64,000 nucleotides of DNA, taken from assembly GCF_963921235.1 (NCBI RefSeq), contig NC_086097.1, forward strand, positions 108,130,001 through 108,194,000, in the 5' to 3' direction. A program made the translations under genes and the position numbers. The first letter of the stretch is position 1, and every line of letters starts with the position of its first letter. Below the pieces are notes generated by a model. That model had not been told where the DNA came from and ran no database searches. It was given only the letters and a program-made list of their open reading frames with translations. This DNA comes from Mobula hypostoma. Taxonomy: Eukaryota. This document shows positions 1 to 64,000 of the stretch, piece after piece.

Positions 1-1245
1 TTCATTACCTTGTACTTGATCTAGTATGGCATTCCCCCTGGTCGGCCTGTCCACATACTGTGACAGGAATCTGTCCTGGACACACTTAATAAACTCTGCC
101 CCATCGAAACCCTTGGAACTAATCAGGTGCCAATCAATATTAGGGAAGTTAAAGTCACCCATGATAACAGCCCTGTTATTTTTGCACCTTTCCAAAATCT
201 GCCTCCCAATTTGCTCCTCTGTATCTCTGCTGCTACCAGGGGGCCTATAGAATACTTCCAATAGAGTAACTGCTCCCTTCCTGTTCCTGACTTCCACCCA
301 TACTGACTCAAAAAAGGATCCTGCTACATTACCCACCCTTTCTGTAGCTGTAATAGTATCCCTGACCAGTAATGCCACCCCTGCTCCCCTTTTTCCACCC
401 TCTCTATCCCTTTTAAAGCACTGAAATCCAGGAATATTGAGAATCCATTCCTGCCCTGGTGCCAACCAAGTCTCTGAAATGGCCACCACATCATAATTGC
501 ATGTATGTATCCAAGCCCTCAGTTCATCATCATTGTTCCTGATGCTTCTTGCATTGAGGTACACACACATCAGCCCTTCTACCTTATAGTCATAGTCATA
601 GTCATACTTTATTGATCCCGGGGGAAATTGTTTTTTGTTACAATTGCACCATAAATAACAAATAGTAATAAAACCATAAATAGTTAAATAGTAATATGTA
701 AATTATGCCAGTAAATTATGAAATAAGTCCAGGACCAGCCTATTGGCTCAGTGTGTCTGACCCTCCAAGGGAGGAGTTGTAAAGTTTGATGGCCACAGGC
801 CACCTTACTAGCTTTACACCGTTTATTCTGCTTCTCTTTCCTCAAAGCCTCTCTATATGTTTGATCTGGCTTTACTCCATGCACTTCTTTCACTGCTCTG
901 TCACTCCGGGTCCCATCCCCCTTACAAATTAGTTTAAACCCTCCCAAACCATGCTAGCAAATCTACCTGCAAGGATATTGCTCCCCCTCGAGTTCAGGTG
1001 CAACCCATCCAATCTGTACAGGTCCCACCTTCGCTAGAATGATCCAAAAATCTAAAACCCTGCCCCCTGCACCAACTCCTCAGCCATACATTCAACTGCC
1101 ATCTCCTCCAATTCTTACCATCTCACTGTCACGTAGCACTGGCAGCAATCCTGAGAACGCCACCCTTGAGGTCCTGTTCTTCAGACTTCTGCCTAGTTCC
1201 CAAAACTCACACTTCAGGACCTCATCCATCTTCCTGCCTATGTCC
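1..1245 (-). mobile_element. CR1 LINE fragment (end of ORF1 esterase and APE endonuclease region), degenerate, runs off the window start
   Basis: Minus-strand translations include 'RTSRVAFSGLLPVLRDSE' (ORF1-like) and an APE-like segment 'YRPPGSSRD...VIMGDFNFP'. It is interrupted by an insertion at about 585-800. Confidence 0.8.
586..800 (-). mobile_element. 3' end of a Rex1/Babar-like LINE with (TATGAC)n tail, nested in CR1
   Basis: Reads 'atagtcatagtcatagtcatactttattg', i.e. AATAAA plus a microsatellite tail on the minus strand. The same tail recurs at about 8398-8445. Confidence 0.55.
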
Positions 1246-2861
1246 CTCATCCCTCTTCCTGCCTTTGCCTGGTAGGTAAGAAATTCCATGTTTTTCATTT
1301 ATAAGAATTATAATTAGTTAATTAATGCCCCTTGCCCATTTATTTGAGGACAGATGAAATCTGTGACTATTAGTTCAAATCCATTCATTCCACAGATAAG
1401 TCGACATTTTTTTATCATTCCTGTCGTACAAGACACTGGCGAAGTTCAGCTGGTGAAGTTTATGTATTAAGTTCAGCTTTGGTCATTCTACTATAAGAAA
1501 TATATTATTAAACTAGAAAAAATGCTAAAAGAATTCCAGACTCAAGATTGAGTTACAGAGAGAAGTTGGGCAGGCTAGGATTTTTTCTCCCCCTTTGGTG
1601 CATAGGGAACTTGGAGATGATCTTGTGGATGTGTACAATATCATGAGTCTTTTTCCCATGGTTGTGGAATCAAGAACTAGAGGTCATAGGTTTAAGGTGA
1701 GAGGGGAATGATCTAATAAACTCTTGAGTGGCAACCTTTCTACACAGAGGATGGTTTGTATATGGACTGAGCTGCCAGAGCAAGTGGTTGATTCAGGTAT
1801 ACGTAATAACTTTAAGAGGACAGCTGCAGAGTACTTGGATAGCTAAGGTTTAGTAGGATATTGGCCACTGCAGGCAAATGGAACCCGCTTGAATGGTAAT
1901 CCTGGCCTACGTGGACCAGATGTGCCAAAGGGACTGTTTCCATATTGTGTGACTTTGACTCTGACCTGCCACAGTGCAATGTCTCACACTTGTTCTGCCA
2001 TTTGACCTTCTCTATTTCTGGCTGCTCCGTATCCTTTGGCAACCTTCCTCAAGTATCCATGTTCCGCTAATTTTTATGTTGCCTATAACCTTACTAAGCA
2101 GTCCACCTTAATTTGTTTAAATCATAGTCAGACCTCAATCACTACCCTTTAGCTTCTGTGACCAAACTAATTTTCAACCCAATCTACCTGTAGTTCCCAC
2201 CTGCCTTAATCCTCAGGATCGGCCTACCACGAGGGACCTTATCGAGTGCACAGGAAAAGATCTGTTCTAGCTTTTGCAGAAGTACAATGCAGAATAGGTC
2301 AAAATGTAATCAACTGTCTAAGAGTTAATTTATGAAGAGAGATTAAAAACCTAGGCTTTTATTTCCTGAAACATGGAGTAATTTATTTGAAGATTTTAAA
2401 GTTGCGAAGGTAATTTATACAAGGGTTGTAATAAACCTTTTTTTTCTATTGGTAGCAGGATTTCTTTCTATCTAACCCAATTAGATAATTTAATTGTCTT
2501 GTGCTTCTAAATTACATTGCCTGCTGATCTTCTCCATTCAATCCTAGTCTATGGGATAAACACAACAATTAGTGAAGCAAATGAGATCCTGTATTTTAGA
2601 GACACAGACAATGAATGCCAGGAGATTATACTAAACCCTTGATAAGTAGTAATTTAGTCCCAGTTTGTCATGTTGTGACCAAGAGTGCTATGCTAAAAAG
2701 GGTTTGGAGAGGATTCTGATGAGATCAGTTTGAATGGAGGATGATAGCTGCACAGAAGCTCGGGTTGTTCTCATTCATGCAGGGCAGGTACAGTGAAAGT
2801 TCGGTGTTTATGTTTCAGAGGTTTTGATAACACAAATGTTTATGGTGGCAGAAGAACCACT

Positions 2862-3357
2862 TAGGGGACTCGATAGTAAGGGGGTCAGATAGGCGATTCT
2901 GTGGACGCAGTCCAGAGACCCGGATGGTAGTTTGCCTCCCTGTGCCAGGGTCCGGGATATTTCTGATCGTGTCCAAGATATCCTGAAGTGGGAGGGTGAG
3001 GAGCCAGAGGTCGTGGTACATATAGGTACCAATGACATAGGTAGGAAAAGGGAAGAGGTCCTGAAAGGAGAATATAGGGAGCTAGGAAGGGAGTTGAGAA
3101 AAAGGACCGCAAAGGTAGTAATCTCGGGATTACTGCCTGTGCCACGCAACAGTGAGAGTAGGAATGCGATGAGGTGGAGGATAAATGGTTGGCTGAGGGA
3201 TTGGAGCAGGGGGCAGGGATTCAAGTTTTTGGATCATTGGGACCTCTTTTGGCGCAGGTGTGACCTGTACAAAAAGGACGGGTTACACTTGAATCCTAGG
3301 GGGACCAATATCCTGGCAGGGAGATTAGCGAGGGCTACTGAGGTGACTTTAAACTAG
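2862..3357 (+). pseudogene. CR1 ORF1 SGNH/GDSL-esterase domain (partial)
   Basis: GDSIVRG...VVVHIGTNDIG...LYKKDGLHLNPRG. Confidence 0.85.
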
Positions 3358-3362
3358 AATGG

Positions 3363-6300
3363 TTGGGGGGTGGGAATCAAATTAAAGAGGCTAGGCGTGA
3401 GGAGGTTAGTTCACAACAGGGGGATGGGAACCAGTGCAGAGAGACAGAGGGGTGTAAAGCGAGGGTAGAAGCAAAAAGTACTAAGGAGAAAAGTAAAAGT
3501 GGCAGGCCGACAAATCCAGGGCAAGCATTAAAAAGGGCCACTTTTCAACATAATTGTATATGGGCTAAGAGAGTTGTAAAAGAGCGCCTGAAGGCTTTGT
3601 GTGTCAATGCAAGGAGCATTCGTAATAAGGTGGATGAATTGAAAGTGCAGATTGTTATTAATGATTATGATGTAGTTGGGATCACAGAGACATGGCTCCA
3701 GGGTGACCAAGGATGGGAGCTCAACGTTCAGGGATATTCAATATTCAGGAGGGATAGACATGAAGGAAGGGGAGGTGGGGTGACGTTGCTGGTTAAAGAA
3801 GAGATTAATGAATAGAAAGGAAGGACATAAGCCGGGAAGATGTGGAATCGATATGGGTAGAGCTGCGTAACACTAAGGGGCAGAAGACGCTGGTGGGAGT
3901 TGTGTACAGGCCACCTAACAGTAGTAGTGAGGTCAGAGATGGTATTAAACAGGAAATTAGAAATGTGTGCAATAAAGGAACAGCAGTTATAATGGGTGAC
4001 TTCAATCTACATGTAGACTGGGTGAACCAAATTGGTAAAGGTGCTGAGGAAGAGGATTTCTTGGAATGTATGCGGGATGGTTTTTTGAACCAACATGTCG
4101 AGGAACCAACTAGAGAGCAGGCTATTCTGGACTGGGTTTTGAGCAATGAGGAAGGGTTAATTAGCAATCTTGTCGTGAGAGGCCCCTTGGGTAAGAGTGA
4201 CCATAATATGGTGGAATTCTTCATTAGGATGGAGAGTGACATAGTTAATTCAGAAACAAAGGTGACTTTGAAGGTATGAGACGTGAATTAGCTAAGATAG
4301 ACTGGCAAATGACACTTAAAGGATTGACGGTGGATATGCAATGGCAAGCATTTAAAGGTTGCATGGATGAACTACAACAATTGTTCATCCCAGTTTGGCA
4401 AAAGAATAAATCAAGGAAGGTAGTGCACCCGTGGCTGACAAGAGAAATTAGGGATAGTATCAATTCCAAAGAAGAAGCATACAAATTAGCCAGAGAAAGT
4501 GGCTCACCTGAGGACTGGGAGAAATTCAGAGTTCAGCAGAGGAGGACAAAGGGCTTAATTAGGAAGGGGAAAAAAGATTATGAGAGAAAACTGGCAGGGA
4601 ACATAAAAACTGACTGTAAAAGCTTTTATAGATATGTAAAAAGGAAAAGACTGGTGAAGACAAATGTAGGTCCCCTACAGACAGAAACAGGTGAATTGAT
4701 TATGGGGAGCAAGGACATGGCAGACCAATTGAATAATTACTTTGGTTCTGTCTTCACTAAGGAGGACATAAATAATCTTCCAGAAATAGTAGGGGACAGA
4801 GGGTCCAGTGAGATGGAGGAACTGAGCGAAATACATGTTAGTAGGGAAGTGGTGTTAGGTAAATTGAAGGGATTGAAGGCAGATAAATCCCCAGGGCCAG
4901 ATGGTCTGCATCCTAGAGTGCTTAAGGAAGTAGCCCAAGAAATAGTGGATGCATTAGTGATAATTTTTCAAAACTCGTTAGATTCTGGACTAGTTCCTGA
5001 GGATTGGAGGGTGGCTAATGTAACCCCATTTTTTAAAAAAGGAGGGAGAGAGAAACCGGGGAATTATAGACCGGTTAGCCTAACGTCGGTGGTGGGGAAA
5101 CTGCTGGAGTCAGTTATCAAAGATGTGATAACAGCACATTTGGAAAGCGGTGAAATCATCGGACAAAGTCAGCATGGATTTGTGAAAGGAAAATCATGTC
5201 TGACGAATCTCATAGAATTTTTTGAGGATGTAACTAGTAGAGTGGATAGGGGAGAACCAGTGGATGTGGTATATTTGGATTTTCAAAAGGCTTTTGACAA
5301 GGTCCCACACAGGAGATTAGTGTGCAAACTTAAAGCACACGGTATTGGGGTTAAGGTATTGATGTGGATGGAGAATTGGTTAGCAGACAGGAAGCAAAGA
5401 GTGGGTATAAACGGGACCTTTTCAGAATGGCAGGCGGTGACTAGTGGGGTACCGCAAGGCTCAGTGCTGGGACCCCAGTTGTTTACAATATATATTAATG
5501 ACTTGGATGAGGGAATTAAATGCAGCATCTCCAAGTTTGCGGATGACACGAAGCTGGGTGGCAGTGTTAGCTGTGAGGAGGATGCTAAGAGAATGCAGAG
5601 TGACTTGGATAGGTTGGATGAGTGGGCAAATTCATGGCAGATGCAATTTAATGTGGATAAATGTGAAGTTATCCACTTTGGTGGCAAAAATAGGAAAACA
5701 GATTATTATCTGAATGGTGGCTGATTAGGAAAAGGGGAGGTGCAACGAGACCTGGGTGTCATTATACACCAGTCATTGAAAGTGGGCATGCAGGTACAGC
5801 AGGCGGTGAAAAAGGCAAATGGTATGCTGGCATTTATAGCGAGAGGATTCGAGTACAGGAGCAGGGAGGTACTACTGCAGTTGTACAAGGCCTTGGTGAG
5901 ACCACACCTGGAGTATTGTGTGCAGTTTTGGTCCCCTAATCTGAGGAAAGACATCCTTGCCATAGAGGGAGTACAAAGAAGGTTCACTAGATTGATTCCT
6001 GGGATGGCAGGACTTTCATATGAAGAAAGACTGGATGAACTGGGCTTGTACTCGTTGGAATTTAGAAGATTGAGGGGGGATCTGATTGAAATGTATAAAA
6101 TCCTAAAGTGATTGGACAGGCTAGATGCAGGAAGATTGTTCCCGATGTTGGGGAAGTCCAGAACAAGGGGCCACAGTTTGAGGATAAAGGGGAAGCCTTT
6201 TAGGACCGAGATTAGGAAAAACTTCTTCACACAGAGAGTGGTGAATCTGTGGAGTTCTCTGCCACAGGAAACAGTTGAGGCCAGTTCATTGGCTATATTT

Positions 6301-6375
6301 AAGAGGGAGTTAGATATGGCCCTTCTGGCTATGGGGATCAGGGGGTATGGAGGGAAGGCTGGGGTTGGGTTCTGA
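3363..6375 (+). pseudogene. CR1 ORF2 (APE endonuclease plus reverse transcriptase), broken by frameshifts and stops
   Basis: ORF pieces 3363-3815, 3842-4279, 4276-5724, 5740-6111 and 6112-6375 join into a typical CR1 ORF2. Confidence 0.92.
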
Positions 6376-7028
6376 GTTGGATGATCAGCCACGATCATAA
6401 TAAATGGCGGTGCAGGCTCGAAGGGCCGAATGGCCTACTCCTGCACCTATTTTCTATGTTTCTATGTTAACAGAGGATACAAGTGGAGCTGATTGGCTGA
6501 ACATCCAGTCGCAACATGAGGCAAAACAACTTCTCGCAATGAGTGAAAATAAGTAACAAAGTAATTGTGGACATTGGAAATCCTTATTAAAAAAAAAGAC
6601 AATGTTGTTAACCATCAGCAGGTCAGGCAATGCCTGAGGAATGAGAAATAGGGTTAATATTTCAGGTTAATGACTTTTCATCAGAATTGACAAAAGAGAG
6701 AAGTGTCAGAGAAAGTTAAGGTGTAATATATAAGGAAATGTCTCTGATAGAGAGAGGCCTGAGTTGCTGTGGGGATCAGTTGCAAAGGCTGTTTGAACAT
6801 TGGATTAATGGGGGTGGTTATAAAGCGGGGGGGAGTGGGAAGCAGAGCAGAAGCTGTGAAATGAGGACAATCAGAAAGTGCAAACATAGGCAATGAATAC
6901 AGTATAAAAACTGTAAAATGCTGGGACATGACCATGAGGTATCACTTTGCCAATGGAGAGAGAAAAATCAGGCCAGTATTACAGATGGATCATTTTCAGC
7001 AGCAATGACCAGTTCTTGTACAAGGAAA

Positions 7029-7332
7029 CACTCACAACACGCTGGAGGAACTCAGCTGGTCGGGCAGCATCCGTGGAAATGATCAGTCAACGTTTCGGGC
7101 CGGAACCCTTCATCAAGACTGAAGAGGGAAGGGGCAGAGGCCCTATAAAGAAGGTGGAGGAGGGTGGGAAGGAGAAAGCTGGTAGGTTCCAGGTGAAAAA
7201 CCAGTAAGGGGAAAGATAAAGTGGTGGGGGAGGGGAGCAGGGAGGGGATAGGCAGGAAAGGTGAAGAAAGAATAGGGGAAAGCACAATGGGTAGTCGAAG
7301 GAGGTGGAACAGCATCTGCAGAGTATTTTGTG
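7029..7332. mobile_element. Short Penelope-like element (pLTR derivative) with 15-bp TSD
   Basis: TSD TCTTGTACAAGGAAA at 7014-7028 and 7333-7347. It contains a hammerhead-like motif on the minus strand at 7084-7121 whose first core C is changed to U. Confidence 0.8.
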
Positions 7333-8639
7333 TCTTGTACAAGGAAAGTGCTTCCTAAAGTTGTGGGAGTTGTTATGATGTCCAGAAGGTTGCTGTGTGC
7401 CAGATAGGAGATTTATTACTATTCCTCAAGGTTGTTTTGGAAATGATTATAAACATTGTAGGTGGCTGCAGACAAAAAAGTTGGTGTGGGAACAAATTGG
7501 AGAATTAAAGTGGTAGATTAGGACCATAAGATATATCAGAGCACATTGAGTCTGCTTTGCCAATGTCATCATGGTTGATCCATTTTCCTATCAGCCCCAA
7601 TCTCCTGCCTTCTCCCTGTATCTTTTTATGTCCTACCTAATCAAGAATCTATCAACCTTTGCCTTAAATATTCCCAATAGCTTGGCCTCCACTGCATCAC
7701 GGAGCCCTGAGCAGTCTCCAGTCTGAGTGAAGGTGTTCTGCAAAGTTGTCACCCAACCTGCATTTGGTTTCCCTGATGTGCCGACCAACATCTCTTTCCC
7801 AGTTCTAATGAAGAATCTTTGGTTCTATTTCTGTAGATGTTGTATGATCTGCTGAGACTTTCCAGCAGTTTCTGCTTCTGTTACACAATGACCTGTTTTG
7901 GGATGTCTGAGCGTGGTGGGCAAAGATTCAATAGAGTCCTTCAAAAATGAAGTGGATAAAGACTTGGGGAAAAATGCAGTGATAAAATGTCCTTATCCAT
8001 GCATTTTCCCTTTAATGAGTCATGTCTTGGAAGAGTAAGTAAGGATGTGGATCAAAGCTACCTAACTACAAAAACTTTATAGAGGGTTTGAAGTCTTTAT
8101 CAACAAATACTCTCCATTAGGCAACAAAAGTTATATTGAATGTAAAGGTCAAAATCCTCACCACTGATTCTGGGCAAATTGGGTCCTGAGACTGGAGAAG
8201 TGGGTCACTTTTTCCAGGCTCATATTGGTTTTTTATTTTTGGATAGTTGTTTTCTGCAGTGAAGGAAATTTGGAAGAGCACCTTTTTGTTTTGTGGGTGT
8301 TTAAATGCGAGGACTATTTTTCTGTATGCTTCACTCTGAACATGTTGATTGATCCTTGGGTGCGCTGGTTGTTAACACAAATGATGCATTTAGTGGTAGT
8401 CATAGTCATAGTCATACTTTATTAATCCAGGTGGAAATTGGTTAATTTCACTGTATGATAAATGAATCTGAGTTAATAATGACTTGGAGTTCAGTTGCGG
8501 TATGCACATACCCAAGTGTTGTTTGTGTGCTGCAGGTTGGTGACTGGAGTTAGTGTGACCTTGGTTCTGGGATGGTGGTAAGATGGGTTGACCACTTGAC
8601 CAGTAGATTACCTACACTTCAACATGTTTGAGGCATGGC

Positions 8640-8935
8640 ACTGCAAGATGACAAATTGGAAAATGCCTCAGGGCAATGATACAACCTTTGTGGATACCAT
8701 TTCTGTTGTGAGCCCACTGGTTAAGGTCATAATGCGCATATCATCATGACGCTGGTATGAGATGGAGGTGAATTTCTGTAGAAAGTTAAAGTTGAAAAGA
8801 CTTTGATAGACCCTAATACTTGATGGAATAAAAGGATTTCTTGATGTCATGTACTGTGGTTCATATTGCTCCCTGCATTTCTGTTGGAGTTGACCTGTAC
8901 TCAAGATTGTGTCTGTTGTACCTCCTACAACCAAT
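8640..8935 (-). mobile_element. Old RTE-like RT fragment
   Basis: Translation 'GTTDTILSTGQLQQKCREQYEPQYM' resembles the RTE RT motif 'TxDxIFxxRQLQEKCREQ'. Confidence 0.55.
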
Positions 8936-11199
8936 GATATTACTTTAAGGACTCTTTATCTCATTATCTCATCTTCTCATTATTTAATGCTATTTATTTA
9001 TATTTGCATTTGCATGGTCTGCTGTCTTCTGCAGTCTGGTTGATCTTTCATTGATCCTTTTACAGTTACTATTCCATAGATTTGCTGAGTATATCCCACA
9101 AGAAATATGTACTTTGACATGTATGTACTTTGATAATAAAATTTACTTTGGACTTTGATCCCTCTCTTTGACTGTTCTCCTTCCCCCTTTGAAACTTTGA
9201 TATGTTTAATTTCCAACTCTGCCTAAATCTGACCGACGGTCACTGATCTGAAAAATTATCACTGTTTCTTTCTCCCTAACTTGACATGAGAATTGCCAGC
9301 TATTTCATTTTTTTCAGATAACCAACATTAGTATTTTTTGATGAGATTTGGATAGAATTTTTCTAAAACAGTGGTTAGGCCACAGATATGGTCACCGCTG
9401 TTTAGGAAGCTAGTGAAAGTGAGAGGGTGTCCTCGGACAAAATATTTCCAGGATGCAGAGTTTCATCTATAACATTAGACTGGACAATCTTGGATAAAGC
9501 TCGGGTGAGATGGGATTCAACCAAGATCATGAAGTAGAAAAGGTAAATAGCTGGGAACTCTTTCAGTTATCTGTGGTTCAGGGATTAGGGGCTCATTGAT
9601 GCAAAGTGACAAGTAAACGATTTGGAGGGGATTGAGTTTTTTAAAAAACTTGCAGCCATTCTGTATTTCCACAACAAAAAAAAATGTGCAACACAGTGAT
9701 ACAATATTATCTCTGCTGCCATACAGCTTCTCTGACCTGTGTTTGATTCTCATGTGGGTACCGTCTCTGTGGAGTTAGCATTTTCTTTCTGTGCATGTGA
9801 AACTTTGCTGGATGCAAAGAACGTGCTGGTGTGTTGGAGATTGGGTCAATTGACTGCTGTAATTGCCGGAATGTAGGTGAATGTTAGAAGAATTGGTGTG
9901 GGGGCGGGGGTAGCTAATAGACATGTGAGAGAAGATGAGTTGCTGAGAAATAACTGAGGGACTGGGATTGATGAAAGAGTTCTGCCAGGCCAAATAGATT
10001 TGATGAACAGATGGCTTCCCTTCCTTCTATTTTGGAGGAGAAAGAAAATGAGGGAAAAATTATGGGAATATGCTCACTTTAAGAATGGGCAGTCAGGGCT
10101 TTGAAAGGTCAAATGGACAAAATTTGTTGAACAAGGTGGAGAGAAAGTAGGAGTGGGGCTGGTTGGAATGTTTGACGGCCAACGTGGATTTGATGGGTGG
10201 AAGGACTCCACGTGGGTTGCAGGGATTCTGTGACACTCCTTTATTATTCTACATGTATGGTCTGTTTACCTGAAATGCTTGTTGTTGGATAGCTGTTGGT
10301 GTATGCGAAACATAAAAGACGAGCCTTTTAGCAGTGCTGTGTCTGTGAGGTAGTGCAGAGTACCAGTAGAGATTATTGATAGTTAAGTAATGAAGTGCAA
10401 TAAGTTGAGGCTAGTGTCGTAGTTGGTAAAATTCAGCAGTTCAAAATGCGTTTAATAATCCTGATCATTTGTGAGACCATTGACTTTCTTATAACCCTGT
10501 ACTGAGCTCCTGCAAGGTCTAAACCTGGTATTGACCACTGCAGTTTTCTTTTCCCACTGAAAGCTAGAGGATCTTTTAGAATTGCTGTAAGTACAACATT
10601 GGTCCTACTTCATCAAAGTCTAATGTCACAATTAAATGTGTTCTCCCATGTTGTGCTTTTCTTCAATGTTTAGATGTAGGATCTAAATGTGAACTGTTTT
10701 TCCCCCAGATGCAGGCTGACATGCTGAATCCACTACCTTGCACTTCGTCTTTTACACTATTTATTTACTTCTGCAACTTATGAATTTTATGTTTTGCTGC
10801 CGCAAAGCTTAACATACATGATGTATGTCAGTGATTATAAACCTGACTCTGATTCTTAATTCAGTGTTTCCCAGATAGTTTCACCTGGTCCATAACTACT
10901 CTAGCAACAATGTGATAGTGCCCTTATTTTCCTCCAATGCCAAAGGGCTGCTTCTTGAATCATAATCTGGATTCTCTCCCTCTGGTCTAGAGGTGCAGCA
11001 GACTTGATCTTGACTACAGGTCAACTCCAACAGAAGTGCAGGGAGCAATATGAACCACAGTACATGACCATTTTTTTTAACTTCACAAATTCCTTTAACT
11101 CTATCAGTTAACAGGGACCATGGAACAGTTTTTTTTCCAAATTTAACTTCTTGCAAAAATTCATCTTTATATTTATTAAAAATTCCTGCTTCATGATGA

Positions 11200-11525
11200 C
11201 ATGCATATGGCTGCATCACCATCTGGTATGGTGGTGGTGGGGGGGGGGGGTACTGCACAGGATCAAAATAATCTGCAGGAAGTTGTAAACTCAGTAAGCT
11301 CCATTATGGGCACTAGCCTCCGGAGTATCCAGGACATCTTCAAGGAATGGTTCCTCAAAATGGTGGCATCCATCAATAAGGACCCCCATCACCCAGGTTA
11401 TGCCTTGTTCTCATTGCTACCATCACGGAGGAGGCACAGGAGCCTGAAGGCACACACTCAATGTTTAAGGAATAGATTCTTCCCCTTTGTTATCCGATTT
11501 CTGAACAGACACTGAACCCATGAAC
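11200..11525 (+). mobile_element. Rex1/Babar-like LINE 3' fragment
   Basis: 'SINKDPHHPGYALFSLLPSRRRHRSLKAHTQCLRNRFFPFVIRFLN' is the typical ORF C-terminus, repeated many times in this window. Confidence 0.75.
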
Positions 11526-12018
11526 ACACGAGCCTGTCAAATTTCACCCTCATCCACCAACCCTCATTCCCTGAGAAGGATTCTTTTCAGGTTATGACGA
11601 GAATGTATCTATGAATGATAGAAAATCTCTCTAGTTTTTTCCAGCACCCCTCTCCTCTGCACATCAGTGCCTACTAATGCTTTCCATTTAAGTTCCAAGA
11701 GTTGTTCCTAGCCCTCATCACTTTGCTGAATTTGGATTTAAGGTTTTCTACCTCACTATTATTATCACTAATTTTTTAGAATACTCTATGACGAGGGGTC
11801 TGCTCATTTGTATCCCAGCATTGTGTCACAAGGCTTGTGAGAGATTTAAGAAAAATTGTCCAACAGTCCCTGAGTGAACCTTATTTGTCAGGAAGTTGAA
11901 CATTTAGCATCGCAACATTGGCATTGAAGATGAGAATTGTGATTCCTCCTTGATGAAATTCTCAAAAGTTTGGAAAGTTTATCACTTGAAACTGGATCTT
12001 TTATGGGATGATCTAAGA

Positions 12019-12286
12019 AGCAGCAAGTTAGCGTAAAGCTGCAGCGACCCCAGTTCAATTCCCACCGCTGTCTGTAAAGTTTGTATCTTCTCTTCATAAC
12101 CCTGTGGGTTTGCTCCGGGTGTTCCAGTTTCTGGCTACAGTCCAAAGATGTACCAGTTGGCAGGTTAATTGGTCATTGTAAATTGTCCTGTGATTAGGCT
12201 AGGATTAGATTGGTGGTTTGCAGGCAGTGTGGCTCAAAGGGCCAGAAGGATCTACTCTGCCCTGTATCTCAATAAAATAAAAAATA
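12019..12286 (+). mobile_element. tRNA-derived V-SINE (HE1-like)
   Basis: B-box-like GTTCAATTCC, V-domain 'gggtttgctccgggtgttccagtttc...cagtccaaaga', and an A-rich tail. Confidence 0.75.
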
Positions 12287-12952
12287 CATTGGTCTGAATC
12301 AGGGATGTTCATTTGGATTTTCATTTCTTGCATGTCAGTCTTCTGCCATGATGATGATTTCTATCTTGAAAACAACAGCAAACAGAGTTCACTGTTGCTT
12401 AGGAGAAATTTGGTGGTGAATCTTACCTTCAAGTAACTTCAGTTGTCCAAGGGCTGTGCTGGTGCATAAGAGGTGAATAGGTATTTCATCATCGATGTCT
12501 GACTTTGCTGAGAGGTGGCTCCAAGCTTTTGGGCAGTGGTCCTCTTTTCCACAGCCTTGCCATGAATCTTCAAACAAGAGAAAATCTGCAGATGCTGGAA
12601 ATCCGAGAAACACACACAAAATGCTGGAGGATCTCAGCAGGCCAGGCAGCATCTATAGGGAAAAAAAAAGTACAGTTGACATTTCGGGCTGAAATCCATT
12701 CTTAAAATGTTGCTACCTCATTGTCAAACTTACTGCTGAAAAATATCTGCACTTTCATGGTGCTGTGATTATTTAGTAATTTAATCAATGCTAAGTAGCG
12801 TCGAGTAGTTTCACGCTATTTAAGTAATAGTTTGTTTTCTTTTACCCCAACTAGCAGGTTAGCTTCACATCTCCCCATGTTACATTCTAACTGACACACA
12901 TCAAAGTTGCTGGTGAACGCAGCAGGCCAGGCAGCATCTCTAGGAAGAGGTA

Positions 12953-12988
12953 CAGTAGACGTTTCGGGCCGAGACCCTTCGTCAGGAC
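12953..12988 (-). ncRNA. Minimal type-I hammerhead ribozyme motif
   Basis: Minus strand reads gtc-CTGACGA-a-GGG-tctcgg-CCC-GAAA-CGTC-tactg. The core is intact, with one mismatch in stem I. Confidence 0.7.
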
Positions 12989-13580
12989 AAACTGAAAGAA
13001 GAGCTAGTAAGAGATTTGAGAGGGGGAGGGGGAGATCCGAAATGATAGGAGAAGACAGGAGGGGGAGGGATGGAGCCAAGAGCTGGACAGTTTGAAAGCA
13101 GGATCTCCCAGTGGCTACACATTTTAATTCCACGTCCCATTCCCATTCTGATATGCCTATCCACGGCCTCCTCTACGGTAAAGATGAAGCCACACTCAGG
13201 TTGGAGGAACAACACTTTATATTCCGTCCGGGTAACCTCCAACCTGATGGCATGAACATTGACTTTTCAAACTTCTACTAATGCCCCACCTCCCCCTCGT
13301 ACCCCATCCGTTATTTATTTATATACACACATTCTTTCTCTCTCTCTCCTTTTTCTCCCTCTGTCCCTCTCTCTATACCCCTTGCCCATCCTCTGGGTTT
13401 CACCCTCCTCCCCCTTTTCTTTCTCCCTGGGCCTCCTGTCCCATGATCCTCTCATATCCCTTTTGCCAATCACCTGTCCAGCTCTTGGCTCCATCCCTCC
13501 CCCTCCTGTCTTCTCCTATCATTTGGGATCTCCCCCTCCCCCTCCCTCTTTCAAATCTCTTACTAGCTCTTCCTTCAGTT

Positions 13581-13616
13581 AGTCCTGACGAAGGGTCTCG
13601 GCCCGAAATGTCGACT
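13581..13616 (+). ncRNA. Minimal type-I hammerhead ribozyme motif (stem III altered)
   Basis: AGTC-CTGACGA-a-GGG-tctcgg-CCC-GAAA-TGTC-GACT. Confidence 0.65.
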
Positions 13617-13845
13617 GTACCTCTTCCTAGAGATGCTGCCTGGCCTGCTGCATTCACCAGCAACTTTGATGTGTGTTGCTTGAATTTCCAGTATCTGCAA
13701 AATTCCTCGTGTTTACTTTCCAACTACTTACTTTTGCATCACATAGTTGTCCTTCTTGTGAGTTCTTGCTGGCTGTTTGATATCTTTATCTCTTTATGGG
13801 AGCAGACAGGTACCAGAATTTTTGAGAATGATTTTGAGGATTTAT

Positions 13846-14082
13846 GGCAACACAGTTGCTTAGCAATTAGTGTAACATTATTACAGTACCAGTGACCTGG
13901 GTTCAGTTCAGCCACTGTCTGGAGATTGTGTGTTCTCTCCATGGCTGCATGTGTTTCCCCCAGCTGCTCTGGTTTCTTCTCACATTCCAAAAACTTTTTG
14001 AGTTAATAGGTTAATTAGTTACATGAGTGTAACTGGGTGGTGCGGGCTTATGGGCCGGAACTGTCTGTTACTGTTGTATCTC
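13846..14082 (+). mobile_element. V-SINE, degenerate
   Basis: Similar to the 12019-12286 copy (tRNA-like head and V-domain). Confidence 0.65.
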
Positions 14083-15030
14083 TTCAGGAAAAAAACAAGT
14101 GCTGGTCCTCTTCTTCACTTTGAGTTGACAATGACTTTCGGCTTTGCCTTCAAACTTGTGAAATCTTGTGTCTTTAGGATACTGGATTAATTTCCTTCCG
14201 TGCATGGCCCACCCACAGAAGGCACTGGCAAGATGCCCGTGGAAGGATAAGGGAACCAATGTTAGTGACGTCTCTTAGGCCAACAGCTCCAGTAATGGGT
14301 TCTGAGTTACATTCAGTCAGTTGTGACAGGCAGTCTGTATCATCTGCATGTCCAACAGCACACTCCTGAAACAACCATGAAGTGAAAGGTCATCAACCAG
14401 AAATGTTTACTTGCTCTTGTTTCGAGTGAAACTGGCTGAGAATTCCCACCATTTTCTGTTTTCATTTTTGATTTCCAATATCTGGTGTTTTATTTTTACC
14501 TTTTCCAAAACTGCTTTGAGCTCCATCATAGAGTCATGGGGAAGTAAAACACAGAAACAGGCCATTCGGCCTATCCAGTCTGTGCTGGGCCTTTCAAACT
14601 GCCTGCTCCCATCGGCCTGCACCAGCACCATGGCCCTCCATACCCCTACCACCTATGTGCCCATCCAAATTCTCTTAAATATTGAAATTGAGTTTGCATG
14701 CACAACCTACCCAGGCAGCTTGAGTCATGGGAAAAGATTGCCAAGTGCACTGGAAAAAAACATTTAAAGAATATTCTTAAATCCTCTTGAAAAAGAATCT
14801 TAAAGCCTCTTTGGGCAAAGTAAATAGCCAAATTATGTGAATCACTGATTCATGAGCATGATCAATGGGATGTACTGAGAATCTTGAGGTAATTCATCAG
14901 GCTGTTGTGTAAACTGTGGAAATAGAGCATCACCTCTTCAAAGTTCCCAGCTGTCCACCACATCCAGCACTCCTGCCCAATCTGTAATTGAAAGTGTGCT
15001 TTCCATTTTTGCTGATCACACTTTCAAATA

Positions 15031-15268
15031 GGTGTGGCACAGTCGCATAACAATTAGTGTAACATTATTCTAGCACCAATGACATAGGGTCGATTCCAGC
15101 TGCTGTCAGTAAGGAGTTTACCCTGTCACTGCATGGTTTCCTCCAGGTGTTCTAGTACCCTAGTACAGGTTAGTGGGTTTAATGGTCACGTGGGTGTAAT
15201 TGGGCGACACAGGCTCATTGGGCCAGAAGAACCTGTTATTTTGCTGTACTTTGAAATCAATAAAATAA
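15031..15268 (+). mobile_element. V-SINE, degenerate
   Basis: Head 'ggtcgattccagctgctgtc', then 'ggtttcctccaggtg', and an AATAAAA tail. Confidence 0.65.
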
Positions 15269-15606
15269 CCCAGTGAACCAGAGCCGAAAGAAGTCATCCT
15301 CGATTCTCCCCAAGATCAAGAGTCTTTAGAGATGTAGCATTGCAGGATGATATCTGTTACCAGGAACTTAACGATGCTTGAGTCACCAAGTGATGAAAGT
15401 CTCTATGAAAGTTCATCAGATGCCAACTGTTTATAAATAGTAAATATCTTGATGAGCTTATGATCAGAATTATAACTTGATTCAAAAGCACAGATACATT
15501 GAATCCATATTTAAACATGTCTGTTCTCTACAGTTTATTTACACTTTCTACTTGGAACTTTTGAAACAAGTACAAATATACTAGACAATACTCAGTCAAG
15601 TTAATT

Positions 15607-15805
15607 ACAAACAAGAGAAAATCTGCAGATGTTGGAAATCTAGGCAACACACACAAAATGCTGGAAGAACTCAGCAGGCGAGGCAGCATCTATGGAAAAG
15701 GTCTCCTGATGAAGGGTCTCGGCCTGAAACGTCGACTGTACTCTTTTCCATAGATGCTGTCTGGCCTGCTGATTTCCTCCAGCATTTTGTGTGTGTGTGT
15801 TGCTG
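15607..15805. mobile_element. Fold-back PLE derivative with a hammerhead core in the loop
   Basis: TSD AGTTAATT at 15599-15606 and 15806-15813, with inverted arms of about 55 bp. CTGATGA-AGG-gtctcgg-CCT-GAAA-CGTC lies at 15706-15733. Confidence 0.8.
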
Positions 15806-16919
15806 AGTTAATTGTCTAATGTGGCTCCTGTATCATTTCTGGGGTATAATTCCTGCTTCAAGCTGGTTTTAAATGGTTAGTTGATAATTGAAACTAATTA
15901 ATACCTTGGCTAATTAAAATGTTGCTACCTCATTGTCAAACTTACTGCTGAAAAATGTCTGCACTTTCATGGTGCCGTGATTATTTAGTAATTTAATCAA
16001 TGCTAAGTAACATTGAGTAGTTTCACACTATTTAAATAATAGTTTGTTTTTTTTTCCCCCAACTAGCAGATTAGCTTCACATCTCCCCATGTTACATTCC
16101 AACTGCTTATTTTTATATCACACACTTATCCTGCCAGTGTGTCCTTGCTGGCTGTTTGATACAGCAATTGGAGCTGATGGCTTTGGAGGAATATTCTTCC
16201 TATGGTTGAGAAGTGACCTGGGTCACTATGAAATGCAACAATTTCTGGGTTGTGTCATGTTTGTAGGTTTAACCTTTGTTGAGATGCTATCTTCTTCAAC
16301 CTCAAATATAAGCTCTCACATGCCTGGACTGTTCTGACAGTCGAGGTCAATGTGACGGTCACAACCATTCCATACTGTATTTCACATTGTGCTGCTAAAC
16401 ACATTATTATATATGGAACTGTTTAGCTATGGGAGCAGAATTTGGCAATCTTGCAGGCATACCCAATGGAAGGACTCTGACTATTCACATAGACATTCAA
16501 GCACCTGTTTGGAACCAAGAGTACTTCACTAAGGGATTCTATTCAGTTAAACAACAATTTTCAGTGATCAGGACGGGAAGCTCACAAGCATTTGAAGATA
16601 TCCCATTGGCTCAATAATTCCTTCCTTCCTGTGATCATAACTGTTTGTTGTCTTTCAGGGTCACCCTGTCTCATAGGATGTATTTTGCAGGATAAATGTT
16701 AGCTGCTCCTGTACCAACAACACAGTGAGCTTTAGGCCCCACTCCTGCTCAAGGACCCAGCAGCTCATTCAAAGCTAAGAGGGCAATAGCCCTAAATCAG
16801 CACCATCAACCCCAGGAGCCTGCTATCAAGTTATTCAAAGAATCACAGGAGGTACCTATTGTCCTAAGTTAGTCAAAATGGACTTTCCACTTAATTCTAA
16901 GCACATTAAGAGCCAAAAT

Positions 16920-17870
16920 TAAAGCATAACATTCAAACCAACACTGCATCTGCAGCAAGGTGGATGAATTAATGGCATAAATAATTGAAAATAGGATTTA
17001 TTTCATTTCCTTTAAAGATGTGTGGCTGCAGGGTGACCTTAACTGGGAACTAAATATTCCAGGGTACTGAAAGTTAGGATGCACAAGAGAATGGGAGGAG
17101 GAGGTGGGGATGACATCAGTACTGTCTTTAGAAAGTATCTTGTCTTGGCAGACTGTGGTGTAGAATTAGAAACACAGAAAAATCAGCAGGATGCAGAAAA
17201 TATCGGTGGGAGTTGTTATGGGCCTCTGAATAGTAGTTCTGATGTAAGAGCACAATAAAAATAAGGAAGTTGGAGTTGTGAGTATGCAGTAATCATAGGA
17301 ATACAGTCTAGGCAATTTAGTGCGAATGACGTAGCAAATTAATTCCTGGAGTGTATACAAAATGGATTTCTATATCAGTATGATGAGGAAGGAAAGGCTA
17401 TTTTAGATTTTTTAACTACACAACAAGAAGGGTAAATTTAAAACCCTGCTGTAAAGGAGTCCGCAGGAAAAAGTAATGATACCATATAAAAAGCAGCACA
17501 CACAAAATGTTGGAGGAACTCAGCAGGCCAAGGAGCTTCTATGGAAATGAATAGATAGTTGATGTTTCAGGCTGAGACCCTTCTTCCAGACTGAGAAGGA
17601 AGTGGAAAGATGCTAAAATAAAAAGGTGGATGAGGGGTGGAGGAGAAGGAAGCTAGTCCTGAAGAAGGGTCTCATCCCAAAATGTTAACTATCTATTGAT
17701 TTCCGTAGATGCTGCCTGATTTGCTCAGTTCCTCTACCATTTTGTGCGTGTTGCTTTGGATTTCCAGCATCTGCAGACTTGCTAGTGTTTTTAGCATATG
17801 ATAGAATTTTGTATTAATTTTGTACGTGATGTATTTTAATCTGAGATTATGGTTTTCAATTGAAACAGAA
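16920..17870 (+). mobile_element. Very old CR1 APE-region fragment, interrupted by an inverted PLE derivative (about 17495-17790)
   Basis: Degenerate similarity to 3600-4260. The nested inverted repeat has two decayed hammerhead cores (about 17557-17592 on - and 17655-17692 on +). Confidence 0.6.
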
Positions 17871-18610
17871 TCAGGTTTATTATCACTGTAAGGTCATGGT
17901 ATTTGTTTGGCAGCAGAGTACAGTGAAATAAGTAAAACAAAATCTAAGTTAAAATAAGAAATGTTAACAATAAGTAATAGTGCAAGAAGAGAACAAAATA
18001 GCATGTTTTGGATTGATGGATCATTCAGAAATCTGATGGCGGAGGGGAAGAACCTGTTCCTAAAACGTTGTGTGTGTGTTTTTAGCTTCCTGTATCTTTT
18101 CCCGAATGGTAGTAATGAGAAGAGGGCATGTCCTGGATGGTGAAGGTTCTTAATGATGGGTGCCATCACCTTGAAGCATCACCTATTGAATATGTCCTTG
18201 GTGGTGGGGACACCAGATGGAGCTGGTTGACTTCTCCAATCCTGCACATTGGAGCCTCCATACCAAACAGTGATGCAACCAGTTAGAATGCTCTCTATGG
18301 TACATCTGTAGAAAGTTTCTGGGGACTTGAGTGACATATCAAATATCCTCAAACTCCTAATGAAATATAGCTGCTGATGTTCCTGTCTCACATCAATATG
18401 TTGGGTCTAGGATAGATCTTTAGAGATGTTTACACCCAGGAATTTGAAGCTGTTCACCCTTTTCACTGTTGACACCTTAATGAAGACTGGTGTGTTTTCT
18501 CCTGACTACCCCTTCCTGAACCCCACAATCATTGACTTGGTCTTACTGATGACAGGGCAAAGTTGTTGTTGCAACACCACTCAGCCAGCCAATCAATCTC
18601 ACTCCCATAC
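17865..18610 (-). mobile_element. Rex1/Babar-like LINE 3' fragment
   Basis: Minus-strand ORFs 'FYRCTIESILTGCITVWYG' and 'HPGHALFSLLPFGKRYR'. Confidence 0.75.
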
Positions 18611-18884
18611 ACTGCTTGTCTGCGAACAGAAGTTACGTCATCAGCAAACTTGTAGTTTGTATCCTGCTAATCATTCAATAGATTACAGATCTTGCCTCTG
18701 TTCATACACACAGTGTTATTCATTGATTCTTCAGCATTTTAGTACCAAAGCCACAAGATTATGGAAAAGAAAAAATAAAAGGCGTTTATCATCCAGTCAG
18801 TGGTGTCTCCAGCTTCTCTTAAGTTTTCAGGCATACAAGTGGAATGCACATGGTCACAGGAAGTCACTGATTTCCCTTAAAATT

Positions 18885-19400
18885 CAAAGTTCAATGTAAA
18901 TTTTATTATCAAAGTACATATACTTCCCTATATTCAGCCCTACGATTCATTTCCCTGTGGGTATGCTCAGCAAATTTATAAAATAGGAGCTATCACAGAA
19001 CGATGAAAGATCAACCAGAGTGCAGAAGATAACAAACTATGCAAATGCAAATATAAATAAATAGAAATAAATAACAAGAACATGAGATGAAGAGTCCTTG
19101 AAAGTGAGTCCATTGGTTGTGGGAACACTTCAATGATAGGGCAAATGAAGTTAAGTGTAGATTTTTGTTCTCCTTTTGTTCAAGAGCCTGATGGTTGAAC
19201 TGTTCCTGAACCTGGTGGTGGAGTCCTGAGGCTCTTGTACCTTCTACCTGATGGCAGCAACAAGGAGAGAATATGTCCTGGGTGGTGGTGATCCCTGATG
19301 GTGGATGCTGCTTTCCTATGCCAGTGTTTCGTGTACATGTGCTCAATGCTTGGGAGGGCTTTACCTGTGATGGACTGGGTCACAGCCCACTGTAAAACTG
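18885..19400 (-). mobile_element. Rex1/Babar-like LINE 3' fragment
   Basis: 'AASTIRDHHHPGHILSLLLPSGRRYKSLRT' plus the shared 3' UTR and AATAAA tail. Confidence 0.7.
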
Positions 19401-19694
19401 GTTGATTCATTATTACATTCAATCACATCAGACTGGGTTTTATACCGCCTTCTAATCATATATTGGCATGGTGTAAACATCCTCTTGGCAAATGTGTTTC
19501 ACCATTATCCAGCTGTACAGTTGTTGAGCCTTTGAGTCAAATATCTAGATGTTTTGCCTCTATAAAAGTCAGAAGAACAAGGTTACTATCTGGATGTTGT
19601 AAATGGACCAAAGGTTCATTTGAATGGATGTTCATCGCCATAAATAACATGCAATGCACAACATCATTTAAATGTGGAGATACTGGGTTCTCCT

Positions 19695-19960
19695 CCAAGA
19701 CGACCACAACCTTGACATAGAGTTTGGAGGCTTACATACCTCAATGACCCAGAGAGCTATGTTGCCTGGAGTCAAAGTTTTGTGCTTTGACTCTTGGTAG
19801 GGTTACCAATGCCTAACAGGTCAAAGAGTAAACCTGGTCCACCAGGTTCGGGTATTAAGCTCAGAGATAATAACCCTGACTGGTTAAATTTTTTTTATTG
19901 GAAACAACAATGAAGGATCCTTGCACCATCATTGCTGCCCTAAATGCCAGCGGCGTAACA
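19695..19960 (+). mobile_element. RTE-clade 5' UTR-like fragment
   Basis: Motifs 'ctcaatgacccagagagctatgttg...ggtagggttaccaatg...caggtc...ctggtccaccaggttcggg...aaccctgact' resemble RTE/BovB-type 5' UTRs (recognised from memory). A 9-bp hairpin lies at 19769-19793. Confidence 0.45.
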
Positions 19961-20301
19961 GGGAGTAACTAACTAATGACTAGGATATGAGACTTAAGTC
20001 AATATCGCCCTTGGTCTCTACAGTTATTGATGAAAGCTTGGACCTGACCTAAACTTTTGTGTTCTAAGGCACAATGAAAGCGAGAGGACATTGGTATTTG
20101 TGAAGGATATGCTTAGCAGGAATCCATCAATGGCTACAGTTCTATCAGTGGACGGCCATCATTGATTTCTGAGTGCTTGATATTTCACAGTAAAGAAGGC
20201 ATTATGAATGCTACAGCCCTTTGCAATAAGCTATTTTGTGCTCTGACAACCAATGAAGAAATTTATGATACAGTATTTCTGAAGCCATTTATTTTCACCA
20301 G

Positions 20302-20499
20302 AGTGAATGGACTACTAATGGGACATGAAACACAGTGCCTTGACCCTATCACCTTGCCAACGTCTAGTTTCACAAAGGTAAAGAATTGTAAACTTGCAAA
20401 TGTGAAAGATGTTCATGCTGGGAGAGCCCAAGGCAATTGGAGACAGATTCCTCATAACCTAATGGAGTTTGATGATGTGACAGACACAAGTGCCGTCAG
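20302..20499 (+). CDS. Candidate internal coding exon of an unidentified host gene
   Basis: Pyrimidine tract plus CAG acceptor, donor AG|gtaaaa, 198 bp. The frame is open (VNGLLMGHETQCLDP...DDVTDTSAV) and the context is non-repetitive. Confidence 0.35.
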
Positions 20500-20618
20500 G
20501 TAAAATCGGATTCTGAGCTAGCATTGAAAATGGCAACAAACTTATTTTTGGACACACCATGTTAGGAAGGAATAAATTATTTTGATCCTGTACTTCTATC
20601 CTGTGGTTTTATTTTCAG

Positions 20619-20664
20619 CAAAGGCATTCACCGTCAGCCTCAGGAGCAGATGTCAAAACACCAG
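20619..20664 (+). CDS. Candidate small exon, phase-compatible with 20302-20499
   Basis: Acceptor ttttattttcag; frame (S)KGIHRQPQEQMSKHQ; weak donor CAG|gttgca. Confidence 0.25.
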
Positions 20665-20849
20665 GTTGCATTAGTCTCATTTCCTGCATGAAATATAAGC
20701 CTTCCCATGAAACACACTAGATCAAATGTAACAGCTTTAGTCTTGTACTTCTGAAAGATGTGCATTTATTTATCAACATAAAAGACCTTCAAATCATGTT
20801 AAAGGACAAGACAGTTTAAATGAAAATGAAACCAAGCTGAAACAATTTC

Positions 20850-21590
20850 CTTGTCCATTCGTCCCTCCCCACTGATCTCCCTCCCGGCACTTGTCCTTGC
20901 AACTGGCCTAAGTGCTGCACCTGCTCAGATACCTCCTCACTCACCTCCTTTCGGGTGAGGCAACACTTCACCTGCAAATCTGCTGGAGTCACCTATAGTG
21001 TCTGGTGCTTCCAATGCAGCCTCCCCATTGTAAGTTGGGGGATCACTTCATCATGCACCTCTGCACCATCCACAAGTAGGGTTTCCCAGTGGTCACACAT
21101 TTTAATTCGGATTCCCATTCGGACATTTTGGTCCATGGCCTCCTCTTTTGCCATGATGAGGCCACTTTCAGGGTGGAGGAGCAACACCCTGTCTGGGTAG
21201 CTTCCAACCTAATGGTATGAATATCAATTTCTGCTTCTGGTAAGCAAATTCCACACACCCCACCCCTTCCTCTATTCCCCACTCTGACCCTTTACCTCTT
21301 CTCATTTGTCTATTACTTCCTCCTGGGTCCCCTTCTCCTTCCCTTTCTCCTATAGTCCACTCTCCTCTCCTATCAGATTCCTTCTTCTTCAGCCCTTGAC
21401 CTTTCCCACCCACCTGGATTCACCTATTATCTTCCAGCTAGCCTCTTTCCCCTCTGCCCATCTTTTTATACTAGTGTCTTCCCCTTTCCTTCTCAGTCCT
21501 GCAGAAGGATCTCAGCCCAAAATGTTGCCCATTTATTCATTTCCGTAGATGCTGCCTGACCTGCTGAGTTCTTCTATCATTTTGTTTGAA
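20850..21590 (+). mobile_element. Neptune-type Penelope-like element 3' portion (Cys-rich linker, GIY-YIG remnant and pLTR)
   Basis: 'PGTCPCNWPKCCTC', 'VRQHFTCKSAGVTYSVWCFQCSL', 'PVVTHFN' and 'LQPNGMNINF'. A decayed hammerhead lies at about 21495-21530. Confidence 0.8.
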
Positions 21591-21741
21591 TTGTAACAGT
21601 CATTTCAGTCCAAATATGCGTCCTTCTTAATTGGTGCCATTTGTTAATACACTAACACCTTCACGATGTTGTAATGCTATTGTGTAGCTGTCATTTGCCT
21701 GTTAGAGGGATAACCCCCTCCAGGTAGGGATTGGGTTGCCA

Positions 21742-22020
21742 TGGCAGCGATTATCATGATGCTACTGCAGCTGGAGTTTGGAGTTCAATTCCGACGCCGT
21801 CTGTAAAAAGTTTGTACGTCCCGTGATTGCGTGGGTTTCCTCTATGTGCTCCAGTTTCCTTCTACATTCCAAGGATGTACGGGTTAGTAGGTTAATTGGT
21901 CATTGTAAATTATCCTACAGTTAGGCTAGGGTTAAATAGGTGGGTTTCTGGGTGGTGTGGCTCATTGGGTTGGAAGGGCCTGTTGTGCTCTGTATCTCTA
22001 AATAAAATAAGTTTAAAAAA
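21742..22020 (+). mobile_element. V-SINE
   Basis: GAGTTCAATTCC B-box, V-domain 'gcgtgggtttcctctatgtgctccagtttcc', and a tail 'tgtatctctaaataaaataa'. Confidence 0.75.
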
Positions 22021-24189
22021 TATATATTAGATGCCTTGTAATTGTCAGCCATGGAGGATTGGCTACGGATATGGGTCACTGGCAGGGGAAGTGCCTGAGA
22101 GGTTTTGGCTGAAGGGGAGACCCTGAGGTCCTGCCAAATAACAATTGCATCCTGACATCCTGTTTTCTCTGCTCCCCGATGGCTGCAGTGAGTCAACTCT
22201 CCATCCATGCAGTCCAGCAGTGTGCTCGCTCGAAACTGATCTGTTACTGACATAATTGCTGGGCTCATCTCCAAGTGAGTGCTGGGTGTGATGGAAGCGA
22301 GTGTGCAGCTAGTGGTGCTCCCTTTTTCCTTTGCCCCTGCCTGTTCTGGTAGAGGAGGTGACAGATTCCTGAGGCTCACATAGTGTCTGGTTACATGGGT
22401 GCATCTGGTGCCTCCCTGGAAGCAGACGCAGCTCCATTTCCAGTGGTGTTTCCTCAGCATTGCTGGTGCCTGACTTAAAAAGTGCATGTCATGTGACTGT
22501 GTATTTGAGCTCACTTGGGTCCAAGCTACACAACAAGATGCTGGATTGAGCCCTCTGCAATTCAGATTGTCTCTTACGGCCCAGACTCTGGGGTGCACTG
22601 CCTGCGAAGGTTTCAGAGGTAGATATTTTTAGTGGTATCTTCAAGGTATAGAAGGAAAGAGACTAAATGCTGGTAAGTGGGATTAATATGTATAGATACT
22701 GATGGTCCATGTGGACATGATGTCCAATTGCGTTTCTGTGGTACATGACCATAATCAAGCATCCCAGTGTGCATGCCCTTGTATTTTTAATCTAACTGGC
22801 TCCCTGTGATGGTTCTCATTGTTTCCAGAGCAGTTCAACAGCATGGAAAGGCTTCTACCTAGCTGGCACAGTGTCTCTCCATGCACACCTGCCTGGCATT
22901 AGCCCATTAGTGCCAGACATGTCTCCTCTCATGAATTGTACCACCTTTACTCTGCCATCCCCTTGCAGTGCCACTTGCTGAACTAATGTTTTGTTGGATA
23001 GTCACAATTTTGCAACACTCTTTACACCTTCCCATGTCCTGAAGTGATAGTTCCTTCTCCTACTGATACTCAACTGGGTAGTGGTAGTTCACGTCACCCC
23101 GTCAGCAACTATCTTGCAAAGACAAGGATAGAACATTCAGCATGGCTTTAACAGTCTATAATATCATTTTTATCTTACTAAATGTAGCATTCCTTAAATG
23201 TAAGAATTGTCCAAAGTTCATATTGGAACACTTTGCTCACCAGATGAAAGATCGATGCTACTCTTTCTATAACTTACTCTTGTCTCTAATGAGTCTTAGA
23301 ATTTATTGTACTATTTACTTTTTAAATGTCTTGAGTGAAATGGCTTCACTGCATCTGCCTGGTAAACAATGCTTTGTACAATAATTCCTAATGGACATAC
23401 AGTGACATTCATTGCTGATGACTTGTAAGCCAATATCAATTCTTGTGTTTGTTTACTCTTTTATCCAGAATATTTGGTCCACAAATTTCAGGCATTCTTA
23501 AAGCTGGACATTAATCTCACCTTCTCTTGATAAACAACAAGCCCCTTTACATTTTCCCGTAGTTAAAATATACCTAGCCTTCCACCTGATACCTTAAAGA
23601 ATGCAGTTCCATTTTAACTCTATAATGTTGTTCCCAATGAATGCTTCCACATCAATTTTTTTTATGCTGGGTTACGAGCTAGTGATCTCTTTGGAAACTC
23701 ACTCAGCAGAAGGCAGTGGCAAACCACTGCTGTCATTTGCTTCGTACGCAGTTCCCCACTATGTCAGAGAGGCGTGGAGGGAAATTGACCGCTAACCGGA
23801 GAAACTCCAGATGTGACATACCTTTACCTTTGGGATGTGGGAAACGTGGTAAGGCCATCATTTAATGTCCAAACTGGAGAAGATGGTGAGTCACTGTATC
23901 ATAATGGTGGAAGTACTTCCGCATTGCTGTTGGGTACAGGGTTTCAAGATTTAGATCCAAATGACAGTGAGGATGTGGTGATGAGTATTAAATTTGGGAT
24001 GATGTATAGTAGTAGATACCCTTCTTCTCCTGGGTTGTAGATGTCTTAGGCTTGGGACTCTGTGGTTTAGATTATTCAAGTAACTGTATGGTGTGCTGGT
24101 GGCAAATGGAATGAATGTTGCATGTGGTGGATGAGGTGCCAACCCAGCAGGTGGTTTTGTCCTGCATAGTGTTGCGATTTCTACATCAA

Positions 24190-24890
24190 TGATGCTGAGG
24201 ATGAAAAGATTGAGAGTTTTATGTTCTTAGGAATGAACATCACTGGTAGTCTGTCCTGGTCTAACCACATTTATGCCAAGGTCAGAAAAGCTCACCAGTG
24301 CCTCTGCTTCCACAGGAAACTAAAGAAATTTGGTATGACCCCTTTGCCCTCTCCAATTTTTATCAATGTACCACAGAAAGCATGCTATCCAAATGTATCA
24401 CAGCTTGGTATGCCAACTGCTGTGCCCATCACCACAAGAAACCACAGAGAATCGTGGACACAGCTCAATACATATTGGAAAGCAGCCTCCCCTCCCCTCA
24501 TAGGCTTTTGTCTATATTTCTCACTGCCTTAGCAAAGCAGCCAGCATAATTGAAGACCCTACCCACCACCGACATTCTCTCTTTTCCTCTCCTCTCCAGA
24601 AGATACAAAAGACTGAAGGCACATACCACCAAGTTTAAGGACAAATTCTATCCCACTGTTACAAGACCATTGAATATTTTACTAGTTTGATAAGATCTTG
24701 ACTTCACAATTTACCTCATTATGATTTTGCTGCATTTAACTGTAACACCTTATTCTGCATACTGATAGTTTTATCTTGTACTTTGTCAATGCTCTGTTAT
24801 AATGAATTGATCTACGTTTGTATATGGAGAATATGCAAGACAAGCTTTTCATTGTACCTTAGAATATATGACAATAATGAACCAAATTAC
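24190..24890 (+). mobile_element. Rex1/Babar-like LINE 3' fragment, old
   Basis: 'FLGMNITGSLSWSNHI...KAHQCLCFHRKLKKFG' and 'NFYQCTTESMLSKCITAWY'. Confidence 0.7.
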
Positions 24891-25369
24891 CAGTTTACTG
24901 TAAGTGTTCTGTGGCCCCATTGTTTAACGAGGTTGGATCCCCTTTCTAATTAGAATGATGTGAGATTACTAATTGCAGTAGACCACAATGGTTCTAATGC
25001 CCTGCCCATCTGAGAGCTGCCAGGTGTGTTCTGTTCCCTTTGGCAACACTGGTTAGGGAATCCTCTGTAGGAGAATCAGAAGCTGTTTCCACAGTGTCTG
25101 TGCAGGGTGCAATCCCATCAGTGCTCCACTGGAGAGCCGTAACTGTAACAGATAAATAGGTTAAGATGAAGTTAAGCAGAATATCTTTGTTGGTTTGATC
25201 ACCTCCTACTGTGGAAACCATCTCACAACTATGTTCTTCAGGGCCACGGTTGCTTATCCCTGGCTAGGGGGAAAGGGAAGTCATGATATTCCTTGCTGAT
25301 CTCATTGCTTCTGCACAAAGTTTACCAGAACTGAAGATCACTGATTCATTGAAAGAGAAGGCATAAAAT

Positions 25370-26285
25370 GGAGCAAAGATTGGGGAAAATTTCAGAAACT
25401 AATAAGTGAAGAAAAAATAGATTGAAAGTAAGTGAACATGAAAAACAAATAAAGACGGTAAGAGCTTCCGAAAGATAAATATAGCTAAGGTAAACATTGA
25501 TTCCATAGAGACTGGGGAATTAATGACAGGAAATAAAGGAAATGGTTGAGATTTTGAACAAATACTTTGTAACTGTTTTCACAGAAGTAGGTAGTAAAGC
25601 ACATTGAATTCTTCCAAATCCCAGTTGATTTGGAAACTCTTACCTTCCCCTACACTCGCGCGCACAGACTAATACACAGTGTTCCCATTTGGGGAAGGAG
25701 GGAGGGAGGTAGAAATCAGCAAACGACAGTGCTGGTAGATGTATATCTGCCTTTGGAAAGTGCTAGAATCCATTAAGGAGGCAAAAGTAAACTCAAGCCG
25801 AGTTGACATTGTTTTTTGAAAGGGAAATTGTGTTTGACAAATTCATTATAGTTCTTTAAGAGTGTGGATAAAGGGGAACTGGGAGATGTTTATTTGGATT
25901 ATATATAGATATTTGAAAAGTGTATTTTGAAGTTAAAAAAAAATTATGGTCAAAACCAAAATTTATGGCAAGGATGTTAATATGGCACGGATTAAAATAG
26001 AAAATGGTGTTATTTTCCATTTGAAAATCTGCAATTATTGATGTCACAAGGATCGCAGCTGGGGCCTTAACTATTTCCTTTCTGAATTCAACACTAAGTG
26101 TACTGCAGTCAGATTTGCTGATATACAAGAGTAGATGGAAAGGCAAGGGATACAGATAGGTAAAATAAGTGGGCAAAGATTTAATGGAAGGAATAGAATA
26201 TGTGGAAATGTGAAGTGATTCACTTCAGTCTTAAAAATAGAAAAACAGAGTGTTGCATGAATGGAGAGATGCCAATATCCAGTTT
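25370..26285 (+). mobile_element. Very old CR1 RT fragment
   Basis: Degenerate collinear similarity to 4500-5740. Confidence 0.55.
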
Positions 26286-28715
26286 GCATTTGGACCAGTG
26301 GGCTGTGGACTTCATCACAGTGTTATTCAAATACAGTCCAACCTGCAGATTTCAGAGGTGAGAGGAGGCTGACTTGCAGGACTTCCTCAAAAGCTTATTA
26401 TCAAAGTACATACAGTATATGTCATCATATATGACCTTGTGATTCATTTTCTTGCAGGCATTCACAGCAGAACAAATTATACAATATAATTAATGAAAAA
26501 CTATATACAAACACTGACAAACAACTGAAGTGCAAAAGAAGACGGGCCACACAAATACAAAATAAATAAATAATAATGAGAATGAGTTGTAGACTGCCTG
26601 AAAGTGAGCTCGTGGGTTGTGAAAGCAGTTCCAAGTGAGGTTATTCATGCTGGTTCAGGAGCTTGATAGTTGAAGGGTAGTAACTGTTCATAAGCCTGGT
26701 GGTTTGGGATCTAAGGCTCCAGTTCCTCCTCCCCGATGGCAGCAACAAGAAGAGAGCATGGCCTGGATGGTGGAGGTCCGTGGTGATAAGGGCACTCTTT
26801 AGGTAATCTCCAATTCTTCAGCCATCAGAAGGTCAGATGACTGCACAATATTCAATTCTATCTGCTACTCCAACAAATGAATCAGTTGACAGTTGCATGG
26901 AGTAACTGGATTGGTTGTGTAAACACCATAGCAGGTCAGGGATTGGGTATCCTGGCACAACTGATTTGCCTGCAACCTTTTTTACTCACTGTTAGGCACA
27001 CCAAGAGCATGATGGGTCACTCTCCTCTTGCCTGGAGCCATTCAAGACAAAACAATTGATATGGTTGACACCCACCCCTTGCCCACTTAATCACTCTGAA
27101 CATCGATTTCCTCTGCCATCAGTATTCAAGCTGTAGTGTGTAGCACTTATAAACTGCAGTCTCTGTACTTGCCTAAGTTTCTCTACTAACATCTCACAAA
27201 CCTGCAACTAACATCAGGAATATCAACAATGGTAGGCATGTGAGAAAATCACCACCTGCAAGTTCTGTTCTCAGTCACACGCCATCCTGATTTTGAATTA
27301 CACCTTGTTCCTTCAACGTAGGTTAGATGTCCTACCAACAGCATTGTGAGAGTACACTCATCAGAAGGATGGCAATAGTTCACAAAGATAGCTCCCACTG
27401 TGAACCTTTCAAAAGAAACGAAGGCATTTCTCATCCTGCTTCACAAATCTGACCCAAATCTGAAGATGATATGGGATGACTTCAAGGTAAAGAGACACAT
27501 AGCAATCAGGCATTCTCTGGAGACCCTCTTGGTAGAGTCTACTAGACCTAGGATACATCACATTTTTATATCCGCAAGATCAAATATAACAGCAAGTGAT
27601 TCAATACAATTTCAATAACTACAATGTCATTGGCAGACTCAAAGCATTGCTGCCGTTGAATTATGTTTCAGCAATTGGGGGCACCTCTGACTGTACAAAT
27701 ATCTTTGCTGGGACTAAGTAATTCACAAGGATGATTTAAAGCTTTTGGGGACAGAGAACCCAGATGCCCAAAATTAATGCTGTGTCAGCTGGCTGTCTTC
27801 AGTACACAAATGTCCCCACTGTTGATTGATCTACTCTCCCTCTGGTCACGTTTGATCTGCTGAGTGACTACATCAGTCTGGTCTGTAGACTTCTGTGAAC
27901 TCAGTCATAATGGTGCAAATAAATTAGCCATAGTTGTCTGGTTTAATGTAAGTCAGTGAACATAACCTCACTGTTTGGTTGATGCCTACATCTAGTGGTC
28001 AGATCACTTTACGGACCACATATATCTCTTGAGCAGTGAACCCTCTGCTGTGATCCAGCAGCCTGTAGACATTGCCATTTGTTTGCAAAGCTGTCCTTTT
28101 AACTTCAGATTGATTACTGCTTGCAATTTGCATTAAGAACTGAAGATTACTTTTGTTTGGATTAATATTCATATAATTCCATAACTCATGAATCCCTAAC
28201 ACCATCACTTCGAATCTGTTCCCAACCCGATCCTTGACCCATCTGCAAATAAGATATGTTTATCTTGATTTATCTTCTGAAGAACGTGTCAAAATTGTGA
28301 ATACCTCTGCCAAGTCTCTGCTCAACTTTCTTTCTCTCTTTTTTTTTCTTATTTCAACTAAGATTTTGGCTACCTATCAGAACCCACTCCCACCTACTCT
28401 GTAACTTTAAACATTTCCAGGGTAACTTCAAGAAGTGCCATCTATTCATGATTCTAGGCTCTGCTGAGACTTTCGGCTAATCAGTAGCATGATTTATATT
28501 GCCTCCTATAGCACCGTGAAATGTGTCACATGTTACTCTTTCCCCACCTGTAACAATGCAAAATGTGTGTCACGTTATTCTTTCCCCATCCTTTCTTCCC
28601 AGTCTTGCCTTTAGTTTACTCAGTAATATCCTCACCTAAGTCTCTCCTCCACTTCACCTCCAGGCCCAATTCTCTCTTGCTCATTAATTAACAAATCTAT
28701 AGATGTAATGGGCCA

Positions 28716-28809
28716 CATACATCAAAGTTGCTGGTGAACGCAGCAGGCCAGGCAGCATCTATAGGAAGAGGCGCAGTCGACGTTTCAGGCCGAGACCCTT
28801 CGTCAGGAC
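28716..28809 (-). mobile_element. 94-bp PLE terminal insert ending at an intact hammerhead motif
   Basis: TSD GTAATGGGCCA at 28705-28715 and 28810-28820. Confidence 0.85.
28776..28809 (-). ncRNA. Minimal type-I hammerhead ribozyme motif, intact core
   Basis: Minus strand reads GTC-CTGACGA-AGG-gtctcgg-CCT-GAAA-CGTC-GAC. Confidence 0.78.
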
Positions 28810-29414
28810 GTAATGGGCCAGCTTGGTTAACTGAACAGCTGCCTCCTCTACAGTAATGACTTCACTCCTTCTAATGCTTTCTCCTTTTTATAATCTTTTT
28901 AATTGTTAACAGTGCAAACAAGAGGCATTTGCCTCATCTGGTATGAAATAAACTGGGAATGAAAAGAAAAGCAATTGCTTAGAAAACTTGTGACCCCCCC
29001 ACCCCAAATTCCATTCCACTCTGTGCACTCATCATAAACAATTTTATAGATCCTCTCTTAATCGTAATTCAGAACTTAAAATTGATCATCCTTCCACTTG
29101 TCTGATTCTGTTACCTCCTTTAACCCATCTACTTAGATTGCAAATGTAAAATTAAAAGTACATTTATTATCAAAGAATGTATAAGTTGTGCAACCTTGAG
29201 ATTTGTTTGCTCACAGGTACCAGAAGTAGTATCAAGTTACCACAATTCTCAAAAATCCTTGCACTAACTCTGGCTTATTATCTTTCTTGACCCATGAGGA
29301 AATAAATGTAAAGCTTGCTACTTTCAAAATCTGTTTGAGATAATCTTGCATGGATGTACGAGTACATTTGTAGGGCTCATCAGTCACCTAAGAACACACA
29401 GAATAGAGCGGAAA

Positions 29415-30342
29415 CAAGATAGATACTTCATTGATCCCAAAGGAAATTACGGGGTCACAGAGCATAACAAGTGCACAGATAGACAAATATACAAAGATTA
29501 AAAGAGAAGTAAGAAAGAATAAAAAAAAGTTACCTCAAAGAGTCTAACAGGAGGGGGGTCATCACTTCTCCGGCTACAGGTTGACTAATGGCCGAGGGTA
29601 ATTTTGAAGCAGTGCAGTTGTCTTAGTCTATTACTAAAAGTACTCCTGTTCAGCCAAGGTGGCATGCAGAAGGTGAGAAACATTGTCCAGAATTGCAAGG
29701 ATTTTCTGGACGGTCCTTTGTTCTACTACAGCCTCCAGTGTCCTGTTTGACTCCTATAACAGAGCCAGCCTTTCTAATCAGCTTATTGAGCCTGTTGGCA
29801 TTACCTGTGTTGATGCCATTGCCCCAGCATATCAACACAGATTGTATTGGCAACAACAGACTGATAGAATATGTGAAGGGGAGGCCTGCATACTCCAATG
29901 GACCTCCATCTCTTCAGTAAGTAGAGGCAACTCTGGCTCTTCTTGCACACAGCCTCTGTATTAGTGCTGCACTCAAGTCTGTCATCCAGGTGTACTTGTA
30001 GGTCCTCACCACATCCACATCCTCACCATCAATAGTAACAGGAAGCCGTGCAGGCTTAGTCTTCCTAAAGTCCATCACCATCTCCTTTGTTGAGCTGCAG
30101 GTGAATCAGCTTGCACCATTTGACAGTCCTGCACCAGGGCCTGTATTCATCCTCTTGTCCTCCCTTTATACGCCCAACTATTGCTGAGTCATGAGAGAAT
30201 TTCTGCAGATGACATGACTCAGTATTGTATCTAAAGTTTGTGGTACACAGGGTAAACAGTAAGGGAGCCAATTCAGTCCTCTGTGGGGCCCCAGTGCTGC
30301 TTATAGTCATGTCTGACACACAGCTCTGAAGTCGCACAAACT
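29415..30342 (-). mobile_element. Rex1-like LINE 3' part
   Basis: 'STGAPQRTELAPLLFTLCTTNFRYNTESCHLQKFSHDSAIVG' matches Rex1 RT motifs. Confidence 0.8.
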
Positions 30343-32189
30343 GAGAGATTGGCAAATAAGGGAGAAAGATTTGTCGAATGAGAGGATGGTTTAATTGGAT
30401 TGCTGACAAGGACAGATACAATGATTTTTGTTTGGTTGTGAAAATTTGTATTGCATTGAGAAGTTGTGTGAAATTACAACAAGCGAGCAAGAAATCTATT
30501 CCAGTTTGGACTGGTTTTGGTTTCCACTTGAAATTAATATTTGCGTTTAGTGCTATATTTGGGTAGGGAATTGAAGGATTTTGAGCACTGCGGAGATGAA
30601 TAGATGTATTTCCAAGTTATTGTACATGATCTGTAGATGATAATCCAAATTGCACTGTACCCATACATGTACTAGTCTTGTCCTTGCAGGTGGAAGTTGC
30701 AGAGTTTTCAGATAGGGTTGAAGCTCTGTGATTTGCTCACACAGTATATCTGGCAGATGGCATGGAATGCAGGCTCAATGTGATGGACAGTTTTCAATTT
30801 AATGGCTGATCTCACAGGTTGGCTTTGTCGCCTATCATGTCAAGCTTTTTGAATTAGGAGAGTACATATGCAGGATAGTGATGAGCAATCTCACATCCCA
30901 GACTAAATTGTCACTTTCAAAAGACAAGAAAAGCAAGTACAACTCATACAGACTCTTGAGCTTTATCTACCTTGTACTAATTCCACAGCTAAGCTAATCT
31001 TGGCTTCAATTCCTTTTTGATTTTAATTTCCAATAGAATTTGATTCCATTCAGTCCAAAAAAGTCTATTGCCATTGCCTTAAATACATAAAATGGCCCAG
31101 CTCTCAGTTCACTTGCAAAGAGAATTACCAAGGTTCATGACTCTAGGAGAGAAGTAATTGCTTTTCATTGTCATAATGATGGAACCCTCTTCTATGCTTC
31201 CATATTTCCAATCTCTCAGTGAGGGAAAAATATTCTGAGACTGAATTACCTTCAGATAATGTCCAGTTTACTTACACTAAATCACTTTGGTCTGTCAAAA
31301 TTGGCCCCTCGCCTGCTTAGTATCTTTATTCTCATTTTACCTTTATTCTTTTACCCTTTATGCCAAATCTAGTGGATTTATGATCATTACCACTGCGATC
31401 TTCTTGCACTGGCGCTCCTTCCCTCTGTCCATTTAATTCTTTTATCTTAAATTCATCATTGTTTCCCATCCCCATGTCTTGTTGGGTTTACTGCAATTAG
31501 TCAAGAATTCTTGACCAATTACTGCAATTCTTCATTGTAGATATCTCGATTTTCAAAAAAAAATGTAAGCCAGCACTTATCCAATTAAATTTTAGACCTC
31601 TTGCTTGATATTCAACATATCTGAATGTAACTGAGATCCTTCTAATTAGGGCAGGTGATCAATGCTTCCTATAATTTGTGTACGCAAAAATCTTGTGTTG
31701 TGCAATTTTTTGCCAAGTGACAACATGTGTGGACTAAATAATTTCTTCAATAACACAGTATAAATAAGCCAGTTCAAAAATCTGCAGACAAATCATCATA
31801 TATTCCACATTCCACATTCCACCGTCCACATCAGAAACCGGAAAAGGAAATGCGATTGTGTATGATCGTGAAATGTACTTAAACTGCCAATGAGGTGGAG
31901 GGTGATAACCTTTTGTGCGCAGTTTAAATTCTTTTGTATGCTAGTAGCAAAAAATGTGTGCATGCACATGTGCATACCTGAGAGGGAATGATGAGTTCAA
32001 AGGCTTGATTTTCCATGTATGCTCCACAGAGCGTGTCAACTGCATTGGTGTGGCTCAGTCTGACACAGCAGGCATTAAATCAGTGTTACAGAAGAATTGA
32101 CGTCATCAGCTACTTATTCTGCACCAGTCTATTTGCAAGTGGGATGAATTGTGCTTCAAATATGTCTTTGCAATTTACAGACACAATTC

Positions 32190-34520
32190 TGAATCAGAAT
32201 TGGGTTTTATTATCACTGTCTCGTATGATGTGGAATTTGTTATTTTGCAGCTGTAGTACAGTACAAAGATGTAAAATTTCTTTAAATTAGTGCAAAAAAT
32301 CAATAATGGGGTAGTGTTCATGGATAATTCAAAAACTGTAGAGGGGAAGAAGCTGTTCCAAAATCATTAAGTGTAGGTTATTATGCTCCTGTATCTCTTC
32401 GCTAACGAGGAGAGGGCATGTCCTGGATGATTAGAGTCTTTGACAATGGATGCCATCATCCTGAGGTACAGCATCTTGAAGACATCCTCAGTGGTGGGGA
32501 GAGTTCTGAGATGGAGCTGGCTGAATCCACAGTCTTCTGTGGCCTCTTGCAATCCTATGCATTAGAGTCTCCATATAAGGCTCTGATGCAACCAGTCAGA
32601 ATGCTCGTCATGCTACATCTATACAAGTTTTCAAGTGTTTTTAGCGACATACTAAATCTCCTCAAACTCCTAATGAAGTAGAGCCACTGGCGTGCCTCCT
32701 TGATTACATCTTGGAGATGTTCACACCCAAAAATTTAAAGCTGCTCACCTTTTCCACCAGTCACCCCCTCAAAAAGGACTCCCCGACTTCCCCTTTTGGA
32801 AAGACCACAATCAATTTCTTAGACTTGTTGTTGAGTGTGAGGTGGTTGCTGTGACATCACTCAACCAACTGATCTATCTCACTCCAGGATGCCTCCTCCT
32901 TGTCACCCAAGAACTTACCCACAAGAGTGGCATCCTTTGCAAATTTATAAATGACATTTGAGCTATGTGTAGCCATAAAGACAAGTGGAGAGAATAGAGT
33001 AGTGGGTTAAGCACACATTTTGAGGTACACCTGTGTTGATTGTAAGTGAGAAGGAGATGTTGTCACTGATCTGCACTGACTGTGATCTCCCAATGAAGAA
33101 GTTGAAGATCTAGTTGCAGAGAGAGGTACAGAGGTCTAGGATTTAAAGCTTGACAATTAATTTTGAGAGGTAATTTTGTTAAATACAGAACTGCAATTGA
33201 TAACCAGTTGCCTGACTTGTGCTTTGCCGTTGTCTCGGTGCTCTAAAGCAGAGATAGGTTGCAACTGCTGTAGCCCTGTTTTGGTGGTAGGCAAATTACA
33301 GCAGGTTCAGTCATTGCTCAGGTAGGAGTTAATTCTAGCCATTCCTTGCCCGGGTAGAAGCTAAGTCTAGCCATGGCCAACCTCTCGAAGCACTTCACTA
33401 TGGTCGATATGGGAGTAACATTACAGGTAATGTTGTTGAGGCTTCCCACCCTGCTCTCCTCAGGCACCAGTATATAAACATATAACAATTACAGCACGGA
33501 AACAGGCCATCTCGGCCCTTCTAGTCCGTGCCGAACTTTTACTCTCACCTAGTCCCACCGACCTGCACTCAGCCCATAACCCTCTATTCCTTTCCTGTCC
33601 ATATATCTATCCAATTTAACTTTAAACGGCAACATCGAACCTGCCTGGAAGCTCGTTTCACACAGCTACCACTCTCTGAGTAAAGAAGTTCCCCCTCATG
33701 TTACCCCTAAACTTTTGCCCTTTAACACCCAGCTCATGTCCTCTTGTTTGAATCTCCCCCATTCTCAATGGAAAAAGCCTATCCACGTCAACTCTATCAA
33801 TCCCCCTCATAATTTTAAACACCTCTATCAAGTCCCCCCTCAACCTTCTACGCTCCAAAGAATAAAGACCTAACTTGTTCAACCTTTTTCTGTAACTTAT
33901 AGTATAGTTGATGCCTTTTTGAAATGGGTTGGAACCTCCAACTGCTGCAGTTGAAAATGCCTTTGAACACTCTCTCCTGTTGGTTGGCACATGTTTTCAG
34001 TGGCCTGTTGGGTACACCATCGGGCCCAAATGCCTTGCGAGGGTTGAACTTCTTGAAAGATGCTCTGACACCAGCATCTTAGACAGAGATCACAGAGTTA
34101 CCAGGTGCTGTAGGGACTCACACAAGTGTAGTGCTATTCTCCTTTTCAAAGCGTGCATAAAAGGCACAGAGCTCATCAGGGATTTGAAGCATCTCTGCCA
34201 TTTATGCCGCTAGAATTTGCCTTATGGCATGCAAACCCTTGCACAGCTGTTTAGCATCTGATTGTGGATCTAATTTCACACACAGCTGTCTTTTCATTGT
34301 CACAATCACCTTCAATAGATCATACCAGGACTTCATGCAGAGTTCTGGGTCCTTGCCATTGAAAACCACAGATCTAGCCCTCAGCAGAATGAAAATTTCC
34401 TGTTTCATTCAGAGCTTCTGGTTTGGGAAAACTCAGTACCTTCTCAATGACACACACTCATCCATGCATGTCTTGATGAAGTCAGTACTGTCCTTGACAT
34501 ATTCAGATCCAAGTATGAAT
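32190..34520 (-). mobile_element. Old Rex1/Babar-like LINE (RT region), interrupted by a CR1 3' fragment
   Basis: C-terminal 'ASIVKDSNHPGHALSSL' followed upstream by degenerate RT sequence. Confidence 0.65.
33475..33898 (-). mobile_element. Young CR1 3' fragment
   Basis: 'SYRKRLNKLGLYSLERRRLRGDLIEVFKIM...NFFTQRVVAV' plus the CR1 3' UTR. AGTATA appears on both flanks. Confidence 0.85.
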
Positions 34521-36168
34521 CTCTGAACATAGAAAACCTACAGCACAATACAGGCCCTTTGGCCCACGAAGTTGTGCCGAACATGTCCCTACCTTAGAAA
34601 TTACTAGGGTTACCCATAAACCTCTATTTTTCTAAGCTCCATGTATCTATCCAAAAGTCTCTGAAAAGACCCTATCGTATCCACCTCCACCACTGTTGCC
34701 GGCAGTCCATTCCATGCACTCACCACTCTCTGAGTAAAAGACTTACCGCTGACATCTCCTCTGTACCTACTCCCCAGCACCTTAAACCTGTGCCCTCTTG
34801 TGGCAGCCATTTCAGCCCTGGGAAAAAACCTCTGACTATCCACACGATCAATGCCTCTCATCATCTTATACACCTCTATCAGGTCACCTCTCATCCGCCG
34901 AAGCCCCAAGGAGAAATAAGGCATGCTCCCCAATCCAGGCAACATCTTGTAAATCTCCTCTGCACCCTTTCTATGGTTTCCACATCCTTCCTGTAGTGAG
35001 GTGACCAGAACTGAGCACAGTACTCCAAGTGGGGTCTGACCAGGGTCCTATATAGCTGTAACATTATCTCACGGCTTCTAAATTCAATTCCACAATCGGT
35101 GAAGGCCAATACACCATATGCCTTCTTAACCACAAGGTCAACCTGCACAGCTGCTTTGAGCATCCTATCTCGGACCCCAAGATCCCTCTGATCCTCCACA
35201 CTGCCAAGAGTCTTACCATTAATACTATATTCTGCCATCATATTTGACCTACCAAAATGAACCACCTCACACTTACCTGGGTTGAACTCCATCTGCCAAT
35301 TCTCTGCCCAGTTTTGCATCCTATCAATGTCCCGCTGTAACCTCTGACAGCCCTCCACACTATACACAACACCCCCAACCTTTGTTTATCAGCAAACATT
35401 CTAACCCATCCCTCCACTTCCTCATCCAGGTCATTTATAAAAATCACAAAGAGTAAGGGTCCCAGAGCAGATCCCTGAGGCACACCACTGGTCACCGACC
35501 TCCATGCAGAATATGACCCGTCTACAACCACTCTTTGCCTTCTAGGGGCAAGTCAGTTCTGGATCCACAAAGCAATGTCCCCTTGGATCCCATGCCTCCT
35601 TACTTTCTCAATAATCCTTGCATGGGGTACCTTATCAAATGCCTTGCTGAAATCCATATACACTACATCTACTGATCTTCCTTCATCAATGTGTTTAGTC
35701 ACATCTTCAAAAAATTCAATCATGCTCATAAGGCACGGCCTGCCCTTGACAAAGCCATACTGACTATCCTAATCATATTATACCTCTCCAAATGTTCATA
35801 AATCCTGCCTCTCAGGATCTTCTCCATCAACTTACCAACCACTGAAGTAAGACTCACTTGTCTATAATTTCCTGGGCTATCTCTACTCCCTTTCTTGAAT
35901 AAGGGAACAACATCCAGAACCTCTCCCGTCCCCATTGATGATGCAAAGATCATCGCCAGAGGCTCAGCAATCTCCTCCCTCGCCTCCCACAGTAGCCTGG
36001 GGTACATCTCATCCGGTCCCGGCGACTTATCCAACTTGATGCTTTCCAAAAGCTCTAGCAACTCTTCTTTCTTAATATCTACATGCTCAAGCTTTTCAGT
36101 CCGCTGCAAGACATCACTACAATCACCAAGATCCTTTTCCAGAGTGAATACCCAGTAGAGTTATTGAC

Positions 36169-36485
36169 GCAAACAACAGGAATTTTGCAGATGCTGGAAA
36201 TTCAAGCAACACACATCAATGTTGCTGGTGAATGCAGCAGGCCAGGCAGCATCTCTAGGAAGAGGTACAGTCGATGTTTCAGGCCGAGACCCTTCGTCAG
36301 GACTAACTGAAGGAAGAGTTAGTAAGAGATTTGAAAGTGGGAAGGGGAGGGGGAGATCCAAAATGATAGGAGAAGACGGGGGGGGGGGGAATGGAGGCAA
36401 GAGCTAGACAGGTGATTGGTAAAGGGGATATGAGAGGATCATGGAACAGGAGGTCCGGGGAGAAAGACAAGGTGGGGGGGAACCC
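36169..36485 (-). mobile_element. PLE pLTR insert in CR1
   Basis: TSD AGAGTTATT(G/T)AC at 36157-36168 and 36486-36497. A hammerhead motif lies on the minus strand at 36269-36304 (AGTC-CTGACGA...GAAA-CATC-GACT). Confidence 0.82.
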
Positions 36486-37026
36486 AGAGTTATTTACCCC
36501 TTCCTGTTTTAACCTCCACCCACAGAGACTCCGTAGACAATCCCTCCATGACATCCATCTTTTCTGCAGCCGTGACACTATCTCTGATCTACAGTACCAC
36601 GCCCCCCACCTTTTTTTGCCTCCCTCCCTGTCCTTTCTGAAACATCTAAAACCCAGCACTTGAAGTAACCATTCCTGTCCCTGAGCCATCGAAGTCTCTG
36701 TAATGGCCACCACATCATAGCTCCAAGTACTGATCCACGCTCTAAGCTCATCCACTTTGTTCACAATACTCCTTGCGTTAAAATAGACACATCTCAAACT
36801 GTCGGTCTGAGCGCATCCCTTCTCTATCACTTGCCTATCCTCTCTCACACACTGTCTCCAAGCTTTCTCTGTTTGTGAGCCAACCGCCTCTTCCCCAGTG
36901 TCTTCAGTTTGGTTCCCACCCCCAAACAATTCTAGTTTAAACTCTCCCCAGTAGCCTTCGCAAACCTCCCCGCCAGGATATTGGTCCCCCCGGCATTCAA
37001 GTGCAGCCCATCCTTTTTGTACAGGT

Positions 37027-37634
37027 AACACTCACAACACGCTGGAGGAACTCAGCAAGTTGGGCAGCATCCGTAGAAAGGATGAGTCAACGTTTCGGGC
37101 CGGAACCCTTTGTTAGGACTGTAGAGGGAAGGGGCAGAGACCCTATAAAGAAGGTGGAGGAGGGGTGGGAAAGAGAAGGCTGATAGGTTCCAGGTGAAAA
37201 TACTGTATATTAAAAAAAGTGAGGTAGTGTCCAAAGCTTCAATGTCCATTTAGGAATCAGATGGCAGAGGGGAAGAAGCTGTTCCTGAATTGCTGAGTGT
37301 GTACCTTCAGGCTTCTGTATCTCCTACCTGATACAGAAAATTGTGTTTTCCCCTATTCCTTCACCTTTCCTGCCTATCGCCTCCCTGCTTCCCCTCCCCC
37401 CCCCTTTGTCTTTCCCCTCACTGGTTTTCACCTGGAACCTACCAGCCTTCTCCTTCCCACCCTCCCCCAACTTCTTTATAGGGCCTCTGCCCCTTCCCTC
37501 TACAGTCCTGATGAAGGGTTCTGGCCCGAAACGTCGACTCATCGTTTCCACGGATGCTGCCCGACCTGTTGAGTTCCTCCAGCGTATTGTGAGTGTTGCC
37601 TTGATCCCAGCATCTGCAAATTATTTTGTGTTTA
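37027..37634. mobile_element. Inverted-pLTR PLE derivative in CR1, itself containing a Rex-like fragment (about 37200-37332)
   Basis: TSD CTTTTTGTACAGGT at 37013-37026 and 37635-37648. Inverted arms at about 37027-37200 and 37424-37597. Confidence 0.85.
37504..37539 (+). ncRNA. Minimal type-I hammerhead ribozyme motif, intact
   Basis: AGTC-CTGATGA-a-GGG-ttctgg-CCC-GAAA-CGTC-GACT. Cleavage is predicted after C37535 (GUC triplet). Confidence 0.82.
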
Positions 37635-38734
37635 CTTTTTGTACAGGTCACACCTGCACCAAAAGAGATCCCAATGATCCAGAAATCTGAACCCCTGCGC
37701 CCTGCTCCAATCCCTCAGCCACGCATTTATCCTCCACCTCATTCTATTCCTATACTCACTGTCACTTGGCACAGGCAGTAATCCCGAGATTACTACCTTT
37801 GTGGTCCTGCTTCTCAACTTCCTTCCTAACTCCCTGTAGTCTGCTTTCAGGACCTCCTCCTTTTCCTGCCTATGTCAATATGTACCACGACCTCTGGCTG
37901 TTCTCCCTCCCACTGCAGAATCTCTTGGACGCGATCTGAAACATCCCGGACCCTGGCACCTGGGAGGCAAACTACCATCCGAGGTTCTTTCCTGCGTCCA
38001 CAGAGTTGCCTGTCTGACCCCCTAACTACAGAGTCCCTCATCACTACTGCCTTTCTCTTCCTTTCCCTACCCTTCTGAGCCACAGGGACAGACTCTGTGC
38101 CAGAGGCACGGCCACTGTTGCTTCCCCCAAGTAGGCTGTTTCCCCCCCCAACAGTACTCAAACAGGAGTACTAATTGTCAAGGACTACTCTCTCGTACCT
38201 GACTCTTCCCCTTCCCTCTCCTGACTGTGGCCCACTTGACTGTCTCCCGTGGCCCCGGTGTGACCACCTGCCTATAACTCCTCTCTATCACCTCCTTGCT
38301 CTCCCTGACCAAATGAAGGTCATCGAGCTGCAACTCCAGTTCCCTAACGCAGTCCTTTAGGAGCTGCAGCTCGACACACTGGGTGCAGATATGGCCATCG
38401 GGGAGGTTGGGAGACTCCAGGACTTCCCACATCTGACACCGAGCACTGGCCTCACACACTGGAATATGTTCCAGTCTATCAATTCTAAGTGCTACTGTCA
38501 ATGTTCTTGGTCCTCACAACTGGTGATATGTTCCACAGTCTCTGCCTGTACACTGTGAGTAGAAGTACAGCCAGGTGACCGGACTTGCCAAAGTGAGGTT
38601 GTGGAAATGGTACGGTAAACTTTCTGATTGAGTGTGTTGACTTATCAGGTTCTGTAGGTGACACCATCCAGACTATGCTCTCTTCACACTAATACCATTT
38701 GCCAGGGGTTACAGGAGCCCTGGGTCCCACTTGA

Positions 38735-39598
38735 GCAGATTCAGGAACATCAGGCTCCTGAATCATTATGGATAACTTCACTCACCACTATTCTGAACTA
38801 AATCCACAATGCACAGATACACTTTCAATGACTCTACAACTCACGTTCTTAGTATTAGTTATTTTTTATTTGCACAATATGTCTTTTACACTTTGGTTGT
38901 CAACAAATACACTCAAAAACTTCTATAGTTGTACCATACTGTGGAGAGCATTCTGACAGGCTGCATCACTGTCTACTATGGAGGGGCTACTGCACAGGAC
39001 CAAAAGAAGCTGCAGCAGGTTGTGAATCTAGTCAGCTCCATCTTGGGCACTAGCCTACAAAGTACCCAGGACATCTTTAGGCAGCGGTGTCTCAGAAAGG
39101 CAGCGTCCATTATTAAGGACCTCCAGCACCCAGGGCATGCCCTTTTCTCACTGTTGCCATCAGGTTGGAGGTACAGAAACCTGAAGGCACACACTCAGTG
39201 ATTCAGGAACAGTTTCTTCCCCTCTGACATCCGATTCCTAAATGGACATTGAAGCTTTGGACATGACCTCACTTTTGTTTTTAATATACTGTATTTCTGT
39301 TTGTGCACATTTTTAAATCTATTCAATATACGTAATTGATTTACTTGTTTATTTATTATGTTTTGTTTTATTTATTATTTTTTCTCTCTGCTAGATTATG
39401 TATTGTATTGAACTGCTGCTGCTAAATTTCACATCACATGCCAGGGATAATAAACCTGATTCTGGTTGTTTGTCAGTTGTTGTTTATGTACATTTTTGCG
39501 TAAATTATACTATTTATTTTCCAGTAAATGCTCACAAGAAAATGAATTGCAATAACATATACATATTTTGATAATATGTAAATTCACTTTGACTTTGA
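38735..39598 (+). mobile_element. Two nested Rex1/Babar-like 3' fragments
   Basis: 'VESILTGCITVYYGG...AASIIKDLQHPGHALFSLLPSG'. The inner copy is flanked by GGTTGT. Confidence 0.7.
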
Positions 39599-39599
39599 C

Positions 39600-40300
39600 A
39601 TTGGTGGCACCTTATTAGAGACTTCCTTAAATTTGCCCGGTTGAAAACCCCCTGTGATGATCAAGATGACGTCAGTCTGTGCTGTTGAGTTATTGGCGGT
39701 CTCAGTGCTCAGCAACTCCAGTGTCATCTTGAGGTTCGCCAGGGATGGCATTTACACTGCTACCAGGATGATGGTGGAGAATGCCCACGGCAGATAGTAC
39801 CGATAACACATGATTGCCAGATCGTCCAAGTCAGGGAACAGGACTGAGACAGAACTGCCCCATCTATGCCCCACGATAATTTATTCATGAAGCAAATGCT
39901 GCCACTTATTTCTTTACCTGATGTCATCATCTGGTGAATCCCTCTGTTGTGTCCAGAGTGCTGAGGGATGGATGCCTCTGTGAAGCAGAGGACACAACAG
40001 CAGTCGCACAAATTGCAGGACGAACTTGGCAGTTCAGGCACCATCGACGGAGGGGAATAAGCTGTTGGTTTTTCCAGCTGAGACCCTTCAGGAATGGTCC
40101 TGATGAAGAGTCTGTCTGAAACATTGACTGGTTTATTCCCCTCTATAGATACTGCCGGAATTGTTAAGTTCCTCCTACATTTTGTGCGTGTTGCTCAAGA
40201 TTTTTGGCATCTGCAGTATCTCTTGTGTCTACAGGACTCAACAGTCCCTGATATCTCTACTGCAGCCTTGCTCTGAGGTCAGATTACGAATGTGACTCAC
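39600..40300 (-). mobile_element. Rex1/Babar-like APE-region fragment interrupted by a PLE derivative (about 40075-40230)
   Basis: Minus-strand 'GSICFMNKLSW...AVLSQSCS'. A partly decayed hammerhead lies on + at 40096-40129. Confidence 0.55.
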
Positions 40301-40994
40301 TTCACTTCAAAAGCAGCAAACAGCCCATTAAATCTTTCAAACTGTTGTGGCTATATTAAGAAGAATTCTTTGCCATTCTGTCATGGACTGGGTTGATTTG
40401 ACCCAAACTATTTTGAGTGACCAGGAGGTGTGGGAATAAGCGTACAAGCACAACAATGTAACTTCAGCCTAATAATAATCATAAAGCAGAAAGCACAAAT
40501 AAACCACACTAGATACGACGCGGTAAATTACAAAGATTTCAGGGCTCATGATTCTCAGCCATTTGATTGTCGCCATTGTCGGTGACTTGATTAAGATCAT
40601 AGACCGTAAGGCATAGGAGCAGAAGTAGGCCATTCAGCCCGTCAGGTTTGCTCTACCATTCAATCATGGGCTGAGCCAAATCGTCCAGTCATCCCCACTC
40701 CCCTGCCTTCTCCCCATACCCTTTGATGCCCGGGGGAACTCTGAATTCTGACTTGTGCAATCACCCTGGGTCCATCCTGGGCATCTATCAGTTGTGATTC
40801 TTCAGTCCGGGTAGCGCTCTAAAAACTGAGAGGAAGGTACACTGATAAATAGGAGCAACATGTACAAAATGCTGGAGGAACTCAGCAGGTCAGGCTGCGT
40901 CTATGGAAAAAAGCACCCTTGACATTTTAGGCCGAATCCACAGGCATTGAGGGACGTGCAGAAACAGATAAACGCTTTGGTCTTTTGTTCTCAG

Positions 40995-41147
40995 CATGGT
41001 TTCCTTCATTCGAACAACTCGTGTCCATCAACAGACATCCTCATGCCACTTGTACCTTGAGGCCAAGGAAGACTCCAGCTGCTATCAGCAAACATTAGAC
41101 ATTTACAAGTGCTTAACTTGTACAGATACCTTGACACCTTCCATGCT
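40995..41147 (+). CDS. Candidate internal exon of an unidentified host gene
   Basis: Acceptor tcttttgttctcag and donor gtgagt, 153 bp. Only one frame is open (MVSFIRTTRVHQQTSS...TLTPSML), phase 2 to phase 2. Confidence 0.4.
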
Positions 41148-42093
41148 GTGAGTTCACAGAGTTAGTCAATTGTAGCTGTTCAGACTTTTATCCAATATTT
41201 TAATATAACACAATACACGTTCTGCTGTCCTCCCCCAACTCAGCAAGCTCAAAGCAGAAGTCTAAAATCTCACTGATCAGCTTAATCAGCTTATATAATG
41301 AGTTTTGACCCAGAAATTGGAGCTTTATTCAGAAATAGACATGGTGCTGTCTTCCCACATCCACTGCAGCATTTGGAAAAATTCCAGCTTATTGTATCAA
41401 CTGAACTGATTTTCATTGGAGAAGTAAGTATCAGGCAAGGGGTGAATATGATACATTAGTTCTGTTACATGATTATTTCATTTTATCAGCATCAGTTTTA
41501 ATATCACCGGCATGTATTGTGAAATTTGTTTTGGTGCAGCAGTACAATGCAATACATAATAATAGAGAAAAAACATGAATCACAGTAAGTATATATAATA
41601 AATAGTTAAATTAAATAAGCAGTGCAAAAATAAAAATTAAGAAAGGAACGAGGTAGTGTTCATGGGGTCAATGTCCATTCAGAAATCGAATGGCAGAGGG
41701 GAAGAAGCTGTTCCTGAATCATTGAGTGTGTGCTTTTAGGCCCCTGTACCTCCTAGCTGATGGTAACAGTAAGAAGAGGGCATGATCTGAGTGATGGGGA
41801 TCCTTAATGATGGACGCCGCCTTTCTGAGGCATCGCTTCTCGATGATGTCTTGGATATTATGGAGGCTAATGCCCATCATGGAACTGACTAAGTTTACAT
41901 CTCTCTGCCGATTCTGATTCTGATGAGAGACATTAGTTATGTAAGATGATTATTTAATTTTATCAGTGCTGGCTGAGCTTGTTTCTCAGTTCTTATAAGA
42001 GCTGTACTCTTGTATTTGAACAGATTAGAATTTGATCCACCGTTTTAAAGTCAAATATATGTCAGTGCAACAACTACAGCTTCCATATCAGAG

Positions 42094-42144
42094 CGCAAAC
42101 ACGAGGAAATCTGCAGATGCTGGAATTTCAAGCAACACACATAT
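42094..42144. mobile_element. 51-bp extreme terminal PLE fragment
   Basis: TSD CATATCAGAG at 42084-42093 and 42145-42154. The sequence matches the PLE termini at 36169 and 13670-13714. Confidence 0.75.
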
Positions 42145-42562
42145 CATATCAGAGAATAGCTATTGAAGGAACTGAAATTTAGAAAGGCATGTAATGACAT
42201 AGGTAGGAAGTTTACAATAAAATATTGATTCAAGTACTAAGGAATTAAAAGAAATGTAAATTCTTGAATGAAGCTGGTGTGGTCATCTGGGAAGGTTTTT
42301 TTTGTTACATTGCTGGATTCAGAATGTTACATTAGGTCTCAATAGTCCATATTCCTGGATATAACAGCTTCAGAGAGAACTAGATATGTGATGCTGGAGT
42401 AAATTCTAATTGGGTCTGATGAACCATAACACCTTTTTTAATCTATGCTTTATGTCTTTATGCCAAAACTTAAGTTATTTTTCCAGAAGTAGGTGAAGGA
42501 AAAGCAGAAAACACTATAAATTGCAGTGTAATTATTTAAACTGTTTCCTTTTTTTCAATCAG

Positions 42563-42636
42563 GATAACTGAAGGTGTCAGCACACCTACCCTATCCATGA
42601 GATCCAGAGCATTGTCAAAATGTTCAGCACCAAAAG
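42563..42636 (+). CDS. Candidate internal exon, phase-compatible with 40995-41147
   Basis: Strong acceptor (tttccttttttttcaatcag) and donor AG|gttagt. Only the phase-2 frame is open (ITEGVSTPTLSMRSRALSKCSAPK). Confidence 0.4.
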
Positions 42637-43429
42637 GTTAGTTGGTTAAACATTGTATTTGTGAAAGTAATAGCACAGAAGTTATTCTGCTACAGTTATA
42701 AATTGGAAATGAATGCAAATATTGTCTTTCATGTCTTCCATTTCAAATTTGAATTATTTCAACCATTTCTTCTGTAATAAGGTAACGCCTGATAGATAGC
42801 TTAGATAGCTTGGCTTTGATGGAACAGTGCAGAACAGAAACAGGCCCCTCAGTCAATGTCTATGCCATCTAAACTCATCCAATTTCCCTGCATTATGTCC
42901 TTACCATTCTATGCCTTGCCTTCTAAAGGGCTTGTCTAAATGCATTTTAAGATGTGTTGATTGTTTCTGATTTCTCCACTTCCTCTGGTGCCATGTTCCA
43001 TATATCAAACTAATTCTGTGTTTTAAAAACTTCCCTCTCACATTGCCTTTAAAACTGTTTCATCCAGCTTTAAACCAGTGATGTCCATTTTGATGCCCCT
43101 ACCATGATTCTGACTATCATTATCTATGCCTTTCATAGGTTTATATGCCTCTATCAGGTCAACTCTCAGTCTGCTTCACTTAAGAGAAAACAAACCTTGC
43201 CTATACAATCTCTCCCCGTTACTTAAAGTCTTCCAATCCGGGTAACATCTCCTTTGCATTTCCTTCAGCGGAACCACATTCTTCTAATGACATGGCAATC
43301 AGAAGCTCAAATATGTGTATTTTACTGCTAAGGAGTATTACGGGTTATGGTGATGAACTTAGAGCATGGATCAGTAATTATGATGGTACAGCCATTAACA
43401 AAAACTTAGTTGAGAGAAGGACAAGAATA

Positions 43430-46400
43430 GGTGCTTAATGTTCCAGGGTTTTGATGATTTAGCCACCGGAATATTGGGAAACTGGTATGCAGATAGATTA
43501 GAGAAACGTACAAAAACTTCAAGATTACTGTAGTGGGTGATTTCAATATCCCCAATATATTTATGGGGACCTCCTTAGTGCAAGAGGATGAGATCTGGCA
43601 GAATTTGTTTGGTGATTCCAGAAAGGTTTCTTAAATCAACATGTAGGTAGTCTAACAAGAGAGAAGCCCATACAGGACCTGGTGCTGGGTAATAAGCCAG
43701 GTCTGGTGGCTGACCTTTCAAAGGGAGAATGGTTAGGGAACAGTGATCACAATTCCTTACGTTAAGATAGCTATGAATAAGGATAAGTATGGACCTCGCG
43801 GGAGAGTATTGATTTGAAGTAGACCAAATCACAAGAATATTAGGCAGGATCTAGGTAGAGTTAATTGAGTGTACCTGTTTTTAAGCAAGTCCACATTTGA
43901 CATGTAGAGCATGTTTAAAGACCAACTGCACAGAATACAAGACGGGTATGTTCCAGTCAGAAGGAAGAAGAAAGATGGCAAGGTAAGGAAACTTGAATGT
44001 TGAGAGAGGTGGTGAATATACAATGCCTTAAGAATATTCAGATACCACCACAACTATTTTCACATTTTACTGTCTCATTTTCTACATTTAAAATATATTG
44101 AAGTAGGATTTTTTGAGCTAATTTACAAAACATTGTGCATCATGTCAGATCAAAAGAAACATTCCAAAACCAGTCAACAGTTTACTGAAAATTAAAAATC
44201 AAAGTCATGAGGCTGAAAGAGTATTCATCTCCTTTGTAATTTCTATGCCAACTTTCGTCAGGTGCAATACAATATATTAGCTCACCCACTCACCCAATTT
44301 GCTGATATAGAAAATTGGAGGATCAACTAACTTGAATGGATTCATAAGAATACTGTAAATACCCCCTATTTCTCTAAGGTCCAGCAGTATGGTAGATTTT
44401 CAACAGACCAAACCAAAATGCAGACAAAAGAGCATTCAAGTCAAGTCAGGGAAATAATAATAAAGAAACACAAATCTGGGGAAGGGTGCAAGACCATCTC
44501 AAAGTACTGAACATACCTTGGCACTCAGTGCAATCCATCATTTAAAAAAAAAGTGGAAAAGATATGAAATCACAGCAACACTGCCTAAGTCAGGCCATCT
44601 CTCTAAACATAGTCGCTAGAGAAACATGGCACTTTTAAGAGAAGCTACTGTGACACCAGCAGTCATTCTGAGTGAGCTGTAGAAGTCAGTGCCTGCAACT
44701 GGAGATGAAGTTCACAGCTCCACAATTTCTAAGGCCTTGCACAAAAAGTGTATTTATGGAAGAGTGGCAAGGAAGAAGCCCTAGCTTAAAATAAAAAGCA
44801 TATCCTTGCCCATAAAGACTTGACAAAGTGTCACTTAGAAGATACTCTTAAGCTGTGGAAGAAGGGCTGGTGGCTGGATGAGACTAAAGTAGAGGTCTTT
44901 GGGCTCAACAAATCTAATAACAAATTGGGCACATCAGCCAGGTAATACCATCCCTTCTGTAAAGTATGGTGGAGGTAGCATCATGCTATTGTGATGCTTT
45001 TCAGGAGCGGAGACTGGAAATCTAGTCAGGATTGATGGGAAGAAGAATGCTGCTAAATACAGAGAGATCCTGGTTAAAAAACCTGCTAGCCTCCACCAGA
45101 AAGCTTAAACAGTGGAGGAAGTTCATCTTTCGGCAGGACAACAGTCCAAAGCACACTACCAGAGCTTCGTACAAAGAAAATTGATGTCTTTGAGTGGACC
45201 AGTCAGAGTCCTGACCTTAACTCGATTGAACATCTCTGGCAAGACCTCAAGGTTGCTGTCTGCTGCCGCTCCCCAACCATCCTGGCAGAGCTTGAGCAAT
45301 TTTGCAGAGAGGGATGGGCAAATCTTGCTCCATCATGTTGTGCAAAGCTAGTAGAGACTTATCCAAAAAGATGACTGACTGTAATAACCGCAGGGCATGG
45401 TTCAACTCAGCACTGATCAAAAGAGATTTAATACCTTTTGAACTGCTGACGTTTCAGTTTTTGAATTTTTAGCTTTCCATGCTTTACAATTTTCCTGTTT
45501 TTTGTGGGGTTGTACTGTGGGGGGAAAAAGAGAATGTGATTCACAAATAAGAATTCTCAGTTAAATTGATCAAAATCCCTGGTTGTAATACTCATTCATG
45601 TGAAGCAAGGGTTGGGGGCTGATTATTTTTGCAAAGCGCTGTAGTCAGGAAGAAAAGGGTGTATATGCAATGTTAAGGAAATTAAAATCAAACAGAGCCT
45701 TTGAGGATGGTAAAGAATGGAACTAGGAGAGCCAGGAAGGCCATGAAAAATCTTTGGCAAGTATGATTAAAGAGAACCCCAAACACTAAGGAGGGAGCAT
45801 GTAGTTGGAGACAGAGGATGTGGGTACAGTCTGAAATGAGTACCTTGTGTCAGTATTTATCAAGGAAAATATGGAGCAATAAGGATCAATATGGAGCATG
45901 CTAATACTCTAAGGCATTTTGAGGTAAAGAAGGTGTGTTGGGTCTGTGAAAGAACATCACGATGGATTAGTCCCCATGGCTTGATGGAACATGTTCCAGG
46001 TTATTGCAGGAAGCAGGAGATGAGATTGCTGAGACCTCAACCAATATCTTCGCATCCTCTCTAGCCACCGGCAAAGCTCTGGAGGGTCAGCGAGTTCACT
46101 AGGGTTGTTTCAGTAATTAAGAAGGGAATAAGGATAACCCTAGAAACTGTAGTTCGGTGAATCTTGTGTCAGTTGTAGGGATTTTTAGGGATAGGATTTA
46201 TAGCCATTTGGAAAATCATAGCTTAATTAGAAATGGTCAACATGGCGTTGTGTTGGGGAAGTTGTGTTTTCCTAACTTGATTGAGTTTTTCAAGGAAGTG
46301 ATGAAGGTAGAATGTAGATGTTTTCTACATTAATTTTTATTCAGGCTTTTGACAAGGTCTCTCATGGCAGACTCATCCAGAAGATTGGGATGAATTGGAT

Positions 46401-47170
46401 CCAGAGTGAATTGGCCATTTGGAGTCAGAATTCACTTACCCATACAAAACAGAGGGGTGTGGCCAAAGGGCCTTATTCTGTTTGGAGGTTTCTGACTAGC
46501 GATGTTCCACAGGGATCCGTACTGTGAGTCTGCTTAGATGGGTAGGCTACTAGGTTTGCAGAAGATATGAAGATTGGTGGTGTTGTGGATAGTGTAGATG
46601 ATTGAATTTTGAAGATTTACAGAGGATACAATTGGAAATATATTAGTTGCAGATATGGACAAAGAAATGGCAGATGGAGTTTAACACAGCAAATGTGAAG
46701 TATTGCACCTTGAAGATCAAAATTTAAAAGACAGGACTGTTAATAGCAAAACCCTTAAGTGTTGATATGCAGAAGGATCTTGGAGTCCAAGTCCATAGCT
46801 CCCTGAGAGTGACTAATCGGGTCCACAGAGAGGTAAACAAAGCATATTGGCATGTGTGCTTTTATTAGTCAAGGAATTGAGTTCAAGAGTGGGGAAGATA
46901 TCTTGTAGTTTTGTAAACTTCCTGTTAGGTTACACCAGGAGTAATTAATTCATTTCTGGCTTCCGCAATTATAGGAAAGGTGGTGAAATTTTGCAGAGAG
47001 TGCAAAAGGTATTTACTAGGATACAGCTTAGATTAGAGGTCATGTACTGTAAGGAAAGGTTGGACAAATCTGTGTTGTTTTCTCTGGAACAGCAGAGACC
47101 GAGAGGAGGTCTAATAGAGGTTTATAAGATTATGAGAGGCATAAATAGTTAGCTAGTGTCTTTTTCCCAG
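43430..47170 (+). mobile_element. Old CR1 LINE (APE-RT), split by a Tc1 insertion
   Basis: 'QAFDKVSHGRLIQKI...LTSDVPQGSVL'. The CR1 sequence resumes directly after the Tc1. Confidence 0.8.
44021..45641 (+). mobile_element. Tc1-like DNA transposon, full length (1621 bp), degenerate
   Basis: TA TSD at 44019-44020 and 45642-45643, with decayed TIRs (caatgccttaagaatattca vs cagcgctttgcaaaaaataatca). Transposase remnant at about 44418-45416: MQTKEHSSQVRE..., DETKVE, QDNSPKH, SPDLNSIE. Confidence 0.9.
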
Positions 47171-47487
47171 TACTCTGCCCAACACTCTATCAATTCTCTA
47201 TTAAACCAGCTTGGACAACCTTCCTCACTATACACAACCTGACCAGTTTTCTTGTCATTCACAGACTTACTAATCATACCTCCTACATTCACATCCAAGT
47301 TATTAATGTGTATCAAAAACAGCACTGCTCCCAGCACTGACCCCTGCAGTACACCACTCATCAACTTGATAAATAAATACCAGTGATTAACTCAAAAAAA
47401 GTAGAAGAGCTGAAGAAGACAACTATAGTAATGTTCTTTTTCAAATTTGTGGATATCAATGGCATTTTATTGTACATTCTTTGAGAG

Positions 47488-47550
47488 CCCGATGATTCCA
47501 GGAACATCACTGAAGATGTGTCCAGAAGCATCAATAGATGTATGTACACA
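47488..47550 (+). repeat. 63-bp perfect direct repeat, copy 1 (copy 2 at 51111-51173)
   Basis: cccgatgattccaggaacatcactgaagatgtgtccagaagcatcaatagatgtatgtacaca is identical at both ends of the element. Confidence 0.97.
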
Positions 47551-47758
47551 GCTTACACCCTGAGTTAATCAGTGACAACCAGGAAAGACTGGGTGACAAC
47601 CGCGAAAAGAGTGGTGACAACTGGAGAGTCAGTGACAGCCCGGAGAGACAGCAACCAGGGTAGAACGGGCTGGCAATCCAATCTGCATCCTCTGAGAGGA
47701 GGACCCCCACAAAAGCTACAAAGAATCTAAGGAAAAGATACCCCCGGGGTGCCCGAGA

Positions 47759-50700
47759 GTGGGGGAGGATGAGCACCCCAGTCGGATGGACACAATGACA
47801 TCAGACCCAGGCAATGAACAAATGACGATGAGGAAGCAGTGTGCATGTGGCAAAATCTGCAAGAACGATCGTGGCTTGAAGATCCACCAAGTGAGGATGA
47901 AGTGTTTGGCGGGAGCAGGAGCAGCACAACGCGCAGGTGTCCAGCCTGGTGAGACAAAGGAGGGGCCAGGCCCGGAGTCACCCCATAGTGCCCGGAACCT
48001 CCAAGTGTTGCAAACTAATCCCTCGAACATGAAGTCTAACAGGAGGTGGATCAAATGGTCTGCAGCTAACATGACTTCACTGTGGAAGCAGTTTGATGAC
48101 GATGTTAACCAAATTCTGGAGGCAACGGCGAAGGGAGGGGTTGATAGGAAGCTGCAAGCCAGGACAACAATTATTGTCAGTATCGCAGCTGAACGGTCCG
48201 GAGAAGAGGAGAAGGAAGGCTCCAAAACATCTCACTCGAAGAACCAAAGAGCATCGAGGATTCACAACATCAGGCAGGAGATGAAAGCGCCAAAGTCCCA
48301 ATACTAGGAGGCAGGAGAAGAGGAGCGCATTGGCTTGGCCCAGCTGATGAGCATACTACGAAAGAAGATCAGGGTCCTCCGCTGGACAGAGTGGCATCGG
48401 AGACGGTGTCGTGAAAGGGCCCGAAAACGTGCTGCCTTTATCACCAACCCCTTCAAGTTCACCAAGGGGTTGCTGGGGGAGAAGCGCAGTGGGAAACTGG
48501 CCTGTTCGCACGAAGACATAGACCAACATCTGAAGAAGATATATAATGATCCTGAAAGAGAGCAGGAGTTGGGAGAGTGCGACATCCTAATAGACCCACC
48601 AGAACTGGATGTGCAGTTCGACGTGTCAGAGCTGCAACTAAAGGAAGTCAGAGAGGTCATCTGCAAAGCAAGGGCAAGCTTGGCTCCACGACCAAGCAAT
48701 ACCTCGTACAAAGTGTACAAGAACTGCCCCAAACCCCTGCTGCATCTGTGGAAGATCCTGAGAGTCTTCTGGAGAAGGGGGAAGATCCCAGAACAGTGGA
48801 GAGTGGCTAAAGGGGTGTGGATCTCGAAGAAGGAAAATGCCACCCAGATAGATCAGTTTCGCATCATCTCCCTGCTGTGTGTCGAGGCGAAGATCTTCTT
48901 CAGTGCAGTTTCTAAACGGCTGTGCACCTACCTAGCAAGGAACACCTATATTGATACATCAGTCCAGAAGGGTGGCATTTCAGGGATGCCGGGTTGTCTG
49001 GAGCATATCGGTGTGGTGACACAGCTCATCAGGGAAGCCAGAGAGAACAAGGGCAACCTGTCAGTGTTGTGGCTCGACCCGGCAAATGCATATGGCTCCA
49101 TTCCGCACAAGCTGGTGCAGCTCACACTGACCAAATATCATGTCCCCAGCAGAATCAGAGAGCTTATCGCAGATTATTACAGCAACTTCAGGATGAGGGT
49201 CTCTTCATCAACCTGGCACAAGGTGGAGATGGGCATCATCACAGGGTGCACTATCTCAGTGACACTGTTCTCCCTAGCCATGAACATGCTCATTAAGTCT
49301 GCTGAACCAGAGTGCAGAGGGCCCAGAATGAATTCCGCTCAACGGCAACCACCTATCAGGGCATTCATGGATGACCTCACAGTCACCACAGAATCAGTCC
49401 CAGGCTGCCGGAGGATTCTGCAAGGGCTTGAAAAGCTGGTGGAGTGGGCCCGGATGCGTTTCAAACCTGCCAAATCAAGATCGATGGTGCTGAGGAAAGG
49501 GAAGGTGGAGAACAAGTTCCAGTTCAGCATCGCAGGCACAGCCATCCCAAACATCACAGAAAAGCCAGTCAAGAGCTTAGGCAAAGTTTTTGGCAGCTTT
49601 TAAGGGACACAACATCCATTCAGGCAACCTTCACCGAGTTGGATGGCTGGCTGAAATCTGTGGACAAGTCTGGCCTACCTGGGAAGTTTAAAGCCTGGGT
49701 CTATCAGCATGGCATTCTTCCCAGAATCCTGTGGCCCCTCCTTGTCTATGCAGTTCCGATCTCGACAGTCGAAACCTTAGAGAGGAGGGTTAGCAACCAC
49801 CTCAGGAGATGGCTGGGGCTGCCAAAGAGCCTGAGCAGCATTGCACTCTATGGACACCACAACAAACTGAAACTGCCCTTCAAATCCTTGGAGGAAGAAT
49901 TCAAGGTAATAAGAGCCAGAGAAGTGCTACAGTATAGGGACTCAAGTGACCCGAAGGTGGCTAGAGCAGGGATCCAAGTAAGTACTGGCAGGAAGTGGAG
50001 GGCAGAGGAAGCTGTTCAGGAGGCAGAGGCGAGGCTGCGTCACAGGAGGCTGGTGGGAGTGATCACACAAGGCCGAGCTGGGCTAGGATCCTTTCCAACT
50101 CCCCAGATGGACAACAGAGGGAAGGAAAGGCGTCGTCTAGTTCAGGGGGAGGTGAGAGCAGTAGTGGAGGAGATGAGAGCCTGCAAGGCGGTGGGAATGA
50201 AGCAACAGGGAGCTTGGACAAGATGGGAGAATGTGGTTGAGCGGAAAGTGAGCTGGGCTGATCCATGGAAAGCCGAACCACACCGCATCCAATTTCTCAT
50301 CCAGGCAGTGTATAATGTGCTTCCAAGCCCATCAAACCTGCACACATGGGGCAAGGCAGAGTCATCTGCGTACCCACTGTGCTCCAAGCGAGGAACCCTG
50401 GAGCACATCCTCAGCGGCTGTGCAAGGGCACTTGGTGAGGGACGGTACAGGTGGAGGCATGATCAGGTCCTGAAGACCGTCGCTGAAGCCGTCAGTGCAG
50501 GAGTTGAGTGGGCGAAGCGGTCCCGACCCTCCAAGCAGACCATTGCCTTTCTCAGAGCTGGGGAGCAACCAATACCTGCCAAATGAACATCTGCAGGCAG
50601 TCTGACCTCTGCAAGGGAATGGCAGCTGTTGGTGGACCTCGAAGGGCAGCTGAAGTTCCCCAACCATATCGCAGCCACCACCCTGCGACTAGACATTGTC

Positions 50701-51054
50701 CTAGTGTCTGAGTTGACTAAGCAAGTGGTGCTGTTGGAGCTGACAGCCCCATGGGAAGATAGCTTGGAAGAGGCCTTTGAAAGGAAGCTCTCCAAGTACG
50801 CAGGACTGGTCAGCAACTGTCAGCAGGCTGGATGGAGAGCGAGGTGTCTCCCAGTGGAGGTTGGTTATAGGGGATTCGTAGCCCGTTCTTTAGTTACAGC
50901 CTTCAGCATTTTGAGCATCGAGGGAGAGAGGAAGAGGAGAGTCATCCGCAGTACCACTGATGCGGCAGAGAGGGCCTCAAGATGGCTGTGGCTCAAAAGA
51001 GGGGAGCCATGGAGTCACAAGTATCTAGCCATCTGGACGCAAGCTGGGGTCTGA
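47759..51054 (+). pseudogene. Single ORF (ZnF-RT-RLE) with two premature stops (48305, 50584) and one frameshift (about 49600)
   Basis: ORF pieces 47759-48307 and 48335-49603 share a frame; 49444-50586 and 50629-51054 share another. Confidence 0.9.
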
Positions 51055-51599
51055 TCATCCCCGGCTGGGTCACCTGGAGGAGGTTGTATGATGTTGAAAG
51101 ACCCGAAACACCCGATGATTCCAGGAACATCACTGAAGATGTGTCCAGAAGCATCAATAGATGTATGTACACAACAGCGAGCCATGTTATAGAGAACACT
51201 GTAGAGCACAGGAGCTAGCCCTTAAGTCAATAATGTCCAAGTCAAAAGTGATGCTGATTGAATCTAATTCTCGCTTATCTGAACATTGTCTGTATGCATC
51301 ATTTCCATGTGTGGTCCATATCAGTTATTTCCCTGCACATTCCAGCTACCTGCCACTTGCCTTGTGGATTTCATTTAAACCTTCCCCTTCTCATCTTAAA
51401 CCTATGCTCTCTAGTATAGACTAACTACCTAGCTTGTCTATACCTGTCGTAATTTTATATTCTTCAATCAGGTCGCTCTTCAATCTCCCATGCTCCAAAG
51501 AGAACAATCTAAATTTGCTCAGCCTCTCCCTGTAACTAATGCTCCCTAATCCAAACAGTCTCATAAACCTCTTCTGCAGCCTCGTCAAAGCTTCTATAT

Positions 51600-53950
51600 C
51601 CAAGAAGGGGAATTTGTAGAATGCCTATGAAATGGCCTTTTAGAGCAGCTTGTGGTTCAGCCCACTAGGGCATCAGCTATTCTGGATTGGGTGTTGTACA
51701 ATGAACTGGAATGGATTAGAGAGTTTAAGGTAAAAGAACCCTTAGGGGAGTGGGATCACAATATAATGGAATTCACCCTGAAATTTGAGAAGGAGAAGCT
51801 AAAGGCAGATGCATCTGTATTACAGTGGAGTAAAGGGAATACAGAGGCATGAGAGGAGTTGGGCAAAGCTGATTGGAAAAGAACACTGGCAGGGATGACG
51901 GCACAGCAGCAATGGCTGGAATTTCTGGAAGCAATTCATAAGGCACAAGGTGCATGTATCCCAAAGAGGAAGAAGTATTCTAAAGGTAGGATGCCACAAC
52001 CATGGCTGACAAGAGAAGTCAAAGCCAACATAAAAGCCAATGAGAGGGCATATAATAGAGCAAATATTAGTGGGAAATTGGAGAATTGGAAAGCTTTAAA
52101 ATCTAACAGAAGGCAACTAAAGAAGTCATAAAGAAAGAAAAGTTGGAATACAAAAGTAAGCTAGCCGATAATATTAACGAGGATACCAAAAGTTTCTCCC
52201 AAAAGAGTAAAATAGAAGCAAGAGTAGATTATGGACCGCTGGAAAATAACACTGGAGAGTTAATAATGGGGAACAAGGAAATGGTAGATGAGCTGGATAA
52301 GCAACTTGCATCAGTATTCATTGTGGAAGACAATCAATGTTGGATGTTCGAGAGTGTCAGGGCTCAGAAGCATGTGAAGTTGCCATTACTAGGGAGAAGG
52401 TTCTTGGGAAACTGAAATTTCCTGAACTGATGGTGTATACCCCAGGGTCTGAAAGAGCTGACTGAAGAACTTGTGGAGGCATTAGTAATGATCTTTCAAG
52501 AATCAATTGATTCTGGCATGGTTTTGGGGAATGGAAAATTGTTAATATCATTCCACTCTTCAAGAAGGGACAGAGGCAGAAGAAAGGAAGCTATAGGCTA
52601 TAGGCTAGTTAGCCTCAGTGATTGGAATGATGTTGAAGTCAATTGTTAAGAATGTGACTTCAGGGTACTTGGAGGTACGTGAAAAGATAGGCCACAGTCA
52701 GCATTGGTTCCTCAAGGGAAAATCTTGCCTGACAAATTTGTTGGAATTCTTTAAAGGAATAACAAGCAGGATAGACAAAAAATAATTGGTCGTGTTGTGT
52801 ACTTGATTTTGACGAAGTGCCACACATGAGGCTGCTTAATAAGTTGAGAGCCCATGGTATTACAGGAAAAAATTCTAGCATGGATAAAACATTGGCTGAT
52901 TGGCAGGAGGCAAAGAGTGAGAAGAAAGGGAATCTTTTCTGATTGGCTGCCAATGTCGAGTGGTGTTCCATAGGGATCTGTGTAGGGACTGCTTTTTATG
53001 TTACATGTCAATGACTTGGATGCTAAGTCATTGTCAATGACTTTGTGGTAAGTTTGCAGATGATATAAAGATATGTGGAGGCGCTCGTAGTGTTGAGCAA
53101 GCAGGAAAGCTACAGAGGGACTTGGACAAATGGACAAAGAAGTGGCTGATGGAATACAGTGTCAGAAAGTGTATGGTCATGCGCTTTGGCAGAGAAATAA
53201 AGGGATAGGCTTTTTTACATGGAGAGAAAATTCAAAAATCTGCAAAGGAAGTTGGGAGTCCTCGTGCAGGATTCCTTGTATGTTCATTTGCAGGCTGAGC
53301 TGGTGGTGAGGAAGGCAAATGCGATGTTAGCATTTATTTCGAGAGACTAGAATGTAAAAGCAAGGATGTAATGTTGGGGCTTTATAAAGCACTGATGAGG
53401 CCTCACTTGGAATATTGTGAGCAGTTTTGGACCCTAAGAACAAATGTGCTGACTTTGGAGGGGGTTTAAAAGGAGGTTCATGAAAATGATTCCAGGATTG
53501 AATATCTTGTCATATGAGGAGTGTTTGATGGCTCTGGGCCTGTATTCATTGGAATTCAGAACAATGAGTGGTCACCTCATTGAATTTATCAAATATTGAA
53601 AGTCCTCAATAGAGAGGATGTTTCCTATGATAGGGGTGTCTGAGACCAGAGGATAATTTTAGAATAGAAGGGTATCCTTTTTGGAACAGACTTGAGAAGG
53701 AATTCCTTTAGCCAGAGAATGGTGAATCTGTGGAATTTGTTGTCACAAGTGTCTGTGGAGAACAAGTCATAGGGTATACTTAAGGGCAGAGGCTGATAGA
53801 TTCTTGATTAGTCAGGGCATGAAGGGCTATGGGGAGAAGGCAGGAGATTGGGGGTTGAGAGGGAAATGGATCAACCATGATGAAATATCGGAGTTGACTC
53901 GATGGGACAAATGGCCTAATTATGCTACTATATCTTATGGCCTTATGGTC
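51600..53950 (+). mobile_element. Old CR1 LINE (5'-truncated ORF2 plus 3' UTR)
   Basis: 'QPTRASAILDWVL...DHNIMEF', 'QPWLTREVK', RT remnants and a tail 'tcttatggccttatggtct'. Confidence 0.85.
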
Positions 53951-54287
53951 TTGCATTCTTCCTGTCATATGGTGATCACAATATTTAAAATGAACCTAAG
54001 TTTTATACAGCTGTAACATGACTTCCCAACTTTTATTCTCAGAACCATAACCAATGAAGGCAAGTGTGCCATATGCCTTCTTTACCAGCATATTTACCAT
54101 TGTCATCACCTTCAGGAAACCATAGACTTTCACCACAAGATCACTCTATACATCAGTGCTCCTGCCATGTTTATTTTCCTCTTGCACTTGACCTCCCAAA
54201 GTGCAAAACCTCACTTGTCTGGATTAAACACCATCTCCATTTCTCTGCCCACATTTCCAACTGGTCTATTTCTTGCTGAATCTTTTG

Positions 54288-57200
54288 ACCATGGAACCAT
54301 AGAACCATATAGAAACTACAGCACAGAAACAGGCCTTTTGGCCCTTCTTGGCTGTGCTGAACCATTTTCTGCCTAGTCCCACTGACCTGCACACGGACAA
54401 TATCCCTCCATACATCTCCCATCCATGTATCTGTCCAATTTATTCTTAAATGTTAAAAAAGAACCCGCATTTACCACCTCGTCTGGCAGCTCATTCCATG
54501 CTCCCACCACTCTCTGTGTGAAGAAGCCCCCCTAATGTTCCCTTTAAACTTTTCCCCCCTCACCCTTAACCCACGTCCTCTGGTTTTTTTCTCCCCTTGC
54601 CTCAGTGGAAAAAGCCCGCTTGCATTCACTCTATCAATACCCATCATAATTTTATATACCTCTATCAAATCTCCCCTCATTCTTCTATGCTTCAGGGAAT
54701 AAAGTCCTAACCTATTCAACCTTTCTCTGTAACTGAGTTTCTCAAATCCCAGCAACATCCTTGTAAACCTTCTCTGCACTCTTTCAACCTTATTTATATC
54801 CTTCCTGTAATTTGGTGACCAAAACTGAACACAATACTCCAGATTCAGCCTCGCCAATGCCTTATACAACCTCATCATAACATTCCAGCTCTTATACTCA
54901 ATACTTTGATTAATAAAGGCCAATGTACCAAAAGCTCTCTTTACGACCCTATCTACCTGTGACGCCACTTTTAGGGAATTTTGTATCTGTATTCCCAGAT
55001 CCCTCTGTTCTACTGCACTCCTCAGTGCCTTACCATTAACCCTGTATGTTCTACCTTGGTTTGCCCTTCCAACATGCAATACCTCACACTTGTCTGTATT
55101 AAACTCCATCTGCTATTTTTCAGCCCATTTTTCCTGCTGGTCTAAGTCCCTCTGCAGGCTCTGAAAACCTTCCTCACTGTCTACTACACCTTCAATCTTT
55201 GTATCATCAGCAAATTTGCTGATCCAATTTACCACATTATCATCCAGATCATTGATATAGATGACAAATAACAATGGACCCAGCACTGATCCCTGTGGTA
55301 CACCACTAGTCACAGGCCTCCACTTGGAGAAACAATTCTCTACTACCACTCTTTGGCTTCTTCCATTGAGCCAATGTCTAATCCAATTTACCACCTCTCT
55401 ATGTATACCTAGCGACCAAATTTTCCTAACTAACCTCCCATGCGGGACCTTGTCAAAGACCTTACTGAAGTCCATGCAGACAATATCCACTGCCTTCCCT
55501 TCATCCACTTTCCTGGTAACCTCCTCGAAAAACTCCAACAGATTGGTCAAACATGACCTACCACGCACAAAGTCATGTTGACTCTCCCTAATAAGTCCCT
55601 GTCTATCCAAATGCTTGTAGATTCTGTCTCTTAGTACTCCCTCCAATAACTTACCTACTACCGATGTTAAACTTACTGGCCTATAATTTCCCAGACTACT
55701 TTTCGATCCTTTTTTAAACAACGGAACAACATGAGCCACTCTCCAGTCCTCCAGCACCTCACCTGTAGACAGCGACATTTTAAATATTTCTGCCAGGGCT
55801 TCTGCAATTTCAACACTATTCTCCTTCAAGGTCCGAGGGAACACCCTGTCAGGTCCCAGGGATTTATCCACTTTAATTTTCCTCAAGACAGCAAGGACCT
55901 CCTCCTTTTCGATCTGTACAGTTTCCATGATCTCACTACTTGTTTCCCTTAATTCCATAGGCTTCATGCCAGTTTCCTTAGTAAATACAGTCGCAAAAAA
56001 CCTATTTAAGATCTCCCCCATTTCCTTTGGATCAGCACATAGCCGACCACTCTGATCTTCAAGAGGACCAATTTTATCCCTTACAATCCTTTTGCTCTTA
56101 ATATACCTGTAAAAGCTCTTTGGATTATCCTTCACTTTGACTGTCAAGGCAACCTCATGTCTTCTTTTAGCCCTCCTGATTTCTTTCTTAAGTATTTTCT
56201 TGCACTTCTTATACTCCTCAAGCACCTTATTTACTCCCTGCTTCTTATACATGTCATACAACTCCCTCTTCTTCTTTATCAGAGTTGCAATATCCCTTGA
56301 GAACCAAGGTTCCTTATTCCTATTCACTTTGCCTTTAATCCTGACAGGAACATACAACTTCTGCATTCTCAAAATTTCTCCTTTGAAGGCTTCCCACCTA
56401 CCGATCACATCGTTGCCAGAGAACAACCTGTCCCAATCCACGCTTTTTAGATCTTTTCTCATTTCTTCAAATCTGGCCTTCTTCCAGTTAAGAACCTCCA
56501 CCCTAGGACCAGATCTATCCTTGTCCATGATCAAGTTGAAACTAATGGTGTTATGATCACTGGAACCAAAGTGCTCCCCTACACAGACTTCTGTCACTTG
56601 TCCTAACTCGTTTCCTAACAGGAGATCCAATATTGCATCCCCTCTAGTTGGTCCCTCTATATATTGATTTAGAAAACTTTCCTGAACACATTTTACAAAC
56701 TCTAAACCATCTAGACCCCTAACAGTATGGGAGACCCAATCAATATATGGAAAATTAAAATCCCCTACCACCACAACTTTATGTTTCCTGCAGTTGCCTG
56801 CTACCTCTCTGCAGATTTGCTCTTCCAATTCTCGTTGCCTATTGGGTGGTCTGTAATACAATCCCACTAATGTGGCCATACCTTTCCTGTTTCTCAGCTC
56901 CACCCATAAGGACTCAGTAGACAAGCCCTCTAATCTGTCCGGCCTGAGCACTGCTGTAATATTTTCCCTAACAAGCAATGCTACACCCCCCACATTTCAT
57001 TCCTCTGCCTCGATCACATCTGAAACATCGGAACCCTGAAATATTAAGCTGCCAGCCCTGCCTCTCCTGTAGCCAAGTTTCACTAATTGCTATAACATCA
57101 TAATTCCACGTGTCAATCCACGCCCTCAACTCATCCGCCTTCCCCGCAATACTCCTAGCATTGAAATATATACACCTCAGAAGATTTTTACCACCACTCA

Positions 57201-57468
57201 CAACCTTTCTATTAGCGGATTTGCTTGAACTTTTAAGATTATTTATTTTCACCCAAGCCACACTGTCAGCTCTGGCACTCTGGTTCCCATCCCCCTGCAA
57301 ATCTAGTTTAAAGCCTCCCCAATAGCACTAACATACCTCCCTGAAAGGATATTCGTTCCCCTGTAGTTCAAGTGTAACCCGTCTCTCTTGTACAGGTCCC
57401 ACCTGCCCCAGAAGAGATTCCAATTATCCTGAAATCTGAAACCCTGCTCCCTACACCAGTTCCTCAGC
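54288..57468 (-). mobile_element. Young CR1 LINE with nearly intact ORF2, nested in an older minus-strand CR1 (about 53990-54287 and 57470-57975)
   Basis: A 626-aa ORF at 55113-56993 covers APE and RT (GDFNFP, SDHN, GVPQGSVLGP, FADD). Flanking ORFs are 56968-57300 and 54471-55109, with a (TTCTATGG)n-like tail. Confidence 0.95.
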
Positions 57469-58162
57469 TTACATCAGACAACTTGCATTGTCTGCCAGTT
57501 TTTGCATAGTCTGCAATCTTTGATAATCAACTCATCTATATTTTTGCCAAAATTATTTGTATGCATACCAAACAGTGGAAATCCTTGTGGAACACCACTG
57601 GTCACAGGCATCCTGTCACAATAATGCCACTCCACTAAAACCACTGTTTCTTTTGAGCAAGCTAATTTTAAATGCAATCCAATCCCATCCCATAAATCTC
57701 CTCTCCATGGATCCACTGTGCTTTAATTTTCTGGATCACTTGAAAATCAGGTACTTGGGAATCATCATCATCACCTTTTGGAAAAACCTGATTAAGTTTG
57801 TTAGACATGACCTCCTTTGTACAAGCTATGCTGACTATCCTTGATAAGCCCATGTTTTTTCCAGATGTTAATACACCCGAGCCCTAAAAACCTTCTCCAA
57901 TAATTTCCCTACTACTGAAAGGTTTAACAGCCCATAATTTCTTGGTTTGTCTCTGCTTCTCTTCTTTACACAGTGGAGCGTAGGTTAATTGGTCATTGTA
58001 AATTACATCGTAATTAGGCTAGGATTAAAGTGGGGGATTGCTGGGTGGCACAGCTCGAAGGGCGAGCAGGGCCTACTCTCTGCCAAATCTCAAATAAAAA
58101 TAAAACAGCATGACTATAGTTCATGCTTACTTAAGACTATGTCAACTTGTATTTATCAGTGT

Positions 58163-59067
58163 TGTCACATACCCCGTGATGGGAATAAAGAAACCAACAG
58201 AAATAGAAACCACTTTGGTCTAGTATTGCTAATAACTAATAATATTGATTAATAACTACGCAGTACAACTATGTGAAGATAAATCAAACAGGTTAGCAAG
58301 AATTATATTTATAAGTGAGTAAATCAGTAAGTGTGGAAAAATATGTATGAAAACCAAGCTTCTTTAAGTCTAGAGGTAAAAAGATACAGTCTTACAATGT
58401 TGAGTAAAGTTCACTTCAGTTCGTGGTATGTAGTTGAATAGCGATGGAGAGAGAGAGAGTGAGTTGAGTCTTCAGGTGAGCTGTTGCCATCGATTTTCTC
58501 GTCGTCCTCTGAAATCCTTCACAAGTCACTGACTGTGACTTTAACAACAAAGGGGACCGTACTTCAGTGTGGTTGAGCTGTCTACCCAGGCCAGGGTCGG
58601 ACACATGGACAACTCCCCACCGGTCTTGCCTTTGAATTTTCACTGGCAGAGCACTTGGATCAATCCACCTGATTGATCCTCCAAAACCCACTTTCTCTGC
58701 GGACACAACAATGCTCATTCAGTGTCCCGATCATGTGACTGGGGTCTGTATCATCTGACCTCCTATTTCTTTCCCTGTGCTGAGCATCGCTTGTCATTCA
58801 AAGAGTCCCTCCTTCCTTTGTCTGTAAAGGAATGCAAGCAGGCAACAAGTCCTTGGAAGTAACATCAATAAAGTCCTGTTAGTTACCATAGCAACCTTCG
58901 AGCTGCTCAGTTTTTATCTCCAAAGTAAAACTCCAAAGTTAACTCCCGCGACAGTCCAACCGTCAATCTTCGTCTCTCTCTCTCTTTTCCAAACAAACCA
59001 TCAATGATAAGTGACTCTCTCTGTCTCTCTTCAATCAGTTAATAGGGCACTCCTGGATCCCCTCACA
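58163..59067 (-). mobile_element. Solo LTR (905 bp)
   Basis: TG...CA termini (TGTGAGGGG...GGGGTATGTGACA on minus) and a 4-bp TSD GTGT at 58159-58162 and 59068-59071. No internal coding sequence is present; the strand is tentative. Confidence 0.65.
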
Positions 59068-60004
59068 GTGTCTTGTAATGTATTGTGCTGATGTTGCAAA
59101 AGGAAATTTTCATGGCAATTATACACTGCTGTATATGCATACCTATGACAACAATAAACAAACTTGAATTTGGCTATTTCCCTGCACTTGGAAACTTCAC
59201 AAGGCTAAAGAGTATATAACAATCTTTATTAAGGCCCAGGAATTGCTTTTGCCTCTCTCACTGAACTGGTATAGACCACATAAGATCTTGGGGACTTATC
59301 TACTTTAACGTTCTTCAAGAGACTCAATGCCACTTCCCTTATCTTGAAGTGCCCTGGAATGTTCTCCCAGCAGGGAGGAGTCTATGCAGTATCCATGCTG
59401 GGACCATCAGATTCAAAAACAGTTACTTTCCCCAAGCAGTAAGACTGATCAACACCTCCACCCACTAACCCACCCCTCCACAACCCCTACCAGCAGTACT
59501 TTGTTATGTTCTGTCAGTCACCTTATGTACAGACACTCTAGTGCCTGGTGTAATGTATGGACATCCAATCAACGTATATAAGCTAGCTTATACATTTATA
59601 TTTATTGTGTTTCTTTATTATTGTTTTCTTTATCTTATTGTGTTTTTCCTTATGTTGCATTAGACCTGGAGTAAGAATTATTTTGTTCTCCTTTACACTT
59701 GTGTACTAGAAATGATATTAAACAACCTTGGATCCTGAATAGTGGCACACTGATCTTTCAGTCATCCATGTCAATCTGTTTGGTAAATACTGGTATAAAG
59801 TACTTAGCACCTCATCCATGTCTTCCACTTACGTCCTCTCTTTTGTACCTACGCCGTTGTACCATCTCCCTAGTGAGGGTTTTTAATGCATAAAAATACC
59901 ATGACTCCTGTAAGATTTTTCCTGCTTCCTTTATATTCCTCATAGGCCCTACCTACATTCAGCTTTGATTGAATTTTCAACATCTCTTGTCAGTCAAGGT
60001 TCCC

Positions 60005-61555
60005 GATCAGAAAGCATCTGACCCAGATGGGGTACCTGGCTGAGTATTAATGACCTGAGCTGATCAACTGGCTGAAGTGTTCACCGATAGCTTTAACCCC
60101 TTCCTTCGACACTACCCACCTGCTTCAAGCTGTCGTCAAACACACTGTTGCCTAAGAAGAACATTGTAACCTGCCTCAATGACTATGAGGCACTTACAGA
60201 ACATTCACAGTGAGGCAATGTTTTCAGAGTCTGGTGATGAAATACATCAACTCCTGCTTGAGAAGTGACTCGGATCACTCCAGTTTGCATATCGGCACAA
60301 CAGGTCCACAGCAGATGCCATTTCATTGGCTCTTCACCTGGAACATTTGAACAGCAAAGATGTATATATCAGAATGCTCTTTATTGACTATAACTCAGCA
60401 TTCAATGCCATCATCCCCTCAATACTAATCAATAAGCTTCAAGACCTTGCCCTCAATACCTCCTTGTGCAATTAGATCCTTAATTTCCTCACTTGCAGAC
60501 GCTAGTCAGTTCAGATTGGCAACAATATCTCCTCCACAATCTTCTTTGGCACACATGCACCAGAAGGCTACTTTACTCTCTTTACATTTATGACCATGTG
60601 GCTAATCACAGCTGCAACGCCACATTTATGTTTGCAGATGACATCACTGTTGTTGCTGAATCAAAGGTAGTGATAAATCAGTATATAGGAGGGAGATTGA
60701 AAATCTTGTTGAGTGGTGCCACGATGACCTCTCAGTCAATGTCAGCAAGACCAAGGAGCTGATTATTAACTTCAGGAGGAGGAAACTGGAGGTCCATGAG
60801 CCAGTCCTCATCAAGGGAATAAAAGGTGAAAAGAGTCAAACTCAGCAACTTTAAATTCCTCGGTGTACTGATTTCAGAGGTCCCATCCTGGGCCCGGCAT
60901 GAAGAATGCACTGCAAAGCCTCTATTTCCTTAGAAATTTGCGAAGATTTGGCATGACATCTAAAACTTTGACAAACTTGTATAGATGGGTGGTGGAGAGT
61001 GTATTGACCGGTTGCGTCACAGCCTGGTATGGAAACACCAATGCCTTCGAACAGAAAATCCTACAAAAAGTAGTGGATTCAGCCCAGCCCATCATGGGTA
61101 AAGCCCTTCCCATCACTGAACACATCTACACACTGTCTTAGGAAAGCACATCCATCATCAGGGAACACCCCCCCCCCCCCCACCAGCTCTCTTCTCATTG
61201 CTGCCACCAGGAAGAGGACACAGAAGCCTCAAGACTCACACTAACAAGTTCAGGAACAGTTATTACCCTTCAACCATCAGGCTGTTGAATCAGTGGGGAT
61301 AACTTCATTCAACTTCACTTTCCCCGTCATTGAACTGTTCCCACAAACACTGAATTCACTTTCAAGGACTCTTCATCTTTATATTTACTTCTTTTTTCCT
61401 CTCTTGTATTTGCCGTTTGATGTCTTTTGCCTGCTGGATGTTCCTCTGCCCTGTTGGGTGGTTCTTGGATTTTTTGAGTATGCCCTCAAGAAAATGAGTC
61501 TCAGGATTGTATATGGTGACATATTTGTACTTTGATAATAAATTTTCCTTGAACT
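60005..61555 (+). mobile_element. Rex1/Babar-like LINE RT and 3' end, degenerate
   Basis: Remnants '[14 protein letters not shown]', '[10 protein letters not shown]', 'FMFADDITVV' and 'VVESVLTGCVTAWYG'. Confidence 0.8.
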
Positions 61556-62614
61556 TCTGTTGAATCTAAATTCTGATCGGGTGGCTTTGAAACATCTCCC
61601 ACATTCAGATGTGGACCGACCCAATAGCAGCTGCTTCCAAAATACCTGCTCCACCTAATGTTACTGTAATTTGCTTTCCCTAATTCAGCACTTTAGCCTG
61701 AGGTCCATATTGTGCTTCTCCATGACTTTCTGAAGGGGTGGGGATAATGTGGTAAGGTACTACCAGAGAAGATTATCTAAGACATTTATCAGCTCAAAAG
61801 TTGGGCAGAGTGGTGACAAACGGAATTTAATCCACGCATGTAATGTCTTTTGGGAGGTTAATTTCTGATCACTTGGGTTGTTGGATAACTGAAGAGTCAC
61901 CAAATTACTTAGAAATATCATTTCAATTTTTGAAGTTTCCATTGGTTTTTATGATTCTCTTTATTCATGTTATTAATAATATTCTTATCAATAATATTCT
62001 TGTTATTGGTTTCTGGCTTCTGAGACCAGTTCAGCATTACTAACACAGCTATGGATTTAGAATTACACTCAGTCCAACATGCTCAAGGATGTAAATCAGT
62101 TTATTATTGTCACAAGTACCAAAGCACAGTGGAAAAATTTGTCTTGCATACCACCAAGTAGATCAATTCATTTCAAAGTAAAACAAAAACAGAGTACAGA
62201 GATAGTGTAGGTAGACAATAATGTACAAGGTCCAAACAAGGTAGATTGTGAGTCTATCTAATTGTACTAAAGAAGCATTCTATAGTCTTATAACAGTGGG
62301 ATAGAAGCTGTCCTTGAGTCTGATGATATGTGCTTGAATGCTTTTGTATCTTCTGCCTAATGGACTGACTAAATTCCCTGTATAAAGAATAAAAAAAATA
62401 GTGATTACAACCATCTGGAGGTTTCATGGTTACCAACGCCAAATTTCTTTATTCACTAAACAGTACTTCTTCAGTTGCTATGGTAGGATTTAAACCCATA
62501 ATTCCAGGTCTTTCTCTAAGTCTCTACATTATTAGTCAGTAACATAGCTACTGCAGAATAGTTCTCAATATTTGAAGGCTCGTGGTCCAATTCCATTTGT
62601 TATTTCTTCTGGTT

Positions 62615-63577
62615 TAAGATGGCACTACCGAAGATGCACAACAGCTTACAGGTCATTTAAACGAATCCGATTAAAACATTATTAGTAAACACCTTTTTGA
62701 TGTAAATTGTGGTAAACGATCAGCACAGACAATGAAAGGCAAGTGAAGGCAAAGCTGGTGTGCTGCAAAATCAATGCACTTGGAATTGGACCATGCTTGT
62801 TGGCGTGGACAATTCGGAGGGGAGAAGATGGAGCAGAGGAGTTCTGATGCCTGTCCAGTTGGTCTGGGTACGAGGGTGGATCATTCTAAGCACCGAGCTG
62901 ATATGGAGAGGTCAAGAATGACCCCTTTAGCAGCGAAGTGCAGGTCTGAAGCAAATCACTTAGCAGTGTGTTCTAGGCCTGGGACAATTTGGCTTGCTTG
63001 GACAATCTAAATACCGGCCCAGGTGGACTGGAACATAGAGTGTCGAGAGTCGGATGAGGCTGGATCGCTCTGGATGCTAAATCAATTTTGAAAAGTCGAG
63101 AAAGGCATGCCCGGCAGCAAAATAAAAGCCTGGAGCAATTTGCCACGGCAGGCCAGGTCCTAGAGAGAGGTTCGGACAACTTAAGCGCCAGCCGGGATAG
63201 TCTGGGGGCTTGTCTCTCCTCAACGCTAAAGCTGTGAGACTGCTCCGGGCTGCTGTGCTTTGTGTCGGTGAACTTTGCAGTAATTTGCTCTGCTAATATG
63301 TGGAATTGAATTCTGAGACTTTGGGGCTACTCTGGGCTGCTCTGGGGAAGTGGATCTAAGGACTCAATTTGGTTTGGAATGCTGTTCTGTTATTCACTTC
63401 TATTGTTTGCATAATTTGTTTGGTGTTTTTCTCTCTCTTTGTCTGTGAGGGGATTGTTGCTCTTTTTTATAATTGGATTCTTTCCGGTTGCTTGCTTTGC
63501 AACTGCCTGTAAGCAAAGAAGTTTCAAGGTTGTATAATTTGCACATTCTTTGATAATAAATGCACTTTGAATCTTGA
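62615..63577 (+). mobile_element. Probable non-autonomous retroelement (AAGATGGC start, LINE-like 3' tail)
   Basis: Its 3' end 'tttgataataaatgcactttgaatcttg' is shared with other repeats in the window. No coding potential was recognised. Confidence 0.4.
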
Positions 63578-64000
63578 ATGTACTGGACCATAGAGTATGA
63601 GATTTGAGAACAGACACAATTAATGTTGTTTGTGCATTATTTAAGTCAAGGATTCCCTTTCCTTTCAATTTTGTAAAAATTGATGCATCTTTTTTGTATC
63701 AATATTGCTACACATTGCTTTCTCATTGGTGCATTAATGAGGTGTTCAGTACCTCTGCACTGCAAATACTAGGGTCAATATGCACTTTTATCTGAATTAG
63801 TCTTCCAACAGATGCAACACTTCTGGTAAGATGGTGGCACATGCACATACTGCGACCATTTGTTGGCCAATCAACATTTATTAAATGTGTTTTTTTATGA
63901 TTGTAAGACTATACTGCACTCCAATAACTATGGGTACAGCAGGTCAGCAGCATCAGTAAGCTGCTTATTGTTCAGAGTAGCTAGCTGGGGTGTTGTAGGA

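Follow-up and report, generated by a model that had tools for sequence, protein, structure and literature searches.

Published accounts of minimal hammerhead ribozymes in pseudo-LTRs of Penelope-like elements from metazoans go back to 2014 (Cervera and De la Pena 2014, PMC4209133), with passages that report thousands per genome in frog and coelacanth, mostly as solo copies, and that also describe opposite-strand hammerhead pairs 100-700 bp apart. The same passages place the end of the intron of Drosophila virilis Penelope at the 5' end of helix I, and among part of the rows of Table S1 and Fig. S3 of that paper there is no cartilaginous fish. Non-LTR retrozymes, as described in parts of Li, Clavereau and Pollet (2026, 10.64898/2026.07.22.740005), carry a type-I hammerhead derived from Penelope pseudo-LTRs and were found in one chondrichthyan, the only one in a survey of 35 genomes; review literature on the subject includes passages of PMC6765202. 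Our own literature search, which had most subscription journals and repeat databases outside its scope and was noisy with hammerhead sharks, returned no report of the motif in sharks or rays, a result that does not establish its absence from print.

Two further sets of descriptions bear on how such elements insert. For the Poseidon element of Anolis carolinensis (Frangieh et al. 2024, PMC11167929), passages of the report describe two internal reverse transcription (RT) start sites 3' of the hammerhead and a one-sided tail, with cutting and extension of both target strands, and the in vitro work identified uncut RNA as the main insertion substrate. The ends of the ray arms described below match these start sites, and the likeness probably extends to the use of both target strands and of uncut RNA. 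The inverted pseudo-LTR units in passages of Arkhipova et al. (2013, PMC3846280) and Craig et al. (2021, PMC8557442) resemble the focal locus in their head-to-head pseudo-LTRs, their tail of 30-40 bp at one end only, their target-site duplications (TSDs) of 8-15 bp, and the unrelated sequence caught between solo pseudo-LTRs. In parts of PMC11167929 and PMC8557442, the role of the ribozyme is treated as an open question.

The motif studied here lies at 37504..37539 on the + strand of a 64-kb window, by which we mean the whole stretch of ray DNA that was analysed. Our main reading, to which we assign a probability of roughly 0.8, is that it is a hammerhead in the pseudo-LTR of a Neptune-type Penelope-like element that is very abundant in the ray genome, and that the focal copy is a passive relic.

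The hammerhead motif and the elements that carry it

Stem I of the motif is formed by AGTC (37504-07) with GACT (37536-39), the core CTGATGA at 37508-14 is followed by one extra A at 37515, and stem II pairs GGG (37516-18) with CCC (37525-27), extendable to 4 bp through a U.G pair (37519/37524) that leaves a loop of 4 nt. GAAA (37528-31) overlaps the palindromic ACGT of 37531-34, there is no loop III, and C37535 closes the GTC triplet, from which the cut is predicted 3' of C37535, between 37535 and 37536. The stem-III remnant is a two-base palindrome, and the ACGT is able to pair between two copies. All of the core positions C3-U4-G5-A6-N7-G8-A9, G12-A13-A14, A15.1, U16.1 and H17 are present, stem I is open-ended, as in type I, and G10.1-C11.1 closes stem II.

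The motif fits CUGANGAH..GAAAN-palindrome-NUH, the metazoan Penelope minimal-hammerhead consensus given in passages of PMC4209133. The features shared with the motifs described there are type I architecture, a stem I of 3-5 bp, CUGANGA with one extra base, G10.1-C11.1, GAAA-C-G-U-C, the lack of a loop III, a pyrimidine-rich 5' flank and a position 3' of the endonuclease ORF. Amongst the examples drawn in these passages, the Neptune motif of Acropora digitifera is the nearest to the ray motif; the stem II of 3-4 bp in the ray, in contrast, is shorter than the ~6 bp of the metazoan consensus.

A minimal-hammerhead descriptor (stem I of 4 bp, stem II of 3 bp) was run on both strands of the window and gave four matches (13581+, 37504+, 40096+ and 36269-). 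In 300 dinucleotide shuffles the mean was 0.01, three of them holding one match and none two. A scan of the window against Rfam returned nothing at gathering score, and around the motif, at E values up to 10, six weak and unrelated matches, none of them a hammerhead. Since Rfam gave no match, the identification of the hammerhead rests on the descriptor and the published consensus and not on a covariance model. The sequence-only reading had listed AGTC/GACT, CUGAUGA, an extra A, GGG/CCC, GAAA, ACGU and GUC, all of which were found base for base at the positions it gave, and its description of a type-I minimal hammerhead is borne out by the sequence, by the descriptor counts relative to the shuffles and by the published consensus. 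Its premise that such hammerheads occur in Penelope pLTRs is in print in PMC4209133, its word "intact" holds for the sequence and goes no further, and the check by motif models that it proposed came out divided, with the descriptor far above the shuffles and Rfam lacking a hammerhead match. Judged by its sequence, the motif is a real minimal hammerhead of the class already known from the ends of Penelope-like elements.

Because the focal insertion holds no coding sequence, its link to a Penelope ORF runs through sister copies. One sister element at 13096..13716 (+) comprises the 3' end of a GIY-YIG ORF (90% to a Mobula hypostoma protein, E 2.9e-25), a 3' UTR, a hammerhead at 13581-13616 and a tail, and is accompanied by an inverted arm at 12894-13090. 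An older one at 20850..21590 (+) carries a Cys linker and a GIY-YIG remnant with frameshifts and stops (tblastn of proteins P0001 and P0002, E 6e-32 and 3e-28), a 3' UTR and a decayed hammerhead at 21495-21530; the broken linker and endonuclease are encoded at 20850-21231. To the endonuclease-linked copies at 21393-21585 and 13581-13719 the focal arm shows 67-74% likeness. The 64-kb window contains no full-length element and no ORF flanked by two direct pseudo-LTRs, so these copies are the sole link between the focal subfamily and the ORF.

The younger remnant (13096-13272) matched five ray proteins, the best from Mobula hypostoma (90%), and a homologue search with the older, frameshifted remnant gave no matches. 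Four of the five matched proteins have a YIDD-type RT motif together with the Cys linker, and most also have a C-terminal GIY-YIG, which Pfam recognised in three of the five at E values of 5e-4 to 2e-3, under the gathering score; the three endonuclease fragments in the window matched no Pfam family. The combination of RT with GIY-YIG (CCHH) at the C-terminus was found for the family via the sister copies and not in the focal insertion itself. These observations indicate that the motif is placed, by sequence comparison, in the pseudo-LTR of an endonuclease-bearing Penelope-like retrotransposon of a batoid genome.

The linker pattern CX4CX2C, a form of the CX2-5CxxC that in the Neptune clade lies between RT and a C-terminal endonuclease, was found in P0001, P0004 and P0005, and also in P0002 and at 20883-20912 of the window, and the distance from CxxC to the next Cys was 23 residues in nine of the ten proteins that matched the pattern among 85 scanned. 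In the published alignment, as given in passages of PMC8557442, this spacing is ~25 residues in Neptune and ~5-9 in Nematis, Poseidon lacks the linker, and Naiad has it but with an N-terminal endonuclease; Neptune is paraphyletic there. With its 23-residue spacing and C-terminal endonuclease, the ray family is like Neptune and unlike Nematis or Poseidon, the latter belonging to a different clade by its lack of a linker. The hammerhead-bearing family is thus most likely Neptune-type, an assignment made by linker spacing and not by an RT tree. Of the proposals of the sequence-only reading on origin, the Penelope pLTR location agrees with the endonuclease remnants that lie upstream of sister copies in the same orientation, the elasmobranch origin agrees with the closest proteins being those of Mobula hypostoma and Hypanus sabinus, and the Neptune-type label stands as far as the CX4CX2C linker with its 23-residue spacing, seen through sister copies, can carry it. 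The C-terminus of the endonuclease also appears fused into the predicted host proteins P0006 (named ATP synthase subunit C3-like), P0012, P0026 and P0038, fusions that probably reflect faulty gene models or the exonisation of repeats.

Counting the focal one, 11 places in the window have at most 13 mismatches to the 36-mer, and a further copy of the motif carries a 2-nt deletion, giving at least 12 copies, a multiplicity that the sequence-only reading had overlooked; 18 pseudo-LTR arms were mapped. Every core base is kept in 7 of the 12 aligned motifs, intact-core copies on the same (+) strand being present, besides the focal one, at 13581, 15702 and 40096, and the ACGT palindrome is changed in 6 of the 12. 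The stem covariation that the sequence-only reading had asked of genomic copies was not seen among the 12 window copies, in which none of seven pairs changed on both sides and the proportion of paired cells (86.9%) was not above shuffles, in a small set of close, decaying copies with little power; the hammerhead covariation in passages of PMC4209133 is between families.

In one DNA run, 28,907 contig records, which are contig pieces and not copies, matched 37330-37670 (341 bases) at 80% likeness or more, showing that the hammerhead-bearing family in the ray genome is very large. Among the variants listed for DNA run X1 were N7 (46%), loop II (47-65%), C17>U (30%), the last base of stem I (19%) and C11.1>U (14%), and by this tally no core C or A can carry more than one listed change; the listing is partial, in that 16 further rows may include core G/T changes, and the contigs drop rare variants and form a biased sample. 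Within the X1 contigs and the variants listed, the common family variants in the hammerhead fall at tolerant positions. Pattern scans for further copies of the motif found none in metagenome contigs and none in viral contigs.

Anatomy of the focal insertion

The motif belongs to the forward arm of a ~610-bp insertion at 37027-37636 in a LINE that we take to be CR1-type, a label of ours for an element whose domains themselves were found by profile. This host remnant spans 36303..38510 (-), its first ORF is interrupted by the insertion, and both of its flanks run colinear to a copy near 57280-57470 that has no interruption; between 37635-38037 and 2865-3276, a stretch coding for an SGNH esterase domain, the likeness is 85%. 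The insertion is bounded by an exact 14-mer, the left TSD at 37013..37026 and the right TSD at 37635..37648; as a chance control, 12 or more shared bases occurred in 1 of 1999 random pairs (2000 draws, one too-short pair being absent).

The forward pseudo-LTR arm (37340..37636, +) has mapped ends at -195 and ~+100 relative to the cut site and is 91% alike to the sister copy at 7021-7288. The inverted arm (37027..37200, -) runs from -110 to +66, is identical to 37425-37597 at 157 of 173 aligned bases (91%), and contains at 37085..37120 (-) a decayed hammerhead whose core G5 and G8 have, by alignment, become A. A tail of ~34 nt at 37602..37636 (+) is found on the forward arm only, the forward arm ending at +101 and the inverted arm at +66. 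The pseudo-LTR with its hammerhead, the inverted 5'-truncated copy, the one-sided tail of the 30-40-bp type and the TSD are, accordingly, all present at this one locus.

Between the arms lies a captured internal piece of 133 bp (37201..37333, -) from the 3' region of a LINE that is presumably L2-like. It is identical at 120 of 132 bases to 39159-39293, ~2 kb downstream, and agrees less well with four other copies in the window (93/112, 80/106, 59/76 and 43/58, or 74-83%). The divergence of the captured piece from its local match equals that of arm from arm, and this equality points to copying of the piece, at the time of insertion, from DNA close by. A local source is not described in the passages of PMC3846280 and PMC8557442 on captured sequence. 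As an alternative, the middle piece was considered as a later, independent LINE insertion, given the GAAAAT on both of its sides; the piece lacks the LINE 3' end, which runs ~170 nt beyond the captured part at 39300-39465, and its divergence equals that of the arms, so this candidate was set aside as the less likely one. At the junction of the captured piece and the forward arm, the hairpin listing contains a 9-bp fold-back (37313..37338, +) that may reflect snap-back synthesis.

An ATG at 37511, in the hammerhead core, opens a frame through the tail (37511-37636), and several sister copies have ACG there. The start of the anole ORF in stem II, as given in passages of PMC11167929, is comparable, but for the ACG of these copies.

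The window holds other transposon remnants. Long remnants labelled CR1-type occupy 2865-6460 (+), 52465-57468 (-) and 33472-38510 (-), with open frames at 55113-56996 (a 627-aa endonuclease-RT) and 4249-5724 (a 491-aa RT). A fragmented non-LTR element at 47696-51054 has an RT (PF00078, E 3e-20), a Cys/His motif at the N-terminus and, at the C-terminus, what to our eye looks like a restriction-like endonuclease; it is flanked by a perfect 63-bp direct repeat (47488-47550 / 51111-51173), unusually long for a TSD. A weak Sleeping Beauty-type transposase HTH at 44331-44507 (PF25787, E 5.6e-6, under the gathering score) marks a Tc1-like DNA transposon remnant.

Prospects for folding and cleavage

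The self-cleavage that the sequence-only reading proposed is not supported for the focal copy. The focal locus has no tandem partner, and the neighbouring arm is inverted, with a decayed core. When the 607-nt insertion was folded, 35 of the 36 motif bases paired with the inverted arm at p of at least 0.98, and stems I and II had p 0.0. A + strand read-through transcript would, in this model, pair the motif with the inverted arm, and the motif would be transcribed after that arm, an order that favours its sequestering; the inverted neighbour probably stops the focal copy from folding and cutting. With the forward arm folded alone, stems I and II were also at p 0.0, and because the hammerhead is disfavoured even without the inverted arm, the folding model is a weak judge of the focal ribozyme. 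It might disfavour any minimal hammerhead that needs a partner and a protein. Folding of this kind also describes an equilibrium, and the motif could become free through splicing, through transcription that begins within the insertion, or through a bound protein.

Dimer folding may itself be insufficient for cleavage, by analogy with other elements. In passages of PMC4209133, the monomer of the Schistosoma minimal hammerhead stayed uncut and cleavage of the dimer was low; the ribozyme of the anole element, according to parts of PMC11167929, cleaved only once the element protein was added; and in Xenopus, as reported in passages of 10.64898/2026.07.22.740005, one of nine tested dimers was active and eight were uncut.

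The host context was surveyed through the reading frames of the window: only 2 of 131 non-repeat frames matched Pfam, both with transposon domains, so that no host exon was detected, and the host LINE runs on the - strand, opposite to the motif. A higher depth downstream of the motif in two putative RNA runs was considered as a sign of cleavage and rejected, being explicable by a mix of subfamilies (the loop-II variant was at ~76-79% there vs 47% in DNA). A raw DNA run gave only three reads off the motif and no reported pile-up of ends.

Insertion ends and competing explanations

Clear TSDs of 14, 15, 11, 10, 9 and 8 bp were found at 6 of the 12 loci examined; at the other six none was clear, and a closer look gave two, with mismatches. 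The 3' ends of the arms fall at +64 to +68 in 7 of 17 cases and at +96 to +104 in nine, with one decayed arm ending at +55, and all five clear inverted pairs have a short end opposite a long one, the decayed pair at 39995-40225 making a sixth case. Among the 18 arms there is no break within 5 nt of the cut site, and the majority continue across it; therefore the insertion template appears to be uncut or religated RNA. At the other end, the starts of five of the 18 arms gather at -29 to -33, by the 5' edge of stem I, a clustering matched in tightness by 1.3% of log-normal simulations in a test chosen post hoc on breakpoints placed partly by eye. This cluster may mark a splice site, a start site or RT drop-off; in all eight upstream-reaching arms examined, stem I begins with an AG preceded by a pyrimidine tract (19-21 of 25 nt).

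Under our main reading, the element protein would have cut both strands of the CR1-type LINE 14 bp apart, and cDNA would have been primed at both ends on pseudo-LTR RNA, ~100 nt and ~66 nt downstream of the ribozyme cut site. Both cDNAs would have passed the cut site, on a template that was uncut or religated, and ended before the coding sequence, the gap being filled with the 133 bp copied from DNA ~2 kb off. For the parent element, the literature on other species suggests that the ribozyme cannot close stem III alone and would pair via ACGU in a tandem transcript, that the element protein probably helps, and that long precursors would be cut to unit length, with insertion not needing the cutting. 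A variant of this scheme, which we regard as unlikely, is that the hammerhead of the ray family is less a cutter than an RNA boundary and a scaffold for priming. Template RNA of one class would then begin at the 5' edge of stem I (-29 to -33), the AG at that edge could, by analogy with Drosophila virilis Penelope, be a splice acceptor, with splicing rewriting stem I and switching the ribozyme, and one protein dimer would prime both strands at staggered fixed sites on uncut RNA, the gap being patched locally.

Could the short copies instead represent a SINE- or retrozyme-like element that is non-autonomous and makes a small RNA of its own, starting at or just before the hammerhead, and not random truncations? 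The start cluster, the median arm length of 132 nt (18 arms) and the retrozymes of the one chondrichthyan surveyed speak for this; yet the focal arms reach -195 and -110, other arms continue into the endonuclease ORF, and the cluster, besides the post hoc choice of its test, could reflect RT drop-off at the pyrimidine tract or cDNA joining at the self-complementary ribozyme stems. Retrozymes also form head-to-tail arrays with a hammerhead per unit, whereas at the focal locus the pair is inverted and one of its cores is dead, and among the seven tandem-repeat rows of the window there was no head-to-tail array of the unit and, at the focal locus, no two such units each with a complete hammerhead. 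We consider this explanation distinctly unlikely.

That the focal copy is an active self-cleaving host RNA, transcribed from the + strand, forming a dimer in trans or with a far-off copy on the same strand, and cutting a host transcript, is very improbable in our judgement. It retains every core base, both stems and the palindrome, the intact-core copies at 13581, 15702 and 40096 offer same-strand partners, family sequence is present in runs guessed to be RNA, and a nested double hammerhead of two copies can be drawn at -14.7 kcal/mol. This fold, however, lies 10 kcal/mol above the co-fold minimum (-25.1) and also above two monomers (-20.2), the motif is sequestered by the inverted arm in the model, the host LINE runs on the opposite strand with no host exon detected, and most Xenopus dimers were uncut; moreover, a decay of ~5% per arm leaves some cores intact by chance, in line with the 7 of 12 that keep theirs. 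We give almost no weight to a chance likeness to a hammerhead within a repeat kept for another reason. Such a view would accommodate the missing Rfam match and the lack of compensatory changes, but it has to contend with the rarity of descriptor matches in shuffles, with hallmarks of PMC4209133, as given in its passages, that the search did not select for (the extra base after A9, G10.1-C11.1, the palindromic 15.2/16.2 and the pyrimidine-rich 5' flank), with a position downstream of the endonuclease ORF, where such motifs always occur, and with the tolerant positions of the common family variants.

On the passive-relic reading, the focal motif adds a member to a published hammerhead class and is probably inert at its locus, and a single motif of such a class matters little. 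What is added is a cartilaginous-fish family of Neptune type, of which none was found in the literature search, abundant enough for mechanism to be read from genomic copies. The readable patterns are the fixed RT start sites, a cut site free of breakpoints, a possible rule that a short arm end pairs with a long one, and the 5' ends at the ribozyme edge, and these family-level patterns are the part worth following. As the sole purified element is of the Poseidon clade, a Neptune-type family would be useful as a second test system.

Several other insertions in the window were noted. In a sister insertion of the focal subfamily at 7014-7347, the TSD measures 15 bp, the inverted arm is long (7021-7288) and has U in place of core C3, and the forward tail is 24 nt. 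This TSD and the focal one both hold TTGTACA(A)GG, and both TSD ends look like the element sequence around its +66 start, which may hint at priming guided by microhomology or at a preferred target. Small head-to-head pseudo-LTR pairs lie at 15609-15800, 17490-17790 and 39995-40225, with junctions at or near the 5' edge of the hammerhead. A local duplication ~3 kb apart (12702-12893 and 13713-13782 vs 15914-16161), at 94% to the left of the 12894-13714 insertion and 81% to its right, abuts an inverted arm at 12571-12703, where a TSD was looked for and not found; this duplication is possibly a second case of captured local DNA.

Follow-up and report, generated by a model that had tools for sequence, protein, structure and literature searches.

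The window, i.e., the whole 64-kb stretch of DNA analysed, contains a dead copy of a HERO-clade retrotransposon with a restriction-like endonuclease (RLE) in a ray-like genome. A second, 5'-truncated copy of the element's own tail stands directly before its head, and this tail-to-head join is a family-wide trait, not confined to the window copy. We see about an even chance that the composite arose by one insertion from a template in which the tail was already joined to the head, most likely an RNA circle whose production would be due to a hammerhead, predicted to cleave itself, in the 3' untranslated region (UTR).

The element has one ORF, damaged by stops at 48305 and 50584 and by a frameshift near 49600, with the domain order reverse transcriptase (RT), CCHC, and PD-(D/E)xK endonuclease, as in the HERO clade (Table 1). 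In this broken copy the first Cys of the CCHC linker is lost and the Pro of RPD is changed. The RT piece is 62–63% identical to the Takifugu and Tetraodon proteins AAN12398.1, BAC82599.1, and BAC82598.1, founding HERO proteins, whereas solved R2 proteins are distant (best E-value 2e-14). We take AAN12398.1 to be Zebulon, and the BAC accessions presumably correspond to HEROFr and HEROTn. Domain order and protein identity bear out the HERO-like assignment of the preliminary description. The 3' flanks of copies agree at just 0.36–0.45, with 10–119 contigs per position in DNA-like runs, i.e., there is no fixed target, which the accessible part of PMC3636483 also states for HERO. An LTR retrotransposon was rejected, as the repeat starts with CCCG rather than having TG...CA ends, varies in length among copies, and lacks an accompanying integrase or RNase H; neither of these families was found in the element with Pfam. 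Pfam likewise gave zero matches to the GIY-YIG endonuclease within the element, the RLE motif being present instead. The R2 clade was also rejected: no rRNA or ribozyme family of Rfam was matched between 47200 and 51400 at E-values up to 10.

Table 1. Features of the retrotransposon copy; positions are those of the window.
Feature	Position	Strand	Basis or remark
Candidate TSD GAGCC, left copy	47485..47489	+	match to right copy; alignment of the organism-D flank stops at 47489
Element's own tail, 5' copy (63 exact nt + GC), 5'-truncated second unit, pseudo-LTR	47488..47552	+	tail identity
Head of unit: three clear TGAC-N-stem-GAAAGA/GAGAGT hairpins (47573, 47594, 47615)	47553..47640	+	array also heads L002 and L010
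Single broken ORF	47726..51054	+	start placed by alignment to L001
N-terminal Cys/His motif	47846-87	+	motif in broken ORF
RT with FMDD	49364-75	+	motif in broken ORF
PD-(D/E)xK-type endonuclease	50686-754	+	motif in broken ORF
Pseudoknotted 3' UTR with predicted S-G-C-order hammerhead core	51033..51148	+	descriptor and fold
Predicted stem II	51067-71/51100-04	+	hammerhead core
Predicted stem III	51082-87/51108-13	+	one U-C mismatch
GUA triplet	51086-88	+	predicted cut 51088/89
Predicted stem I	51089-93/51128-32	+	hammerhead core
GAAA	51105-08	+	predicted hammerhead core
CUGAAGA	51133-39	+	predicted hammerhead core
3' copy of tail, element 3' end (...TACACAACAGC)	51111..51178	+	contigs leave at 51173 and 51177
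Candidate TSD GAGCC, right copy	51179..51183	+	match to left copy

Positions 47488–47550 and 51111–51173 are identical in 63 of 63 nucleotides, so that the exact repeat described earlier is real; it is the longest exact direct repeat of the window (runner-up, 43 nt). It also begins inside the structured 3' UTR, as had been proposed, TCCAGG (51120–51125) pairing with CCTGGA (51073–51078) in the fold. The tail redundancy reaches two bases beyond the 63 with a 3-nt indel, the left copy ending in ...TACACAGC and the right copy in ...TACACAACAGC. The preliminary description saw no conventional target site duplication (TSD), but a 5-bp candidate, GAGCC, is present on both sides, with a chance probability of about 2% at the register freedom used. 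The last two nucleotides of its left copy overlap the repeat (microhomology).

Both junctions are carried by independent contigs: the left one by record 25 of run X5 (47340–47517, reaching 30 nt into the repeat, the bridging rule being 31 letters), and the right one by record 7 of X1 and record 32 of X5. Both are also present in organism B. In the related organism D, represented among the listed pieces at the left flank only, that flank (X14 record 17) ceases to match the window exactly at 47489 and lacks the 63-mer, as expected if the repeat belongs to the element. The 63-mer also forms the 3' end of other copies, and the view that it is element sequence rather than a long TSD thus stands. 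A long host TSD or an assembly artefact is effectively refuted by these observations, and we assign it a negligible probability, even though no contig among those listed spans the whole element and the X1 contigs gave zero cover of the left flank.

In three runs, 119, 117, and 67 contigs leave the element at 51173 into unlike flanks. The same terminal tail is found in L001 (85.5% DNA identity over 3.5 kb), L003, and L005, and a fish-type relative has the same ending. Depth climbs approximately 70-fold from head to tail, short tail copies being very abundant. Both 63-mers match the majority sequence of the family, in which only position 47534 varies at 15% or more; their complete identity does not require gene conversion, its probability being about 0.02–0.15 for a decay of 3–1.5% per copy. 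Part of the differences of this copy may be inherited.

The back-joints from 51173 reach only 47553 and 47563 (among 12 of 29 rows), with depths of 35.5 and 59.6 against 10–12 for the single-copy flank (X1). The join is crossed by 9 of 32 listed pieces, in all four runs, and two of these have at least 31 letters on each side; the join-crossing contig of X12, a presumed RNA run, was not counted as a sign of transcription. Three organisms, A, B, and D, share the join, which looks constant across them. The earlier suggestion that reverse transcription continued beyond the head onto a tail is supported. Shorter tails of 33 and 29 nt precede the head, after unlike letters, in two X5 pieces. The relatives L002 (45% amino acid identity) and L010 (26–34%) were assembled as head-to-tail circles, permuted and opened mid-ORF; circular contigs also arise from genomic tandems. 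The 3' ends of insertions are scattered over 47550–47556 and so extend by a few bases beyond the start of the head, in contrast to the invariant join, a combination that hints at internal initiation.

The best account of the join would be a hammerhead-like core, overlooked in the preliminary description, that is predicted in the 3' UTR with a cut approximately 88 nt upstream of the 3' end. A descriptor finds the rare S, G, C order with NUH, GAAA, and CUGAnGA in the window, L001, L003, and L010; it matches 2 of 5000 UTR-size resamples, and its two matches outside UTRs (minus strands of L002 and of the window) agree with the chance rate. Stems I and III adjoin the core, and the U-C mismatch in stem III of the window is common to many copies. 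Over the four sequences, 96.6% of cells are paired, with two two-sided changes in stem III; covariation among these four is marginal (19–28 of 500 shuffles reach the observed value, and 28 of 39 pairs are invariant). The partner of stem II (GGGUC) in the window, L001, and L003 lies upstream and does not adjoin CUGAnGA, so block C is interrupted, and the displaced junction of the window has two extra helices. L010 has all core bases, with 7 bp in stem III, 5 bp in stem I, and a continuous block C, located between the stop codon and the head; this predicted intact type-SGC core in a 26–34%-identical relative is a new finding. L005 lacks one core G, and no CTGAnGA occurs on the sense strand of L002, despite its head-to-tail arrangement.

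Ordinary-order hammerhead and HDV-like folds were rejected after a by-eye fit failed. Rfam yielded no match within the element, nor in L001–L003 and L010, and plain folding is not significant (z-scores of −1.4 for the 3' UTR and −2.0 for the head), as expected for pseudoknots and short hairpins. Scans of genome and viral contigs with the 3' UTR DNA pattern, and protein scans of viral contigs, gave zero matches.

In the circle reading, a source locus with two ribozyme copies would be transcribed, the hammerhead would cleave some 88 nt ahead of every 3' end, and closure of the unit would then give a circle. The RLE would nick an unspecific target, and the RT would begin internally at the tail/head join, make one full round (3623 nt) plus 61–63 nt, and halt 22–24 nt short of the cut position. 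The first 63 bases would then represent the start of a second copying round, and the second strand would be joined via the 2-nt microhomology, so that GAGCC flanks the insertion on either side. Given an active ribozyme, no linear monomer can yield a full-length copy whose 3' UTR is intact, and the template must then be a circle or a multimer that was incompletely cut. In vitro cleavage by type-SGC hammerheads is described in PMC10085705. L002, arranged head-to-tail without a hammerhead core, counts against a ribozyme circle. For an anole Penelope element, the available portion of PMC11167929 reports that hammerhead mutants had no effect on insertion in vitro and that zero reads ended at the cut site.

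None of the three measured redundancies (63, 33, and 29 nt) reaches the 88 nt that separate the predicted cut from the 3' end, the short ones being the easiest to see in k-mer contigs, and a linear cut transcript fits them equally well. Accordingly, linear read-through of a tandem source locus, with no circle, is a possible explanation, though on the whole we hold it unlikely. Here the upstream ribozyme, or a promoter in the upstream tail, would place the 5' end of the RNA no more than about 88 nt ahead of the head; the downstream ribozyme would stay uncut, and copies with 0–88 nt of tail would follow. The constant join is accounted for equally well, and there are parallels in the accessible parts of two papers: after cleavage by the 5' ribozymes of R2, the template keeps approximately 28 nt from upstream (PMC13580325), and a multi-copy Penelope mRNA has been proposed (PMC11167929). 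However, the upstream ribozyme is lost from daughters whose tail is shorter than about 150 nt, so that a route of tandem regeneration is needed, and relatives with 45% and 26–34% identity again show circularly permuted units.

An R2-type jump, in which the RT reaches the 5' end of a linear monomer and continues on the 3' end of that RNA or of a further element RNA, the UTR fold being only a protein-binding structure, strikes us as improbable. It agrees with the head-only back-joints and with the join of L002, which lacks the core, and end-to-end jumping of the R2 RT is on record (Bibillo and Eickbush, 2004). Yet it leaves unexplained the conserved CUGAnGA, GAAA, and NUH triplet in two differently wired UTRs, and the joins look constant in organisms A, B, and D, in contrast to the heterogeneous 3' ends of insertions, some of which lie in the head. 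The preliminary description also considered that the element targets the 3' end of its own copies; here, a full-length copy would have landed behind the tail of an older, short one. Short tail copies are indeed abundant (the 70-fold depth difference) and AGC occurs at both junctions, but truncated copies far outnumber full-length ones, and tail-to-internal joints should therefore dominate; none was seen among 12 of 29 and 15 of 79 rows. As the single TSD candidate, moreover, encloses the entire composite, we consider self-targeting very unlikely. The identity of the 63-mers is neutral in this respect, since both match the majority sequence.

Members of the HERO clade (HEROFr, HEROTn, HERODr) and the Tetraodon element share with the window copy the single RT-CCHC-RLE ORF and the lack of a fixed target; the host here differs in being a ray-like cartilaginous fish. 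The Tetraodon tandem element of 2003 is presumably Zebulon, with a link to HERO, and its tandem reportedly consists of a partial 3' copy in front. Tandem structure is named in the title of its description (Bouneau et al., 2003, Genome Res 13:1686, PMID 12805276), and, going by that title, the window family is alike in having a tail copy before the head in many copies. The literature searched yielded no report of a hammerhead or circle for HERO and no mechanism for the tandem structure of fish elements, on record since 2003.

Type-SGC hammerheads (HRIMA-1 and variants; Eckert et al., 2023, PMC10085705) have the same S-G-C order, the conserved core, and a short linker between stems I and II, and L010, with block C intact, fits them. 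In the accessible text of that paper they are absent from genomes of known organisms and carry no retrotransposon link, unlike here, and its block-C rule is broken in the window, L001, and L003 by the upstream displacement of the stem II partner. Penelope-like elements, as far as the available text of PMC11167929 goes, have the same pseudo-LTR partial tandem, a hammerhead in the repeat region, and likely internal initiation, but with a GIY-YIG endonuclease, a telomerase-like RT, and an ordinary-order hammerhead in place of the RLE, non-LTR RT, and predicted S-G-C core of the window. R2 is similar in its RT and restriction-like endonuclease, ribozyme-processed template, and template jumping; it is 28S-specific with a 5' ribozyme, whereas the flanks of the window family are many and unlike, and its hammerhead-like core is on the 3' side.

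Should the ribozyme prove active, type-SGC hammerheads would gain a home in animal genomes, a core wiring outside the published block model would be added, and an RLE LINE would initiate reverse transcription internally on circular or multimeric RNA, as proposed for Penelope. Since RLE elements are being mined for tools of gene insertion, the architecture of the template is of practical relevance. If the ribozyme is inactive, the window holds one further dead copy of a known tandem-forming family.

The hairpin array at the head of the element also heads L002 and L010. A three-unit array occurred in 0 of 500 resamples, with a folding z-score of about −1. Its presence in both distant relatives and phages is a new observation; Rfam gave no match to the phage hairpins and placed just tRNA and tmRNA nearby (20 of 46 loci scanned). 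With somewhat less than even confidence, we suggest that HERO and a large unnamed related RLE group may be autonomous LINEs replicating via ribozyme-made circular RNA. Their hammerheads would be of the non-circularly permuted (S-G-C) type, wired in two or more ways, of which one has its block C split, and their units would be headed by GAC-N-stem-GAAAGA hairpin arrays that phages put before tRNAs and other RNA units.

The Cys-His motif upstream of the RT is said to be missing from the HERO clade (PMC2790886). Contrary to this, such a motif is present in the window copy and in AAN12398.1, and the shorter BAC proteins start downstream of it. The published statement likely reflects truncated ORFs.

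The perfect 63-bp terminal repeat claimed in the preliminary description is borne out: all 63 bases of 47488–47550 recur at 51111–51173, at a spacing of 3623, and the pair is the longest exact direct repeat of the 64-kb window. The ORF in between contains an FMDD motif, an RLE motif and, by profile search, RVT_1 (E 3e-20) and a weak zf-RVT match. The window contains no further copy of the element. The RT piece is 85, 84, and 83% identical to proteins of Limanda, Entelurus, and Conger, respectively. The HERO-like assignment likewise stands, as identity to the Tetraodon and Takifugu proteins AAN12398.1, BAC82599.1, and BAC82598.1 is 62–63%, whereas the solved R2 proteins are distant (E 2e-14 or weaker). 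AAN12398.1, which we take to be Zebulon, is 99% identical to BAC82599.1. The tandem of the Tetraodon element was reportedly described by Bouneau et al. in 2003 as a partial 3′ copy in front of an element. The BAC proteins probably correspond to HEROFr and HEROTn, given as AB097130/1 from Takifugu and Tetraodon in the available part of PMC2790886.

The repeat is element sequence rather than host target, as had been proposed, since family contigs and the related locus L001 end in the same tail. Contigs exiting the element at 51173 into dissimilar flanks number at least 119, 117, and 67 in the public runs X1, X5, and X14, respectively, and at least 55 further X1 contigs exit at 51177. L001, a metagenome contig whose protein is 97% identical to that of Limanda, matches the element over 3.5 kb of DNA (85.5%); it lacks the first 130 nt or so of the unit, and the terminal repeat is absent from it. 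The left tail terminates in TACACAGC and the right in TACACAACAGC, both frequent at family 3′ ends. Depth in X1, which does not equal copy number, is about 6,800 at the head and increases to 484,000 close to the tail, the usual 5′-truncation gradient.

Contrary to the earlier statement that no conventional target site duplication (TSD) is visible, a candidate, GAGCC, was found; such a 5-mer match has a chance probability of 0.02 within the allowed register freedom. At the related-species site inspected, the left flank of organism D (X14 record 17) aligns up to 47489 with 12 differences in 150, continues into about 680 dissimilar letters, and is devoid of the 63-mer. Because GAGCC brackets both sides and the D alignment ends on the last base of its left copy, repeat and unit would represent one insertion, 47490–51178, whose 5′ junction would involve 2-nt microhomology. 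The left flank of organism B (X5 record 25) extends 30 nt into the repeat and the right junction occurs in organisms A and B; hence, as judged from these sequences, the insertion is common to A and B and missing from D, the latter on its left flank alone. No left-flank cover was found in X1.

Features of the element and of related loci
Feature	Position	Details
Candidate TSD GAGCC	47485–89 and 51179–83	5-mer match
Hairpins TGAC-N-stem-GAAAGA/GAGAGT, three units	starts 47573, 47594, 47615 (array 47553–47640)	plus strand
Broken single ORF, four pieces	between the two 63-bp repeats	FMDD and RLE motifs
GUA triplet, then stem I	51086–88	predicted hammerhead core
Complete type-SGC core	L010 1182–1249	CUA, GAAA, CUGAUGA; predicted
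Hairpin array, two units	L002 1551–1635	just before ORF
Hairpin array, three units	L010 1455–1570	just before ORF

The tail-to-head join is a family-wide feature. The join at 47550/51 is crossed by 9 of the 32 listed pieces, in all four runs, and two of these (X5 record 26 and X14 record 18) bridge it under a 31-letter rule. X5 records 26 and 28 carry 33 and 29 nt of tail before the head, with 78 and 12 dissimilar letters upstream, and X14 record 18 carries at least 60 nt. Among the 12 of 29 joints listed, three back-joints leave 51173 and land at 47553 or 47563, and no tail-to-internal joint occurs; back-joint depth is 35.5 and 59.6 in X1, where the single-copy flank has 10–12, and 13.6 in X14. 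The loci L002 (45% amino acid identity) and L010 (26–34%, ORF intact) each hold a unit in circular permutation, opened in the middle of the ORF, and their ends overlap by 25 and 119 nt, respectively; L010, filed in a bacterial MAG, is likely eukaryotic. A GATGTATGTACACA-like motif ends the tail in L001, L002, L003, L005, and L010, while L004, L006–L009, and L011 are partial or uninformative about the join. Whole HERO ORFs often lie on contigs of 3.6–3.8 kb, about one unit (P0008, P0013, P0035, P0038, P0043), one being 3623, the repeat spacing itself; these contigs may be collapsed head-to-tail cycles. A non-autonomous derivative joining 48154–48197 to 50819–50874, with about 2.65–2.7 kb deleted internally, occurs in all four runs.

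The 3′ UTR contains a putative hammerhead core, predicted in the order GUA-stem I, GACCC-GAAA-stem III, stem I-CUGAAGA, i.e., blocks S-G-C. Its descriptor matches the window, L001, L003, and L010, at a chance rate of 2/5000 UTR-size resamples (0.013 per element-size resample), with which two extra matches outside UTRs are compatible. When four UTRs are aligned, pairing holds in 96.6% of 145 cells, versus 27.7–43.4% when slid. Two pairs of stem III show two-sided changes, reached by 19–28 of 500 shuffles, and 28 of 39 pairs are invariant in the four sequences. The best predicted stem II partner in the window, GGGUC (51067–71), is upstream, and therefore two helices would separate CUGAnGA from stem II; in type-SGC hammerheads this block is taken as uninterruptible (PMC10085705, available part). 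L010, unlike the window, complies, with predicted stems III, I, and II of 7, 5, and 2+5 bp and an extra 7-bp helix, about 110 nt upstream of its tail motif. Counting against a hammerhead are a U-C mismatch in window stem III, the missing core G of L005, and the absence of CTGAnGA from the L002 sense strand; the head-to-tail L002 (1150–1560) may use another processing RNA. No report of a hammerhead or of circular RNA in HERO elements was found in the literature searched (titles and abstract beginnings, most subscription papers lying outside its coverage). The L010 protein has 349 matches, the best 120 of which are essentially unnamed (45–58% identity) and mostly on environmental contigs of 3.5–5 kb, and may represent a large undescribed group.

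The tail in front of the element is real and shared across the family, and its outline has been on record since 2003. For its origin, we give about even chances to an RNA circle as the template. The predicted cut lies 87–90 nt upstream of the 3′ end, and the left repeat begins 22 nt past it. Were the ribozyme active, the monomer RNA would run from the tail to the cut, and reverse transcription primed at the tail end would need a circle or an uncut multimer to copy the ORF. Linear read-through is considerably less probable than a circle. Insertion 3′ ends spread over 47550–47556, with 16 X5 contigs extending to 47556, whereas the join does not vary, a hint of internal initiation on a continuous template, although alignment slack could inflate the scatter.

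A jump from one template end to another seems unlikely, and targeting by the element of its own 3′ ends very improbable; a long TSD or an assembly artefact is hardly credible. As for the RNA circle, its production by the predicted ribozyme is a plausible explanation that was not found in the literature searched. According to the available part of PMC11167929, internal initiation has been demonstrated for an anole Penelope element, and hammerhead mutants left its insertion in vitro unimpaired.

Between window 47726–51054 and L001, the fourfold-site distance is 0.30 (101/417 sites differ). Since saturation, far above this value, is expected for ray versus teleost, the closeness of the ray-like and teleost-type copies suggests horizontal transfer. 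The 90% cluster of the Limanda protein includes the distant marine teleosts Merluccius, Scomber, Aldrovandia, Nerophis, and others. The main text of PMC7070016, as far as available, mentions neither Hero nor cartilaginous fish.

The hairpin units of the head occur nowhere else on the plus strand of the 64 kb, and three units arose in 0 of 500 resamples. In L002 and L010 the stems differ in sequence with pairing kept; L001 begins downstream of the region, and no units were found in L008 and L011. The two-unit pattern matches 46 viral contigs, none encoding an element-type RT; 19 of 37 distinct matches pair at least 4 bp in both stems, versus 0.22 expected, and several adjoin tRNAs. In form, the head array equals an uncatalogued hairpin of phages that stands in tandem near tRNAs (L012–L057).

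The RLE fragments L006–L011 come from records of bacterial genomes (Alcanivorax, Flavobacteriaceae, Rhodospirillales, Nitrospirales) and are likely eukaryotic contamination there; L011 is located within a 1.5-Mb contig. Two long ORF2 copies of CR1 type, both nearly intact, also lie in the window, at 2893–5724 and 54471–56996. The latter suggests a ray-like fish as the host: it shares 94% identity with a Mobula protein, and no teleost name appears among its best 120 matches.
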